Below are positions 1-58,669 of a stretch of 58,669 nucleotides of DNA, piece by piece (the first letter of the stretch is position 1; the number at the start of each line of letters is the position of its first letter). Below the pieces are notes generated by a model. The model ran no database searches and had not been told where the DNA came from. It worked only from the letters and a program-made list of their open reading frames with translations. Both the position numbers and the translations under genes were made by a program. The stretch covers positions 1 to 58,669 of the forward strand of contig JASJEG010000001.1 of the NCBI GenBank assembly GCA_030064765.1. The letters are read 5' to 3'. The DNA comes from Acidimicrobiia bacterium (GTDB lineage: Bacteria > Actinomycetota > Acidimicrobiia > Spongiisociales > UBA5794).

Positions 1-920
1 TGGGCTACGTAGAGAGTCAGTGCCAGCTGACCGGTTGCCACTAGGGGCCACGTGATGGACTCGCGGACCTTCTCCCCCACCCCGATCGAACCGACGATCA
101 CGAGACTCGCGGTGGCCATCCCGGCAATCAGATAGAGCGGCATAGGAGGCAACATCTCGACGGAAAACAACCACTGCCACGCCTCGTCGCTCAGACCCTC
201 TGCTCTCGAACCCTTGGGACCGAGGACGGCCCAAGCTGCTGCTTCGACAACAACCAGCGCGGCGGTTGCGCCGAGCACTATCCGCCGCCGCCAGGCCGGG
301 TCACGCAAGTCCGTCCGGCCCAGCCACATGCCGAAGAGGTAGAACACAAGCCACGGAAACACGGGGTGAAGTCCGTCAAAGAACAGATTACGAACGAACC
401 CCACCGGCGTAGCGAGATTGCGATAGGACAGATCGTCGAGATTCCAATTGGCAAAGAAATCGAACGCGAGGATGAAGAGGAACGAGACTGCGGCAGCGGC
501 AACCGCCGTCCACAGAAGCGTGCGATTGGGCGCAAAGAGCAACAGCGCCCCAACCGCGAGGTAGACGCCGTAGAAGTGGAGGATGTCGGCGGGCCAGATC
601 GGGAAGAACAGCCATCCGAAGACAAACAGGAACAGGGCACGCTTGGCAAGCGTGATCCGGGAACGTCTCTGCTCGTTCCGATCGCCGGACAGTCGCTGGC
701 GGCGCGATCCCAAACTGGCACCGATGCCGGCGAGGACCACAAAGGTGGCAGCCGCCCGGCCTTCGAGCGACACGACCAGGAATCGCAGCCAGCCCGGTGC
801 AGACACGTCTCCGGCCATCACTACGTTGAAGTTGACGACGACCATTCCCACGATTGCCAGGGCGCGGGCAATATCGAGGCCGATGATTCTCTTTGTCTTG
901 GTCGACGCAGCCGTGGTCAT
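1..920 (-). CDS. DUF418/YeiB-like polytopic membrane protein (3' end runs off the window start)
   Basis: Absent from the ORF track because it has no stop inside the window. Manual reverse translation from ATG 918-920 gives MTTAASTKTKRIIGLDIARALAIVGMVVVNFNVVMAG...FVVLAGIGASLG...HFYGVYLAVGALLL. This is a multi-TM pattern typical of DUF418/DUF1624-type proteins. The listed ORFs in 278-984 are Arg/Pro-rich shadow frames. Confidence 0.65.
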   Translation of the reverse strand, partial: MTTAASTKTKRIIGLDIARALAIVGMVVVNFNVVMAGDVSAPGWLRFLVVSLEGRAAATFVVLAGIGASLGSRRQRLSGDRNEQRRSRITLAKRALFLFVFGWLFFPIWPADILHFYGVYLAVGALLLFAPNRTLLWTAVAAAAVSFLFILAFDFFANWNLDDLSYRNLATPVGFVRNLFFDGLHPVFPWLVFYLFGMWLGRTDLRDPAWRRRIVLGATAALVVVEAAAWAVLGPKGSRAEGLSDEAWQWLFSVEMLPPMPLYLIAGMATASLVIVGSIGVGEKVRESITWPLVATGQLALTLYVA

Positions 921-953
921 GGCACCACCCTATGGCATTCCCTCCCAAACTGC

Positions 954-968
954 AAGTGACTTTCACTT
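954..968. promoter_or_regulatory. Candidate TetR operator palindrome AAGTGA-CTT-TCACTT
   Basis: Perfect 6+6 inverted repeat in the 70-bp divergent region between the DUF418 gene (start 920) and the TetR gene (start 991). Confidence 0.35.
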
Positions 969-990
969 TAAAGGCTGCTAGCATCGGGCC

Positions 991-1554
991 ATGGCCAGCC
1001 TACGAGAGCGCAACAAGATCCGCGCCATGAGGGAACTACAAGAGCTCGCACTCGATCTCTTCACCAGAAGTGGCTTTGACGCGGTAACGGTTGAGGATAT
1101 TGCGGCAGCCGGCGGGGTTTCCCCCTCCACCATCTATCGCTACTTCGGCACCAAAGAGCGCCTCGTAGTCTGGGACCGGAGCGATCGGGATATCACAACC
1201 GAACTCAGCAAACGACTAGGCAATCAGGAGCCAATTGCGGCGGTGCGTGACTCGCTACTCGCTGCCTTTGGCGACATAGCCGACCCCAAGGCCCTACTTC
1301 GCAGGGTGCAGTTCATCTATACCACTCCGCAGGTTCACGCGGCCGCCATCGAGCAAGAGCTGACCGATCAGGCGGAACTAGCTGCCGCGTTTGCCGCCGT
1401 CGGGGGAAGGGAACGACCCAACCTCGAAGCCAGCGTGCACGCCGGAGCGTGCATGGCGGCGCTCGGCGCGGCTATCGAGCATTGGCAGGCGGAGGATGGG
1501 CGGCGTCATCTGCCCGACTTGATCGCCGAAGCGTTCGCTGCTCTCGGCAACTAG
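991..1554 (+). CDS. TetR/AcrR family transcriptional regulator
   Basis: N-terminal HTH: RAMRELQELALDLFTRSGFDAVTVEDIAAAGGVSPSTIYRYFGTKERLV. Confidence 0.9.
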   Translation: MASLRERNKIRAMRELQELALDLFTRSGFDAVTVEDIAAAGGVSPSTIYRYFGTKERLVVWDRSDRDITTELSKRLGNQEPIAAVRDSLLAAFGDIADPKALLRRVQFIYTTPQVHAAAIEQELTDQAELAAAFAAVGGRERPNLEASVHAGACMAALGAAIEHWQAEDGRRHLPDLIAEAFAALGN

Positions 1555-2171
1555 GCCTCCGCAGCCACGAAACTGACCTCGGAGTAGCCGACACCCGTGA
1601 GGAAGCCTTCAATGGTGGCCTCGGCGTTGGCCTGTGCCCTCTCCAGGATGCCGTGCTCGAGTGCGGCCTTGACGAGGATTTCCTCGGCGACTTGCCGCGC
1701 CTCGGTCTCGAGCTGCGAGTCGCCCTTGGTAAAGAGACCCGTATCCCGGTCATAGACCTGGGTTGCCTCACTATCCACTTCGACAAAGATGATCTCCGCC
1801 GGCGGCAACTGAACGGTGACCGACCCTGTCTCCTCGTCGACTTCGAAGTTGGAGGTTGTGACTCGCTCCATGTCGACGCCCCCACCGATCCGGGCAACGG
1901 CAAACAGGAAGATGCGGTCGCCTCTTGCCCAGTTCAACCAGCCGAAGTCATTGCCCTTTTGAACCGTGGTGTACTCGACTACCTCGACTGTTGTCAGCTT
2001 GGCAACGTCGCGCACACTCTCCACGACGGTGGGACCGACCTGCGTGTAAGGCTCGCCGCCAAGGCCTTTGAACGGCCCCCAATTCGCCACGTTGGCGATG
2101 ACAAAGAACGCCCCAGCGATCAATACGGCAACGATGAGAATCGATCCGGCTCTTCGTGGCGATTCGGCCAT
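1551..2171 (-). CDS. DUF4230 family membrane-anchored protein
   Basis: One N-terminal TM helix (ILIVAVLIAGAFFVIANV) followed by a DUF4230-like body. I prefer the ATG at 2169-2171, which is preceded by GAGGAAG, over the TTG at 2210. Confidence 0.65.
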   Translation of the reverse strand: MAESPRRAGSILIVAVLIAGAFFVIANVANWGPFKGLGGEPYTQVGPTVVESVRDVAKLTTVEVVEYTTVQKGNDFGWLNWARGDRIFLFAVARIGGGVDMERVTTSNFEVDEETGSVTVQLPPAEIIFVEVDSEATQVYDRDTGLFTKGDSQLETEARQVAEEILVKAALEHGILERAQANAEATIEGFLTGVGYSEVSFVAAEA

Positions 2172-2275
2172 GACACTTCCTCGGTCGTTTCCCCCATCTC
2201 TTTGACCCAAAATCCCCCCAAAGGTTCCGAATCACCCTTGCATTACCGGGCATTCCATGGTAGTGTGCTTCACAA

Positions 2276-2299
2276 GGTACCCTGGAAAGCAGGGTAACC
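2276..2299. promoter_or_regulatory. Inverted repeat GGTACCCTG-GAAAG-CAGGGTAACC upstream of padR (candidate operator)
   Basis: Near-perfect 9/10-bp inverted repeat about 40 bp upstream of the PadR start, in the divergent region shared with the DUF4230 gene. Confidence 0.3.
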
Positions 2300-2336
2300 G
2301 GTACAGCAAGATAGTGATCTGACTCGGAGGAAGCGC

Positions 2337-2669
2337 GTGGGGCATAGCTCCCAGCTGCTCAAGGGCGTTCTCGATATGTGCCTGCTGGCATTGATAGATC
2401 AAGAACCGAGCTACGGCTACGAGATGGTCGACAAGTTGCAGCGCAACGGTCTCGAGCTCGTTAGTGAGGGCAGCATCTATCCCCTGCTGAGCAGGCTGCA
2501 GAAGCAGGGCTATATCGAGGGCTACTTCGTAGAGTCGACCGGCGGTCCCCCTCGCAAGTACTACCGGATCGCCGAGAAAGGCAGAGAGCAGCTAGTTGAT
2601 TGGCAAACCGAATGGAGAAGATTGTCTGTCGGCGTGGAAGAGGTGTTGAATGGAGACTCAAGTGAGTGA
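2337..2669 (+). CDS. PadR family transcriptional regulator
   Basis: LKGVLDMCLLALIDQEPSYGYEMVDKLQ...GSIYPLLSRLQKQGYIEGYFVES...RKYYRIAEKG winged-helix signature. Confidence 0.9.
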   Translation: MGHSSQLLKGVLDMCLLALIDQEPSYGYEMVDKLQRNGLELVSEGSIYPLLSRLQKQGYIEGYFVESTGGPPRKYYRIAEKGREQLVDWQTEWRRLSVGVEEVLNGDSSE

Positions 2670-3450
2670 ACGCCTGAGCATCAAGACGATAATCGCGGAC
2701 TGCGAGCGTTACTGGCTCGACACCAAGGTACCCCGCTCGCGGGTCCGCGAGATGGCTACCGAACTCCAGTCACACCTCCTCGAAGCCACGGCCGAGGGCA
2801 AGACGCCCGAAGCCGTCGTCGGAGACAATCTCGCTGAATTCGCCGAGGCCTGGGCCAGCGAGTACCGCGGCCCCGCCTCATTGGAGGCATGGCACAACAC
2901 CGGGGATCCCGCCACAACGCGCCGGGAAATCATCTCCGCCTATGGATGGTCGGTGATCGCACTCGGGGTTGTGGCACTTCTCGCAATCTTTGGACCAAAG
3001 GAGGCAACCGTGGACGATGTTGAAGTTTGGCGTTGGATATGGGTCATCGGAGCTGCCGCGCTGGGCGTAGGCGAGATGCTCACAGCCGGCTTCTTCCTGC
3101 TGCCGTTTGCGATCGGAGCAGTGGCCGCCGCCATCCTGGCGTTTGCCAACGTGATAGTCCCGGTCCAGGTCGGCGTCTTCATCGGCGCGTCCATCCTCTC
3201 GCTGTGGGGCCTCAAGCGGTTCGCCTGGCGATCCCAGGAACCGATCCACGCAATCGGAGCCAAGCGCTACATAGATGCCAAGGCAACGGTCATTGAGCCC
3301 ATCGACCGGATCGCAGGCACCGGACGGGTGCGCTTCGAGATGCAGCAATGGCGTGCCACCACGCAACTCGATGGGGTCATCGAACCGGGCACAGAGGTAC
3401 GCGTGGTCGACGTGACCGGGGCCAGACTGGTAGTTGAGCCAATGGAATAA
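2650..3450 (+). CDS. DUF1700-like (PadR-associated) helical module fused to an NfeD-type membrane/OB-fold protein
   Basis: The N-terminal ~90 aa (ELQSHLLEATAEGKTPEAVVGDNLAEFAEAW) resemble DUF1700. Three or four TM helices follow. The C terminus GTGRVRFEMQQWRATTQLDGVIEPGTEVRVVDVTGARLVVEP is an NfeD OB-fold. The gene overlaps the padR stop by 20 nt and is followed by an SPFH gene. Confidence 0.7.
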   Translation: METQVSERLSIKTIIADCERYWLDTKVPRSRVREMATELQSHLLEATAEGKTPEAVVGDNLAEFAEAWASEYRGPASLEAWHNTGDPATTRREIISAYGWSVIALGVVALLAIFGPKEATVDDVEVWRWIWVIGAAALGVGEMLTAGFFLLPFAIGAVAAAILAFANVIVPVQVGVFIGASILSLWGLKRFAWRSQEPIHAIGAKRYIDAKATVIEPIDRIAGTGRVRFEMQQWRATTQLDGVIEPGTEVRVVDVTGARLVVEPME

Positions 3451-3513
3451 CTCGCCGATACACCTCAGCCGAATCAGTTTTCAGAACAGTAAGACAGAAA
3501 GGACGAGTGAACC

Positions 3514-4473
3514 ATGGAACTCGCTGCAGTAGGAATCATTGCCTTCTTCGCACTTGTCGTGGTCTATGTCGCACTTGCGGTCAAGATCGTCAAGCAGCAC
3601 GAACAAGGCCTGGTCGAGCGTTTCGGCCGATACAAGGACACGAGGGACCCAGGTCTCCAGTTCATCGTGCCGTTCATCGACCGGCTCCGTCGGGTTGACA
3701 TGCGTGAGATCGTCGTCGATGTTCCTCCGCAAGAGGTCATCACCAAGGACAACGTTGTCGTCACCGTCGACGCCGTCGTGTACTACCAGGCAACCGATCC
3801 GCAGAAGTTGGTCTACAACGTGCAGAACTTCGTTCTGGCAGCCACCAAGCTGGCACAGACCAACCTCCGTAACGTGGTCGGCGACCTCGACCTGGACGAT
3901 GCGCTCACCTCTCGGGAACGAATCAACGCCCAGCTGCGTGAGATCCTCGACGAGGCAACCGACGTCTGGGGTACCAAGGTGGTCCGTGTTGAAATCCAGC
4001 GGATCGACCCGCCGGCGGACGTTACACAGGCCATGCACAGGCAGATGAAGGCCGAACGTGACCGCCGCGCCATCGTCACCGAGGCAGAGGGTGACAAGCG
4101 GTCGCAGATCCTTCAGGCCGAGGGCGTCAAGCAGGCCCGAATCCTCGAGGCCGAGGGCCAGGCAGAAGCCATCAGGCAGGTCGCAGAGGCTGAGAAGTTC
4201 CAGAAGCTCACGGTGGCCGAAGGTGAAGGTCAGGCAATCGAGCGAGTCTTCGGTGCAATTCACGTAGGTGACCCGACCGACGACCTCATCGCGATTCGCT
4301 ACCTGGAGGCTCTGCAGGGCATTGCCAACGGCAACGCGACGAAGATCTTCCTGCCGATGGAGATGAGCGGGATCCTCGGTTCAATCGGAGCCATCGGCGA
4401 GCTCTTCAACGGCGACGACGATGGTGAGGTCCGGCGCTCCGCCGACCGCCCGATGACTCCAGGCCAGATGTAG
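3514..4473 (+). CDS. SPFH/band-7 (stomatin/prohibitin-like) protein
   Basis: N-terminal TM helix plus an SPFH core ([34 protein letters not shown]...). It forms the classic NfeD-SPFH gene pair. Confidence 0.9.
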
Positions 4474-4496
4474 TCCATCTACCTACTCATACAACA

Positions 4497-4527
4497 GGGG
4501 CGGCGCCGCAGGTGCCGCCCCTCTTCT
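4497..4527 (+). terminator. Rho-independent terminator after the SPFH gene
   Basis: GGGGCGGC (4497-4504) pairs with GCCGCCCC (4514-4521) and is followed by TCTTCT. It lies 24 nt after the stop codon. Confidence 0.6.
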
Positions 4528-4634
4528 ATGCCCGGAACCTTGACTCAGGCACGGATCGACAAAGGGTCGCCTGCGGTGCGGAAAGGGCCTTAGTGCTCTG
4601 AGCAGCGCTCGCCGCAGGCGTCGATGATCAACTT

Positions 4635-5318
4635 ATGGTGGCTGCGGCAAGTTCTCGTGCCGGGGCGTTCCTGGCGCTGGTTGCCCTGCTGGCGGGTTGC
4701 TTCTCGGGAAACGACGGCACGGGGCCATCGTCCACCTCATCTCAGCTCCCAAGCACCACCACGCTGCTCCCGTCTCAAACAACGACTTCTGGCTCGCCCA
4801 CCACGACGACGCTGCGACCGGATACGATCGACCCCTTCGCCGGCGCACTCCGTTCGGAACTCGCTCCTCAGCTGGACAATGGACCCAACGGCGTCCCCGG
4901 GTTAGCCAGCTGCTTCGCCGTCGCATACGTCACAACGATCGGACCAGAGGAATTGGCTGCCGCCGGCTTCACGCCGGAGACGATTGACATGGCGAGCATC
5001 GAGCGAATGGTCGAAGAAATGTCCGCGTTGGAGCAAACCGAGCTCAACCTCGCAACAACCAGCTGCGGATTGATGTACACGGCGAAGGTGCTACGCGATC
5101 TCGGGATTTCGGAGGAGTCGATCGACTGCTTCGTGCTCACATACGGCCTGTACATCGAAAACCTGGGAACCCGAGCACTAGAAGCGCAATCTCTTCCGCT
5201 ATGGCTGTATGACGAGGTGGCCTTCGACGCTGCCGTCAGCGACATATACACATCGTGCCTCGAGCCGGACGAACTCAGCGAGCTGAAACGCCCGCCCCTC
5301 GACATTCTCGACACTTGA
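4635..5318 (+). CDS. Hypothetical lipoprotein
   Basis: Signal peptide with lipobox MVAAASSRAGAFLALVALLAGC, then a Ser/Thr/Pro-rich linker. No family recognised. Confidence 0.6.
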   Translation: MVAAASSRAGAFLALVALLAGCFSGNDGTGPSSTSSQLPSTTTLLPSQTTTSGSPTTTTLRPDTIDPFAGALRSELAPQLDNGPNGVPGLASCFAVAYVTTIGPEELAAAGFTPETIDMASIERMVEEMSALEQTELNLATTSCGLMYTAKVLRDLGISEESIDCFVLTYGLYIENLGTRALEAQSLPLWLYDEVAFDAAVSDIYTSCLEPDELSELKRPPLDILDT

Positions 5319-5325
5319 CAAACCG

Positions 5326-6159
5326 TCAACCGTCGAGTGACTCAACTGTGGCGGCCGGCTCCCGCGGAGTCCCTCTCGTCTGGATCAGGTAGAGCAGCAC
5401 GGCCCCGCCGAGAATTGCCCCGATGGACACGTAGCCGTTCCTCGAGATACCCAGCAGTCGGAAAGTCGTGTCGGTCCGCAACAGCTCCGTGAGGAACCGG
5501 ACCGTTCCGTACACGATCATGTAGATCGGAAAGCTTGCTCCCTTGCGTAGGTCGAAACGGCGCTCGGCGTACAGAATGACCGGAACTGTGATGAATACGT
5601 TCCACAAGGCCTCGTAGAGAAAGGTCGGGTGGAAAGTCTCGAAGTCCACGTACTCGGCAGGCCGGTTCGCCGGATCGATCTCGACCGCCCAAGGCAGCGT
5701 GCTCGGCGTGCCGAACAACTCCTGATTGAAATAGTTGCCGAAGCGGCCGATCGCTTGCGCCAACGGTAAGCCAACCGCAACTGCGTCGGTGAACATCGGG
5801 AAGTCACCGTCGAGCTTGCGCATCATGTAGACCGCGGCGAGCGCTCCGGCGGTCAGCCCCCCGTAGAGAGCCAGACCGCCCTCCCAGATGAACAAGACCG
5901 CATACCAGCGCCCCTGGTAGCGCGCAGTATGAGTCGAAACGTAGGCGAGCCTGGCCCCCGCAAAGCCGATTAGGACTGTCCACAAGATCACTCGATCGAG
6001 AATGGTGGGATCACCACCGAATCTCTCGTACCTCTTCTGCGTGACGATGGCGGCAACGAGAACGCCGATACCGATCATGATCCCGTAGAAGTGGATCGTC
6101 AGTGGACCGATCTCGAATGTGTTTTGCGGTGGTGAAGGGATTGACGCCAGGGTCAACAT
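5326..6159 (-). CDS. lgt: Prolipoprotein diacylglyceryl transferase
   Basis: FEIGPLTIHFYGIMIGIGVL...GRFGNYFNQELFG...; length and TM pattern are typical of Lgt. Confidence 0.9.
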   Translation of the reverse strand: MLTLASIPSPPQNTFEIGPLTIHFYGIMIGIGVLVAAIVTQKRYERFGGDPTILDRVILWTVLIGFAGARLAYVSTHTARYQGRWYAVLFIWEGGLALYGGLTAGALAAVYMMRKLDGDFPMFTDAVAVGLPLAQAIGRFGNYFNQELFGTPSTLPWAVEIDPANRPAEYVDFETFHPTFLYEALWNVFITVPVILYAERRFDLRKGASFPIYMIVYGTVRFLTELLRTDTTFRLLGISRNGYVSIGAILGGAVLLYLIQTRGTPREPAATVESLDG

Positions 6160-6256
6160 TGCTCATTGCTCCATCGGGCTGGTCACGTCGCCAAGGCAAC
6201 GGGGCAACAGCCTACAGATGTGAGCCGCTACGTACGTGCGCCTTGACCGGAGAACG

Positions 6257-7528
6257 TCAATCTGTCGCAGACGCGAGTTCGCTGACCTCGCGGTGCGGAC
6301 GAACAGTTCCCCTATCGAACCTGCCGTTAGCCACGAGTCGCCACCCCATCGTCAAGGCAATCAGCAGCATTGGGAGCCCCGGCGAGAAGCCCAGCTGTTG
6401 GATGAACGCCTGGCTTGCGCCGAGCAGCCATATCGCAGCCAGCCAAGGGAGCCACGCCCGGCGCGGCCAAGCTCCTACGGCAACCGCTGCGGTGACAACG
6501 ACGAGTGCTCCATCGTGCGACATAGCGTGCAGAGAGAGCAGCAACACGCCGGGCATCGTGATCGCCATGAGGGGAGCAAGGTCTGCGGTTGGAGTTCGCC
6601 ACCACAGCCAACTCAGCACGACAACGGTGAGCGCCGCCAGCACCCAAGCGATCAGGACGGGAACCGACAATCCGACGCCGAAGATGTTCTCCGCAAAGCC
6701 AATGAAAGAAATGCTCGAGTGGCCATTCAGCTCGGCATCGACTCTGCCGAACTCGCTGGCGACGTCAAGCCATTCACCAACCCATCCCCAACCTCGGATG
6801 ACAGCGCCTGACAGGTAGAAGAGAACGCCGCCAACGGCTGCTCCTTGAACGACCCGCCACTGCCGCTGCAGTAGGAACAACCCAATCATCGGTATCGCAA
6901 ACTGAGGCTTGTAGAGAAGCACCGCAAGCACGAGACCGCCCGCATACGGATGGCCATCATGGATGAGCCGCCACGCCGCCACCAGCGCCAGCAGCGTGAA
7001 CGCGGTATTCGAGCCGCCGGTGATGGTGCGAAACATCGGCCAGAAGAGCAGCGCCGCCGCAATTGCAGGCAAGATTCGGCCACGCAGCCACGGAATCATT
7101 GGCTGAGCCAAGAATGCAGCTGCGCAGAGAGCAGCGGCCATTAGAAGCACGTGGATCAGGTAGGACCAGTAGTAGTCAATCCCAGCCAACGGTTGGTACA
7201 ACCACGCTACTTGCGGCGGGTATGCGAAGAAGCGCGCAACTTCACCGTCGCTGACGGGGTGGAGCCCGCGCTGCGCCTCGATCTGACGATCGAGGCTGTA
7301 AAGCGAGTCCCAATCCCCATCTGCCGCAATCTTGCCGGCTCCGTAGAACGCGGGATAGTCGCCGCCAAAACCATCAGGCGGCGCGCTTGATTCGGCTGCA
7401 CCGATGACCCCGAGCACCACGGCTAGTCCCAAGGCAACAAGGACGGCGATCGGGTAGGCCTTCATGCGGAACGTGTTGCGGCCCGCAGGATCTGTTCTGA
7501 GATCAGATGTGCCCCGATCAGGCCCCAT
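6257..7528 (-). CDS. GT87/DUF2029-like polytopic glycosyltransferase (polyprenyl-phosphate-sugar dependent)
   Basis: About 10 TM helices. The N-terminal loop GGDYPAFYGAGKIAADGDWDSLYSLD resembles the GT-C/DUF2029 motif. The start may instead be the ATG at 7465 (MKAYPIAVLV...). Confidence 0.6.
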   Translation of the reverse strand: MGPDRGTSDLRTDPAGRNTFRMKAYPIAVLVALGLAVVLGVIGAAESSAPPDGFGGDYPAFYGAGKIAADGDWDSLYSLDRQIEAQRGLHPVSDGEVARFFAYPPQVAWLYQPLAGIDYYWSYLIHVLLMAAALCAAAFLAQPMIPWLRGRILPAIAAALLFWPMFRTITGGSNTAFTLLALVAAWRLIHDGHPYAGGLVLAVLLYKPQFAIPMIGLFLLQRQWRVVQGAAVGGVLFYLSGAVIRGWGWVGEWLDVASEFGRVDAELNGHSSISFIGFAENIFGVGLSVPVLIAWVLAALTVVVLSWLWWRTPTADLAPLMAITMPGVLLLSLHAMSHDGALVVVTAAVAVGAWPRRAWLPWLAAIWLLGASQAFIQQLGFSPGLPMLLIALTMGWRLVANGRFDRGTVRPHREVSELASATD

Positions 7529-8240
7529 ACCGCCCCCGCATCAGTCGCCAGCGAACTCTAAGCACGTCGGCAAGAGTCGATAGGTACGAGAGCGCAGTTA
7601 CCCGACTGTCATCCTTGTGAGCCCACGTGACCGGCACCTCCGCGATCGGATATCCCAGATGGCGGGCAACCGCCAGCACCTCGACATCAAAGGCCCACCG
7701 GTCCACGACGGCTTGCGAGAAGATGGCCTCGGCCGCGTCGCCGGAGAACAACTTGAAACCCCGCTGCGAGTCCATGACGCCGGGTAGCGCAATGAGCCGA
7801 ATCACGCGGTTGCCCAAGCGACCTGCTGCAGGACGCAACCCGCGTTGCGCCTGGGTCACAAATGCTCCCTCGACCCCGATCGATGCAAAGGAGATGCCGG
7901 TGCCTCCCAATTCGTCGAGCGCCTTCTCCAATGCTGCCAACTCCGCAATAGGTGTTGACCCGTCTGCGTCGGCGAAGAGACGAAGATCTCCCGAAGCGGC
8001 AAGCATCCCGACGCGAACCGCATGGCCCTTGCCGCGATTGGACTCGGTTCGGAGTACTGCGAGGTTCGGGCATGAACTCCGTTCAGCCACAGCGGCCGTG
8101 GCATCTGTCGAGCCGTCGTCGACAACGATCACCTCTACCTCGTCGACGCGTTCGGCGAGGTACTCACCGATACCCTCCAACGTGGGTCCGAGCCGTGACT
8201 CCTCGTTGTAGCACGGAATGATGACCGAAAGCGTGGTCAC
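7518..8240 (-). CDS. GT2 family glycosyltransferase (polyprenyl/dolichyl-phosphate sugar synthase-like)
   Basis: LSVIIPCYNEESRLGPTLEGI...VIVVDDGSTDAT...ADADGSTP signature. Confidence 0.85.
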   Translation of the reverse strand: MTTLSVIIPCYNEESRLGPTLEGIGEYLAERVDEVEVIVVDDGSTDATAAVAERSSCPNLAVLRTESNRGKGHAVRVGMLAASGDLRLFADADGSTPIAELAALEKALDELGGTGISFASIGVEGAFVTQAQRGLRPAAGRLGNRVIRLIALPGVMDSQRGFKLFSGDAAEAIFSQAVVDRWAFDVEVLAVARHLGYPIAEVPVTWAHKDDSRVTALSYLSTLADVLRVRWRLMRGRYGA

Positions 8241-8369
8241 GACCGACTCCCCGGTTTGCGTCGAGCATTCACCAAACTAGAACTTAGGCGCGTCGAACAG
8301 ATTGATGCCATACCGTCGTATCGGACCAATTGCGGCTGGCTTGAGCCAACCCGACCGTTGCGGCGGCGA

Positions 8370-8744
8370 CTAGGCAGGGGCTTCGGAGAACTCCTGAAAT
8401 GCTTCCCAGGCATGGGCCGCGTAGATCGATGCCGGACCGCCACCCATTTGGATGGCCACCCCGATCGCCTCGGCCATCTCTTGGGAGCTGGCGCCCTTGC
8501 GTATCGCGCTGCGGACGTGGGAGGCAATGCAACCGTCGCACCCGTCGTGAACCGCGATGGCGACGGCTATCAACTCCTTGGTCTTGGACGAGAGCTCCCC
8601 ATCGGCGTAGGCGGCGCGATAGAGGTCGCCGAAGCCGTCGTACACACCGGGGATCTGGGACCGCACACCGGAGGTTCCCTTGTGAGTTTCCTTGAGAATG
8701 TCCTTGTATTTGCCCACTTGCTCCTCCTGCGACGGAACAAACAT
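8370..8744 (-). CDS. Carboxymuconolactone decarboxylase (AhpD-like) family protein
   Basis: ELIAVAIAVHDGCDGCIASHV... CxxC AhpD-like motif. Confidence 0.85.
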   Translation of the reverse strand: MFVPSQEEQVGKYKDILKETHKGTSGVRSQIPGVYDGFGDLYRAAYADGELSSKTKELIAVAIAVHDGCDGCIASHVRSAIRKGASSQEMAEAIGVAIQMGGGPASIYAAHAWEAFQEFSEAPA

Positions 8745-8824
8745 ATGTCGATCCGCATATGTTACGAGCGATTAGCCTGTGGTCATATTCGAGCACGACG
8801 TTTCGGGATCTGAGGAGGTCGAGC

Positions 8825-9982
8825 GTGGATCTGAAGCAAGCCGCCGCCGAGCGATTCGCAGCAGTCGAATCCGAACTGCGCGAGATCTCTCATTGGATGT
8901 ACCGCAACCCCGAGATCGCGTTCGAAGAACACAACACATCTGCCCGGCTGGTTGACTTTCTGCGTAGCAACGGGTTCGAGGTCGAGTACCCGGCTTTTGG
9001 ACTCGATACCGCTTTTGCGGCTCGCGCCGGTACAGAAGGACCCGAAGTCGTCATCTGCGCTGAGTACGACGCCCTGCCCGAAGTCGGTCACGCTTGCGGG
9101 CACAACATCATCGCCGCTGCCGCGCTGGGTGCTGGGGTGGCGCTGGTTGATGCTGCCGCCGCGCTCGGGTTCCGGGTCCGGGTTCAAGGAACGCCGGCGG
9201 AGGAGTCCTATGGCGGCAAGGTGGATCTGATCAACAACGGAGCCTTCGCGGGCGCGGCGCTCTCGATGATGATTCACCCATCGACATCCGATGTAGTCGA
9301 TCCGGCATTCCTCGGAGTTGCCCATGTCGATGTCGAGTTCTTTGGCAAGGAATCGCACGCTGCCTTTGCCCCCCAACTGGGCGTCAACGCGCTCGATGCT
9401 GCGGTGCAGACCTACGTCAACATCTCCACGCTCCGCCAGGCGATGTACCCCACCGACAAGGTGCATGGGGTCATCACGTACGGTGGCGGCGCCCCCAACG
9501 TAATCCCGGCCTATACCGCGATGTCCTGGTACATCCGGGCGGCAACCACGGAGCGGCTCAACGAACTCGAAGCCAAGGTGCTGGCCTGCTTCGAAGCTGC
9601 CGCCAGCGCCACAGGATGCACCTACGAGGTGAAGCCGCTCGGGCACACCTACACCGATCTGATCTCGGATCCGCTGATGGTTGAGCTATACCAGGCCAAC
9701 TCGAGCGGCCTGGGGAGGCCGATGGGTCGCGGCGCCGATCGGGATCCGGCAGCCGCCGGATCCACCGATATGGGCAACGTCAGCCATGAGGTGCCGTCGA
9801 TTCACCCCATGCTCGACATCAAGTGCTTCCCCGCAGTGAATCATCAGAAGGAGTTCGCCGCAGCCACCATTCTGCCCCCCGGCGACCAGGCGATTCGCGA
9901 TGGAGCCATCGCCATGGCAGGGACGGTCATCGACATTGCTGCCGGCAACCGCTGGGACGAACTCCGCAAGATCGAGAATTAG
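8825..9982 (+). CDS. M20/M20D family amidohydrolase
   Basis: AEYDALPEVGHACGHNIIAAAALGAG motif. I prefer the GTG at 8825, which is preceded by GAGGAGG (8812-8818), over the track start at 8759. Confidence 0.85.
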   Translation: MDLKQAAAERFAAVESELREISHWMYRNPEIAFEEHNTSARLVDFLRSNGFEVEYPAFGLDTAFAARAGTEGPEVVICAEYDALPEVGHACGHNIIAAAALGAGVALVDAAAALGFRVRVQGTPAEESYGGKVDLINNGAFAGAALSMMIHPSTSDVVDPAFLGVAHVDVEFFGKESHAAFAPQLGVNALDAAVQTYVNISTLRQAMYPTDKVHGVITYGGGAPNVIPAYTAMSWYIRAATTERLNELEAKVLACFEAAASATGCTYEVKPLGHTYTDLISDPLMVELYQANSSGLGRPMGRGADRDPAAAGSTDMGNVSHEVPSIHPMLDIKCFPAVNHQKEFAAATILPPGDQAIRDGAIAMAGTVIDIAAGNRWDELRKIEN

Positions 9983-9986
9983 ACCA

Positions 9987-10038
9987 CCGTTCTTGCGTAA
10001 CTGACGGCGTATATCGGCCGTGGCTTACGCAAGAACGG
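9987..10038 (+). repeat. Nested-hairpin intergenic repeat, copy 1 (REP-like)
   Basis: CCGTTCTTGCGTAA-CTG-ACGGC-GTATATCG-GCCGT-GGC-TTACGCAAGAACGG. The outer stem is 14 bp and the inner stem 5 bp. It lies between the M20 stop and the ybaK start. Confidence 0.85.
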
Positions 10039-10052
10039 GTGAGAGGTGGGTA

Positions 10053-10526
10053 GTGGCCGCCAAGACCAACGCTATGCGGCTCCTGGAGCAGGCCGGGATC
10101 GAGTTCGAGGTTTGCGAGTACACCCTCTCTATGGACGACTTCAGCGCGGAGCGGGTCGCCGAACTCGTCGGTATGGAGCCCGATCAGGTCTTCAAGACGC
10201 TGGTCGCGATCGGCGATCGCAACGGACCTTGTTTTGCTGTGATCCCGGCAAACACCGACCTCAGCCTCAAGGCGCTGGCAGCGGCGCATGGCGATCGCAA
10301 GGCGCATCTGGCTTCGTTGAAGGAGGTTCTTCCCTTGACCGGCTACGAGAGGGGATCGGTGACCGTGCTGGGAGCAAAGAGGGAGCTACCGGTGTACCTG
10401 GATGAGATCGCCGAGATCTTCGACGAAATCGCCGTTTCCGGAGGGACCAAGGGCATTCAACTCGTGTTGAAGCCACAGGACTACATCGCCTTCACCAACG
10501 CAACTATCGCCGCCATCGGGATCTAG
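10053..10526 (+). CDS. ybaK: Cys-tRNA(Pro)/Cys-tRNA(Cys) deacylase
   Basis: AAKTNAMRLLEQAGIEFEVCEY...GYERGSVTVLG... YbaK pattern. The GTG at 10053 is preceded by GAGAGGTGG. The track start at 10020 lies inside repeat copy 1. Confidence 0.85.
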   Translation: MAAKTNAMRLLEQAGIEFEVCEYTLSMDDFSAERVAELVGMEPDQVFKTLVAIGDRNGPCFAVIPANTDLSLKALAAAHGDRKAHLASLKEVLPLTGYERGSVTVLGAKRELPVYLDEIAEIFDEIAVSGGTKGIQLVLKPQDYIAFTNATIAAIGI

Positions 10527-10576
10527 CCGTTCTTGCGGATCTCAGCGTCCATATGGACGCTCATGTACGCAAGAAC
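10527..10576 (+). repeat. Nested-hairpin intergenic repeat, copy 2 (REP-like)
   Basis: CCGTTCTTGCG-GATCTC-AGCGTCC-ATAT-GGACGCT-CATGTA-CGCAAGAAC. It has the same outer arms as copy 1 and a different but complementary 7-bp inner stem. It starts on the nucleotide after the ybaK stop. Confidence 0.85.
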
Positions 10577-10591
10577 AAAGAGTCGCCCTGG

Positions 10592-10617
10592 TTCGCTCGA
10601 GGCCTGCCTCGAGCGAA
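10592..10617. terminator. Perfect 11-bp hairpin between convergent ybaK and the ABC ATPase gene
   Basis: TTCGCTCGAGG-CCTG-CCTCGAGCGAA. On the minus strand it sits 5 nt after the ATPase stop and is followed by a U-rich stretch (CUCUUUGUUCUU). Confidence 0.5.
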
Positions 10618-10622
10618 ATCCT

Positions 10623-11369
<747 letters not shown>

Positions 11370-11389
11370 GGTTACTCCTGACTCAAATC

Positions 11390-13192
11390 TCAGCGCTTGC
11401 CGACGCCCAACCGCTCCTCGAGCTGCAAGCTGATCCGGGAGAAAATGAAGGTGAAGATCCAGTAGAACACTGCCACCGCCAGCAGCGACTCCCGCAGCGA
11501 ACCGAGGAAGTTATAGGGCTGGGTCTGGGTTGGAATGATGTCGCGGCCGATCTTAAGGATGTCGAACAAGCCGACGATCGCCACCAGCGAGGTGTCCTTG
11601 AAGATAGCGATCACCTGTCCGACGAGGGCGGGAATAACGGCTCGCAGTGCCTGCGGCAGGGTGATGAACACGGTCCGTTGCAGCGTCGTCATCCCAAGTG
11701 CGTTGGCGGCCTCGGTTTGACCCTTGGAAATGGCCTGCAGACCACCCCGCACGTTCTCAGCAAGATAAGCGGCGGAGAAGAACGCAATGAACAGAGTGAC
11801 CTTGGCCGGGGCAACGAAGTTGACCCCCAGCGGGAAGAGGATCGGGAAGACGACAATCGAGACGAGCAACCAGGTGATCAGCGGAACGCCCCTGACAAGC
11901 TCGATGTAGATGGTCGAAAGCAGCCGGAAGATCGGCATGGTCGATGTGCGACCCAGCGCGAGCACGACGCCCATCGGGAACGAGAGTGCGATACCGCCGA
12001 TGGCCAGAATCCACGTCAGGAAGAACCCGCCGAAGACGGTCTCGTTCGAGGTTTGCACGAGGCTTACACCGGTTGCCAGCAGCATCATGTAGACCGTGAT
12101 GACCACCGCGCCGACCCACACCCCCACGTAGCGGATCCTGGTCGCTCTCTCCCCGCCGGCGAATGTTGGCCCACCTAGTGCAAACAGCGCCAGCAACAAC
12201 AACATCAATCGAATCAGGATGAGCGCCGAAACCACCCACGATGCGATGGCGATCACCAACAGCAGACCTGCCAGACCACGGCCAAGTTCACCGCGAGCCG
12301 GATCAGCCAGGAACCAGATGATCAAGCTGCCGACGGCAGCAAAGGCCACTCCAATCGTGAGGTATTGACCGACATTCTGGAACTCGACACCGCGTGCTAG
12401 GTGCAGCACGATGATCGGGAATGCCATCGTCCACAACACGACCAGGGCGAGTCGGCCGGCTCGCTCCGGGATGACTCTGCGCAGGAACAAGCCCAGGAAG
12501 TATGAAGCGATAGTGACCAGATAGAGAATGGTCCACGGCCCGCTTGTCGTGGTGGCGATGCCGGCGAGCTGTGACTCACCGACGCCGCCCTCCGGATCGG
12601 GAACCGGTACCTGGATCAACCAGAGGGCCGCAACCGCCACACCGGCGAGGATGGCCGCAATCAGCAGTACGGGCACCGTCGCCTCTTTGGCGCGCTCGCC
12701 CAGCAGCCTGACGGCTCCAAGGCCGGCAACAATGAGGACGCCGCCGATTATCAACCCAAACACCCGGGCATTGGTCTCGAACGGAGCAACGAGGACTACG
12801 AACACTACGAAGCCACCCGCAGCGGCAACGGCGCGACCAACCTTGCGGGGCTCCGCCTTGCCGCCGGCGTGCCAGAAGGCCAGTGACAAGCCGAGCAACA
12901 CGAAGATGATCCCGAGCGCCAGCCACAGCCGCCAGGATGCTTCCTGTGGATAGGCCTGGACCATCAACAATCGCATGTTGGTGGTGATGGCTTCCCACTT
13001 GCGTTCGTCGGCGAGGATGAATCCGACCATGCCGCGAATGAAGAGCACCGCTATCAACAAGCCCAGCAAAGTCAGAATTGTGCTCGAGACGGAGTAGAAC
13101 AGGTTGTCCTTCATCCAGACAACAGGGCCCTTCGGAGGTGGCTCCGGAGCAAGCTCTTCGATCTCGGGCAGGATGATCTTCTTCTCAGCCAT
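11390..13192 (-). CDS. Amino-acid ABC transporter permease with long N-terminal multi-TM extension (AapM-like)
   Basis: The C-terminal ~220 aa form a His/Glu/Gln/Arg-type permease core ([16 protein letters not shown]...). It is preceded by ~370 aa of extra TM helices. Confidence 0.85.
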
Positions 13193-14707
13193 CTACCGCT
13201 CCACCAGTTTCAGTCTGCGATTGAAGTAGTTGACGATCGACGACAGCACAAGACTTCCGGTGAGGAAGAAGGCCATCCACAGGATCACAACCGGGAACGT
13301 CTGTCCAGTCTGGTTGTAGATCGTCTGCCCTACCTGGACTATGTCAGGGAAGGCCACGGCGATACCCAGCGAGGTGTTCTTGAAGAGGTTGAGGTACTGG
13401 TTCCCGATAGGCGGCAACACGATCCGGAACGCTTGGGGAAGCACAACGAAGCGGAGCAGCTGGGCTCGGGTCAGCCCCACGGCCAGACCGGCCTCGGACT
13501 GCCCCTTGTTGACGGCCAGGATTCCGCCACGAACGATCTCAGCAATGAACGCTGCGGTGTAGAGCGTGACGCCGACCCACAGGGCAAAGAACCCAGGCGT
13601 AATCACCAACGCCTGATCCGACAGCTGGGCGAACCCGCCCGTCCCCCGCAGTTCGACCGCCGGCGTCGTATATGTGAGCGGCGCAACCGATTCGCCCGAG
13701 AACTTGGCCCCGAGGAAGTTGAAGAAGGCCTCGACCATGTTGAGGATGGTTTGCGAGATCCCCGGCAGGAATACGAAGAGCGCAGCGCCGATTAGCGCCA
13801 TCAATCCAACAAAGATCATGCGGAACCAGTCGTCATCCGTCAGCTTGGCGAGCCCTGCGGGCGTCCGCATGCTTTCGAGGAACCGCCTGATCCAGAGGGT
13901 TCCGGCGAGTACCGCCACCGCGGCCAGCAAGATCTGAACCAGCACTCTCGGGATGGCACCGAAGAAGCTAGAGATACCGTCGAATATCGGGCCCCAGAAG
14001 GCCATCACAGGATGGATGAACCAGCCGATGACGGCGATAGCAACAAACGCAACAACCGACCACCAGAACGCATAGGTCTCCCCACCACGCTCTTCTTTGA
14101 GCCGGGACAATCGGAAATAGACGAACCCGGCCACGACCGCCCCGATTATCAAGAAGACGAGCCATTGATAGAAACCGCCGGCGGGGAACAACCAGGGTAT
14201 CGATACGCCCTTGGCGGTCACAAGGAACAAGCTCTCCCCAACAGAATCCTCATCGAGCGCCGGGAAGATCTGGATCACTGCGAGCCAGAAGAGGATCTGA
14301 ACCAGGAGCGGAATGTTGCGAATCGTCTCGATGTAGACCGTGGCGATCTTGTTGACGATCCAGTTGTGCGAGAGGCGGGCGACACCGATGATCGTGCCGA
14401 GAATGGTCGCTGCCAAGATCCCAGAGATCGACACTCGCAGTGTGTTCACGATGCCGGCATACAGAGCCCGAGCACCGCTATCGGGCTGCAGGTCGATACC
14501 TTCTCTGATAGAGATGAGTGGCGGATCGTCGAGCCATTTGGTACCAAAGGTGATGCCGCGGTCTTCGATATTGGTGGCGGCCTGGGCCCGCAGAGTGAGG
14601 ATGACGATCGCCAAGAACGCGACCAGCACCAGCTGTGCCGCCCACTTGAGGACGGTTGCATTGCGCCAGAACGGCGGACGCTCATGCGTCGCAACTGTCA
14701 CTGCCAC
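13193..14707 (-). CDS. Amino-acid ABC transporter permease (AapQ-like, extended)
   Basis: Permease core (AAFIAEIVRGGILAVNKGQSEAG...LPPIGNQYLNLFKNTSL). Its stop abuts the start of the downstream permease gene. Confidence 0.85.
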   Translation of the reverse strand: MAVTVATHERPPFWRNATVLKWAAQLVLVAFLAIVILTLRAQAATNIEDRGITFGTKWLDDPPLISIREGIDLQPDSGARALYAGIVNTLRVSISGILAATILGTIIGVARLSHNWIVNKIATVYIETIRNIPLLVQILFWLAVIQIFPALDEDSVGESLFLVTAKGVSIPWLFPAGGFYQWLVFLIIGAVVAGFVYFRLSRLKEERGGETYAFWWSVVAFVAIAVIGWFIHPVMAFWGPIFDGISSFFGAIPRVLVQILLAAVAVLAGTLWIRRFLESMRTPAGLAKLTDDDWFRMIFVGLMALIGAALFVFLPGISQTILNMVEAFFNFLGAKFSGESVAPLTYTTPAVELRGTGGFAQLSDQALVITPGFFALWVGVTLYTAAFIAEIVRGGILAVNKGQSEAGLAVGLTRAQLLRFVVLPQAFRIVLPPIGNQYLNLFKNTSLGIAVAFPDIVQVGQTIYNQTGQTFPVVILWMAFFLTGSLVLSSIVNYFNRRLKLVER

Positions 14708-14816
14708 GCCTTGACTCCCTCAGTTCTCCCTAACGTGTTCGTCGACCATAGTCGCCTATACCTGCTGATTGCCAACGCCAAATCCCGACAGCTGGTCACC
14801 GCAACGCCGCGGGCGG

Positions 14817-14857
14817 AAAAGAAAAGCGGAGAGGCGCCGCAAGGGCGCCCCTCCGCT
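14817..14857 (-). terminator. Intra-operon hairpin/attenuator after the substrate-binding protein gene
   Basis: Minus-strand stem AGCGGAGGGGCGCC / GGCGCCUCUCCGCU pairs at 13 of 14 positions and is followed by UUUUCUUUU. It lies 20 nt after the SBP stop. Confidence 0.6.
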
Positions 14858-14876
14858 GACTTCGTAGCGAGTCGAT

Positions 14877-16031
14877 CTAGCGAGCAGGCGGTGCGTAAAT
14901 CATGCCGCCTTCGTTGAACGGAGCGTTCAACGTACCCTCGCGGAAGATGTCGAGCGGGTTGAGGTTACGAGCGAAGATCTCGTCGTAGTTTCCAACCTGC
15001 TTGACCATCTGGTAGAAGGCGTCGGCATTGAGACCCATAGCGGTCTGTACCTCACCCTCGCCGCCGAACAGGCGGGTCGCCTCGGGATCGACGTCCTTTT
15101 GCTCGTCGATGTTGGCCGAGGTAACGCCCTTCTCGTCAGCGATGATCGTCGCATAGACGACCCAGGTGATGATGTCGCCCCACTCGGAGTCGTTCTGGCG
15201 GAACGCCGGACCGAGTGGCTCCTTGGAGATCGGAGCCGTCGGGAAGACGACCCACTCACCCGGCTGGATCTCACCTTCGCGCTCCTTCGTGACCTTGTTG
15301 GCCACAAGACCGGAACCGTCGGTGGTTACCAGGTCGCACTGACCGGCGATGAACTTCTCGAGAGCCTCAGGGAACTGCTCAACGGTCTCGAGACCGATGG
15401 TCGCTCCGCCGATCTTGGCCCACTCGGTGATGTTCTTCTCGGTGGTGGTACCGGCGTTGGTGCAGAGGATGGCGCCGTCGACGTCGGCCGGACCGGAGTC
15501 CGCCGAGAACCTCGATGACAGACCCATCAGCTGCTGGCCGTCGTAGTACGTGGTCGGTGCGAAGTCGATGTTCACACCGCCCTCACCCGAAGCGTCACGG
15601 CTCTGGGTGTACGTGGTGTTACGGACGAGAACATCGATCTCGCCGGCTTTGAGAACGTCGAAGCGCTCGGCTGCGGTCAGCGGCCGGAACTCGACTGCGT
15701 TGGCATCGCCGAGAACCGCTGCTGCGATCGCACGACAGTAGTCGGCGTCGAAGCCGATAGCCGTACCGTCAGGCTGGGTCTCGGAGAAGCCGGGCAACGA
15801 GCCGCTCACGCCACACTTGAGTGTGCCACGCTGCTGGACTGCGGCCAGTGTCCCGCCCTCTGCGGCCTGACCGGCGTCGCCGCCGCCGTCGTCGCTAGCA
15901 GCGGTGGTGGCCGTTGTGTCATCAGTCGTTGCGGCGGTGGTGCTGGTGGTGTCTTCGGACTCCGAACTACCACCACAAGCCGCAGCAACCATCGCAAGTA
16001 CTGCTAGCAGTACTGCAAGTCGCTTGATCAT
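14877..16031 (-). CDS. Amino-acid ABC transporter substrate-binding lipoprotein (AapJ-like)
   Basis: Lipobox LAMVAAACGG, a Thr/Ala/Asp linker, then a family-3 SBP body (GTLKCGVSGSLPGFSE...). Confidence 0.9.
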   Translation of the reverse strand: MIKRLAVLLAVLAMVAAACGGSSESEDTTSTTAATTDDTTATTAASDDGGGDAGQAAEGGTLAAVQQRGTLKCGVSGSLPGFSETQPDGTAIGFDADYCRAIAAAVLGDANAVEFRPLTAAERFDVLKAGEIDVLVRNTTYTQSRDASGEGGVNIDFAPTTYYDGQQLMGLSSRFSADSGPADVDGAILCTNAGTTTEKNITEWAKIGGATIGLETVEQFPEALEKFIAGQCDLVTTDGSGLVANKVTKEREGEIQPGEWVVFPTAPISKEPLGPAFRQNDSEWGDIITWVVYATIIADEKGVTSANIDEQKDVDPEATRLFGGEGEVQTAMGLNADAFYQMVKQVGNYDEIFARNLNPLDIFREGTLNAPFNEGGMIYAPPAR

Positions 16032-16178
16032 GGAGTGCCCTCCCTAATTGGTTTTTCCTTGCGAAATGCACATCCTGGGGGGATGCGTGTGTGCGAACAT
16101 AGCGGCGCTGGGCGGTGCGCGCCAACGGTTCCTGGAAATGACACCCATGGCGAAGTGCGCAAACGCCTGCGGTCTGGT

Positions 16179-16703
16179 TCAGATTCCCTGAGCGTGGAAG
16201 AAGATTCGCCGGTCGCGTGCCTGGTCCAACTCGGCGTAGAGAATCCGCTGCCACTGCCCGAGAAGCAACTCACCGTCCACGACGGGCACGGTCACCGAAG
16301 GTTGGCCCACCAGCATCTGCCGGCAATGGGCATGCCCGTTGATGAACTCATCTTCCTGGAGATTCTCCGTGCGCACTGCATGGTCGTCATGCTCGTAGTA
16401 GACATCCTCGGGAACCACTGCGCTGATGAGCCGGCGGAAGTCGTTGAGGAACCCGGTTTCGGATTCGTTGATCACGACGGTGGTGGTTGTGTGCGGGCTG
16501 TAAACGGTTACCTGGCCGTGGCGGACTCCCGAGCGGGCGACAACTTCGCGCGCCAAGTCTGTGACATCCCAGAACTCGAGGGGCTGGGTGGAGGAGAAGT
16601 GCAGCGCCTCGGTACGAATCGCAGGGCTCTTGGATTCAGCTAATACGGTCAACGAACCCGCAGGGCGGCGGGTCGCTTGCCTCGTTGGAGTTTGTTCATT
16701 CAA
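16179..16703 (-). CDS. YjbQ/UPF0047 family protein (secondary thiamine-phosphate synthase-like)
   Basis: VYSPHTTTTVVINE...NGHAHCRQMLVGQSVTVPVVDGELLLGQWQRILYAELD pattern. Confidence 0.8.
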   Translation of the reverse strand: MNEQTPTRQATRRPAGSLTVLAESKSPAIRTEALHFSSTQPLEFWDVTDLAREVVARSGVRHGQVTVYSPHTTTTVVINESETGFLNDFRRLISAVVPEDVYYEHDDHAVRTENLQEDEFINGHAHCRQMLVGQPSVTVPVVDGELLLGQWQRILYAELDQARDRRIFFHAQGI

Positions 16704-16780
16704 GGGTGATCTGCTCCGAATGGCTCGAGCGCCAGAACGATACTCGGCGAGCGAGACTAGTTGATACGTTTGACCCGTCG

Positions 16781-17422
16781 CTAGTCGGTTGCGCTGAGGC
16801 CCGTTTTGAGGAATGCAACTCGCGAGCGGAGCACGGTCTCGGCCCGCTCCGGGCCCCGGACCGACAGCTCATCGATACCACCGACGACATGGTCGGCGAT
16901 GATGCGGCCCAGCGAGACTGGATCGACGTCAGGGAACTCGCCGGAAGCCACGCCCTCGCGACATAGTCGTTCCACCTCCTGGCGTACCCGGTCGAAGACC
17001 GACCAGGCTGCGTCGCGCTCCGGCTTGGGCAACTCCCGGCTCACCCGAAAAAGCAGCGTCGCCTCGTCGGGATACTCCAGAACGAATCGGAGGGATCTCT
17101 CCAGGATCTTGGCGATACGGTCGCGCGCGCTCCCTGCCGGAAGATCGGCGAGCACCTGATCGACAATTGGTGGGAGCCTGTCGTTGATCAGGGCCGCAAG
17201 CACCGACTCCTTGTTTGGGAAGTACTCGTAGACGGTGGTCCGGGCAATCCCCGCCGTGTCGGCCAGAATCCCGATCGAGGTACCCGCGAGCCCGTAAGCG
17301 ACGAAGGCCTCTACCCCCGCCTCGAGCAAAGCATTGCGCGTGAGTGTCTTGTGCTCGTCGATGGTGGGAGCATTGATCTTCGGCATCGCGAGGAATTGTA
17401 CGGCTCGGTTCTCTTCCCACAT
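16781..17422 (-). CDS. TetR/AcrR family transcriptional regulator
   Basis: HTH: RNALLEAGVEAFVAYGLAGTSIGILADTAGIARTTVYEYFPNKESVL. The start could also be the ATG at 17384-17386. Confidence 0.85.
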   Translation of the reverse strand: MWEENRAVQFLAMPKINAPTIDEHKTLTRNALLEAGVEAFVAYGLAGTSIGILADTAGIARTTVYEYFPNKESVLAALINDRLPPIVDQVLADLPAGSARDRIAKILERSLRFVLEYPDEATLLFRVSRELPKPERDAAWSVFDRVRQEVERLCREGVASGEFPDVDPVSLGRIIADHVVGGIDELSVRGPERAETVLRSRVAFLKTGLSATD

Positions 17423-17433
17423 CTTTCCTGTAG

Positions 17434-20050
<2,617 letters not shown>

Positions 20051-20054
<4 letters not shown>

Positions 20055-21349
20055 TCCCCCGCTACTCACTACCCGAGATGAGCCGGATCTGGAGCGAGGC
20101 CCGCAAGCTCGAGGTGTGGAAAGAGGTCGAGACACTCGTGGTCGAGGCCTGGGCGCAAGCCGGGGTCGCTCCGGCCGACGCGGCCACAGCTTTGCGCGCT
20201 GCACCCGAGGTCGACCCGGTGGAGTGGAAGACGCGGGAAGAGACCACCAATCATGACGTGGCAGCATTCGTTGATGTCCTTGCGGCATCGCTCGCAACCG
20301 GCGGAGAGTGGGTGCACTACGGACTCACCTCCTCGGACATGCTCGACACCGCCCAAGGTCGGATTCTCAAGGACGCAGCGGAGTTGCTGCAGCAGCGCCT
20401 AGATGACTTGCTGCGTGTTGTCATCCGCCGGGCTGTCGAGCATCGCGACACGGTGATGATCGGGCGCACCCACGGCATCTGGGCGGAGCCAACGACGTTT
20501 GGACTCAAACTGGCGACTTGGGCTTTCGAGATCGACCGTGATCGGACCCGGCTGCGGGCTGCGACATCGTCGATAGCCGTGGGCAAGATCTCTGGTGCCG
20601 TCGGCACCTACGCCCACACGCCGCCGAATATCGAAGCCTATGTGTGCGACCGGCTCGGTCTGGCTGTAGAACCAGCGTCATCTCAGATAACTCACCGCGA
20701 TCGTCACGCCGAGTTTCTGGCCACGCTGGCACTGGTTGGGTCATCCCTCGAGCGCTTTGCTACGGAGATCCGTCATCTGCAGCGATCCGAGGTGGGTGAA
20801 GCCCGCGAGTCATTCGGCAAGGGCCAGAAGGGCTCGTCGGCGATGCCGCACAAGCGGAACCCGATCGCATCCGAGAACGTCACGGGCCTGGCTCGTCTAC
20901 TGCGGTCTTATGCGTCGGCCGGGTTTGAGAACGTCGCACTCTGGCACGAGCGGGACATATCGCACTCGTCGGCAGAGCGGGTGGCGCTGCCGGACGCATG
21001 TTTGATTCTGGACTTTGCGCTGGTTCGGATGACCACGCTGATCGACAACCTCGTCGTCGACCAAGCTCGCATGTTGTCCAACCTCGAGGCGACCCGCGGA
21101 CTCGTATTCTCCCAGGCAGTGCTGCTGGCGATCATCGAGGAACAAGGCCTATCTCGTGACGAGGCATATCGAATCGTGCAACGCAATGCGCTGCGCGCTT
21201 GGGACGAAGGCCTTCCGTTGCGCGACCTCCTCGCCGAAGACATCGACGTCGCACTGCACCCTGACGTGCTCGACCGGTGCTTCAGCCCAGAGCATTTCCT
21301 CCGCCACAGCGGCGTCATCTTCGACCGGCTCGAGCAGATCGAGATCTAG
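20051..21349 (+). CDS. purB: Adenylosuccinate lyase
   Basis: RYSLPEM...TSSD...GSSAMPHKRNP signature. ATGA overlap with the purD stop. Confidence 0.95.
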
Positions 21350-21371
21350 CCACGGCAACGACCGTTCCCTA

Positions 21372-21424
21372 CCCTTCTTGCGTAAATCACGGCGTATTTC
21401 GGCCGCCAGTTACGCAAGAACGGG
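21372..21424 (+). repeat. Nested-hairpin intergenic repeat, copy 3 (REP-like)
   Basis: CCCTTCTTGCGTAA-ATC-ACGGC-GTATTTCG-GCCGC-CAG-TTACGCAAGAACGGG. By hand alignment 44 of 52 positions match copy 1. It lies between the convergent purB and ABC permease genes. Confidence 0.85.
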
Positions 21425-21448
21425 CGGGGATACGTCGCCCCGACCCGG

Positions 21449-22705
21449 CTAGGTACCGGCGCGCAGCGCGTCCACCGGCTCGAGGCGACTCGCCCGCCAT
21501 GAGGGATAAAGACCAGCCACGAGACCGATGAGTGTTCCGCCGGGGACCGCCAGCACAGGCACATACAGATCGAGCACCGGGGTCCATTGCCGTTGCGCTG
21601 AAACCCCGACGATTACAAGGATGCCGAGGCTCGCACCAAGAATCCCGCCGACGAAACCCATTGCCGCTGACTCGGCAAGGAACTGAGCGGCGATGTGGCG
21701 GCGTCGCGCCCCGGTAGCCCGGCGGAGACCTATCTCGCCGACACGCTCCAGCACAGACACCAAGGTCACATTGGCGATACCGATTGCGCCGACGAGCAGG
21801 GCGATCCCTCCCAGAATGAGAAACTGCGAGTCGAGATCCTCACTGACATCCGTCCGCACCCCACCCAGCGGCGGCGGCGCACTCACCCGCAGCTGCTCGG
21901 GGGTGTTGGGGGCCAAAGCAAGGGCCGCTTGTTCTCCGATCAGCTGGGCGGCACCGAGCTCAGTTCGAATGTGGACTTCGGCCGGAGCCTCCGTGTTGAA
22001 GAGAGCACGGGCGGTGCCATCGGGGATGATCACGCTGTTGAGCAATGCCGCCTCCCGGCTCACGTCATCAACGATCCCAACGACGGCCAAGGTCGTTTCC
22101 CCCACAAAGATGGCCGGTTGCTGCTCGACCCTGTTCACGTTCAAGCGAGTCGCCGCCCCAACACCGAGTACTGCAACCGGATCGTGGCGCTCGCTATGGC
22201 CGACATCGAAGAACCTTCCGGTTGCCAGCTCTGCGTTCACCGCATCGAATAGGCCCGGCGACACCGCAAGAACATCCATGGCGAACTCGCTTTGGCCCAG
22301 TGGATCGTTGATCGGAACCGAGCTGACCAGCTCTCCGGCGGTGTCTACCCGAGTCAGCGTCCCCGCCGCCACCACGCCGTTGAGGCGAACCATCCGTTCC
22401 TCGGCATCCCACGGGATAACGGAGATCCCAGTCCGCGGCCCGAAGAACCCGCCCTCCGACCGGTTGGAGACCGAGACCGTAGTCGCCTGCAACTCATCGA
22501 TCCGCGACACGATCTGATTGCCGGATGTCTTCGTCAATCCGAGCGTGGCAACCAGGGCGACGACACCAAGCACCGTGCCGAGGATTGTCAGCATCGTCCG
22601 GCCGGGCCGAGCAAGCATGCCGGAGACAGCCTCCGTTACGAGATCCCGCGTCGACAACCGGGAGCGAACGATGCGATGCGCTGGCTGCACTTTGGCGTCA
22701 CTCAC
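21449..22705 (-). CDS. MacB/FtsX-type ABC transporter permease
   Basis: N-terminal TM helix, a ~230-aa extracytoplasmic domain, and a C-terminal three-TM FtsX module (...YPSWRASRLEPVDALR). Confidence 0.85.
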   Translation of the reverse strand: MSDAKVQPAHRIVRSRLSTRDLVTEAVSGMLARPGRTMLTILGTVLGVVALVATLGLTKTSGNQIVSRIDELQATTVSVSNRSEGGFFGPRTGISVIPWDAEERMVRLNGVVAAGTLTRVDTAGELVSSVPINDPLGQSEFAMDVLAVSPGLFDAVNAELATGRFFDVGHSERHDPVAVLGVGAATRLNVNRVEQQPAIFVGETTLAVVGIVDDVSREAALLNSVIIPDGTARALFNTEAPAEVHIRTELGAAQLIGEQAALALAPNTPEQLRVSAPPPLGGVRTDVSEDLDSQFLILGGIALLVGAIGIANVTLVSVLERVGEIGLRRATGARRRHIAAQFLAESAAMGFVGGILGASLGILVIVGVSAQRQWTPVLDLYVPVLAVPGGTLIGLVAGLYPSWRASRLEPVDALRAGT

Positions 22706-23382
22706 GAGGCGACCTGCTCGATCAGTGTGCCGTCGATCATCTGGACGCGCCTCTCGGCCCGCCGGCTCACGAGTTCCTCATGGGTGATTATCACCAGGGT
22801 CAGGCCGTCGGTCCGCAACTCGTCGAACAGATCCAGTAGCGACTCCGTCGTCTTCGAGTCGAGGTTCCCGGTTGGCTCGTCACAAAGGAGCAAGGTGGGA
22901 CGGGTTGCTATGGCGCGGGCGATGGCAACTCGCTGCCGCTCTCCGCCGGAGAGCTGTCGCGGCGTGAAATCCATCCGATGACCCAAGCCCACCCGCTCGA
23001 GTGCCTCACGAGCCCACCGCCGCCGCACCCGGCGCGGCGTCCGGTTGTAGATGAGCCCGGTCATGACGTTTTCGACAACCGACCGGTACGGCAGGAGGTG
23101 GAACGCCTGGAACACAAAGCCGACCTCGCTGCCTCGCAGCGAGGTACGCAACCCATCGCTGAGCGAACCCGTATCGAGGCCAAGGAGTCGGTAGACGCCG
23201 GAGGTAGGTCGGTCGAGGCAACCGAGGATGTGGAGAAGCGTTGACTTGCCGGAGCCGGAGGGTCCGACGATCGCCATGTAGTCTCCCGCTTCCACATCGA
23301 GATCAACGTGCCTGACGGCTTCCACCGGGGGTGTCCCGGGAAAGGTCCTACTGACCCCTTCCAGTTCGACCACCCGGTTCAT
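22702..23382 (-). CDS. ABC transporter ATP-binding protein (MacB/LolD-like)
   Basis: [37 protein letters not shown]. Confidence 0.95.
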   Translation of the reverse strand: MNRVVELEGVSRTFPGTPPVEAVRHVDLDVEAGDYMAIVGPSGSGKSTLLHILGCLDRPTSGVYRLLGLDTGSLSDGLRTSLRGSEVGFVFQAFHLLPYRSVVENVMTGLIYNRTPRRVRRRWAREALERVGLGHRMDFTPRQLSGGERQRVAIARAIATRPTLLLCDEPTGNLDSKTTESLLDLFDELRTDGLTLVIITHEELVSRRAERRVQMIDGTLIEQVAS

Positions 23383-24938
23383 GCGTCCTCAGGCTCCTCG
23401 GTGCCCTCACTCTGCTGGCCGCCCCGGCTCAGCCCGACAACAACACGGTCGCCTTCGGCGAGTTCGCCGTCAACGACGCTGATCTCAACCATTCCACCCG
23501 GAGCGGACAAGCCTGGGATGACTGCAACGTCGCGAGTGCTGCCATCGGGATTCTCGACGGTGACGATGGTGTCACCGCTTCCCGTAGCCGACAGCGCCGC
23601 AGCAGGGACTGCAAGCACCTCGCCACCCGATGAGCGGGTCGCAACCGGGATTGTGATCTTCACATTGGTGTTGTTCAGTTCGGCGCGGACCTCGTCAGGC
23701 AGAATCTCGACGTAGATCTCATCAAAGGCGACACCATTAGTCCCCGGTGTGCTCGCCTTTACTGAGATCGTGCCCTCGAGTTCGATGTTGAGCCGACTCA
23801 GCTCGATGACCACCCGGTCGCCTTCCTCGATTAGCTCGCCTTCATCGATGGACACCTGCGAGTCGATCGCGAGCCGCGATCCGGAGACCTGCATCAACTC
23901 CCCGCCGGCGACATCGCCACGCTGCACCGCAACGCTGTCGACCCGGATCGGAAAGACCTTGAAGAACAGGAACTCACCGTCGGGAACGATCGGCCCCAGT
24001 TGGCTCTTGACCTCGGCCAGGTCCTCCAGAGCTTTGTTCAATGCCTTGCGCTCGGGACCGATGTCCTGTGTCGGGCCGATTGCGGCGGCTTCGCCCTGGG
24101 CGACCTGGAGGGCCTCAGCGGTGGTCGCCACAGCCCCTTCGGCGTCGGATACAGCCGCCTCCAGTACCGCTATCTCATCGGTAGTTGGCGGCAGACCGGT
24201 ATCTGGGTGAGTGCCTTCGAGCGCTAGCTGCAAACGCTCTTGGGCAAGTTCGAGATTCTCTTCGGCAGCGGCAAAGTCTGCCGCTGCCGTGGTGACTGCA
24301 CGTTGCGCGGTCTCCACGGCTGCGTTGTGCGCCTTGACCGCGTTGTAGGCCTGCCGAGCACCATCGACAATCTCCTCGTTCACTTCTACCTGATCGAGCA
24401 ACGCGTCATCCGGCCCGATCGGCTCGTAGCCGCCAGCCGTATAGAAGCCGCGGAGGGCGCCCGCCGTGTCGGGGCCATAGATGCCGTCAACGACTCCTGG
24501 ATCGTGGCCCAGCCCGGCAAGCGCCGTCTGTAGCTGAGCGATGTCCTCGCCGCGATCGCCGGGACGCACCGTGCGGAACAGGGGAAGATCTCCTTGCAGG
24601 GCGAATGTCGGCCTACCGGCCAGCTCGAAGAGAAGCGAACCCTCGTCCAGCTCCTCGCCGACGTCGGGGACCCACGTAACGACGGGCGTCAGTTCGGGCA
24701 CTGCCAGCTGCGGCGTCATCACCGCCTCGGGTTCGTCGAAGCGCACCGTACCCCTGGTGACCACATCGTTGGCAATGACCATGCGAGCAACCTCGACGGT
24801 GATCAGGGAGGCTTCGGGCGGCTCGGTCTCGGCGGCGATTTGCGCCGGAGACTTGATCCGGCTCCCGGCTACCCACCCCACTGCGGCTGCGGCCACAACG
24901 ACCAACAACGTCACTACCAGCAGGATCCGACGGCTCAA
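23379..24938 (-). CDS. Periplasmic-adaptor (HlyD/MacA-like) protein with PG_binding_1 domain
   Basis: N-terminal TM helix. Putative peptidoglycan-binding repeat GEDIAQLQTALAGLGHDPGVVDGIYGPDTAGALRGFY. A coiled-coil segment and C-terminal beta-barrel-like segments follow. Confidence 0.75.
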   Translation of the reverse strand: MSRRILLVVTLLVVVAAAAVGWVAGSRIKSPAQIAAETEPPEASLITVEVARMVIANDVVTRGTVRFDEPEAVMTPQLAVPELTPVVTWVPDVGEELDEGSLLFELAGRPTFALQGDLPLFRTVRPGDRGEDIAQLQTALAGLGHDPGVVDGIYGPDTAGALRGFYTAGGYEPIGPDDALLDQVEVNEEIVDGARQAYNAVKAHNAAVETAQRAVTTAAADFAAAEENLELAQERLQLALEGTHPDTGLPPTTDEIAVLEAAVSDAEGAVATTAEALQVAQGEAAAIGPTQDIGPERKALNKALEDLAEVKSQLGPIVPDGEFLFFKVFPIRVDSVAVQRGDVAGGELMQVSGSRLAIDSQVSIDEGELIEEGDRVVIELSRLNIELEGTISVKASTPGTNGVAFDEIYVEILPDEVRAELNNTNVKITIPVATRSSGGEVLAVPAAALSATGSGDTIVTVENPDGSTRDVAVIPGLSAPGGMVEISVVDGELAEGDRVVVGLSRGGQQSEGTEEPEDA

Positions 24939-24993
24939 GCTCTATCCCCTGCGATCAACTCGTTTCACCGGTAGAAACGATACCGCTGCTCAA

Positions 24994-26166
24994 CTACGAG
25001 TTCGCTTCTTTGAATGCAAGTAGTCGGTCCATGTTCTGCTCGATGAACTGACGTTCGAGATCTTTGTAGATCTCCTCCCACAGCTCGTACATGTCCTGGG
25101 AACATTCGTAGTTTGCTGTGGCCACCGCAATCTCTTCATCGATCAGCGGTTGCAGCAACTCGATGTCGTACTGCGGACCAAAGAGGCTCGGATCGAAGTC
25201 CGGCTCTTCGCCCTCCTCCAGGTCCTCCCAGAGGGACGGGTCGGGCTCGGGCCAAGTTACGATCTCGTCGACTCGCTGCTGGAACTCACCCACGCCGTAT
25301 TCATCACCGTAGAAGTATGAGTACATCTCTTGTTCGTTGGCGTAGTCATGGCCCTTGTCCGCCATGCAGGAAGACCACTCGTTCTGGGATTCAACGATCC
25401 GCGGATCGGACTGGGCTCGCTCGTAGAAAGCGTCCAGGTCATCGCCAAACTCCTGGTAGAAGGCATCGGCTTCCCCTGAGCCCCACAGGGTCTCGTAGGC
25501 TTCGTTGAAACAGCCGTCAGGCTCCCAGTTGGCATAAGCCTCGTCATAAAAGGCTTCCTGCTCTTCTGGAGTCATCGCCTCGATCTCTTCCCAAGGAGTG
25601 TCTTGGATGATCTCGGGTTCACTGCCGTGGAGTAGCCGGTAGTACTCCTCGCGCTCGGCGTCGTCCATCGCATCGACGATGTCCTGGTTCGGATCGTTGG
25701 CCCAGGGGTCGGACTCCTCGTCGTACATGAAGTTCTCTTCCTCGAGAACCCAGGTGGCGATACCAAAGCCGTATTCCTTGACGTAGGTCTCTTCATCCCA
25801 ATCGTCATAGCCGAAGCCGCCACCGATATCGCTCGGTACGAACGGAATGTACTCAAAGCCCTCGGCCGCCATGCACTCTGCGACCATCTGCTGCGCCTGC
25901 AACTCCTGGGCGCGCCAATCCTGTTCCTCGAAGGCGGTTGGATCGAACCCAGGGATGAAGTCGTTGAGCGTTAGCTCGGCGTCGTCACCGCTACCGCCGG
26001 TTGCGGGCGGCGGCGTCTCATTATCGCCGCCATCCTCTCCGTCGGTTTGGGCCTGCTGCGTTGCAGCCGCGTCATCATCGGCCTGCTCAGTTTCTGTCGT
26101 GGTTCCCCCGCAAGCAGCAACCACGAGTGCCAGGACCGCAAAGATCAGGAGAAACCGTTTCACCAC
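24994..26166 (-). CDS. Highly acidic, Trp/Tyr-rich secreted lipoprotein (unknown family)
   Basis: Lipobox LALVVAACGG and a very high Asp/Glu content. There are four mature Cys residues, in the contexts ECMAAEGFEY, DGCFNEAY, SSCMADKGHDY and YECSQDMY. Confidence 0.6.
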   Translation of the reverse strand: MVKRFLLIFAVLALVVAACGGTTTETEQADDDAAATQQAQTDGEDGGDNETPPPATGGSGDDAELTLNDFIPGFDPTAFEEQDWRAQELQAQQMVAECMAAEGFEYIPFVPSDIGGGFGYDDWDEETYVKEYGFGIATWVLEEENFMYDEESDPWANDPNQDIVDAMDDAEREEYYRLLHGSEPEIIQDTPWEEIEAMTPEEQEAFYDEAYANWEPDGCFNEAYETLWGSGEADAFYQEFGDDLDAFYERAQSDPRIVESQNEWSSCMADKGHDYANEQEMYSYFYGDEYGVGEFQQRVDEIVTWPEPDPSLWEDLEEGEEPDFDPSLFGPQYDIELLQPLIDEEIAVATANYECSQDMYELWEEIYKDLERQFIEQNMDRLLAFKEANS

Positions 26167-26226
26167 GTCACCTCCCAGTGATATCTAAAGGCTACTCGCA
26201 ATCGGCCTCTTCGTACTCTCCGGCGG

Positions 26227-27042
26227 CTACACGGTTCCGGCCTCGATTGCGGCGACCCGAGCCTCCCCCTCGCCCCCACATACGACCGCGAGTTGCACGG
26301 CACCTCTGCGCAACACGTCTGCTACATCCGCAAACAGCGTTCCATCGGCGAGCTTTGCGTGCAGGGCATCGCCGGGACAGGTGGTACTGGCAAGGTCGCG
26401 ATGCCCTCGAATCGCCGTCGGATCGATGCCGTACTGGGCGGCTCCCCACGCCAACATCCTGACCAGCATCGTGTACTGGTCAGCCGGGACAGTCTGCTCA
26501 TCGAAGTGACCCTCGCAGCAAATCAGGAGGTGACCCGTCGTGTCGTACTCGGTGGCAGTGTCGCCGATAGCCGTCACCGGCCGGCCCTCGTACACGTTGC
26601 CGCGGGCATCTATCAGGTAGTGGTAGGCCAGGTCGGGCCAGCTCAGGCTCTGGTGGTAGGCCTGGTGCTGCCGAGCCCGGGCCGGAGCATCCCGGTTGTC
26701 TTCCAGCAACACTGCGGTGTGATGCACGGTGATCTGGTCGATCTGGTGTTCGCGGAATTCACCGGCAACTGGTTGGGCCCTCCATGCTTCCTTGCAGATG
26801 ACTTCGATCGCGTCGGTGGGAGGATTGGTCGTCGTAGTCGTGCTTGTAGTCGTAGTGGTCGGCGCGGAAGTCGTCGCCGCGGCGGCCGGATTCGTGGTCG
26901 GTTCTGTGGTCGGTACAGCTGACGTCTGGGCAACCGAAGCTTGGTCGCTTCTGACGCCGCAGGCGGCCGCAACGACCGCAACGGCCGCAGCTCCCAGCAT
27001 CGCTAGGAATCGGCGGCGGTCCTGAGAGTCTGCGTGTCTCAT
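26227..27042 (-). CDS. N-acetylmuramoyl-L-alanine amidase (Amidase_2/PGRP fold), Tat-lipoprotein signal
   Basis: Twin-arginine signal RRRFLAMLGAAAVAVVAAACG, then ITVHHTAVL...AYHYLIDARGNVYEGRP...GHLLICCEGHF. Confidence 0.8.
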   Translation of the reverse strand: MRHADSQDRRRFLAMLGAAAVAVVAAACGVRSDQASVAQTSAVPTTEPTTNPAAAATTSAPTTTTTSTTTTTNPPTDAIEVICKEAWRAQPVAGEFREHQIDQITVHHTAVLLEDNRDAPARARQHQAYHQSLSWPDLAYHYLIDARGNVYEGRPVTAIGDTATEYDTTGHLLICCEGHFDEQTVPADQYTMLVRMLAWGAAQYGIDPTAIRGHRDLASTTCPGDALHAKLADGTLFADVADVLRRGAVQLAVVCGGEGEARVAAIEAGTV

Positions 27043-28970
27043 GAGGCCGACTCGATTGCGCCCAAGCTGGGGGCGATCGCTGAACGTGTGAAGCCAAGGA
27101 AGTCGATGATGACACCGGGTAGCGACTCACCGTTCCCGAGCGCCGGACTCCCCGGTGCCGGCCGGTAGCGACCCACGGCATCGCTGATGCCACCCAGCCC
27201 GGTGACGCTTGGTGAGACCACGACGCTGTCGAGCTCGCCGGGGCCGACGACAATATCTGTGGGCTGCGGGAATGGGGGAATGCCCGGTGTCGCGCTTCCC
27301 GAGTTGTGGAACGCCCCAGCCCATAGTTGCGGACCGAAGCTGATCGTTGCTGCGCCTCCGTCATTCCTGGCGTATTGCGGATCTCCTCCGGTGCCCACAA
27401 CGAGGTTGTTGCTGATGTGGACGTTGTCGTTGCCGCTCGAGCCGCCGGAAGAGTTGTTGCCGTTCTGCAGACGGAACACCGCAAAGGCGCTCTGGGTCAC
27501 AATCGTGTTGTTGTAGACATATGCACCGTCGACCCCCCTGATCTCGACCGCGGAGTCGTCGAAGTCTGCGATCAGGTTGTTGCGTGCGGTCTGATTGACG
27601 CCTTCCCACGCCGGGTGGGCCGGATCCCAGAAGGCTGCGCCCGTATTGCCACCGAGCTGCAAGGCCGCGTTGGCCCGAATGCCCCTGATGAGATTGCCCT
27701 CGATGAGGATGTCCGACGAGCCACCTTTGAAGAATATGCCGTGACTTCCGGCCGCGTTGTCGTGGATGTCATTCCCAATCACAACCGCGCCGGCAACACC
27801 AACACCATCGATGATTGCGTTGTTGATGGCCTCGCTGACATCGTTGTTTTCTAGGCAGATTGTGCCAACACCGGCGCCTTGGGGATTGTTGCGGTTGATC
27901 TTGATCGCGGCCCCCGGTCCCCAGGCGAGATCATGAATGACCGTGTCGGCAACGTGGACGTGGTGGACGTCTTCGGACCCTGGGGCGATGTGGAGGTTGT
28001 TGCCACCTCCATTGCGGATGTCGACTCCTTGCAGTGAAACGTACGAAGCGCCGATTCGGAACTCGCCAGCGCCGTTCAGATCGATGATTGGGGTTGTGCC
28101 GGGAGCTGCCTTGATGTGGATCCAGGCCGCCGGAAGACCGGATTGAGTAATTGCCACGTTGCCACCGGGACGATGCACACCAGCCTCCAGGACAATATGG
28201 TCCCCGGGACGCGCATCGGCAAAGGCCTCACCAAGCGTGGGTGATTCGCCAGGACGAACGATTATCTGGCGGTTGGGCACGGTACCGGAGTCCGGCCGCA
28301 CACAGTTGGATGCGGTTGATGGAGGGATCAGGGGTGCCAGTCCAAGTGCTCGCCCCAGAAACGAGGCCATTTGGTCGCGTCGCACGGGATCGGAGGGGCA
28401 GTACCGGGTGTTGGTCGGCGGGTTGCAGCCCAGTGTGACTCCGGCATTTCGCAACCGATCGATGTCCTGTTCGAAGATCGACCCATCGTCATCCGTGAAC
28501 CAGTCACCGGCACCCGGGTCGTCGTATCCGAAAGCCCTGACCAAGAAGGCCGCCATCTGGTCACGGGTTACGTCGCCATTTGGGCAGTACCGGTCGTTCG
28601 CCGGCGGATTGCAGCCTCGGGTCACGCCCGCGGCTGCAAGGGCGTTGATGTCACCCTCGAACAGTGAGCCGTTGTCATCCATGAAGTAGTCGGTGCTAGC
28701 CGGTGCCAACCCGAGCGCGCGAACCAGGAAGGCTGCCATCTGCCCTCGAGTAACCAAGGCAGTCGGGCAGTACCGATCGTTGATAGGCGGGTTGCAACCC
28801 GTGGTGACGCCGGCTTCCTTGATGGCCTCGATGTAGCCCTCGTGGATGTTCCCGTCGTCGTCTACGAAGGAACCGCCAGGCGGAAGATCGGCCAAGGCGG
28901 CAGTCGGTGCCAGCAGCGCCAGCAGTGCCGTCACCAGAGTCAGCGAGCGCGCCCATCGATACGGAAACAT
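27039..28970 (-). CDS. Secreted protein: three SLH-like ~60-aa repeats plus a right-handed parallel beta-helix domain
   Basis: The motif (F.DD.GSI.E.DI..L..AGVT.GCNPP.N.RYCP...VTR.QMA.FL.RALG) occurs three times. Beta-helix repeats follow (NNDVSEAINNAIIDGVGV...IGNDIHDNAAGSHGIFFKG...). 4-nt overlap with the amidase gene. Confidence 0.7.
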   Translation of the reverse strand: MFPYRWARSLTLVTALLALLAPTAALADLPPGGSFVDDDGNIHEGYIEAIKEAGVTTGCNPPINDRYCPTALVTRGQMAAFLVRALGLAPASTDYFMDDNGSLFEGDINALAAAGVTRGCNPPANDRYCPNGDVTRDQMAAFLVRAFGYDDPGAGDWFTDDDGSIFEQDIDRLRNAGVTLGCNPPTNTRYCPSDPVRRDQMASFLGRALGLAPLIPPSTASNCVRPDSGTVPNRQIIVRPGESPTLGEAFADARPGDHIVLEAGVHRPGGNVAITQSGLPAAWIHIKAAPGTTPIIDLNGAGEFRIGASYVSLQGVDIRNGGGNNLHIAPGSEDVHHVHVADTVIHDLAWGPGAAIKINRNNPQGAGVGTICLENNDVSEAINNAIIDGVGVAGAVVIGNDIHDNAAGSHGIFFKGGSSDILIEGNLIRGIRANAALQLGGNTGAAFWDPAHPAWEGVNQTARNNLIADFDDSAVEIRGVDGAYVYNNTIVTQSAFAVFRLQNGNNSSGGSSGNDNVHISNNLVVGTGGDPQYARNDGGAATISFGPQLWAGAFHNSGSATPGIPPFPQPTDIVVGPGELDSVVVSPSVTGLGGISDAVGRYRPAPGSPALGNGESLPGVIIDFLGFTRSAIAPSLGAIESAS

Positions 28971-28997
28971 AGCCAGCAGTATTGCAAGCGCCGGTAG

Positions 28998-29414
28998 CTA
29001 ATTGGTGTTGACCACGTGGTGGGCGGTCTGGGTCAATCGCGCGTCGAGGTAGCTCCGGAGTGGTTCGGCCACGGCCACGTCGGCCAGTGCTCCCCGCATA
29101 CAGCGCAGCCACTCCTCAGCTTCACTGGAACCTATGGCGAAAGGAATGTGGCGCATCCTGAGGCGAGGGTGTCCCTTGCGTTCCATGTAGAGCTGCGGTC
29201 CGCCCATCCATCCGCTGAGAAACTCGAACAGATTGCGCCGCGAGTTGCTGTCGTCGGCAGGGTGCATGGCGCGGAGCGCAGGCGAGTCGGCTGCGATGCG
29301 GTCGTAGAAGCGGTCGACGAGAACTCGCAGCACGGTCTCCCCACCGAGTTCCTCATATGGGGACGGTGCATCCCCCCACGGATTCGCCGTTTCTGGGGCC
29401 GAATCGGGCAGCAT
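28998..29414 (-). CDS. glbO: Group II truncated hemoglobin
   Basis: YEELGGETVLRVLVDRFYDRI...FLSGWMGGPQLYMERKGHPRLRMRHIPFAIG trHbO signature. Confidence 0.85.
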   Translation of the reverse strand: MLPDSAPETANPWGDAPSPYEELGGETVLRVLVDRFYDRIAADSPALRAMHPADDSNSRRNLFEFLSGWMGGPQLYMERKGHPRLRMRHIPFAIGSSEAEEWLRCMRGALADVAVAEPLRSYLDARLTQTAHHVVNTN

Positions 29415-29876
29415 CTAGTGCTCGAGGTCGGCGAGGTCGGTTGCGAGTAGATCGCGGGCCGACGAGTCCTGGACCTGTTCCAACAACTCCTTGGCACGAT
29501 CGATGTGGCTTCTAGCCTCCTCACGATTTCCGGCCAGCTGTGCTGCCCGCGCCAGCGCCTCATGTCCGTAACCGACGTAGAACGCGTCGAGGTCGGCCGA
29601 AGCGGCCACTTCGAGAGCACGCCTTCCGTAACGCTCGGCGAGATCGGGAAGGCCCAGCACGGCCGCTACTCGCGATACTTGCCAATCGCTGACCGAGAAG
29701 TTCTTCGCCTCGCCTATCTCGCGCCAGTGATAGCGCGACGCAAACGCCGCGGTGAGCATCTCGGCATCCTCGGCGTCGGTCCGCACATCCTTGTCGAGGA
29801 GCTCCCAGGTTCGATTGAATAGCTCGATCGCAACTTGGCGGTGGCTGGCAGCCTCGAGCGAAGTCTCCTTGGCCAT
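29415..29876 (-). CDS. Hypothetical all-helical (TPR-like) protein
   Basis: A 153-aa coding-like ORF that abuts glbO with no gap. Helical repeat character; no family assigned. Confidence 0.55.
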   Translation of the reverse strand: MAKETSLEAASHRQVAIELFNRTWELLDKDVRTDAEDAEMLTAAFASRYHWREIGEAKNFSVSDWQVSRVAAVLGLPDLAERYGRRALEVAASADLDAFYVGYGHEALARAAQLAGNREEARSHIDRAKELLEQVQDSSARDLLATDLADLEH

Positions 29877-29989
29877 ACGTCCTCCTGCGTTGTTCCGAAT
29901 CTACCGCAGCGCCCCAGCCGACGCACCGCCGACCACCCAGCGGTGGGCCGAAGACTTCGGGATTACAAAGGGGCATGAAGTAGGTTGTA

Positions 29990-30835
29990 ATGGTCATGAG
30001 CGACGCCACAACAATGCCCGTTTGCTACCGGCACCCGGACCGGCCGACCTACCTTGCGTGCAGCGAGTGCGGTCGGAGCATTTGCCCGGACTGCTCCCAC
30101 GACGCTCCCGTCGGGCAGAAGTGCCCCGAGTGCGTGCGCGAGGCGGGCCGACAGCGCGTTGTCAACGCCAGAGCCATCAACGCCGGCCCCTCGTTCCAAA
30201 CGAATCCCGTGGTGTTCTCTTTGATCGCAATAAACGTCGTGATCTACGTCCTCGGATTGGCTTCATCCAGCTTGAGGTTTGACCTGCTGGTGAACTTTGC
30301 GGCTTCGAGCCGCGCCTTCGAAGCCGGCGAGTGGTGGCGTGGTTTGACCGCAGCGTTCCTCCACGGTGGAACCATGCACATCCTGTTCAACATGTACTTC
30401 CTCTACATCTTCGGACCACGACTCGAGCGTCAGGTGGGGTCGGTTGCGTTTTCCGGCATATACCTCGCCAGTGCGGCCGGTGGGAGCCTCGCCACCTATC
30501 TATTCGGACCCGCCAACGCTCTCAGCGTTGGCGCCTCGGGTGCACTCTTCGGCCTCTTTGGGGCGTGGCTCTATGCGGCCTACCGGCAACGTGGCACGGC
30601 AGCAGGCAGCGCGATGTTCAACCAGCTAGGCGTCATTCTCCTCATCAATATGGCGTTGCCGCTGTTCATTCCCAACATCGACTGGCGCGCCCACCTGGGT
30701 GGACTCGTCACCGGCATCGTCGTGGCATTCCTCTGGGAGCAGCTTGCGGCCGGTCGCGAAGACGCACGCCGGATGCGCGCCATCGTTTCCTTTGCGATCC
30801 TCATCGCAGTACTCGCAATGCTGGCGGTGCTCTGA
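29990..30835 (+). CDS. Rhomboid family intramembrane serine protease with N-terminal zinc-ribbon
   Basis: CYRHPDRPTYLACSECGRSICPDC...CPEC, then a rhomboid core with HGGTMHILFNM and the GASGALFGLFGA catalytic Ser motif. Confidence 0.85.
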   Translation: MVMSDATTMPVCYRHPDRPTYLACSECGRSICPDCSHDAPVGQKCPECVREAGRQRVVNARAINAGPSFQTNPVVFSLIAINVVIYVLGLASSSLRFDLLVNFAASSRAFEAGEWWRGLTAAFLHGGTMHILFNMYFLYIFGPRLERQVGSVAFSGIYLASAAGGSLATYLFGPANALSVGASGALFGLFGAWLYAAYRQRGTAAGSAMFNQLGVILLINMALPLFIPNIDWRAHLGGLVTGIVVAFLWEQLAAGREDARRMRAIVSFAILIAVLAMLAVL

Positions 30836-30984
30836 GCAGCCGCTGTGGCTCTCCGTCTCCGCTATCGCGGTGACTAGTCCGTGCTGACACCTCGAAGGTG
30901 GTGTTTAAGTCTGGTCGCCTGGTGCCGACAGACATAGACAAGTGGATAGGTGGGCTGATACACCTGCCCGCAGGCAACCGATAG

Positions 30985-31629
30985 GTGGACCACGACGTGG
31001 ACACTCATAGCGACATCCAGGCGACTGCCGAGGCGGCCGCCAACATGCGCGCCGAAGCTGTGGAACAGCTCAAGTCGGCGCGCGATCTCGCTAGGCGGGT
31101 ACGCAACGAGGCGATGCACGAACTCGAGGATGCCCGGGAGCGGGTGGCTCGGATCGCAGCGCGCGAAGAGGAGATGGCGGAACGCTGGGCTGCGCTTCTC
31201 GAAGCTGAGAACGCCCTCAAGATCTCGCAGGGTGCCAACTTGGCCGCAGCCGTCCCCGGGGTCGCGCCGGCGACCGAGGAAGCTCAAGCGATAATCGCCA
31301 AGGCCCACGAGGAGGCCGCCCAGATCCGCGAACAGGCAATGCATCTACTCGCCATTGCCGAGGGTGAGAAGGCCGAATCTCACGAGATTGCGCAGTCCGA
31401 GACGGAGCGAGCCGCCGCCGAGGCGGAGCGACTTCGTACCGAGGCAGAGGCAGAGGCCCAGCGCCTGCGCGAGGAGGCAGAGGCCGCCGGATCCGACGAT
31501 TCCAGCATCTATTCGAAGCGCCGAGGCCGCAAGCTTCCGCGCATCGGCGACAGCGCCAACAACCTGCTGTCTGAGATGTCGGGGCTCCGCGCCAGGTCCG
31601 CCGAGGAAGAGGACCGCCAGGTCGTCTAG
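30985..31629 (+). CDS. Ala/Glu/Arg-rich coiled-coil protein (unknown function)
   Basis: Low-complexity heptad-like sequence (AEAERLRTEAEAEAQRLREEAEAA) with a basic tail KRRGRKLPRIGD. The start is uncertain. Confidence 0.5.
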   Translation: MDHDVDTHSDIQATAEAAANMRAEAVEQLKSARDLARRVRNEAMHELEDARERVARIAAREEEMAERWAALLEAENALKISQGANLAAAVPGVAPATEEAQAIIAKAHEEAAQIREQAMHLLAIAEGEKAESHEIAQSETERAAAEAERLRTEAEAEAQRLREEAEAAGSDDSSIYSKRRGRKLPRIGDSANNLLSEMSGLRARSAEEEDRQVV

Positions 31630-31653
31630 CGGGGACAGGCGAAGTCACTCCAC

Positions 31654-31696
31654 ATTCTGTTCCGTGCACCAGCGATTCTGTTCCTGCGCACCAGCG
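31654..31696. repeat. Tandem direct repeat (21+22 nt) in a convergent intergenic region
   Basis: ATTCTGTTCCGTGCACCAGCG followed directly by ATTCTGTTCCTGCGCACCAGCG. Confidence 0.8.
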
Positions 31697-31725
31697 ACTT
31701 GCTCGCCTGCTCCGAAGAACCGGCG

Positions 31726-33252
31726 TCAGCCTCCAACCTGTTGCGGAGCAGCGGGCGGCGGGGAAGCGACGAGATCGAAGAGCATTGCGGCCGGGGAGTC
31801 GGCGATACGGACGACCTTCATCTCGATCCCGTACCACTTGACACCGCTTCTGGTCTGGTTGTTGAGCCAGGCGAGTGCTTTGAGTTGATCTTCATGGAGC
31901 GTGGCTGATACCAGAGCTACCGAAGCGGCTCCCGAGGACGCCGCCATGCCGAGGGCCCGGCCCAAATCGGAATCATCGGCGATGGCGCTCTTCGATGACA
32001 CCACAACGACGTCTTCGCCGTTGTCGTCACGTCCGAGCACACCGGTAGCACTCTTGGTTGTGAATTGACGGGCTTCCGACAAGCCATGTTGCAGACCGAG
32101 CACATCGCCCAACTGCTGCGAATGCGCCAGAAACCACGGGGCGAAGTCTTCGGCCCCTTGGGCCCAGACGCTCTCCGGGTCAACCAGCTCGAGCGTACCA
32201 AAATCCATCATTACCTCCGTTGGCGCATCGGCTCCGTCGCTTGTCGGGGCCTGCTCATATTCACCACTTGGCACCGGAACGCTCTCGGGAACGGTCACCG
32301 GTTCGGGAGCAACTTCTGCCACGGGCTCCAGATCACTTTCTGCTACCGGTGGCACGGCGGCAGGAGTGGCTTGGGGAGTGATCGGCATCGGCGGTAGATA
32401 CTCGGAGGAACCGGGTGCGGGTATGTGTGGCTCGGGCAGAGGGGGCTCATCCACATTGGCGGCAGCCTGTTCGGCCATTGCTGCCAGGTGCGCTTCCGCT
32501 TCTCCCCACGACTGCTCGGCGCCTTCACGAGCTCGCTCACTGAAGCCGTCTGTGGAACCGTTGTAGTCCTCCCACGGGCTTGGTTCAACAGCTATCGGTT
32601 CACCGCCTACATCGACTGCAGAAAAGGTAGCCGATTCGCTCTCGTCCTCCACCGACTCGCCGCTCTCCTCCTCCAACGACTCGGCAAGGTGCTCACTTAC
32701 TTCGGGATAACCTTCGTCCGCTAACGGCGGGGTGATCTCGCCCTCGTTCTCTTCCTCCACGGCAGGGAGCTCTTCCTCCAGGGCAGGGGCCTCGTCCCCT
32801 ACGACAGGCGCCTCCTCCACGGCAGGGACCTCGTCCTCGACGGCGGGCGCCTCCTCCACGGCAGGGACCTCGTCCTCGACGGCGGGCAGCTCCTCGACGG
32901 CAGGCAGCTCCTCGACGGCAGGCAGCTCGTCCACGACAGGCAGTTCCTCCTCGACAACGGGGAGCTCCAAGCCGGGTGCCGGATCCTGATCTCCGTTGTT
33001 CGAGGGCTGGGTTGCCTCGATGCGAGCCACCGATTGCTCCACCTCGATGAGACGTGCTGCGTGAAGTATGTCGCCGCTCGTTAACTTCCCGCCCTCGCCG
33101 GAGCCGACAATGGTGTCTAGATCGATGAGGCCGCTTTCGACGAGTCGACGAGCGCGCGGTGACAATTCGTCCATGGCAATCGCGTCCGATCCATGAGCGA
33201 CTGACCTCTGCTGCTCATATGAGCTCTTACGACGCCGGCGTCTGCGTGCCAC
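31726..33252 (-). CDS. Chimeric protein: poly-Arg N-terminus + E3-binding (PSBD) domain + acidic tandem repeats + degenerate PD-(D/E)XK-like C-terminal domain
   Basis: MARRRRRRKSS; LSPRARRLVESGLIDLDTIVGSGEGGKLTSGDILHAA matches the E3_binding consensus; (ELPAVE)n/(AVEDEVPAVEEAP)2 repeats. The C terminus GVLGRDDNGEDVVVVSSKSAIADDSDLGRALGMAA...LKALAWLNNQT...WYGIEMKVVRIADSPAAMLF aligns to the IENQLE.TDHDHLG...WLNE nuclease-like family but lacks its catalytic residues. Confidence 0.7.
   Translation of the reverse strand: MARRRRRRKSSYEQQRSVAHGSDAIAMDELSPRARRLVESGLIDLDTIVGSGEGGKLTSGDILHAARLIEVEQSVARIEATQPSNNGDQDPAPGLELPVVEEELPVVDELPAVEELPAVEELPAVEDEVPAVEEAPAVEDEVPAVEEAPVVGDEAPALEEELPAVEEENEGEITPPLADEGYPEVSEHLAESLEEESGESVEDESESATFSAVDVGGEPIAVEPSPWEDYNGSTDGFSERAREGAEQSWGEAEAHLAAMAEQAAANVDEPPLPEPHIPAPGSSEYLPPMPITPQATPAAVPPVAESDLEPVAEVAPEPVTVPESVPVPSGEYEQAPTSDGADAPTEVMMDFGTLELVDPESVWAQGAEDFAPWFLAHSQQLGDVLGLQHGLSEARQFTTKSATGVLGRDDNGEDVVVVSSKSAIADDSDLGRALGMAASSGAASVALVSATLHEDQLKALAWLNNQTRSGVKWYGIEMKVVRIADSPAAMLFDLVASPPPAAPQQVGG
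32750..32960 (-). repeat. In-frame tandem coding repeats (39-nt unit x2, 18-nt unit x3) inside the PSBD-chimera gene
   Basis: Units 32811-32849 and 32850-32888 are identical except for the last nucleotide. GCTCCTCGACGGCAGGCA occurs at 32889-32906 and 32907-32924, with a diverged third unit. Confidence 0.85.
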
Positions 33253-33495
33253 TTACGCCTCCTCCTGCCAGCGATTACCAAGCGGGGTTGTATCCATATG
33301 GAATCGGAAGGTCGGGAAGGCCCCTTGAGCGCTCTATCCGAGTCACGCTCGAACCAAGAAGGACTCTACATCGCCGCAAAGCCGATCACTCAGCCGGGAT
33401 AATCGACCAATCATGCGCTACGCGCGGCCGCACCAGGCGCCGCCGCGGCCCGTTGCGCCAGGCGGCATATCTACGTGACACTCGAGAACGAGCCA

Positions 33496-33627
33496 CTAGG
33501 CAGCGGCCGGGACCTCGTCGGCGTCGCAGATCTCGCAGCCGACAAGCGGGCACCGCTGAACAACGGCGAAGTCGAAACCGGCCGCCGCAAGCAGCCGCTC
33601 GATATCCATGTCATCTGACGCACTCAT
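33496..33627 (-). CDS. Candidate small Cys-rich protein (43 aa), not in the ORF track
   Basis: Manual translation: MSASDDMDIERLLAAAGFDFAVVQRCPLVGCEICDADEVPAAA. GGAG lies 7 nt upstream of the ATG. By hand count about three quarters of codon third positions are G/C, as in neighbouring genes. Confidence 0.4.
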   Translation of the reverse strand: MSASDDMDIERLLAAAGFDFAVVQRCPLVGCEICDADEVPAAA

Positions 33628-33751
33628 GATCAACTCCATGACCCGACCATATCTAACGGGTATGACTTAAAAACGTCTCCGGGCGCCGGGTTGTTCCTCA
33701 GGACGCCGCCTCGCACCGCGCCACGTAACATCCTGCCGGCAAAGGAGAACC

Positions 33752-34705
33752 ATGCTCGACCTAAGTGACGTAACGGCGGCACGCGCTCGAATCACGCCGT
33801 ACACAAGGAGAACACCGCTCGAGCGGAGCACCACGTTGAGTCGCATGCTCGGCACCAACGTGTACCTGAAGTACGAGCTGTTCCAGAAAACGGGGTCGTT
33901 CAAGCCCCGCGGTGCTTTCAACACGATGTTGTCACTCACTGATGAGGAACGGGCCGCCGGGGTCGTAGGCGTGAGCGGCGGCAACTTCGCTCAAGGGATG
34001 GCATACGCCGGCCAGACCCTTGGCGTGGACACGCTGGTTCTCATGCCCGAAACCACTCCGACCAACTATGTGAGTGCAACCAGAGGCTATGGCGCCACGG
34101 TCGAGTTCGAACCGAGCATCGACACGCTGTTTGCTGCCGCGGAGGAACGAGCCAAGGCCGGGCGCACGCTGCTGCACCCCTTCGACCATCCCGCGATGAT
34201 GGCCGGCAACGGCACGGTCGGACTCGAGATCGTGGAGGACGTTCCCGACGTGACCGACGTCTTCGTAAGCGTCGGCGGTGGTGGGCTGCTCTCCGGGGTG
34301 CTCACCGCGGTCAAGGGAATGGCACCGCAGACCCGGGTCTGGGCGGTCGAGGCGGAAGGCGCGGATGTGTTGGCCCGCTCGGTAGAGGCCGGTGAGCAGG
34401 TGCGGATGACGCCAACCTCGCGTGCCAAGACTCTCGGCTCCCCCTACGCCGCCCAGACGGCCATCGACCTCGCCGGGCAATTGGCTGCGCCCCCTATCGT
34501 TGTATCAGACGAGGCTGCGTTCCGGGCGATGGTTACGATCATGGAGCGAGCCAAGGTTGCTCCCGAGCTGGCGGCATCCTGCACCCTCGCCGCGGCCGAG
34601 ACGGTGGCCGAGCGCTTTGGGCCGGATGATCGCGTCGTGCTGCTGCTGTGCGGCGGCAACGTCTCGGCTGCCGATATCGCCGAGATGAAGGCGGCGTTCG
34701 GCTAG
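33752..34705 (+). CDS. PLP-dependent threonine/serine dehydratase (short form, no regulatory domain)
   Basis: YLKYELFQKTGSFKPRGAFN (PLP-lysine motif) and SGGNFAQG. Confidence 0.85.
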   Translation: MLDLSDVTAARARITPYTRRTPLERSTTLSRMLGTNVYLKYELFQKTGSFKPRGAFNTMLSLTDEERAAGVVGVSGGNFAQGMAYAGQTLGVDTLVLMPETTPTNYVSATRGYGATVEFEPSIDTLFAAAEERAKAGRTLLHPFDHPAMMAGNGTVGLEIVEDVPDVTDVFVSVGGGGLLSGVLTAVKGMAPQTRVWAVEAEGADVLARSVEAGEQVRMTPTSRAKTLGSPYAAQTAIDLAGQLAAPPIVVSDEAAFRAMVTIMERAKVAPELAASCTLAAAETVAERFGPDDRVVLLLCGGNVSAADIAEMKAAFG

Positions 34706-34713
34706 CCCTGTGC

Positions 34714-34759
34714 TTTTGGCGTCCCAGACCGGAACATATTCCGCTCAGCGACGCCAAAA
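34714..34759. terminator. Nested hairpin between convergent genes; possible diverged member of the repeat family
   Basis: Outer stem TTTTGGCGTC/GACGCCAAAA (10 bp), inner stem CGGAA-CATA-TTCCG. Same architecture, and an A/T loop core like the GTTCTTGCG/CGCAAGAAC copies. Confidence 0.5.
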
Positions 34760-34780
34760 CGGTCGCGAGAACGGGCGAAG

Positions 34781-35539
34781 CTATTCGATTTCGATAGCGC
34801 GCAGGAACCGTTGGGTTCGCTCGTGAGTTGGATTGCGTAGAAGCTGCTCGGGCGGACCTTCCTCCACGATCACCCCGCCGTCCATGAATATCACCCGGTC
34901 CGCTACCTGAAGTGCGAAAGTCATCTCGTGGGTCACCACAACCATCGTCATTCCGGCTTCGGCGAGCTCCCGCATTACGTCGAGAACCTCACCAATCAAC
35001 TCGGGGTCGAGCGCGCTCGTCGGCTCGTCGAACAACATCATGTCCGGGTTCATGCACAACGCTCGGGCGATCGCCACCCGCTGTTGCTGACCTCCCGACA
35101 GCCGCGATGGATGCTCGTCGATCTTCTCGCTCAACCCAACCCGGGCCAGCATCTCCTCAGCAACCCGAGTCGCTTCCGCTGTATCGCGCCCGAGAACCCT
35201 GCGCTGGGCGATCCTCAAGTTGCGCAGCACCGTCAGGTGCGGGAACAGATTGAACTGTTGGAAGACCATCCCAATCCGCGTACGAACCGCGTCGACATCG
35301 GTCTCCGGGTCGGTGATGTCAATGCCCTCGATGAGCACCTTCCCGGCGGTAGGCTCCTCCAGCTTGTTGACACAGCGCAGCAGTGTCGACTTGCCCGAAC
35401 CCGAAGGGCCAATCAGGCAAACGACTTCTCCATGTTTGACTTCGAAGTCGATGCCGCGCAGTACTTCGAGCTCACCGAAGTACTTGTGTAGATCCCGTAT
35501 CTGGATCGGGGGAGCAGTTTCGTCGCGTTGGATGCTCAT
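34781..35539 (-). CDS. Polar amino-acid ABC transporter ATP-binding protein
   Basis: [39 protein letters not shown]. Confidence 0.95.
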
Positions 35540-36336
35540 CGTGCCGCCGCCGTTCTCTTCTCGAGCCGCGCCACAAGGTAGGTGAGCGGCAGGGTGATAG
35601 CCAGGTAGACCAATGCGATGACAATCAAGGGCGTACCGTTGAACTTGCTGTTCATCAGATCTCGACCGAACTTGGTCAACTCCTTCGTAGCAGGCGTCGT
35701 GCCAAGGACGAAGAAGAGAGAGGTGTCCTTGATCAAGAGCACGAGCTCGTTGGTCAACGGGGGAATGATGATCCGGAAAGCCTGCGGAAGGATGATGTAC
35801 GTCATTGCCTTCCCCCAGCTCATACCGAGCGATCGCGCAGCCTCCATCTGGCCCCTGGGGACTGCTTCGATTCCCGCCCGAATGGTCTCAGACATGTAGG
35901 CGGCCGCAACGATCCCAAGCCCAATCGTGCCCTGACCGAGTGCGCCACCCGGGATACTCACGCCCGGGAATGCGATCGGTATCGCAAACGCGACAAAGAT
36001 GATTGTCACCAACGCCGGCAGCCCCCTGAAGAGCTCGATGTAGACGATTGCCAGCCAGCGATAGGCCTTTATCGACGACAACTTCATCAACGCCAAAACC
36101 AGCGCCAATACGAGGCCGAAGATGAACGCCAGCGCCGTGTACGTGATCGTGTTGCGTGCGGCAACGGTCAGAACTTCGGGGAACATGTCGACCGCAATCT
36201 CGACATTGAAGAACGACCGCCCGATCCTCTCCCAATCGGCGAATATGGCGAAGATAGCTACCACCAGCACCAACACGCCGTAGAGGGAATAGCGAATGAC
36301 TTTCTGTCGTGTACTCCGCTTCAACGAACCCTCCAT
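35536..36336 (-). CDS. Polar amino-acid ABC transporter permease
   Basis: [18 protein letters not shown]...[24 protein letters not shown] permease core. Confidence 0.9.
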
Positions 36337-36343
36337 CTACTAG

Positions 36344-36371
36344 CGAGGGAGACCCTAATGGGTCTCCCTCG
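36344..36371 (-). promoter_or_regulatory. Perfect 12-bp intercistronic hairpin between the SBP and permease genes
   Basis: CGAGGGAGACCC-TAAT-GGGTCTCCCTCG with no U-tract. Likely an mRNA-stabilising or attenuating element. Confidence 0.5.
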
Positions 36372-36399
36372 TCGAATCTCGGTTGGGATCAGCTACTTA

Positions 36400-37173
36400 T
36401 CAGGAGCCGAACCACGTGGCGAATATCTCGTCGTACTTGCCGTTGTCCCGGATGGTTGCGAGGGCATCATTGACAGCCTCCCGCAATGCGTCCTTGCCTT
36501 CCTCCTGAAGTGCAAAACCGTACTGCTCGCCGGTTTCGTACGTCTCCACGACGGTGACCGTGCTGTCCTGCGTCGTGCGGTATCCATTCACCGGTAGGTC
36601 TTGGAGAATGCCATCGATGTTGGCAGCCTCCAACGCAATGAAGAGCTCCCCGCCATTCTCGAACGAGACGATTTCCACCCCGTCCGGAGCATTCTCCTGA
36701 GCGTAGGCCTCGCCTGTGGTGCCGGATTGCACACCAAGGTTCTTGCCGACGAGGTCGCTGAGGGTCGTGTAGCCGGAATCGACCTTGACCAGCAACGACT
36801 GATCAGCATCGAAGTACGGTGACGCAAAGTCGACGGCCTCTTCACGCTCTTCTGTAATCGTGATTGCCGATGCCGCTATGTCACATTGGTTGGCTGCCAT
36901 CGCACTGCCGCTGGTGATTGCTGTGAACCCGGTGCTCACGAACTCCATCTCCAAGCCCAGCTCGTCGGCTACCGCCTGCATAACGTCGAAATCAAACCCC
37001 GTGTACTCACCATCGACTTCGAATTCGAACGGCTCGTACGGGATCTCCGAACACACCGTGAGCTTGTCTGCAGACACGAGGTCATACTCGCCGCCTTCAT
37101 CGTCGCCCCCGCAAGCTGAAGCAACGAGCGACAAACTCAGCAGAAGGGCAAGTGCGTAACTGAACCTCTTCAT
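36400..37173 (-). CDS. Polar amino-acid ABC transporter substrate-binding lipoprotein
   Basis: True start at MKRFSYALALLLSLSLVASACGG (ATG 37171-37173, with AAAGGAGG upstream). The 79-codon upstream extension in the track is not coding-like. Confidence 0.9.
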   Translation of the reverse strand: MKRFSYALALLLSLSLVASACGGDDEGGEYDLVSADKLTVCSEIPYEPFEFEVDGEYTGFDFDVMQAVADELGLEMEFVSTGFTAITSGSAMAANQCDIAASAITITEEREEAVDFASPYFDADQSLLVKVDSGYTTLSDLVGKNLGVQSGTTGEAYAQENAPDGVEIVSFENGGELFIALEAANIDGILQDLPVNGYRTTQDSTVTVVETYETGEQYGFALQEEGKDALREAVNDALATIRDNGKYDEIFATWFGS

Positions 37174-37334
37174 CCCCAATCCTCCTTTTGGGCCGGTCGT
37201 ACCCAACCGATCCGCTGTGAGCTTAGGCGGCAACATGCCAACACGAAGAGTCGGCACCATCAGATTTCGCGACCTGGGCCTTGGTACTGGCCCAGCTGGG
37301 AAGAGATTTGCCATCGCGGCGCGGGGATCGCAAT

Positions 37335-37655
37335 ATGTGCGCCATGAGTTCGGTAGCGAATGAGATGATCCGCTTGCACGCCCATGTGTGCAAGGGATTG
37401 GCCGACCCAAAGCGGCTTCTGATCATCGACGCCCTTCGGGATGGCGAGGTCACGGTTACCGACCTCGTCGACGCTCTCGAGATTCCCCAGGCCAACGTTT
37501 CGCAACACTTGGCCGTACTCCGCGACAAGGGTCTTGTGTCATCGCGTCGCGACGGACAGTGGGCCTACTACTCGCTCACTTCGCCCAAGATCATCCAGGC
37601 AGTCGACCTGCTCCGGCAGGTGATGCACGAGCAGCTCGACTCAGCCGAGGCTTGA
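37335..37655 (+). CDS. ArsR/SmtB family transcriptional regulator
   Basis: LADPKRLLIIDALRDGEVTVTDLVDALEIPQANVSQHLAVLRDKGLV. The start could be ATG 37335 or ATG 37344. Confidence 0.85.
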   Translation: MCAMSSVANEMIRLHAHVCKGLADPKRLLIIDALRDGEVTVTDLVDALEIPQANVSQHLAVLRDKGLVSSRRDGQWAYYSLTSPKIIQAVDLLRQVMHEQLDSAEA

Positions 37656-37750
37656 GCGGGTCTCATCGAGCTAGAGGACGATCACGGTCCGCCCAGCGCG
37701 CCCGAGCCCTCGACGCACCCGCAGTCAATCGATTGGCAGGTCGATCCGAC

Positions 37751-38551
37751 TCAGTTGACGGGGTCGATCGGTGGAGCATCAAGGGACGCCGGAGCCGCGC
37801 TTACCGCAGCAACGGCCGCATTCTTCCTTCTGCTGCGCATCGCAACTACGCCCACTCCTGCCACAAGAACGACCGCAGCAGCGCCTCCGATGAGCAACAT
37901 CGACGAGCTGCCGCCGGCGGTAGATGAGACTGCTCGATACGTCGTGTCTTCTTCATCGATGGCCACGTTCCAAGTCAGGGTGTTGCCGTCAACAGAGTCG
38001 GCATTGTGACTCTGGATCTCCCCCGGCAGTGTCAACCTGAACCGGATCTCGAACAGATCCTCGAACAAAGTTGCCGGATCCATCCCGGACAGCAGGTCTT
38101 CGCCACCGGAATTGCCGACCGCCCCGCTCAGTTGCTCATCAACTCCGGAGGCATCAACCTCGAAACGGAACTCATCACCTTCGTGGGTCAGCCCAAAGTC
38201 GCCCAGGAAGTCGGTGCCAACCCCGGCGTCTTGGCCTTCGCCGAGCTCACCGAGCTTCTCCTCCAGGTCTTCGAAGTCTGTGAAATCGGTCGTGATCCTG
38301 ATGCCCTCGAATCCGTCTTCGACCACGTCCTCAACGCTCCAACCCTCGGGCACATCAGCTAGTCCCTCGGTCATGTCGAACCCTTCGCCGCCCCCTTGCT
38401 CCATGAGTTGCTGGAACTCCTCGTCGAACCCCATGAAGAGGGCGAAGGTACCCGACTCGTCCTCGTTTACCGTCAGCCCAACATCGAGCCGGATCGTGCA
38501 TGCGGACAGGACTAGTACGAGAACCGTGAGTAGGGGTAAATAGCGCTTCAC
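37751..38551 (-). CDS. Acidic lipoprotein with C-terminal TM anchor (possibly LppM-like)
   Basis: Lipobox LVLVLSAC, an acidic body, and the C-terminal helix MLLIGGAAAVVLVAGVGVVAM followed by RSRRK. Confidence 0.55.
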   Translation of the reverse strand: MKRYLPLLTVLVLVLSACTIRLDVGLTVNEDESGTFALFMGFDEEFQQLMEQGGGEGFDMTEGLADVPEGWSVEDVVEDGFEGIRITTDFTDFEDLEEKLGELGEGQDAGVGTDFLGDFGLTHEGDEFRFEVDASGVDEQLSGAVGNSGGEDLLSGMDPATLFEDLFEIRFRLTLPGEIQSHNADSVDGNTLTWNVAIDEEDTTYRAVSSTAGGSSSMLLIGGAAAVVLVAGVGVVAMRSRRKNAAVAAVSAAPASLDAPPIDPVN

Positions 38552-38657
38552 TTCTGGACTCCCAAGATGGATACCCCGCCATTATCGACGCACCTCGGCT
38601 ATATCTTGATGAATCACCAAGCTTCGGCGGCCGGCGACGACCCGATAGCCTGACGGC

Positions 38658-39230
38658 ATGAATGACCCGATTGGAGCGGTGCTTGCCGGAGGCAGCGGCC
38701 GCCGGATGGGCCGGGACAAGGCCGGCGTGCAGTTCAGAGGCAGACCGCTGCTCGACCACGTGGCAGCTGCCCTTACTTCGGCCGGGCTGGAGGTGGTCGT
38801 CATCGGCCGGGAGAAACCGATAGGCGACTACGCCACAGTCAGAGACTTGCCGGGATTGGGCGGGGGGCCGGCCGTCGGGCTGCTGTCTGCGTTTGCTCAC
38901 CACCCGGATAGGGATGTGTTCTTGGCGGCCGTCGACCAGCCGCTACTGCGACCAGAAACGGTTCGCGGCCTGCTGGACACACCGGGTGACGCAGTGATAC
39001 CGGTCGCCAACTCCCACCCGCAGGTGACCTGTGCGTTCTACCGAGCAGCCTGCCGGAGCGCGCTCGAAGGAATGCTCGCAAGCGGACAGGCGAAGCTGCG
39101 CAGGCTGCCGGACCTGATAGACCCCACGATGGTCGGATCGGACACCTGGTCGAAGTGGGGGGAGGACGGGAGTTCTTGGTTGAGCCTCGACACGCCGGAA
39201 GCGCTGCGCGCCGCCGAAGCAAGGCACTGA
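38658..39230 (+). CDS. MobA-like NTP transferase (molybdenum cofactor guanylyltransferase family)
   Basis: GAVLAGGSGRRMGRDKAGVQFRGRPLLDHV N-terminal motif. Confidence 0.75.
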   Translation: MNDPIGAVLAGGSGRRMGRDKAGVQFRGRPLLDHVAAALTSAGLEVVVIGREKPIGDYATVRDLPGLGGGPAVGLLSAFAHHPDRDVFLAAVDQPLLRPETVRGLLDTPGDAVIPVANSHPQVTCAFYRAACRSALEGMLASGQAKLRRLPDLIDPTMVGSDTWSKWGEDGSSWLSLDTPEALRAAEARH

Positions 39231-39272
39231 AGCCGGCCGCAACGGCCGGCGTTGAAGCCCTACCCTGACGGT

Positions 39273-40130
39273 ATGAGCGCAAACACCTACCCCGAGTCGG
39301 ACGTACTCACCGTGGAGCAGCGGGGCCATGTAGCCATCGTGTGGCTCGATCGGCCCGAGAAACGCAACGCCATGGCGCCCGGCTTCTGGACGGACTTCCC
39401 GACAGTCATGGACGTACTGGGCACAGCTGCCGACGTCCGAGTCATCGTGATTGCCGCCAAGGGGCCGTCATTCACAGTGGGGCTCGACCTGATGGCTTTC
39501 GGGCCGGCAATCATGACGGGAGACATCGCCGCCATCCACGGTGAGACCTCTTCCTCCGAGGCCGCGAAGCGCATCAACACTTACCATCAGATCAAGCTCA
39601 TGCAACGCACCTTCAGTGCCGTTGCGGACAATCCCAAGCCGGTCATCGCTGCCATCCATGGACATTGCATCGGAGCCGGTGTCGACTTGACCACTGCGTG
39701 CGACATCAGACTCGCTGCATCAGACGCCGTCTTCTCGGTGCGGGAAACCCGGCTCGCCATGGTCGCCGACGTCGGAACACTGCAGCGGCTGCCCGCGATC
39801 ATCGATCCTGGCCGGCTGGCGGAGCTGGTCTACACGGGACGCGATTGGGATGCGGCCGAGGCATTGGAGATGGGCTTCGTCACTGCGGTGCACGACGATG
39901 CAGAGAAGACCCTCGAGGCGGCTCTGGACTTGGCCGACGCCATCGCAGCCAACTCCCCGTTGGCGGTTCAGGGCAGCAAGGTCGTCCTCAACGCGACGCG
40001 CCGGCGCGACGTGGAGGAGAACCTCGACCACGTTGCCTTGTGGAACGCTGCGTTCCTCTACTCGGATGACCTCGTCGAATCCATCCAGGCGTTTGTCGAG
40101 AAACGTCCGCCCGAGTACGAGGGCAAGTAG
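39273..40130 (+). CDS. Enoyl-CoA hydratase/isomerase (crotonase) family protein
   Basis: VAIVWLDRPEKRNAM...IAAIHGHCIGAGVDLTTACDIRLA. Confidence 0.9.
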   Translation: MSANTYPESDVLTVEQRGHVAIVWLDRPEKRNAMAPGFWTDFPTVMDVLGTAADVRVIVIAAKGPSFTVGLDLMAFGPAIMTGDIAAIHGETSSSEAAKRINTYHQIKLMQRTFSAVADNPKPVIAAIHGHCIGAGVDLTTACDIRLAASDAVFSVRETRLAMVADVGTLQRLPAIIDPGRLAELVYTGRDWDAAEALEMGFVTAVHDDAEKTLEAALDLADAIAANSPLAVQGSKVVLNATRRRDVEENLDHVALWNAAFLYSDDLVESIQAFVEKRPPEYEGK

Positions 40131-40134
40131 GCCC

Positions 40135-40974
40135 TTGCGAGTTGCCCGGTTCAACGGCGAGTACAACGCCATAGCTCCGCTCTATGACCAAACTCCCGCT
40201 CAACTCGCAAGGCGCGATGCCGAATCCCCAGAACGGCCGCAACGCTGGGTCGCAGTAGACGGTGGGGTGGTCGTTGCGTCGGCACTACTGCGGGAACGAC
40301 CCGACACCCGAGTCTTTGTCAGCTATGCAGGGGAACCTGCGGCAGCGGGACCACTGAGTGCGAGTATCCAAGCAGCCTGCCGATGCGACATCTACACCAG
40401 CGTCGACGATGGCGTACCCGAGCTGCGTGCTGTCTTGCTGGCCGCCGGTTTCACTACAGCATTGACGAGCGAGAGGTTCGAGATTGCCTTCGCCGCGGCC
40501 TTGAGCAGGTTGCGGCACACGCCAATCCCTCCGGGATTCACGGTCATCAAGGCGCACGACGCAGACCCAGATCGACTATTCCATCTCGACAACGCCGTGC
40601 GCAACAGAGTCCCCGGTACCGACGGGTGGCAAGGCAACCGGGCCTGGTTTGCCATTGAACTGGACGACCCGGCCGCCTACCTCGTAGCCGTCGATGGCAG
40701 CAGCGACGTCTACGCCGGCTTGGCACGCATCTGGCGGAATCCGTCTGGTCCTCGGTTCGGCCTGGTGGGGACAAGGGAGGAGTATCGGCGTGCGCGCATC
40801 GGGCCTCCTCTGATTCGACTGGTACTGGAAGAAGCAGTGCAGTGGGGCCATCCGACGTTCGAGGCAGAGACCGCGATGACCAATCGATACCTTCATCACC
40901 GATTGCAGCGCATCGCAGCCCGCAGCCTCGGCCGCAGGGAGCAACTCGTGCGTAGACGACCCGCCGCCGCGTAG
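40135..40974 (+). CDS. GNAT family N-acetyltransferase
   Basis: Coding-like only after the echA-like stop. GNAT motif A-like VGTREEYRRARIGPPLIRLVLEEA. The TTG start at 40135 is tentative. Confidence 0.55.
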   Translation: MRVARFNGEYNAIAPLYDQTPAQLARRDAESPERPQRWVAVDGGVVVASALLRERPDTRVFVSYAGEPAAAGPLSASIQAACRCDIYTSVDDGVPELRAVLLAAGFTTALTSERFEIAFAAALSRLRHTPIPPGFTVIKAHDADPDRLFHLDNAVRNRVPGTDGWQGNRAWFAIELDDPAAYLVAVDGSSDVYAGLARIWRNPSGPRFGLVGTREEYRRARIGPPLIRLVLEEAVQWGHPTFEAETAMTNRYLHHRLQRIAARSLGRREQLVRRRPAAA

Positions 40975-40984
40975 GCTCACCGAC

Positions 40985-41347
40985 ATGGGCAACCTGGACC
41001 GCATTGAAGACATCATTGGCACCCTCCCAGAGGCGGAGCGGGTCGATATCGAGGAGTGGGGCGGCCACCCCAGCTTCCGAGTCCGTGGCAAGAACTTCGT
41101 CTTCTGCAACCTGGAGGGGACATCGCTGTCGCTCAAGCTGTCCCAAGACGAGGCCCAGGCCGTAGTTGCCACCGATCCGACAACACAGCCCGCCGGCTAT
41201 GGGCTGGGACGCCACGGCTGGATCAGCTTCACACTCGCCGGCGATGCCGATGAGCACCGCTGGGAGATCGTCGAGGAGTGGATCCTCACCTCGTACTGTT
41301 TGCTGGCACCAAAGACTCTTGCCGAGCAAGTCCTCCGCAACGGCTAG
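40985..41347 (+). CDS. MmcQ/YjbR family protein
   Basis: WGGHPSFRVRGKNFVF...GYGLGRHGWISFTL pattern. Confidence 0.75.
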   Translation: MGNLDRIEDIIGTLPEAERVDIEEWGGHPSFRVRGKNFVFCNLEGTSLSLKLSQDEAQAVVATDPTTQPAGYGLGRHGWISFTLAGDADEHRWEIVEEWILTSYCLLAPKTLAEQVLRNG

Positions 41348-42192
41348 CGACTCAACCAGGTATCGAGCCAACGGGTGACGATCGGCATCAAGAAGAACGA
41401 CAGAACCGCAACTCCGAGCACATTGGCAACGAGCACGGCCGTGACCATGTTCATGTCGGGAGCAACCCGAGAACGCACCGCGGTGATCACGAGCGAGGTG
41501 GGGTAAAGCGCCAGCAAGACGGCCACCGCTTGCTTCCACCGCTTGGGTCCTTGCGGAAGGCTTGGTGCGGCAGGGAACCAACCGCCAAATCCCCCAACCA
41601 CATTCATCGTGCGCTCCCCTTCGATGAGACGAGTCGCGCTGTCGAGCCACTCGCGCCTGGAGTCAGACTGGAGCCATCGATCCAGATCAGAACGAGAAGC
41701 GAAAGACGCAACTATGACGTGCTCCTCTTGCACACCGTCAACCGGAGGGAAGAAGTCCGACCCCAGAAAGCCGGGGAAGGCGTGCATCCGGTCGGCCACA
41801 TCTTCATACAGCACGGTGAAAGCCTGATAGCTGTCACGGTCGATCGCCTGGGAGAAGACCACCGTCACCGGTTCGGGCGCGGTCCGCAACGCGGCCACGT
41901 GCTGTTCCCGGACGTCCGGCTCGATGAGATGGGCTCCGGCAGCGGCGATCTCACGCCGTTCATCGGAAGCAAGCCAAGAGTCGAGTTCAGCCGCAGTCGC
42001 GAATGAATAGACGGTGACCCACTCCCCGGGGTGGGCGGCAGCCGGTGGCTGCAATTCGCTGCTCAGGTACCCTGGGAAACTGCCTGCGGCACGCTGAATC
42101 CGCTCGTGCCAGGATCGGTACTCGTCCTCGCGGCCGGGCAGCACCCGGCGGGCGACAATGACCGTTGGGCCGGAAGCTTCCTGGTTGGGCAT
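41344..42192 (-). CDS. Two ABM (antibiotic-biosynthesis-monooxygenase-like) domains plus a C-terminal membrane anchor
   Basis: Two ferredoxin-like repeats (...FPGYLSSELQPP...WVTVYSFATAAELDSWL / ...FPGFLGSDFFPP...HVIVASFASRSDLDRWL), then TM helices. The start is either 42192 (MPNQEAS) or 42291. Confidence 0.65.
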   Translation of the reverse strand: MPNQEASGPTVIVARRVLPGREDEYRSWHERIQRAAGSFPGYLSSELQPPAAAHPGEWVTVYSFATAAELDSWLASDERREIAAAGAHLIEPDVREQHVAALRTAPEPVTVVFSQAIDRDSYQAFTVLYEDVADRMHAFPGFLGSDFFPPVDGVQEEHVIVASFASRSDLDRWLQSDSRREWLDSATRLIEGERTMNVVGGFGGWFPAAPSLPQGPKRWKQAVAVLLALYPTSLVITAVRSRVAPDMNMVTAVLVANVLGVAVLSFFLMPIVTRWLDTWLSR

Positions 42193-42494
42193 GGTGAACT
42201 CAGCGATCGGGATCGGTTCGGGGGGAGCCGATCGTAGCGGCGTTACGGCGGCATCCCGAGAGCCGAATCGCACGGCTGGCGGCACGCTCACCGTGCTGCG
42301 TCGGTGTGCGTGATGTGCTCAACCGACCCTCATTTGGGGACGGATGCGCACGAGCTGACTCAGCTAGGACGATCATGTGTCACAATATCGGTATGCGGAC
42401 GCAGCGACCTCTTGACAGACGCCGCCACCTCTTCGCGGCTCCGTGACGCTCCGGCGTCATATCCAGTCCGCCCATCCCCGCACAAGGAGCCCCC

Positions 42495-43766
42495 ATGTCC
42501 GATCTGATAGCACGTCAGAAGCAAGTAATCGCACCACTGTTCGAGTTTGAGACCGACGAGCCAGTAGTCGCCTCTGAGGGATCGATCGTTGTCACAGCCA
42601 GCGGTCGCCGCATCCTCGATTTCACTTGCGGAATAGCCGTATCCAACCTCGGCCACCAACACGCCCACGTCAAGCGCGCCATCCTCGAGCAGGTAGATCA
42701 AGTCTGGCATTCGGGAGCCACGTTCCGCTACGAATCGCTCGTCCGCTTCGCGGAGAATCTGCGCGAGGTAACTCCGGAGGGCATCGATTCCTTCATGACA
42801 ATGAACTCGGGAGCAGAGGCCGTCGAGGGCGCAGTCAAGCTGGCCCGGAAGACAACCGGCCGACAGGGCATCATCGTCTTTCGGGGGGGATTCCACGGCA
42901 GAACTATGGGCTCCGTCTCCTACACGACCTCGAAGGCAAAGTATCGGCAGGGGTATCACCCGCTTGTTGGCTCCGTGTTCGTTGCCCCCTACCCGTGGCC
43001 GTTCCGCTGGCAGATGGACCAGGAAGCGGCCAGCGCCCGGGCTCTCGAAGAGCTGGACTACATGTTCCAGCACGACATCACCCCCGGCGAAGTGGCCGCT
43101 TTCCTCGTCGAGCCGATGCAGGGCGAAGGGGGCTACTACCCGGGCGGCGTCACGTTCCTACAGGGCCTGCGCGACCGGGCTGATGAGCACGGCATCATGC
43201 TCATCATGGACGAGGTGCAGACGGGCTTCGGCCGCACCGGCGATTGGTTCACTTCTCAGGTCTACGGCATCCGACCCGACATCCTCGCCATGGGCAAGGG
43301 CATTGCCAATGGCCTCCCGCTGTCGGCTTTCGGCGCCTCGAAAGAGGTCATGGACGCCTGGCCGCCCGGCTCGCACGGCACGACCTTTGGAGGGAATCCA
43401 ATCGCGTGTGCAGCTGCCGCGGCCACCATCGAAGCGCTCGAGGATGTCATCCCCCAGGTGCCCAAGCTGTCCGACCATGCGTTTGACCGCTGGGTCGAGC
43501 TCCACGGCCGGTTCCAGACGATCGGTGACGTGCGCGGTCTCGGACTGATGATCGGGATCGAGCTCGTGGCAGAGGACGGGATCACACCTAACCAGGAGGC
43601 GATGGTCGCCGTGCGCAGGTATGCGCTCGACCACGATCTGCTGATCCTGCCCTGCGGTCCGGATGTAAACGTCATCCGATTCATCCCACCGCTGAACGTC
43701 TCGACCGAGGAACTCGACCGCGGCATCGACATACTGGCCGACGGGCTGGCCGCCTACGAGGGCTAG
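42495..43766 (+). CDS. Class III PLP aminotransferase (GabT/ArgD-like)
   Basis: NSGAEAVEGAVKLAR...MDEVQTGFGRTGDWF...GKGIANGLPL...THGTTFGGNP. Confidence 0.9.
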   Translation: MSDLIARQKQVIAPLFEFETDEPVVASEGSIVVTASGRRILDFTCGIAVSNLGHQHAHVKRAILEQVDQVWHSGATFRYESLVRFAENLREVTPEGIDSFMTMNSGAEAVEGAVKLARKTTGRQGIIVFRGGFHGRTMGSVSYTTSKAKYRQGYHPLVGSVFVAPYPWPFRWQMDQEAASARALEELDYMFQHDITPGEVAAFLVEPMQGEGGYYPGGVTFLQGLRDRADEHGIMLIMDEVQTGFGRTGDWFTSQVYGIRPDILAMGKGIANGLPLSAFGASKEVMDAWPPGSHGTTFGGNPIACAAAAATIEALEDVIPQVPKLSDHAFDRWVELHGRFQTIGDVRGLGLMIGIELVAEDGITPNQEAMVAVRRYALDHDLLILPCGPDVNVIRFIPPLNVSTEELDRGIDILADGLAAYEG

Positions 43767-45250
43767 CCGCGCCTGGCTCGGCGCCGGCTTTCCGGTCGGC
43801 CCGGCCCCGGGGTGAATATCCCGGCGACCCCACCGGCCACCGCTACGAAGACCAGCCAGTCGCCGAGTCGTGTGAATAGCGTTGGGCCGGCGTCACGGAA
43901 CTGCAGCTCAGCAACAATGACACGCTCCTCGAGGAGCTCGGTCTTCACCCCGACCTGCCCCTCAGCGTCGATGAAGGTCGACTTGCCCGTGATGGCCGCC
44001 AGCGCCACGTCCTGACCTATCGCAGCAGCGTTGACGCGCGCCATCTCGATCAGCTGATCCGAGGCGGGAGCGTCGGGGCCGTAGCTGCTTTCGTTGGTGG
44101 CAATGACCATGAGCTCTGAACCGGCCTGCGCTCCGTCGCGGATGTGACGGCTAAATGCACCTTCGAACGAGATCACCGAACCAAGCACCCCGTCTTGCAA
44201 CGGGAACACGACGGGCTCGGTGCCCGGAATCATGTCGCGCGGCACCTGGTCGAGCTGCGGGATGAAGCTGAACAGCCCGCGTAGCGGCACATACTCGCCG
44301 AACGGCACCGGGTGCTGCTTGTCGTAGCGGCCCACCTGGGTGCCGATCGGCGAGTAGACGATGTTCACGTTGACGAAGGACTCGGAATCCACACGGTGGG
44401 TGCCGCTCACCAACACGTAGGCGCCAAGCCGCTGTGATTCGACTTTGAGGGTCTGGTCGACGTCTTCATTGCCGATCGGATCGAATGGAGTTCCGAAGGA
44501 GTTCTCGGGCCACACCACCAGGTCGACCGTGTCCCGTTCAATCTGTCGCGAAAGCTCGAGATGGCGCTCGAAGATGCGCTGGTTCTCGTTCTGGCAGTGG
44601 ACCTGGGGACATGGAGAGCTTCCCTGGATGATCGCCACAGTCAACGACTCGCCATCGGAGCGGGCCGGAAGCAATAGACCCGCCATCGCCAGCAACAGGA
44701 CAACGACCGCAGGGTCGACCAACAAGCGCCAATTGGCTGTGTCCTCTACAACGAGGACAATGCCGGCGGCGACCGCGATGGCCAACACGGACCATCCCGC
44801 CGGGCCCACCCACTGCACCGACCCGATCAATCCCGGGTTACCGGCGGCCGCATATCCCACGGTTCCCCAGGGGAAACCGCCCCACGGGAAGTAGCTCCGC
44901 ACCAGCTCCCAAAGAGCCCAGCCTCCGACAGTGATCAACCACCAGCGCCCCGGGGGCCAGGCTCGGAAGCTCCAGACGAGCAGGCCATACGCTGCACCCA
45001 TCGTCGCCAACCACAAGGTCAGAGGAATCCACGCCACCATTCCGAGCACCGCAATCCAAGACAGCAACAATCCGAAGAAGACCGCGCTGTATGTGAAGCC
45101 GACTGCAAGCGCCGCTGCCGGACTCTCGGCGCGACGGAGCCCCCACAGGAAGGGGGCAGGCGCGACGAACGCAAGCAAGCCCACGTCAAACGGGGGAAAC
45201 GCCAGCCACATGAGCAGAGCACCGGCAACAGCAGCCGCATAGGGAACCAT
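43763..45250 (-). CDS. lnt: Apolipoprotein N-acyltransferase
   Basis: N-terminal multi-TM segment (LAFPPFDVGLLAFVA...) plus a CN-hydrolase domain (DLVVWPE...). I prefer the start at ATG 45248-45250. Confidence 0.85.
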   Translation of the reverse strand: MVPYAAAVAGALLMWLAFPPFDVGLLAFVAPAPFLWGLRRAESPAAALAVGFTYSAVFFGLLLSWIAVLGMVAWIPLTLWLATMGAAYGLLVWSFRAWPPGRWWLITVGGWALWELVRSYFPWGGFPWGTVGYAAAGNPGLIGSVQWVGPAGWSVLAIAVAAGIVLVVEDTANWRLLVDPAVVVLLLAMAGLLLPARSDGESLTVAIIQGSSPCPQVHCQNENQRIFERHLELSRQIERDTVDLVVWPENSFGTPFDPIGNEDVDQTLKVESQRLGAYVLVSGTHRVDSESFVNVNIVYSPIGTQVGRYDKQHPVPFGEYVPLRGLFSFIPQLDQVPRDMIPGTEPVVFPLQDGVLGSVISFEGAFSRHIRDGAQAGSELMVIATNESSYGPDAPASDQLIEMARVNAAAIGQDVALAAITGKSTFIDAEGQVGVKTELLEERVIVAELQFRDAGPTLFTRLGDWLVFVAVAGGVAGIFTPGPGRPESRRRARRG

Positions 45251-45378
45251 GAATCCCGGAGAGTAGCGAAGCGGCCCGTTAACGAGTCCGCGAATCGACC
45301 CGGCCCGGGGCCGGTGCGCGACGGATTCTGTGCAGCATTGCCGTCGGCAGGTCGGCGCAGAGTCGTAGGCTCTGCCAC

Positions 45379-46161
45379 ATGAACGATCTGGAACTCGCCA
45401 AAGCGGCAGCAGCCACCGGTGCGGCAATCGTACGCGACGGTTTTGGCGCTCATCGCACCACCGAGCAGAAGGGCCGGCTGGATCCGGTGACCGAAGTAGA
45501 CCGGGCGTCAGAACATGCCATCGTTGAATTGCTGACGACCCACCGGCCCGAGGATGGAATCCTGGGAGAGGAAGGAACCAACCGAACTTCGGGCGGGCGA
45601 CGCTGGATCATCGACCCGCTCGACGGCACGGTCAACTTCATCCACGGCGTCCCGCATGTGGCAGTTTCGATTGCGCTCTACGACGGCGACGAGGCGCTCG
45701 TCGGTGTCGTCCACGACCCGATGCGGGACGAAGTCTTCGCCGCCGCCAAGGGGGAGGGCGTCACCTGCAACGACAACCCTGTGAGGGTGTCCACAGTCAC
45801 CGACCTCCACCGAGCCGTGGTCGTGACAGGATTCCCGTATGACCATGACCGCTATGCCGCAGCGTACGGTCGCGTAGTCGTGGGTGTGCTCGCGGAAGTC
45901 AACGGGCTGCGCCGGCTCGGGTCGGCAGCCCTCGACTTTGCGTGGCTTGCCGCCGGCCGGTTCGACGGGTACTGGGAGTACTCGCTCGGCCCCTGGGACA
46001 TGGCAGCCGGTGCCCTGCTCGTCACGGAGGCCGGCGGGGTCGTCACCGACGTTCACGGCAAGCCGTTTGCGACGGAGGGCCGTCACTTCGTCGCCGCCAA
46101 CCTCCACCTACATGAAGCCTTGCGGTCAATAGTCGAGCCGCTGCTACCGGGTCATCTGTAG
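45379..46161 (+). CDS. Inositol monophosphatase family protein
   Basis: GEEG...WIIDPLDGTVNF...WDMAAG motifs. Confidence 0.9.
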   Translation: MNDLELAKAAAATGAAIVRDGFGAHRTTEQKGRLDPVTEVDRASEHAIVELLTTHRPEDGILGEEGTNRTSGGRRWIIDPLDGTVNFIHGVPHVAVSIALYDGDEALVGVVHDPMRDEVFAAAKGEGVTCNDNPVRVSTVTDLHRAVVVTGFPYDHDRYAAAYGRVVVGVLAEVNGLRRLGSAALDFAWLAAGRFDGYWEYSLGPWDMAAGALLVTEAGGVVTDVHGKPFATEGRHFVAANLHLHEALRSIVEPLLPGHL

Positions 46162-47729
46162 TGGCCGCCGAACTGATCAGCGCCCGCGGAATTCGGCTTC
46201 CGGATGGCGTTCCCGGAGACTCACTCGTTGTGACCGAAGGTGTGGTCACTGCCATTGGGATGCGCAACCAGCTATCCGGCTACGACACCGAAACACGATA
46301 CGAAGACGCCATCCTGATACCAGGGTTGCGGGATGCCCACATCCACCCCGTGGCCTATGCCGCGGCGCTGCGAGGAGCAACCCTTGGCACCGCAACCAGC
46401 TTTGCTGAGGTAACCGCCCGGCTGCGCACCGAAGCCGCCAAGACGCCGCCCCCGATTCCACTACTGGGCATGAGACTCAATGAGGAGGCACTGGCCGAGC
46501 GCCGACTACCCGACCGATACGTCCTCGATGCAGCTGCCGACGATCGGCCCGTGCTCGCCCATCGCTACTGCGGCCACGTCGCCATCGCCAACAGCGCAGC
46601 TTTGGCGCTGGCGGGCATTGACAACTCCACGCCGGATCCTGGCGGCGGCTCTATCGATCGAGATCCGACCGGCGAGCCCACCGGGGTGCTGCGCGAGACG
46701 GCGATCGAGCTGGTGGCAGAACGGCTGCAAGGAGCCAACACGGTCGGCCGAGTCGAGCTGCTGGGAGCACTCGAGCGGCTTGCCGCCGTCGGCATCACTT
46801 CGATTGGCGCCATGCTTCGCACCGGCGTAGGAGCCTGGGCGAGTCTCGGTAACGAAGTAGACATTGCAGTCGATGCGGCGCCGGAGATGCCGATCAAGGT
46901 TCACGCCTACGTGATCGAGGACAGTCCGGAAACGGTGGCCGCCAACAAGGCCAAGGTCGACGCGGCTGCGCCTCGCCTGACCTGGCGCGGGATCAAGCGT
47001 TTCGGCGACGGTAGCTTCGGAGGCCACACCGCAGCCATGTATGAGCCGTTTCTGGACGTCGACAGCACCGGCACACTACGGCTGACGGGGCTCGATCGGG
47101 TTATCGCCGAAGAGAGCCTGCGTCTCGGCGGGGCAGTGGCGATCCACGCCATCGGCGACCGGGCGTGTGGCGACCTCATCGACATGTATGTCGATTTGCT
47201 CGCCGCCGGCGCAGACCCGGCCAAGCTGCGCGTGGAGCACGCATCCGTGATGACCGAGCGCGACATAGTGCGGGTCGCGGAAGCCGCCGTCCGGGTCGTG
47301 GTGCAGCCGCCGTTCATGGGCTCCGAGGCGTCGTGGCTCGGCCAGCGTCTGGGCGCAGACCGCTTGGAACGGACCTACCCGTTTGCCTCGCTAGAAAGCG
47401 CTGGGGCGGTGCTAGCCGGCAGCTCCGACTGCCCGGTCGAGCCGCCCGATCCGTGGGCAGGAATGGCGCTGGCACAGGACCGAGCCGGAATGTCCCTCAG
47501 TCAAGCGGTCAGTGCAGCGAGCGCCCTCGCCATGTACACGACGGGAGCAGCGCTCGCTCTCGAAGAGCCGACTCCGTTGGCGATTGGCAGCCCCGCCGAT
47601 TTCGTGGTTGTCGATCGGGACCCGATGTTGGTGACACCGGATGAGCTTCGGGATACGGAGGTTGTTGCGACCTACGTGGATGGACAAGAGGTGAACATCG
47701 ATCGGACCCAACCGCTCTGGCTGGACTAG
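46161..47729 (+). CDS. Amidohydrolase_3 (YtcJ-like) metal-dependent hydrolase
   Basis: IPGLRDAHIHP...HAIGDRA...; about 520 aa. GTG start overlaps the preceding TAG by 1 nt. Confidence 0.8.
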   Translation: MAAELISARGIRLPDGVPGDSLVVTEGVVTAIGMRNQLSGYDTETRYEDAILIPGLRDAHIHPVAYAAALRGATLGTATSFAEVTARLRTEAAKTPPPIPLLGMRLNEEALAERRLPDRYVLDAAADDRPVLAHRYCGHVAIANSAALALAGIDNSTPDPGGGSIDRDPTGEPTGVLRETAIELVAERLQGANTVGRVELLGALERLAAVGITSIGAMLRTGVGAWASLGNEVDIAVDAAPEMPIKVHAYVIEDSPETVAANKAKVDAAAPRLTWRGIKRFGDGSFGGHTAAMYEPFLDVDSTGTLRLTGLDRVIAEESLRLGGAVAIHAIGDRACGDLIDMYVDLLAAGADPAKLRVEHASVMTERDIVRVAEAAVRVVVQPPFMGSEASWLGQRLGADRLERTYPFASLESAGAVLAGSSDCPVEPPDPWAGMALAQDRAGMSLSQAVSAASALAMYTTGAALALEEPTPLAIGSPADFVVVDRDPMLVTPDELRDTEVVATYVDGQEVNIDRTQPLWLD

Positions 47730-47756
47730 CGAGGCTGCTGATCTGTCAGCGCGGCG

Positions 47757-47954
47757 CTACCGCACGCTGGCAGCCAGCGCAGAGGCGCACGGGGAGCACC
47801 AATAGCCGTCGACTGTGAAGCGCGCATCCTCATCGACGATGTGGCCACAGAAGCCGCACCGCTGCGTGAGAAAGTCTTCGGCGATAGCAAGGAAGGGGCC
47901 GTCACTCCGAAAGAGGTCACCTACCAAGACGGCCCTACTAGTCCCGTTCTTCAT
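47757..47954 (-). CDS. Candidate small zinc-ribbon-like protein
   Basis: CGFCGH...CSPC Cys pairs and coding-like codon usage. No clear SD at the ATG, so the start is uncertain. Confidence 0.35.
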   Translation of the reverse strand: MKNGTSRAVLVGDLFRSDGPFLAIAEDFLTQRCGFCGHIVDEDARFTVDGYWCSPCASALAASVR

Positions 47955-48008
47955 GAGATGAAAGAGGTTAGTGGGGTCGGGCCCGCTATCCGAGCTTCGG
48001 TCGCGGCT

Positions 48009-48245
48009 TCAGTCGAACAACTTCCTGACCAGTGGCCCGACCTCGTCATAATCGGTGTGACGACCGGTCTGCTTCTTCGAGTAGACGAGCTCGTCGCCGA
48101 CGATCACTTCGAAAACGCCACCTCCGGACGGAATCAGCGTGAAGTCGTCGATCTTGTGCTCGAACTCTTCGAGTATCTGTCCAGCCATGCTCACGGCACG
48201 GTTGCGATACCCTCAAACAGCGCAGTACTCGATGCTCAGTTTCAT
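48009..48245 (-). CDS. SelW/Rdx-family selenoprotein (in-frame UGA = Sec at codon 11)
   Basis: Manual translation from ATG 48243-48245 (AGGA 7 nt upstream): MKLSIEYCAV-U-GYRNRAVSMAGQILEEF...LIPSGGGVFEVIVGDELVYSKKQTGR... The TGA at 48213-48215 occupies the second redox position of the family's IEYCxxC/U motif. The track lists only the 61-aa portion downstream of the TGA. Confidence 0.75.
48171..48212 (-). promoter_or_regulatory. Candidate bacterial SECIS hairpin
   Basis: mRNA: UGA-GGGUAUC-GCAA-CCGUGC-CGUGA-GCAUGG-CUGGACA-GAUACUC. The lower stem is 7 bp and the upper stem 6 bp. The 5-nt apical loop contains GU and begins 18 nt after the last base of the UGA. Confidence 0.6.
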
Positions 48246-48314
48246 GGCGTCATCCTAACCTCGGCACCCGTTTCGGCTCGGTGCAGACCTCTGAGGCCGA
48301 TCCATCCCAATTCT

Positions 48315-48364
48315 CCGTTCTTGCGTAACTGGCGGCACATATCCGCCGTGATGTACGCAAGAAC
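48315..48364 (+). repeat. Nested-hairpin intergenic repeat, copy 4 (REP-like)
   Basis: CCGTTCTTGCGTAA-CT-GGCGG-CACATAT-CCGCC-GTGATG-TACGCAAGAAC. It lies between the DUF4342 stop and the SelW-like start. Confidence 0.85.
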
Positions 48365-48442
48365 AGCAGTGACGCCCACGCGATCACCCTGGAGGAGCTC
48401 CGGATCGAGTCGTTCCTCGCGGCCGACGCCGCGACCGGGGAG

Positions 48443-48733
48443 TTACTCCGCTCCGGGCTCGTCTGATCCGGGCTCCTCGGCGTCCTCCGCTGCAGCCTCA
48501 GTGCGGGTAATCGTCACCGTGCATTCAGTGACCAACGCCGCTACCGCGCCAATTGCGGCCGCCACCGGAGCGATCAACGCCCCAACCACGCCGATGGTCA
48601 ACGGTATCTCCAGCATGGTGCGCCCGTCGCCGCTCTTGATGGTGACTTGACGAACGTTGCCTTCTCTTATCAGTTCCCGCACCTTGCCCAGTAGCTCATC
48701 ACCCTTGACTCTGAACTCTTCGACCTGCTCCAC
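48443..48733 (-). CDS. DUF4342 domain protein
   Basis: EEFRVKGDELLGKVRELIREGNVRQVTIKSGDGRTMLEIPLTIGVVGALIAPVAAAIGAVAALVTECTVTI. Confidence 0.8.
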   Translation of the reverse strand: MEQVEEFRVKGDELLGKVRELIREGNVRQVTIKSGDGRTMLEIPLTIGVVGALIAPVAAAIGAVAALVTECTVTITRTEAAAEDAEEPGSDEPGAE

Positions 48734-48820
48734 ATAGCCTCCTCAGCCTGTCGCCCCAGAATCGCGCGAAGCGGGCGGTTACGCCAGCTAGCGTCGTGTT
48801 CTCACAACGCTTGGAGCACC

Positions 48821-49210
48821 ATGCCAGCGACAATCCCCGACGATGTCCGCGCCATGCTGCGCGAGCCGATCTTCTTTCACGTTGCGACCACCAACCCAGA
48901 TGGGTCCCCTCAACTCTCAGTGGTCTGGGCCGACCTCGACGGAGATCTGATCAGGTTCAGCACTGCAGAGGGTCGTGCCAAGCCCCGCAACTTGCGGCGA
49001 GACCCCCGGATTGCACTGTCCTTCACCGCACCCGACAACGACTACCGGAACATCGTGATCTACGGCAGAGCAGTGGAAATCGAGCAGCGCGGGATGGACC
49101 TGATCGACCACATGGCCCGCAAGTATCTGGGAGCAGACAAGTACGAGTGGCACCATCCCGGCCAGGTGCGCGTCGACATCGCGATGGCGGTAGACCGCGT
49201 GACCGGGTAG
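48821..49210 (+). CDS. PPOX-class (pyridoxamine 5'-phosphate oxidase-like, probable F420-dependent) protein
   Basis: FFHVATTNPDGSPQLSVVWADLDGDLIRFSTAEGRAKPRNLRRDPRIALSF. Confidence 0.8.
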   Translation: MPATIPDDVRAMLREPIFFHVATTNPDGSPQLSVVWADLDGDLIRFSTAEGRAKPRNLRRDPRIALSFTAPDNDYRNIVIYGRAVEIEQRGMDLIDHMARKYLGADKYEWHHPGQVRVDIAMAVDRVTG

Positions 49211-49215
49211 CTTCG

Positions 49216-50898
<1,683 letters not shown>

Positions 50899-51060
50899 GG
50901 GAGCAGGCTACCTGCCGGGGGCGCCCGATCAATCCGCGTGCTGCGGCAAAGCAACCACGCAGCGACAGGCCGATGTTGCATATGGCACGGCTTAGTTACA
51001 CTGCCGGGCTACCTGCTTCGCAGGTGGCTTTGACCAAAGCAATGTCGCTACGAGGCTTTC

Positions 51061-52062
51061 TTGACTACCGACACACCTCCACCCCTCCCTGCGCGCCGCG
51101 GACTGAGCACCGGGAAGAAGACCCTGCTCGGCTTGTTGATCGTGGCCGTGCTCGGCGTGTTCGGCGCGGTCGGCTACATCTACTACCTCGACTCGAAGAT
51201 CGAGAAGATCCCCGACGAGGCGCTGCCGTCGCTCGAGGAAGACATCGAACAAGGCTTCCGTAACATCCTCATCGTCGGATCTGACAGCCGGGAGGACCTG
51301 CCGGAGGGGTTTGAGAACTTCGGCAGCTTCGGCGGCGAACGCACCGACGTGATCATGGTCGCTCATATCGCTCCCGACGTAGGCGGACAACTCCTCAGCC
51401 TGCCGCGCGACCTCAAGGTCGCCATCCCCGGAGAGGGGACCAATCGCATCAACGCCGCGTTCGTCTTTGGTGGTCCGGACCTGCTGGTGCAGACGGTTCA
51501 GAACAACTTCGGAATCCCGATCCACCACTACGTGGAGATCGATTTCGGTGGTTTCGCCCGAGTCGTCGACGCCCTGGGAGGCGTGACGAAGACGTTCGAC
51601 CACCCGGCCCGCGACGCAAAGTCCGGCCTCGACGTCGACGCCGGCACGATCACCATGGATGGGGAAACGGCCCTCTCGTACGCCCGCTCCCGCAACTACC
51701 AGGAGTTGATCGATGGATCGTGGAAGTCGGTCAACGGCAGCGACATCGGCCGCACACATCGACAGCAGGAACTGCTGCTGTTGATGTTCGACCAGGCAAC
51801 CTCGCCCTCCAGCGCTTTCAATCTGCCCGGCTTTGCGGCGACGTTTGCGGAGCAGATCACGGCCGATGCCGGGTTCACCCCGGGGGTGATCCTCGACCTC
51901 GGCAGGTCGGCGCTAGGGCTCGATCGTGGCCAGATCTACACGATGACGCTCCCGGTTACCGGATCCACTGAGGGCGGCACCGCCTATGTGATTCCGATCG
52001 AACCGGACGCGACCTCGGTGCTCGATGCCTTCATCGCCGGCACGGTGTTCCCCGAGCTGTAG
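51061..52062 (+). CDS. LCP (LytR-CpsA-Psr) family cell-wall glycopolymer ligase
   Basis: N-terminal TM helix, then NILIVGSDSRED...RTDVIMVAHI...LSLPRDL...INAAF. TTG start. Confidence 0.85.
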   Translation: MTTDTPPPLPARRGLSTGKKTLLGLLIVAVLGVFGAVGYIYYLDSKIEKIPDEALPSLEEDIEQGFRNILIVGSDSREDLPEGFENFGSFGGERTDVIMVAHIAPDVGGQLLSLPRDLKVAIPGEGTNRINAAFVFGGPDLLVQTVQNNFGIPIHHYVEIDFGGFARVVDALGGVTKTFDHPARDAKSGLDVDAGTITMDGETALSYARSRNYQELIDGSWKSVNGSDIGRTHRQQELLLLMFDQATSPSSAFNLPGFAATFAEQITADAGFTPGVILDLGRSALGLDRGQIYTMTLPVTGSTEGGTAYVIPIEPDATSVLDAFIAGTVFPEL

Positions 52063-52074
52063 GCCAGGCTCGAT

Positions 52075-54813
52075 TCAGCAGGTCGCGGTCGCCCCGCCAT
52101 GAAGTCTGGTCACTCGACTGAGCACATCGCGCGGGTCCTCGTCGAGTTCGCCGTGCATGGAGGCGTAGTAGTCGGAGGCGTCGAGCGGGTCAGCCGGCTC
52201 GACGCGGAAGGTCCATCCTCCGTCGCACTCAGACAGGAATGAGTCAGGAAGGGTGACCCGATCACCGTACGCTACGACGAGATCTGCAACGCGAGAGCCC
52301 ACGCCAATCCCTTCCTCAGTTTCCAGGCCGGACTGCGTTACACCCCAGCCAACGAAGTGCGGAACACCGTCACTTCGGTAGTAGTTGCCATCACTCAGGA
52401 CCAAGTACAAACCGACCTGGTCCCAGTCGACGAGTCGGAAGAAGCGATTAGCCCCATAGCCGTACGGCATCGCCGTCTGCTCTGCGACGGGATCTATGAA
52501 TATGTCGCGGTCTGGAGAGCCGAGTAGCGATATCACTGTCTCGACGACAAGTTCGGCAGGGTCTCCAAACGAAGCTGTTCCCAAACCATCGGGCCGTAGC
52601 ACAAGTTCGGATCTGGCGGGTGTCGTCGGCTCTTGCCGCATCAGCGCTACTCCGCCATCCACCTGGACAGGTTCACGCAGGCCCCAGGTGTCGTAGATGG
52701 TCACAGTCTTGGCGTCGACCCAATCTCCCTGCTCGACGGCAACGAAACGACCGTCGAAATCGATGACGAAGGTCCGGGCGGGTGCGGTGACACGAAACAC
52801 CTCATGGCCTGTGTCGAGGTCCATGACGACGACGTCGGCGAGGATCTCCTGAGTCTCACTCCACCACTCATCCCGTTGTCCACACATCAGACGCCCGTCG
52901 CTATCCGATGGGGCATCCGCACGGTGGGAGTACGCCAGGAGACGGCCGTCAGGGGAGATCGCCGCGCTCAGTTCACACGGGTGGCACGGCTCAGCGACGG
53001 GATTGTGTGGGTGCTGGATGCGGTTCCCATCGCCGTCCCATAGGGAGATGACTCTGTCCGAGTAGCCGCACCCGGCCGCAACACCGTCCACCCCGACAAA
53101 CAAACCCTCGCCGTACGATTGTGGGTAGCTCCAGGCTTCCAGAACGAACCCGATATCGGGCACCCGTCGCTCGTAACCGGAGCGGAGACCCACCAACAAC
53201 ATGTCCGCGGCCTCATCGGCATAGTTCACGTCGGGGACAATCACCACAGCAGTTGGCTCACCCTCGATGTGCGCAACGAAGCGCAAGTCGTGGAGCAGAT
53301 TGTCGGTCGAGCCGTCCGCCCTCAGCCAGTCGGTCGTTTCGGGATCGAGTTGCGAGCGCCACCGGTAGATGACGCCGCCCATCAGGTCATCAGCGGCCCA
53401 CGTCACCGGGTGGGCATCGAGCTGAGTTTCGGATCCGTGCGCCACGCGGTACAGCCCGTCGTCGCCGAAGCGGTAGTAGCTGGGTCCGTCGACAGCGGCG
53501 GTCGCCACATACCTGGGGTAGCAGTCAGTGTCGAGCGCTTCGCAGTATGCGACGGCTTCATCCTGGGTTAGGAAGTGCCCGGTGAACACAGCCCAATAGC
53601 CCGGATTCAGGCTGACAAACCCATCGGACCACAGGACTCCTGTCTCGACGGCATGTTGCGCCGCGAGCTCGGCGGCGATGTGCTGGGCCGCGTCGTAGTC
53701 CGTGGTGGTGTTGTCAAGCGAGGCGAGCATCACCGTCCAGAACGGTGACGGTCCGGTCAGAGCGGGTGGTGCAGTGAAGCTCTCGCCGCTCTCGATGTCG
53801 AACAACTCGCGGCCCGTACGTGTAGCCACCGTCGCAATGCGACCGTCGAACCCGGTCAACTCGGCATCTGCGACAACATCGGTTCGGAACACCTCGACGC
53901 CGGTCGCCATGTCCACGACCACAACTTGGGTCGGGATGTCTTGTTGCTGTTCCCGCCACTCGCGATAGGCACGCGTGTAATCGCCGTCGAATGGCTCCGG
54001 CGGTTCAGAAAACGCAGTCGGCCAGAGCGAGTACGCCAGGAGCGCTCCGTCCGAAGACAGTCGTGCGGACATTCGGCACGGGTGACACGACTCTTCAAAT
54101 GGGTTGTGTTTCACCGTGATTTCCTGACCTGCGAGGTCATAGAAGCGCAGAACGCTGGTGCCCGAACCAATGAGTTGCCACCGGCCCAACGACAAAAAGA
54201 GACCTCCGCCAAACGAGGTGATTTCGCGCCACGCGTCCGAGCTGAACTCGCGGCACATGAGGAACTCCTCGGCTCCGGTCGTCAGGTCCCGGATCGAGAG
54301 TTCCTCCATGAACTCCTGGTTCTCGCACCGAGTCATGTTCTCGGAGCTTCTCGATACCAGAGCTGTAGGTCGACCGTCGAGGAGAAAGAAGAAGCCGTTG
54401 GGGATGTCGGTCGGACGGTCGGCGCCCGCAGGTAGCCACGCCTGACCCGGCTGCGCGGCAACCGACTCGAAGACGATTCCTCCGGCGCCGTCGTCGGCTG
54501 CCCACCGCACCGGCTCGGCAAGCAGGAATTCCGGTCCTTCGGGGTGAACTCGGGTGACACCCTCCCAGCCATACACCAGATAGGACGGTGCTGCGACATC
54601 GGTAGCTGACGTGGAGGACTGGGTGTCAGCTGGAGCCTCGGTGGGTTCAGGAACCGTTGCGTCAGCAAGAGTGGTCGACGGTGGAAGTGGCGGTGCGGCC
54701 GAGATTGCGGTGTCCTCGGCCGAAGTACTACAGGCAGCACCGATCAGCATTGCCATGAGAAGCCAAGTGAGCATCCGACGCGGCCGGCAGCCGGACGACG
54801 CAGCGCTCAACAT
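52075..54813 (-). CDS. Large secreted lipoprotein (912 aa): two beta-propeller-like modules, a SPOR-like insert and a conserved C-terminal domain
   Basis: Lipobox LIGAAC. Internal duplication. The motif NP.[EA]E[SP]CHPC...S.DG.LLAYS occurs twice. The middle segment GYWAVFTGHFLTQDEAVAYCE is SPOR-like. It is a paralog of the upstream gene. Confidence 0.7.
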   Translation of the reverse strand: MLSAASSGCRPRRMLTWLLMAMLIGAACSTSAEDTAISAAPPLPPSTTLADATVPEPTEAPADTQSSTSATDVAAPSYLVYGWEGVTRVHPEGPEFLLAEPVRWAADDGAGGIVFESVAAQPGQAWLPAGADRPTDIPNGFFFLLDGRPTALVSRSSENMTRCENQEFMEELSIRDLTTGAEEFLMCREFSSDAWREITSFGGGLFLSLGRWQLIGSGTSVLRFYDLAGQEITVKHNPFEESCHPCRMSARLSSDGALLAYSLWPTAFSEPPEPFDGDYTRAYREWREQQQDIPTQVVVVDMATGVEVFRTDVVADAELTGFDGRIATVATRTGRELFDIESGESFTAPPALTGPSPFWTVMLASLDNTTTDYDAAQHIAAELAAQHAVETGVLWSDGFVSLNPGYWAVFTGHFLTQDEAVAYCEALDTDCYPRYVATAAVDGPSYYRFGDDGLYRVAHGSETQLDAHPVTWAADDLMGGVIYRWRSQLDPETTDWLRADGSTDNLLHDLRFVAHIEGEPTAVVIVPDVNYADEAADMLLVGLRSGYERRVPDIGFVLEAWSYPQSYGEGLFVGVDGVAAGCGYSDRVISLWDGDGNRIQHPHNPVAEPCHPCELSAAISPDGRLLAYSHRADAPSDSDGRLMCGQRDEWWSETQEILADVVVMDLDTGHEVFRVTAPARTFVIDFDGRFVAVEQGDWVDAKTVTIYDTWGLREPVQVDGGVALMRQEPTTPARSELVLRPDGLGTASFGDPAELVVETVISLLGSPDRDIFIDPVAEQTAMPYGYGANRFFRLVDWDQVGLYLVLSDGNYYRSDGVPHFVGWGVTQSGLETEEGIGVGSRVADLVVAYGDRVTLPDSFLSECDGGWTFRVEPADPLDASDYYASMHGELDEDPRDVLSRVTRLHGGATATC

Positions 54814-57314
54814 GGTGAGCGATCCCAGCCGGCGCCGATGTACACGATCGTCGTATCGTCGGTTGCGGGCTCACCTGAAAGCAGGCCCCAGATCGGAAGC
54901 TGCAACCACCCCTCCGGTGGATCGATGAGGAAGGTGCCTTGAGAAAAGCCGCAATCTTCGTCAAAGAGCTGCACGCTTGGGTAGGCCGACCTGAGGTCGT
55001 ACACCGTATCTCCTACTGCGATACCGGCCTCGGTGGAGTAGGCGTCGGACTTGGCCAAGTAATAGTGAAAGACCGGCCCCGCCGGCATCGGTTCGGGTGG
55101 CTGGGGAGCGGCATCGAAGTAGTCCCAGAAGGTGAACTGCAGGTAAAGGAACGGGTGGTTCCACTGCACCGATACATCGACCTCTGGGGAGTTTTGGGAT
55201 TCGACAACGTCCGGTGGGCCGAGCAGTTCGGTGAGCACTGCCATAACGTCATCGACGGGGTCGCCAAATGACACGACACCCAAACCGTCGTGGCGCAAGA
55301 CAAGGTTCGGCGTCTGTCGGATCAGTGCGACATCGCCGTCAACCTCGACCGGTTCGTGCACCCCCCAGGTGTCATAGACAACGCTCCCTTTTGCCCCGAA
55401 GTCGACGGCATAGCTCGGCCCGACCACCAGGTAGCGCCCGTCGAAGTCAGCGAGTCGGACCCCAGGATCGAGCTTCTTGTTCCAAAGCTCTCTGCCGCTG
55501 GACATGTCGACTACCGCAACCTCAACCGGAACGTTCTCGGCCGTCGCTCTCCAGGTCTCGTAGGCGGATTCGTAGTCAACGGCGGGCAGGGGCCAGAAAG
55601 CCGTCGGCCACAGGGAGTAGGCCAAGAGCGCACCGTCGTCTGAAATCTCGACACCCAGATGGCACGGTAGACAAGGCTCTGGAACCGGGTTAGCACCCAC
55701 CGTTACCTCGTTGCCGGATAGATCCTGGAACACGAGACGTCTGTCCGTCGACATGGCCCACTCCACGCCGACGAGCAGGTTGCCGCCAAGGGAGGTGAAC
55801 CACCGACCTCCGTCGGGCCCTTCTTCATGGCAGAAGAGGAAGGTTTGCTCATCGGCCACCAGGTCGTGGAGCACTACCGGGCCGCCAAAGTCGTAGTCAG
55901 GGCAGACCTCCCACTCGGGGTCGGACAAGCTGGCAACAAGCACCGGCCGGCCATCCACTAGTGACGCATCCCATACGCCCTCCACGGGAAGGAGTTCGGG
56001 ATCAGCCGCACCGGCCCCGAGCCAAAGAACGTCACTTGACACGTCGTAGGGCCGACGGAACACAACACCGCCCATCAGGTCATCCATGGCCCAGATGATC
56101 GGCTGGGTCTCGAGCTGCGTTTCTACGCCTTCGACTACCCGGTACAACCCATCGTCGCCGTACCGGTAGTAGCTGGGTCCGTCTCCAACCTGGACCGGGA
56201 CTGCAATGTCCGTAGGCGTATCGACAAAGCGCGCCCTCCCGGCGATAGGCAGCGCGACGGGATCCGACTCGGGGGCATTGAGGTCGAACACAAGGGTTTG
56301 CTGGCTGTTGTGGTCCCCAAACGTTGCCAGGGCTCTAGTTGCGGAAAGGTCGATGTCTCTCAGAGCGCCGACGCTTCCGGGCACGATGAACGTGGTTGTC
56401 CCGGTATCCGCAATGAGGTCCCAGAGCCGGAGCACGGGCGGTTGGAGATCGTTGTCTTGGAACTCCGCAACACTGAATGCAAGGTGCTGGCCGTCTGGAG
56501 ACAACCGGCACCCTCTCACATAGTCCTCCGACGTCGGGTCGCTGGCCTCCCCAGGAACGAGCCCTGTCGGTTGGCCGTCCAGATCGAATATGAAGCATCC
56601 CGAGCCGATTTGCTGGAACCACACGCCGGCAATCAGCTCACCATTGGTCGACACATCGCCGTAGCCCTGTTCCCAAGCTCCCTGCGCGTAGAGGTCGATC
56701 ACTTGCCGAGCCGGAACATCGAATCTTCGCAACCGATCGATCATGTCGTCGACGGCCGGAGGTGAACCCTCGTGACGGGAATAGAGAACCGCAAAGCCGT
56801 CGTCGGTTGCATATGCGTCGTGAAGACTCAGCCAGTGATTGGCGCCAGGGGTAGGAACCAGTAGCTCTTGCGGTCTCGAGGCCCCCCCTGGGATCCACCA
56901 CACGATGGTCGACCACTCGGTCTCTTCGTCCCAGTTGCGGCCCCGGTCGACCTGAAAAAGCAACCCGCCCTGTGTGTCATCCACTGCATACGCAACTGGT
57001 CCCGATACAAGCAGCGTTACATCGCCCTCGGGGCCGATCTGATAGACGCCGTCATCAGCGGTGACCAGTACGGTCTCACCGATCCCCGCTACCGACACAA
57101 CAGGGGCAACCGTGCTCGTGGTCGTTGTCGTCACACTCGGTGAAGGCGGAGCAGTGGTGCTGCTCACCGGCGCAGCAGCCACAGTGGTCGATGTGGTGCT
57201 CGTGGTCTGAACAGAGTCCTCATCGCCGCTGCAGGCTGATAGGACGAGCAAGAACGCCGTGGTCGCAACCAACAACTCACGCAAACCGACACAACGGTTG
57301 CGCATGCCGTTCAC
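54807..57314 (-). CDS. Large secreted lipoprotein (835 aa), paralog of the 52075-54813 gene
   Basis: Lipobox LLVLSACSG. Segments shared with the paralog: PSYYRYGDDGLYRVVEGVETQL...WAMDDLMGGVVFR, NPVPEPCLPCH...SDDGALLAYSLWPTAF, and the C-terminal LVLRHDGLGVVSFGDP... domain. Its stop overlaps the downstream start (ATGTTGA). Confidence 0.7.
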   Translation of the reverse strand: MNGMRNRCVGLRELLVATTAFLLVLSACSGDEDSVQTTSTTSTTVAAAPVSSTTAPPSPSVTTTTTSTVAPVVSVAGIGETVLVTADDGVYQIGPEGDVTLLVSGPVAYAVDDTQGGLLFQVDRGRNWDEETEWSTIVWWIPGGASRPQELLVPTPGANHWLSLHDAYATDDGFAVLYSRHEGSPPAVDDMIDRLRRFDVPARQVIDLYAQGAWEQGYGDVSTNGELIAGVWFQQIGSGCFIFDLDGQPTGLVPGEASDPTSEDYVRGCRLSPDGQHLAFSVAEFQDNDLQPPVLRLWDLIADTGTTTFIVPGSVGALRDIDLSATRALATFGDHNSQQTLVFDLNAPESDPVALPIAGRARFVDTPTDIAVPVQVGDGPSYYRYGDDGLYRVVEGVETQLETQPIIWAMDDLMGGVVFRRPYDVSSDVLWLGAGAADPELLPVEGVWDASLVDGRPVLVASLSDPEWEVCPDYDFGGPVVLHDLVADEQTFLFCHEEGPDGGRWFTSLGGNLLVGVEWAMSTDRRLVFQDLSGNEVTVGANPVPEPCLPCHLGVEISDDGALLAYSLWPTAFWPLPAVDYESAYETWRATAENVPVEVAVVDMSSGRELWNKKLDPGVRLADFDGRYLVVGPSYAVDFGAKGSVVYDTWGVHEPVEVDGDVALIRQTPNLVLRHDGLGVVSFGDPVDDVMAVLTELLGPPDVVESQNSPEVDVSVQWNHPFLYLQFTFWDYFDAAPQPPEPMPAGPVFHYYLAKSDAYSTEAGIAVGDTVYDLRSAYPSVQLFDEDCGFSQGTFLIDPPEGWLQLPIWGLLSGEPATDDTTIVYIGAGWDRSPC

Positions 57315-57496
57315 CTCATTCGAACCCGAACCCTGCTACCGAAGTTGTCATTGGCGTCTTCGTTAGGTAACGGTTTGCCATGGGAATCCGTTCCAGCGGT
57401 ACCCATCCGACTAGGCGCAACCGCGCCGGTGGCCTTCCTGCCAAATATTACAGGTCACGCCCGGCACCTGAGGAGGGAAACGATCTCCCTCGAGGC

Positions 57497-58669
57497 TCAC
57501 CGGAGCTGTGCCATCTCCTCGACCACCGCCACCAGTCGGTCGATTTCGTCCTCCGTGTTGAAGTAGTGAACCGATGCCCGCACCACCTCGGTGAGCCCGC
57601 GCTGCTCCATGTCGATTCGGGCCGAGTACACCGAGGCAACCGAGGTGTTGATCCGCATCCGCAGCAGCTCATCTTTCACTTGCGATGCGTCGACCCCGGC
57701 AACGCCGAAAGTCACGATGCCGCCTTTGACTGTGCCCTTGTCATGCACTGTGACCCCGTCAACCTGCGACAGGGCAGCTCGCAGGATCGCGGCCAGTGAC
57801 GCCACCCGCTCCCAGATGGCGCCGAGTCCGACGCCGAGGGCGTAGTCGCAGGCTGCAGCCAGGCCGAGCCGCAGCGCCGGGCTCGATTCCCAGGTTTCGA
57901 AGCGCTTGGCGTCTTTCCGGACTTCGTAGCGACCGGTCTCTACCCAGCGGGCCCCGTGCAGATCGAGCATTGCCGGCTCCAAGGACTCGATCATCGTGTC
58001 CCGCACGTAGAGAAAGCCCACCCCGCGCGGACCCCGCACGAACTTGCGGCTGGTCGCCGAGAGCATGTCGCACCCGATCTCATCGACGTCGATCGGCATC
58101 TGTCCGACCGACTGACAGGCGTCGAGCAGAAAAGGCACCCCGGCGTCCCTGGCGATGCTGCCGACGGCAGCAGCCGGGTTCACCAGCCCGCTGTTGGTGG
58201 GGACGTGGTTCATCGAGATCAGCTTTGTCTGATCGTCGAGCATGGCTTCGAGAGCTTCGAGATCAACCGTTCCGGATTCATCATCTGGGACCAGCTCGAT
58301 GATCGCCCCGGTCCTCGCCGCTACCTGCAAGTAGGCGATGAAGTTGGCGGCATACTCCGTGGTCGTCGTGAGGATGCGATCGCCGGCAGCAAGAGGGAGC
58401 GAATAGAACGCCATGTCCCAGGCCCGGGTGGCGTTGTCGACCAGAGCGATTTCGTCTTCGTGCGCACCGACCAGACCCGCCACCGACCGATAGACCGATG
58501 CGATCTCGTCGCCACGCCGGTCCGCCAACTCGTAGCCCCCGACGATGGATTCCTCGCGCAGGTACTCGACAACAGTGTCGACGACCACGGCTGGGGGCAA
58601 TGAAGCTCCGGCGTTGTTGAAGTGCGCAACCTCGGCACAACCCGGGGTGTCGGCTCGTACGCGGGCCAA
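57497..58669 (-). CDS. Class V aminotransferase-fold PLP enzyme (cysteine desulfurase/epimerase-like); 5' end probably beyond the window
   Basis: HFNNAGASLPP...SMNHVPTNSGLVNP...SATSRKFVRGPRGVGFLYV (PLP-lysine context). Confidence 0.8.
   Translation of the reverse strand: MARVRADTPGCAEVAHFNNAGASLPPAVVVDTVVEYLREESIVGGYELADRRGDEIASVYRSVAGLVGAHEDEIALVDNATRAWDMAFYSLPLAAGDRILTTTTEYAANFIAYLQVAARTGAIIELVPDDESGTVDLEALEAMLDDQTKLISMNHVPTNSGLVNPAAAVGSIARDAGVPFLLDACQSVGQMPIDVDEIGCDMLSATSRKFVRGPRGVGFLYVRDTMIESLEPAMLDLHGARWVETGRYEVRKDAKRFETWESSPALRLGLAAACDYALGVGLGAIWERVASLAAILRAALSQVDGVTVHDKGTVKGGIVTFGVAGVDASQVKDELLRMRINTSVASVYSARIDMEQRGLTEVVRASVHYFNTEDEIDRLVAVVEEMAQLR

What the first reader, a model, noticed from the sequence alone, without database searches (positions are those of the whole stretch)
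9987..10576. ybaK is bracketed by two copies of a ~50-bp nested-hairpin repeat
Seen: copy 1 (9987-10038) ends 14 nt before the ybaK start. Copy 2 (10527-10576) begins on the first nucleotide after the ybaK stop. Both share the outer arms CCGTTCTTGCG...CGCAAGAAC. Their inner stems differ in sequence (ACGGC/GCCGT versus AGCGTCC/GGACGCT) yet each is self-complementary, around an A/T-rich apical loop (GTATATCG, ATAT). Conserved structure with divergent sequence argues for selection on a DNA or RNA hairpin rather than chance. Two same-orientation copies tightly flanking one small gene could mark a REP/MITE-like element family, a mobilised cassette, or paired RNA processing or termination signals.
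Basis: seen in the sequence. Interest (0 to 1): 0.6.

Follow-up and report, generated by a model that had tools for sequence, protein, structure and literature searches.

The report
REP-like hairpin repeats flanking ybaK
The two hairpins around ybaK are ordinary copies of a large, apparently undescribed family of about 50-65-base DNA palindromes that spread through gene ends in Acidimicrobiia and that always bracket one DNA-binding nuclease gene, so ybaK itself is not special but the repeat-plus-nuclease pairing looks like a new version of the REP/transposase partnership.

Summary
The window holds four strong copies (9987, 10527, 21372, 48315) and one weak relative (34705). Of the 80 titled, 62 are Acidimicrobiia MAGs; 36 assemblies were typed.

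Anatomy: conserved arms CCG-TTCTTGCGTA...TACGCAAGAA-CGG, a variable covarying inner stem, an A/T-rich centre, and pyrimidine-rich 5' / purine-rich 3' flanks. Copies sit at gene 3' ends, 68% within 20 nt of a stop, and some supply the stop codon. There is no U-tract, no target duplication, no sense-strand G.U bias and no Rfam match.

At the ybaK locus the upstream copy is old: present down to 72% YbaK identity, inner stem rewritten, empty site in one relative. The downstream copy is young (>=90% only). Gene order is unchanged, so ybaK is not a cassette.

Inner stems are genome-specific, and identical mismatches recur in both orientations, so copies derive from master sequences. No RAYT was found. 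A wHTH-DUF559 nuclease gene is bracketed by this family in 6 of 6 loci, four of them chosen by protein alone.

Best reading: a REP-like DNA repeat with a non-RAYT partner.

The parts
9981..10044 (.). Copy 1 of the palindromic repeat (core 9987-10038). It lies between the M20 peptidase stop and the ybaK Shine-Dalgarno/GTG.
   Evidence: covariance model R1 66.3 bits, E 7e-19; DNA fold -20.9 kcal/mol, z -6.7. An orthologous copy is present in L117, L118, L119 (decayed), L120 and L122, and absent from L123.
10521..10584 (.). Copy 2 of the repeat (core 10527-10576). It abuts the ybaK stop codon in a convergent spacer.
   Evidence: R1 55.0 bits; DNA z -5.5. It is present only in close relatives L117 and L118, and absent from L119 and L120, which have the same gene order.
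21366..21429 (.). Copy 3 (core 21372-21423). A solo element between purB and a convergent MacB/FtsX permease gene.
   Evidence: R1 69.3 bits; purB and permease by Pfam. In L070, L105, L128 and L129 the purB 3' end carries element-nuclease-element instead.
48309..48372 (.). Copy 4 (core 48315-48364). It lies between two minus-strand genes, DUF4342 and a SelW-like gene.
   Evidence: R1 61.2 bits; DUF4342 by Pfam.
34705..34768 (.). Weak, diverged relative with the same 46-nt architecture but different arms (TTTTGGCGTC...GACGCCAAAA). It sits in a convergent spacer between a PALP enzyme gene and an ABC ATPase gene.
   Evidence: R1 17.2 bits, E about 0.003; DNA z -3.1. Membership of the family is uncertain.
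10053..10526 (+). ybaK (Cys-tRNA(Pro) deacylase, 157 aa), the bracketed gene. It is a resident housekeeping gene, not cargo.
   Evidence: PF04073, 90 bits; homologs of 155-157 aa; conserved M20-ybaK synteny.
8759..9982 (+). M20-family peptidase/amidohydrolase gene whose stop lies 4 nt before copy 1.
10623..11369 (-). ABC-transporter ATPase gene, convergent with ybaK.
10592..10617 (.). Separate small GC hairpin (GCTCGAGGC-CTG-CCTCGAGC) between copy 2 and the ABC ATPase stop. It is probably the native 3'-end hairpin of the convergent pair and is not part of the repeat.
   Evidence: An orthologous hairpin GTTCGGAGCCTGCTCCGAAC is present in L119, which lacks copy 2.

Best explanation
The two hairpins are copies of a dispersed, REP-like DNA palindrome family of Acidimicrobiia. 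A unit is about 64 nt. It has a pyrimidine-rich tail, CCG, a conserved arm TTCTTGCGTA, a 10-12-bp variable but self-complementary inner stem around an A/T-rich centre, then the mirror image TACGCAAGAA-CGG and a purine-rich tail. Shown: copies multiply within genomes from master sequences, settle in the tiny spacers at gene 3' ends, and persist there for long periods. Their inner stems are rewritten in a genome-specific way. Inferred: the conserved 13-bp foot of the extruded hairpin or cruciform is the recognition site of a trans-acting protein. The best candidate is the wHTH(AbiEi_4)-DUF559 (Vsr/PD-(D/E)XK-type) nuclease, whose gene the family brackets wherever I could look. Nicking or cleavage followed by copy-repair would then both spread the element and homogenise it. 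ybaK is bracketed only because an old insertion sits at the M20-ybaK junction and a younger one at the ybaK 3' end. When transcribed, each copy would form a 21-27-bp RNA duplex that may be trimmed or cut, as proposed for REP and TRIT. I regard that as a side effect, not the reason the family exists.
For: Family and spread: three sites in the window against 0 expected. Structure: covariation in 12 of 14 variable pairs, all shuffles and slid controls beaten; z -4.7 to -7.1; centre A/T 0.59 against 0.22 in the adjacent stem. Duplicative origin: inner-stem similarity 0.725 within genomes against 0.491 between them, permutation p<0.0005; in CAZONX the same imperfect palindrome with identical mismatches occurs in both orientations. 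Gain, loss and turnover: empty site in L123; copy 2 absent from L119 and L120; orthologous copies carry unrelated inner stems and even a compensated arm variant (TCTGGCGTA/TACGCCAGA in L120); a related population carries a copy-2-type element at the copy-1 site, and metagenome word depth rises 25-200x over the elements; in the syntenic loci L070 and L105 both elements carry genome-specific inner stems. DNA rather than sense RNA: G.U 27 against A.C 35 on the sense strand in tandem contexts; flanks and arms are symmetric on both strands. Not a terminator: no U-tract; copy 1 and several other copies lie 2-25 nt before the next start. Partner: the wHTH-DUF559 gene is bracketed in L070 and L105 and in all four loci fetched by protein alone (L126-L129), in at least three different neighbourhoods. 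D, ExD, HxD and KQN residues are invariant; DUF559 scores above Pfam's cutoff; the profile hits PDB 3HRL. No RAYT was found in 915 kb.
Against: No transposition or cleavage has been observed; the mechanism is inferred from arrangement only. At the purB site, where four relatives carry it, the window has only a solo element. The six bracketed loci reduce to about three independent neighbourhoods. Bracketing could also arise if the nuclease gene is itself a selfish gene that inserts between paired elements. Two of three distant nuclease homologs showed no flanking palindromes. The true copy number per genome is unknown. Purifying selection on a cellular function such as RNA processing could also conserve the arms.
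Confidence: 0.7

Rival explanations
1. The elements are primarily functional RNA hairpins at mRNA 3' ends. They would be factor-dependent or bidirectional terminators, or RNase III/exonuclease-barrier sites like mycobacterial TRIT, with arms conserved because a dsRNA-binding factor reads them.
For: 88% of classified sites have at least one gene end beside them, and 68% of gene-end-facing sides are within 20 nt of the stop. Many convergent spacers contain nothing else. A 21-27-bp perfect duplex is a good RNase III substrate. TRIT has the same stop-hugging, palindromic, sequence-conserved character and is proposed to be cut by RNase III (PMC3152330, PMC13714241).
Against: There is no U-tract; the 3' flank is purine-rich. 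There is no excess of G.U over A.C on the sense strand (27 vs 35). Copy 1 and other copies sit 2-25 nt upstream of a start codon inside apparent operons. Copy 2 coexists with a separate conserved hairpin. Orthologous sites gain and lose the element. Identical mismatches are shared by copies within a genome. No RNA data are available. This reading does not explain the bracketed nuclease gene.
Confidence: 0.17
2. ybaK is a mobilised cassette: the two copies are the ends of a composite element or integron-like attC sites that move the gene.
For: Tight bracketing occurs in the window and in L117, L118 and L100. attC sites are also structure-conserved palindromes placed right after cassette stop codons (general knowledge).
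Against: The M20-ybaK order is conserved in all seven relatives, including those lacking one or both elements. The two copies differ in age. There are no direct repeats or target duplication. Copies are scattered singly among housekeeping genes rather than in same-direction arrays. The attC R-box positions are variable here. Adjacency is expected by chance at p 0.2-0.4.
Confidence: 0.02
3. The palindromes are double-stranded operator sites of a global regulator, with two 12-bp half-sites bound by a dimer, and are not hairpins or mobile repeats.
For: The half-sites CGTTCTTGCGTA are highly conserved across many species. A wHTH protein is associated with the family.
Against: Half-site spacing varies from 46 to 49 nt, which would rotate the sites by more than 100 degrees. 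The sequence between them is held self-complementary by covariation, which a duplex operator does not need. Sites lie at gene 3' ends and rarely in divergent promoter spacers (12 of 98). The flanking genes are functionally unrelated.
Confidence: 0.05

Closest known systems
REP / REPIN elements with their RAYT (REP-associated tyrosine transposase) of Proteobacteria
   Same: Short extragenic imperfect palindromes in many copies, mostly at gene 3' ends and within operons. There is no target-site duplication. Subfamilies are genome-specific and keep the hairpin through compensatory change. Copies sometimes occur as doublets. A single protein gene is bracketed by copies of its own repeat.
   Different: The bracketed gene is a wHTH-DUF559 (PD-(D/E)XK, Vsr-like) nuclease, not an HUH Y1 transposase. 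No RAYT homolog was found in 915 kb. There is no free 5' GTAG tetranucleotide; GTAA/GTAG lies inside the stem. The arms are conserved across at least 36 species-level genomes (typed among the first 80 loci) rather than being species-specific. The host is Actinomycetota.
TRIT (Tuberculosis Rho-independent terminator motif) of Mycobacterium (Gardner et al. 2011, PMC3152330; 2026 3'-end atlas, PMC13714241)
   Same: An actinobacterial palindrome of about 50 nt, conserved in both sequence and structure, with on the order of a hundred copies or more and bidirectional. It is positioned extremely close to or overlapping stop codons and lacks a canonical U-tract. A sequence-specific factor was postulated.
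   Different: The sequence is different and the clade is different (TRIT was reported as restricted to Mycobacterium). TRIT is discussed only as an RNA element (terminator, then RNase III substrate). No mobility, concerted evolution or partner gene has been described for it. I could not test whether TRIT has a DUF559-type partner.
MITEs such as Neisseria Correia elements
   Same: Dispersed non-coding repeats with conserved inverted ends. They lie in intergenic positions and form RNA hairpins cut by RNase III (PMC13714241).
   Different: Correia elements are 100-155 bp with terminal inverted repeats and a TA target duplication. The present element is about 64 nt, is one continuous hairpin, and shows no target duplication.
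Integron attC sites
   Same: Recombination sites recognised as folded single strands. Outer boxes are conserved while the centre varies but stays structured. They sit directly after cassette stop codons and are similar within a genome (general knowledge).
   Different: There are no arrays and no integrase nearby in the loci examined. The positions corresponding to the RYYYAAC/GTTRRRY boxes are variable. No extrahelical-base asymmetry is evident, and the flanking genes are syntenic housekeeping genes.

Membership tests
REP/REPIN-RAYT system | Short (about 20-60 nt) imperfect palindromes, extragenic, repeated many times in a genome | tested here: inconclusive
   There are 4-5 copies in 58.7 kb and up to 9 exact-arm copies per genome among a truncated sample. 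Metagenome depth rises 25-200x over the elements.
REP/REPIN-RAYT system | Hairpin maintained by compensatory substitutions among copies | tested here: met
   12 of 14 variable pairs covary; 84.7% of cells are paired against about 39% in slid controls; 0 of 500 shuffles reach the observed value.
REP/REPIN-RAYT system | Conserved 5' GTAG-type tetranucleotide outside the stem, serving as the cleavage site | tested here: not met
   GTAA/GTAG occurs at arm positions 8-11 but inside the paired stem. The bases 5' of the stem are CCG preceded by a pyrimidine run.
REP/REPIN-RAYT system | Cognate RAYT (HUH Y1 transposase, IS200/IS605-like) gene flanked by the repeats | tested here: not met
   tblastn and phmmer with E. 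coli RayT against 915 kb of loci found only a Nitrospirota chance locus (L078) and a junk frame. The bracketed gene is a wHTH-DUF559 nuclease. The whole genome was not searchable.
TRIT-like 3'-end RNA element | Sequence- and structure-conserved palindrome with a narrow distribution at or over stop codons | tested here: met
   80 of 118 gene-end-facing sides are within 20 nt of the stop, and 16 use the element's own TAA/TAG as the stop.
TRIT-like 3'-end RNA element | Homology to the TRIT consensus / occurrence in Mycobacterium | not tested
   No TRIT model was at hand. Rfam release 15 gave no hit at gathering or at E<=10. TRIT is reported as restricted to Mycobacterium (PMC3152330).
TRIT-like 3'-end RNA element | Transcript 3' ends or RNase III cuts within the element | not testable with these tools
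   No RNA run holds this locus.
Canonical intrinsic terminator | GC-rich hairpin followed by a U-tract | tested here: not met
   Positions +1 to +9 read CGG followed by a purine-rich run; T is 1-26% per position.
Integron attC | R''/R' boxes RYYYAAC...GTTRRRY, cassette arrays, nearby IntI | tested here: not met
   The AAC/GTT positions are not conserved (columns 20-22 and 43-45 vary). Copies are single and scattered among syntenic housekeeping genes. An integrase was not searched for genome-wide.
MITE | Terminal inverted repeats plus target-site duplication | tested here: not met
   No direct repeat of 2-5 nt was found at any of seven tested boundaries beyond the self-complementary CG.
wHTH-DUF559 (Vsr-like PD-(D/E)XK) nuclease, the bracketed gene in relatives | Pfam DUF559 and AbiEi_4 domains with conserved acidic/His catalytic residues | tested here: met
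   DUF559 scores 29.7-32.4 bits (cutoff 20.6) and AbiEi_4 29.7 bits (cutoff 25). D239, E250xD252, H257xD259 and K269QN are invariant in six proteins. The profile hits PDB 3HRL at E 0.008. Activity was not tested.

The most novel reading that the evidence does not exclude
Acidimicrobiia carry a REP/RAYT-like partnership built on a different enzyme. A wHTH-DUF559 (Vsr/EDxHD-type) nuclease, whose own gene is bracketed by the repeats, recognises the conserved 13-bp foot of the extruded palindrome. By nicking followed by copy-repair it both disseminates the element to gene ends and rewrites the inner stems of all copies in concert. Mycobacterial TRIT could be a relative of the same kind of system.
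Probability: 0.4. Interest if true: 0.8.

Novelty: new variant of a known kind. Interest (0 to 1): 0.6.

Why it matters
REP elements and their RAYT transposases are the textbook case of a long-lived, vertically inherited repeat-plus-enzyme partnership, and they are known essentially from Proteobacteria. A second such partnership in a different phylum, using a PD-(D/E)XK nuclease instead of an HUH transposase, would show that the lifestyle evolved more than once. It would also give the large, unstudied DUF559/AbiEi fusion family a function, and would suggest an origin for stop-codon-hugging palindromes such as TRIT, whose conservation has been unexplained since 2011. In practical terms, these elements supply stop codons, sit inside operons and break MAG assemblies, so annotators need to recognise them. 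For this particular finding the result is deflationary: ybaK is not a mobile cassette.

Tried and rejected
So there is no whole-genome copy count, no orientation against replication, and no search for the nuclease or a RAYT in the window's own genome.
(2) Rfam at gathering threshold and at E<=10 gave nothing.
(3) RNA evidence: no RNA run holds the locus. Only marine-sediment DNA runs do.
(4) Target-site duplication: none at seven candidate boundaries.
(5) Sense-strand G.U excess: none, so I dropped an RNA-only reading.
(6) Shine-Dalgarno explanation of the purine flank: rejected as the main cause, because the flank is purine-rich whatever lies beyond it. It is slightly stronger before starts.
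(7) I first discounted the nuclease link because L070 and L105 proved syntenic. I revived it only after four protein-ascertained loci also showed bracketing.
(9) RAYT yardstick search: only a chance Nitrospirota locus and a junk frame.
(10) Integron attC, MITE and operator readings were rejected (see the membership tests and rivals).
(11) Literature searches for Acidimicrobiia + REP, REPIN + RAYT + Actinobacteria, and DUF559 + palindromic found nothing relevant.
(12) A promoter inside the element: the TTGCGT...TATATC spacing of about 11 nt is wrong for a sigma-70-type promoter (read from the sequence).

Full report
**Observation.**
- Copy 1 (9987-10038) begins 4 nt after the stop of an M20-family peptidase gene and ends 14 nt before the GTG of ybaK. 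ybaK is a 157-aa PF04073 Cys-tRNA(Pro) deacylase.
- Copy 2 (10527-10576) begins on the base after the ybaK stop.
- The arm pattern occurs at three sites in the window against none expected in 100 shuffles.
- All copies fold far better than shuffled controls, as DNA (z -4.7 to -6.7) and as RNA (z -5.4 to -7.1).

**More copies.** The window has two more strong copies, at 21372-21423 (after purB) and 48315-48364 (between DUF4342 and a SelW-like gene). There is also one weak, diverged relative at 34705-34768. With 4-5 copies among 55 spacers, two falling in neighbouring spacers has a chance probability of 0.2-0.4. The bracketing of ybaK is therefore not significant in itself.

**A family across Acidimicrobiia.**
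- Of the 80 loci whose titles were shown, 62 are labelled Acidimicrobiia or Acidimicrobiaceae and six Actinomycetota. Four are unclassified 'bacterium' and two Kiloniellales. Six come from unrelated taxa; these match on one strand only and pair poorly (11-14 of 23-24 pairs), so they are chance hits.
- At least 36 assemblies, each standing for one species, are represented among the loci I could type. They come from soil, sediment, sponge and marine samples.
- The window itself comes from a marine-sediment metagenome.

**Anatomy.**
- In most genomes the element is a near-perfect hairpin of 21-27 bp.
- Invariant or nearly invariant: TTCTTGCGTA and TACGCAAGAA, flanked by CCG and CGG.
- Positions -9 to -4 are pyrimidine-rich with about 10% G. 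Positions +4 to +9 are purine-rich with about 12% C. The full unit is therefore about 64-67 nt.
- The purine-rich outward flank is present whatever lies beyond it (0.65-0.78 against a background of 0.50), so it belongs to the element or its target.
- The inner 10-12 bp vary freely but stay complementary. On 31 gap-free copies, 84.7% of cells pair against about 39% when partners are slid. Twelve of 14 variable pairs show both-sided changes. No shuffle out of 500 reaches the observed covariation.
- The centre is A/T-rich (0.59) next to a GC clamp (A/T 0.22). This is the composition that favours cruciform extrusion (general knowledge).
- Rfam has no match, even at E<=10.

**Gene context.**
- With a GC3-based gene caller, 42 sites lie between convergent genes, 44 between tandem genes and only 12 between divergent genes.
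- Of 118 element sides that face a gene end, 80 lie within 20 nt of the stop. In 16 of these the stop codon is the element's own TAA/TAG. Database gene calls confirm this for purB and the nuclease gene in L128.
- Many convergent spacers contain nothing but the element.
- There is no U-tract.
- Several tandem sites, including copy 1, leave only 2-25 nt before the next start codon, so the element cannot be a strong terminator.
- Copy 2 is followed by a separate small GC hairpin (10592-10617). This hairpin is conserved in a relative that lacks copy 2.

**DNA or RNA?** In tandem-gene contexts, where only one strand is expected to be transcribed, sense-strand G.U (27) does not exceed A.C (35). An RNA structure under selection should show a clear G.U excess. 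Arms, flanks and centre are symmetric on both strands. No target-site duplication is seen. I therefore read the element as a DNA-level palindrome, a hairpin or cruciform. RNA hairpins would be an inevitable by-product of transcription.

**History at the ybaK locus.** Seven orthologous loci (YbaK identity 97% to 68%) all keep the order CMD-M20-ybaK.

M20-ybaK junction (copy 1 site), all:

| Locus | State of the junction |
|---|---|
| L117 | element identical to the window |
| L118 | element present, completely different inner stem |
| L119 | element decayed |
| L120 | perfect hairpin with a compensated change in the 'conserved' arm (TCTGGCGTA...TACGCCAGA) |
| L122 | element present |
| L121 | replaced by another hairpin repeat |
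| L123 | absent; the spacer is 18 nt |

- The downstream copy (copy 2 site) exists only in L117 and L118. L119 and L120 have the same downstream gene but no element.
- Metagenome contigs show a related population in which the M20-ybaK junction holds a copy-2-type element. They also show many unrelated left flanks joining at position 9987, and word depth rising 25-200x over the two elements.
- So the upstream copy is old and has been rewritten repeatedly, the downstream copy is recent, and ybaK has not moved.

**Copies of master sequences.** Inner-stem similarity is 0.725 within genomes and 0.491 between genomes (permutation p<0.0005). In assembly CAZONX the same imperfect palindrome, with identical mismatches, occurs in both orientations. 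In the syntenic loci L070 and L105, both elements at orthologous positions carry the inner stem typical of their own genome. This is duplicative spread with concerted evolution, not independent evolution of similar hairpins. The covariance model also found tandem doublets about 70 nt apart in five loci.

**Partner gene.**
- Looking at genes that lie between two close copies, I found ybaK again (L100). In L070 and L105 I found a 304-311-aa protein with AbiEi_4 (winged helix) and DUF559/REase_MTES_1575 domains.
- Those two loci are syntenic, so they count as a single case.
- Notes from earlier agents of this scan on other Acidimicrobiia genomes claim that such a nuclease gene is always bracketed by the local repeat. 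I treated that as a lead and tested it.
- Four homologs (48-64% identity) were fetched by protein sequence alone. All four are bracketed on both sides by elements of this exact family, with R1 hits of 22-67 bits.
- The neighbourhoods differ: purB/globin (L128, L129), PDT/4HBT with doublets on each side (L126), and adh_short (L127).
- An upstream element sits about 45-55 nt before the start. The stop lies in or against a downstream element, except in L126, where about 80 nt holding a weaker copy come first.
- The six proteins share invariant D, ExD, HxD and KQN residues. Their profile reaches PDB 3HRL, a DUF559 'endonuclease-like protein'.
- E. coli RayT finds no homolog in 915 kb of Acidimicrobiia loci.
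- One distant nuclease homolog (L125) is flanked by a different pair of palindromes. Two others (L022, L124) show none by a strict scan.
- In the window, purB is followed by a solo element and a MacB-type permease gene. No nuclease homolog is in the window. Whether the genome encodes one elsewhere could not be checked.

**Comparison with known systems.**
- The element works like REP/REPIN sequences in position, structure, lack of target duplication, doublets, genome-specific subfamilies and a bracketed partner gene. It fails two defining features of that family: the external GTAG and the RAYT.
- Its closest described actinobacterial analogue is TRIT of Mycobacterium. TRIT is a stop-codon-hugging, sequence-conserved palindrome with 147 copies in M. 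tuberculosis. It was first called a terminator and is now proposed to be an RNase III substrate (PMC3152330, PMC13714241). No mobility or partner enzyme has been reported for TRIT.
- I found no paper describing this family or a DUF559-repeat link.

**Verdict.** The REP-like reading and the covariation argument are supported. The cassette idea and the RAYT expectation are not. The finding is one more instance of a family that this scan has met in other Acidimicrobiia genomes. Its interest lies in the family and its nuclease partner, not in ybaK.

**Limits.** There is no whole-genome count, no RNA data and no biochemistry. The nuclease's role is inferred from gene arrangement alone.

Noticed in passing
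window 10592-10617: A small GC hairpin (GCTCGAGGC-CTG-CCTCGAGC) lies between copy 2 and the stop of the convergent ABC ATPase gene. An orthologous hairpin is kept in L119, which lacks copy 2. It is probably the native 3'-end structure of this gene pair.
   Followed up: partly
window 34705-34768: A palindrome with the same 46-nt nested architecture but different arms (TTTTGGCGTC...GACGCCAAAA, inner CGGAA-CATA-TTCCG) sits in a convergent spacer. It scores only 17 bits with the family model. It could be a diverged member or a second family.
   Followed up: partly
L121:2344-2500: At the M20-ybaK junction of a 76%-identity relative, the element is replaced by a duplicated 42-nt unit containing GTAG followed by the palindrome TTCGATACGATCGAA. 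This is a different, more classically REP-like (GTAG + hairpin) repeat.
   Followed up: no
L120:2975-3087: The spacer after ybaK in this relative holds about 2.5 tandem copies of a 35-nt direct repeat (CCAACCCAGGGTTCACAGCACGCAAAACCGGGCCTA) instead of the palindrome.
   Followed up: no
L100:6397-6530, L067:294-427, L014:1678-1811, L002:5069-5202, L126:1374-1495 and 2490-2619: Elements occur as tandem doublets with a period of about 70 nt. In L126 doublets flank the nuclease gene on both sides. Gene-less doublets could be empty or footprint forms of the element-gene-element unit.
   Followed up: no
L127:1465-1500, L128:1465-1500, L129:1467-1500: The 45-55-nt spacer between the upstream element and the nuclease start contains a shared TGTCAT(G/A)GT motif 6-21 nt before the start codon. 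In L128 and L129 a TTC-rich hexamer lies 17 nt further upstream. This may be a promoter for a leaderless or short-leader mRNA placed next to the protein's presumed binding site.
   Followed up: no
window 20051-21349 and 29007-29393: purB and a bacterial globin gene are separated only by the element-nuclease-element unit in L070, L128 and L129. In the window they are 7.6 kb apart, with a MacB/FtsX permease cluster between them. This marks a rearrangement at the site where relatives keep the nuclease.
   Followed up: partly
L078:2841-3275: A genuine RAYT/IS200-like Y1 transposase ORF (HLHGILV motif) lies in a Nitrospirota contig that matched the search pattern only by chance. It is unrelated to the Acidimicrobiia family.
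   Followed up: partly
L038, L064 (contigs CAXMOP01): Two well-formed copies of the element sit in a MAG labelled Kiloniellales (Alphaproteobacteria). This is either mis-binned Acidimicrobiia contigs or a case of transfer.
   Followed up: no

Follow-up and report, generated by a model that had tools for sequence, protein, structure and literature searches.

Among the prokaryotic selenoprotein families known, SelW-like proteins with a CxxU motif are the most abundant in marine metagenomes. Prokaryotic SelW-like selenoproteins, with their arrangement of UGA and SECIS, have been in the literature since 2005 (Zhang, Fomenko & Gladyshev 2005, PMC1088965; Zhang & Gladyshev 2008, PMC2398784). In the bacterial CxxU proteins of this type, a SECIS hairpin lies downstream of the UGA and carries a conserved G in its small apical loop (PMC1088965, PMC2398784, PMC1794560), and the criterion given for a bacterial SECIS is a stem-loop that follows the UGA immediately and has a G in its small apical loop (PMC1088965). 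Cys forms of the SelW-like family are few in Sec-containing organisms (PMC1794560).

The DNA analyzed here, a stretch of 58,669 nt that we refer to in its full length as the window, carries on its minus strand a probable further member of this family. Judged from sequence comparison, we put the probability at about 0.92 that positions 48245-48009 are a genuine Sec-encoding SelW-like gene with a Cys8-x-x-Sec11 active site (Table 1). The ORF list for the window holds only a 61-aa ORF at this gene, beginning at GTG 48194. A preliminary description of the locus had extended this frame upstream, through an in-frame TGA and a TGC, to an ATG with AGGA 7 nt before it, and each of these elements is found on the minus strand where it had been placed. 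The codons read ATG AAA CTG AGC ATC GAG TAC TGC GCT GTT TGA GGG TAT CGC AAC, continue with CGT GCC GTG AGC ATG GCT, and end with GAC TGA. Translation yields MKLSIEYCAV, a stop at the in-frame TGA, and then GYRNRAVSMAGQILEEFEHKIDDFTLIPSGGGVFEVIVGDELVYSKKQTGRHTDYDEVGPLVRKLFD up to the terminal stop; with the UGA read as U, the product is MKLSIEYCAV-U-GYRNRAV...KLFD, of 78 aa. Since the TAG at 48257-48255 closes the frame, the N-terminal segment has no other possible start than the ATG at 48245-48243. The 6-bp stem, which begins 11 nt past the UGA, and its 5-nt loop at +18 agree with the SECIS criterion cited above (PMC1088965).

Table 1. Features of the SelW-like locus in window coordinates, listed in the direction of reading.
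Feature	Position	Strand	Remarks
In-frame TAG	48257-48255	minus	Closes the frame 5' of the ATG
Shine-Dalgarno-like AGGA	48256-48253	minus	7 nt 5' of the start; read from the sequence, putative function
Predicted SelW-like/Rdx selenoprotein CDS	48245-48009	minus	78 aa plus stop, predicted Sec at codon 11
ATG, probable true start of the 78-codon gene	48245-48243	minus	Upstream TAG and orthologue entropy
TGC, Cys of the CxxU redox motif	48224-48222	minus	First and second codon positions invariant in 78 orthologues
In-frame TGA, predicted Sec codon (U11)	48215-48213	minus	Invariant in orthologues; aligns with the second Cys of CxxC
Outer 7-bp stem, GGGUAUC / GAUACUC	48212-48206 / 48177-48171	minus	Encloses the hairpin (48212-48171); here and in the closest relatives only
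Upper stem, 5' arm CCGUGC	48201-48196	minus	Starts 11 nt after the UGA
Apical loop CGUGA	48195-48191	minus	Begins 18 nt after the A of the UGA
Upper stem, 3' arm GCAUGG	48190-48185	minus	6 bp with CCGUGC; conserved hairpin 48201-48185
Internal GTG and internal ATG	48194-48192 and 48188-48186	minus	Gene callers' starts for the 61-aa and 59-aa products
Terminal TGA stop	48011-48009	minus	Read from the sequence

Orthologues were assessed in a set with one genome per species, made up of the best 80 matches (47-87% amino-acid identity) and drawn mostly from Acidimicrobiia/Actinomycetota and Chloroflexota MAGs. TGA occupies the CxxU codon in all 80 of these loci from different species, and its flanks are kept, with [IL]EYCxx before and xYxx[RK]A after it. 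No Cys form occurs among these best 80 matches. Entropy per position is flat at about 1.8-1.9 bits up to 30 nt before the TGA and becomes codon-periodic from -30 to -1, with values of 0/0/0.47 bits at the three positions of the Tyr codon and 0/0/0.51 bits at those of the Cys codon. This periodicity indicates that the N-terminal segment is translated; an ATG stands at codon -10 in 45 of 78 loci. As the preliminary description had expected, the orthologues do not begin at the downstream GTG or ATG, given that the IEYCxxU segment is present in 80/80 loci with coding periodicity.

The 78-aa product, entered in the profile searches with C in place of U, matches Pfam PF10262 (Rdx, formerly PF05169) at 76.1 bits against a cutoff of 22.6 (E 2.4e-21), covering profile positions 2-74 of 74. 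It also passes NCBIfam TIGR02174 (CXXU_selWTH) with 57.6 bits against a cutoff of 34.2, over positions 1-72 of 74. The Campylobacter-type equivalog NF041051 (SelTWH_Campy) is not passed (74.2 bits, cutoff 88), which suggests a protein that is related to that equivalog group without being a member of it. A sequence search of the PDB finds solved Rdx proteins, namely 2fa8 (E 4.8e-10, residues 2-78), 3dex, 2p0g and 2npb. When IEYCAV[U]GY is set against IRYCTQCNW of 2fa8 and IEYCTQCRW of 3dex, the U falls on the second Cys of CxxC, which is the outcome of the alignment with Cys-type Rdx proteins that had been proposed as a check. Homology to these solved structures suggests a thioredoxin-like alpha/beta fold, and every Rdx/SelW-like family criterion that was tested points to membership.

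Automatic annotation tells a different story, in which the gene callers would be right: UGA 48215 would terminate, or the upstream segment would be untranslated, and the product would be 59 or 61 aa long, from ATG 48188 or GTG 48194. A protein search returned 102 homologues, and the closest of these, about 70, are all automatic calls of 59-65 aa that start at an internal Met, the nearest being 59-aa calls; the truncation by gene callers that the preliminary description predicted is thus found throughout the nearest relatives. The short ORF still matches Rdx (E 3.2e-12), but only over profile positions 19-74, so the first beta-strand and the redox motif are lost. What is missing, profile positions 1-18, comprises strand beta-1 and the whole CxxC/U motif, and the Rdx/SelW membership claimed earlier extends to a full-length domain, by both PF10262 and TIGR02174, only with the UGA read through. 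Moreover, in about 80 species the 10 codons before the TGA conserve their amino acids while their third positions wobble, which is unexpected of an untranslated leader. The internal GTG lies in the loop of the SECIS-like hairpin and the internal ATG in its 3' arm, both inside a conserved structure and both without an upstream Shine-Dalgarno sequence. We consider a truncated product very improbable.

The preliminary description had also proposed a SECIS-like hairpin with an upper and a lower stem. The stem arms and the CGUGA loop starting 18 nt after the UGA are present as proposed; the 6-bp upper stem stood up as a conserved element with compensatory changes, whereas the 7-bp lower stem is present in this sequence but did not hold as a conserved part. 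Taken by itself, the upper stem folds with a ΔG of -8.0 kcal/mol, and pair probabilities in the outer stem are 0.74-0.98 in the window sequence. Folded on its own, the window sequence gives no significant structure (MFE -17.5 kcal/mol, z = -1.07; 26 of 200 shuffles fold as well), so that the significance of the hairpin comes from the orthologue comparison only. The MFE structure uses another upper stem than the structure of the preliminary description, which has -15.5 kcal/mol.

Among 79 unique orthologue sequences, 77 have a perfect stem, placed in either of two registers. In register A, to which the window belongs, the 6-bp stem pairs +12 to +17 with +23 to +28, counted from the UGA, around a loop at +18 to +22; in register B, a stem of 5-6 bp carries the loop at +22 to +26. 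The two registers, seen in alignments of loci L005-L084 over the first 48 nt from the UGA, lie 4 nt apart and form their stems from different codons, and both occur in Actinomycetota and Chloroflexota MAGs. All cells are paired for the upper 6-bp stem in register A (100%) and 74.8% for the register-B stem, figures that are partly circular because sequences were sorted into registers by pairing; the synonymous-codon randomization and the compensatory changes are evidence independent of this sorting.

Covariation of the upper stem in register A is 0.205 against a shuffle mean of 0.097, and that of the register-B stem 0.166 against 0.064; in each case 0 of 500 shuffles reach the observed value. 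Changes on both sides of the stem were seen in 10 cells of register A, with CG replaced by UA in 6 sequences and UA by GC or AU in 4. In register B, a CG pair becomes GC by two synonymous changes that go together, from GCC to GCG for Ala and from ACG to ACC for Thr. RNAalifold predicts exactly the upper 6-bp stem from 38 orthologues and independently recovers the register-B stem as well. In L086, an AT-rich marine homologue, a hairpin is retained at the register-B position with the same AGUCU loop, though it is weaker.

For the synonymous-codon null, the protein was kept and the codons resampled in 200 replicates, and the stems scored were perfect ones of 6 bp or more whose loop starts 12-24 nt after the UGA. 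Such a stem is present in 92% of the sequences, against a null mean of 26.5% and a maximum of 38% over the 200 replicates; scanned in this way at other offsets, these genes yield 10-25%. A G occupies the second position of the loop in at least 90% of register-A sequences and in every register-B sequence, and it stays nearly invariant although the encoded residue varies between Gly, Arg and Ser. These observations argue that the upper hairpin is under RNA-level selection beyond codon constraint. Nothing SECIS-like was matched in Rfam, either by a gathering search of the whole window or by a permissive search of 48100-48300.

Two other stems were rejected as conserved features. The outer 7-bp stem has 59.8% of its cells paired across 38 orthologues, with four of its seven pairs mostly unpaired, and is lineage-specific. 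The alternative upper stem of the MFE structure (GCCGU/AUGGC plus CCG/UGG) is 76.6% paired on 38 orthologues, and its covariation of 0.126 compares with a shuffle mean of 0.124 and is reached by 178 of 500 shuffles.

Tentatively, and with the odds somewhat against it in our estimate, the SECIS hairpin may have moved between two discrete registers within one family while Sec was retained in 80/80 species. If true, the register shift would be a natural experiment on the UGA-to-loop spacing that SelB tolerates and on the way in which an RNA element inside a coding region is remade while the protein constrains it. The retention of Sec would then suggest that no other residue can take over its function in this clade.

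Genes for Sec insertion, whose presence in the organism the preliminary description had taken to follow from the gene, were sought in the window and around the orthologues. The 58.7-kb window contains no tRNA genes at all, and ARAGORN found no tRNA-Sec either there or in the flanks of the 80 loci. With E. coli probes, tblastn gave no match for selD, selA or selB in the window; the SelA probe, an unvalidated one, matched nothing in the orthologue loci either. Likewise, Pfam and NCBIfam scans of the 28 large window ORFs revealed no sel genes. Four of the 80 orthologue loci carry a selD or selB homologue within about 10 kb: SelD in L012 and L050 (TIGR00476, 367 and 338 bits), SelB in L079 (TIGR00475, 311.6 bits), and a selB match found by tblastn only in L082 (E 5e-58). 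No selA was found among the ORFs neighboring selB in L079. A GC3-filtered scan for ORFs split around TGA, aimed at a second selenoprotein in the window, was too noisy and missed the SelW-like gene itself.

The SelD proteins of L012 (about 461-1510, minus strand) and L050 (about 7240-8309, plus strand) are themselves selenoproteins, with an in-frame TGA in SHGAG-U-ACK and SKCAG-U-ASK, respectively. ORF finders consequently truncate the N-termini of these SelD proteins too.

The lack of sel genes and tRNA-Sec hits within the 58.7-kb window would fit a reading of the UGA as a standard amino acid, either Trp or Gly by reassignment of the code or Cys or Trp by near-cognate suppression. So would the Trp at the Sec position in several database entries (P0071, P0076-P0094). 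These full-length homologues, however, carry W where their DNA has TGA (L085 301-543 and L086 601-831; P0071, P0079 and similar), which means that genetic code 4 was applied in gene calling; the W entries are such translations of short metagenome contigs. In the window, TGA is an ordinary stop that closes 18 of 38 long ORFs and also ends the SelW-like gene, from which it follows that TGA is not reassigned in this genome. The UGA stands at the catalytic second Cys of CxxC, a position at which Trp or Gly would abolish the motif, and a conserved hairpin at SECIS distance would have no role in plain read-through. In addition, relatives encode SelD(U) or SelB near the orthologue. Decoding as a standard amino acid is, in our judgment, just as improbable as the truncated product. 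The least credible explanation is that a TGC or TGT, one base away from TGA, was mutated to it in a pseudogene or misread through a sequencing or assembly error in a metagenome-type assembly. It appears effectively refuted by comparative data, namely the same TGA in four independent near-identical contigs (L001-L004) and in 80/80 orthologues of other species, with the downstream frame and residues still conserved.

The surroundings of the gene were also inspected. A contig of the MAG GCA_029979655.1 shows 98.9% identity to the window. A DUF4342 gene of 96 aa (48443-48733, minus) lies 197 nt upstream on the same strand, and it is also found in L001 and L004. Two metagenome contigs, L002 and L003, are 99.5% identical to the window over 47906-48350 and have an rve-family transposase (L002 656-1831, L003 1-1176) directly upstream of the SelW-like gene, where the window has DUF4342; the homologous point is at about 48350. 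The arrangement has the appearance of an IS that inserted, in a sister strain, some 100 nt before the start codon. A promoter/terminator scan found no pattern on the strand of the SelW-like gene.

Farther away, on the plus strand at 17497-21349, is a purine-biosynthesis cluster of purA (adenylosuccinate synthetase), purD (phosphoribosylglycinamide synthetase, GARS) and purB (adenylosuccinate lyase), which is an ordinary housekeeping context. Five large ORFs lie on the minus strand, two of them adjacent with an overlap of 8 nt (52075-54813, 912 aa; 54807-57314, 835 aa) and three elsewhere (31726-33252, 508 aa; 24994-26166, 390 aa; 27039-28970, 643 aa). Pfam and NCBIfam gave no match for these five, save weak NosD-like and LRR-like matches in 27039-28970. 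At the window edge, the ORF at 57497-58669 (minus) encodes a class-V aminotransferase of the cysteine-desulfurase family whose best matches are SufS/EgtE-like; SclA selenocysteine lyase scores 71.6 bits against a cutoff of 525, and all matches of this ORF are below their curated cutoffs.

If the SelW-like gene encodes Sec, as we propose, translation would start at ATG 48245 and the ribosome would meet UGA 48215-48213 with the hairpin 11 nt behind it (6-bp stem, CGUGA loop with G second), which would act as a bacterial SECIS. By the established bacterial pathway, SelB·GTP·Sec-tRNA(Sec) would bind the apical part of the hairpin and deliver Sec to the UGA in the A site. Sec would then be inserted instead of termination, and translation would continue to the ordinary TGA at 48011-48009. 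The product is most likely a small thiol/selenol oxidoreductase of thioredoxin fold, which may cycle between a selenolate/thiol form and a Cys8-Sec11 selenenylsulfide.

The gene and nearly all of its closest database relatives are mis-annotated: with about 70 entries truncated to 59-65 aa and others written with Trp at the Sec codon, the catalytic CxxU motif is missing from the protein catalogues of Acidimicrobiia and Chloroflexota MAGs. The gene marks its organism as a probable selenocysteine user and contributes to estimates of how Actinomycetota from sediment and marine settings use selenium. The roughly 80 aligned natural SECIS variants could help to train bacterial SECIS models, which Rfam appears to be without. 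The finding is mildly new in three respects: the consistent mis-annotation of a high-GC clade, the two-register SECIS, and the complete lack of Cys forms in the best 80 matches. Mainly, it is an annotation correction whose value is practical and not conceptual, and knowledge of selenoproteins is unchanged by it.

Of the known systems, the SECIS elements of E. coli fdhF and fdnG, which are SelB-binding hairpins directly 3' of the UGA within the coding sequence, resemble the present one in position. The 11-nt spacer between UGA and stem matches that of the fdhF minimal stem. A small apical loop with G-U is a shared feature as well, and register-B loops such as GGUCU are close to the fdhF loop GGUC. 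The two differ in their stem and loop sequences and in the bulged U, which is not evident in the 6-bp stem here.

Mammalian selenoprotein W (2npb, E 1.5e-3) and SelT/SelH/Rdx12 belong to the same Pfam family and have CxxU at the beta-1/alpha-1 junction, although sequence similarity to mammalian selenoprotein W is distant. In eukaryotes, Sec insertion depends on a SECIS in the 3' UTR with SBP2 and eEFSec and not on a coding-region hairpin read by SelB. Cys-type Rdx proteins of solved structure, which include Atu0228 (2fa8), SAV_2001 (3dex), the "selenoprotein W-related protein" 2p0g, 2ojl, 2oka and 2obk, can be aligned over residues 2-78 with the redox motif at the same place. They differ in having CxxC instead of CxxU, in being about 25 residues longer, and in needing no recoding signal.

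The closest likeness is to the prokaryotic SelW-like proteins, with which the product shares a length of about 75-80 aa, an N-terminal beta-strand ending in CxxU, an xIPSxGGxFEV core and an SKK motif. Shared too are the UGA codon, the small hairpin directly downstream of it with G in the apical loop, and the scarcity or lack of Cys-form orthologues (80/80 Sec here; PMC1794560). The locus differs from described SelW-like genes in that the hairpin of its family occurs in two registers 4 nt apart. Unlike the first-described SelW-like sequences, which are low-GC and marine, the present ones come from high-GC Acidimicrobiia/Actinomycetota and Chloroflexota MAGs, and nothing fundamental differs between them.
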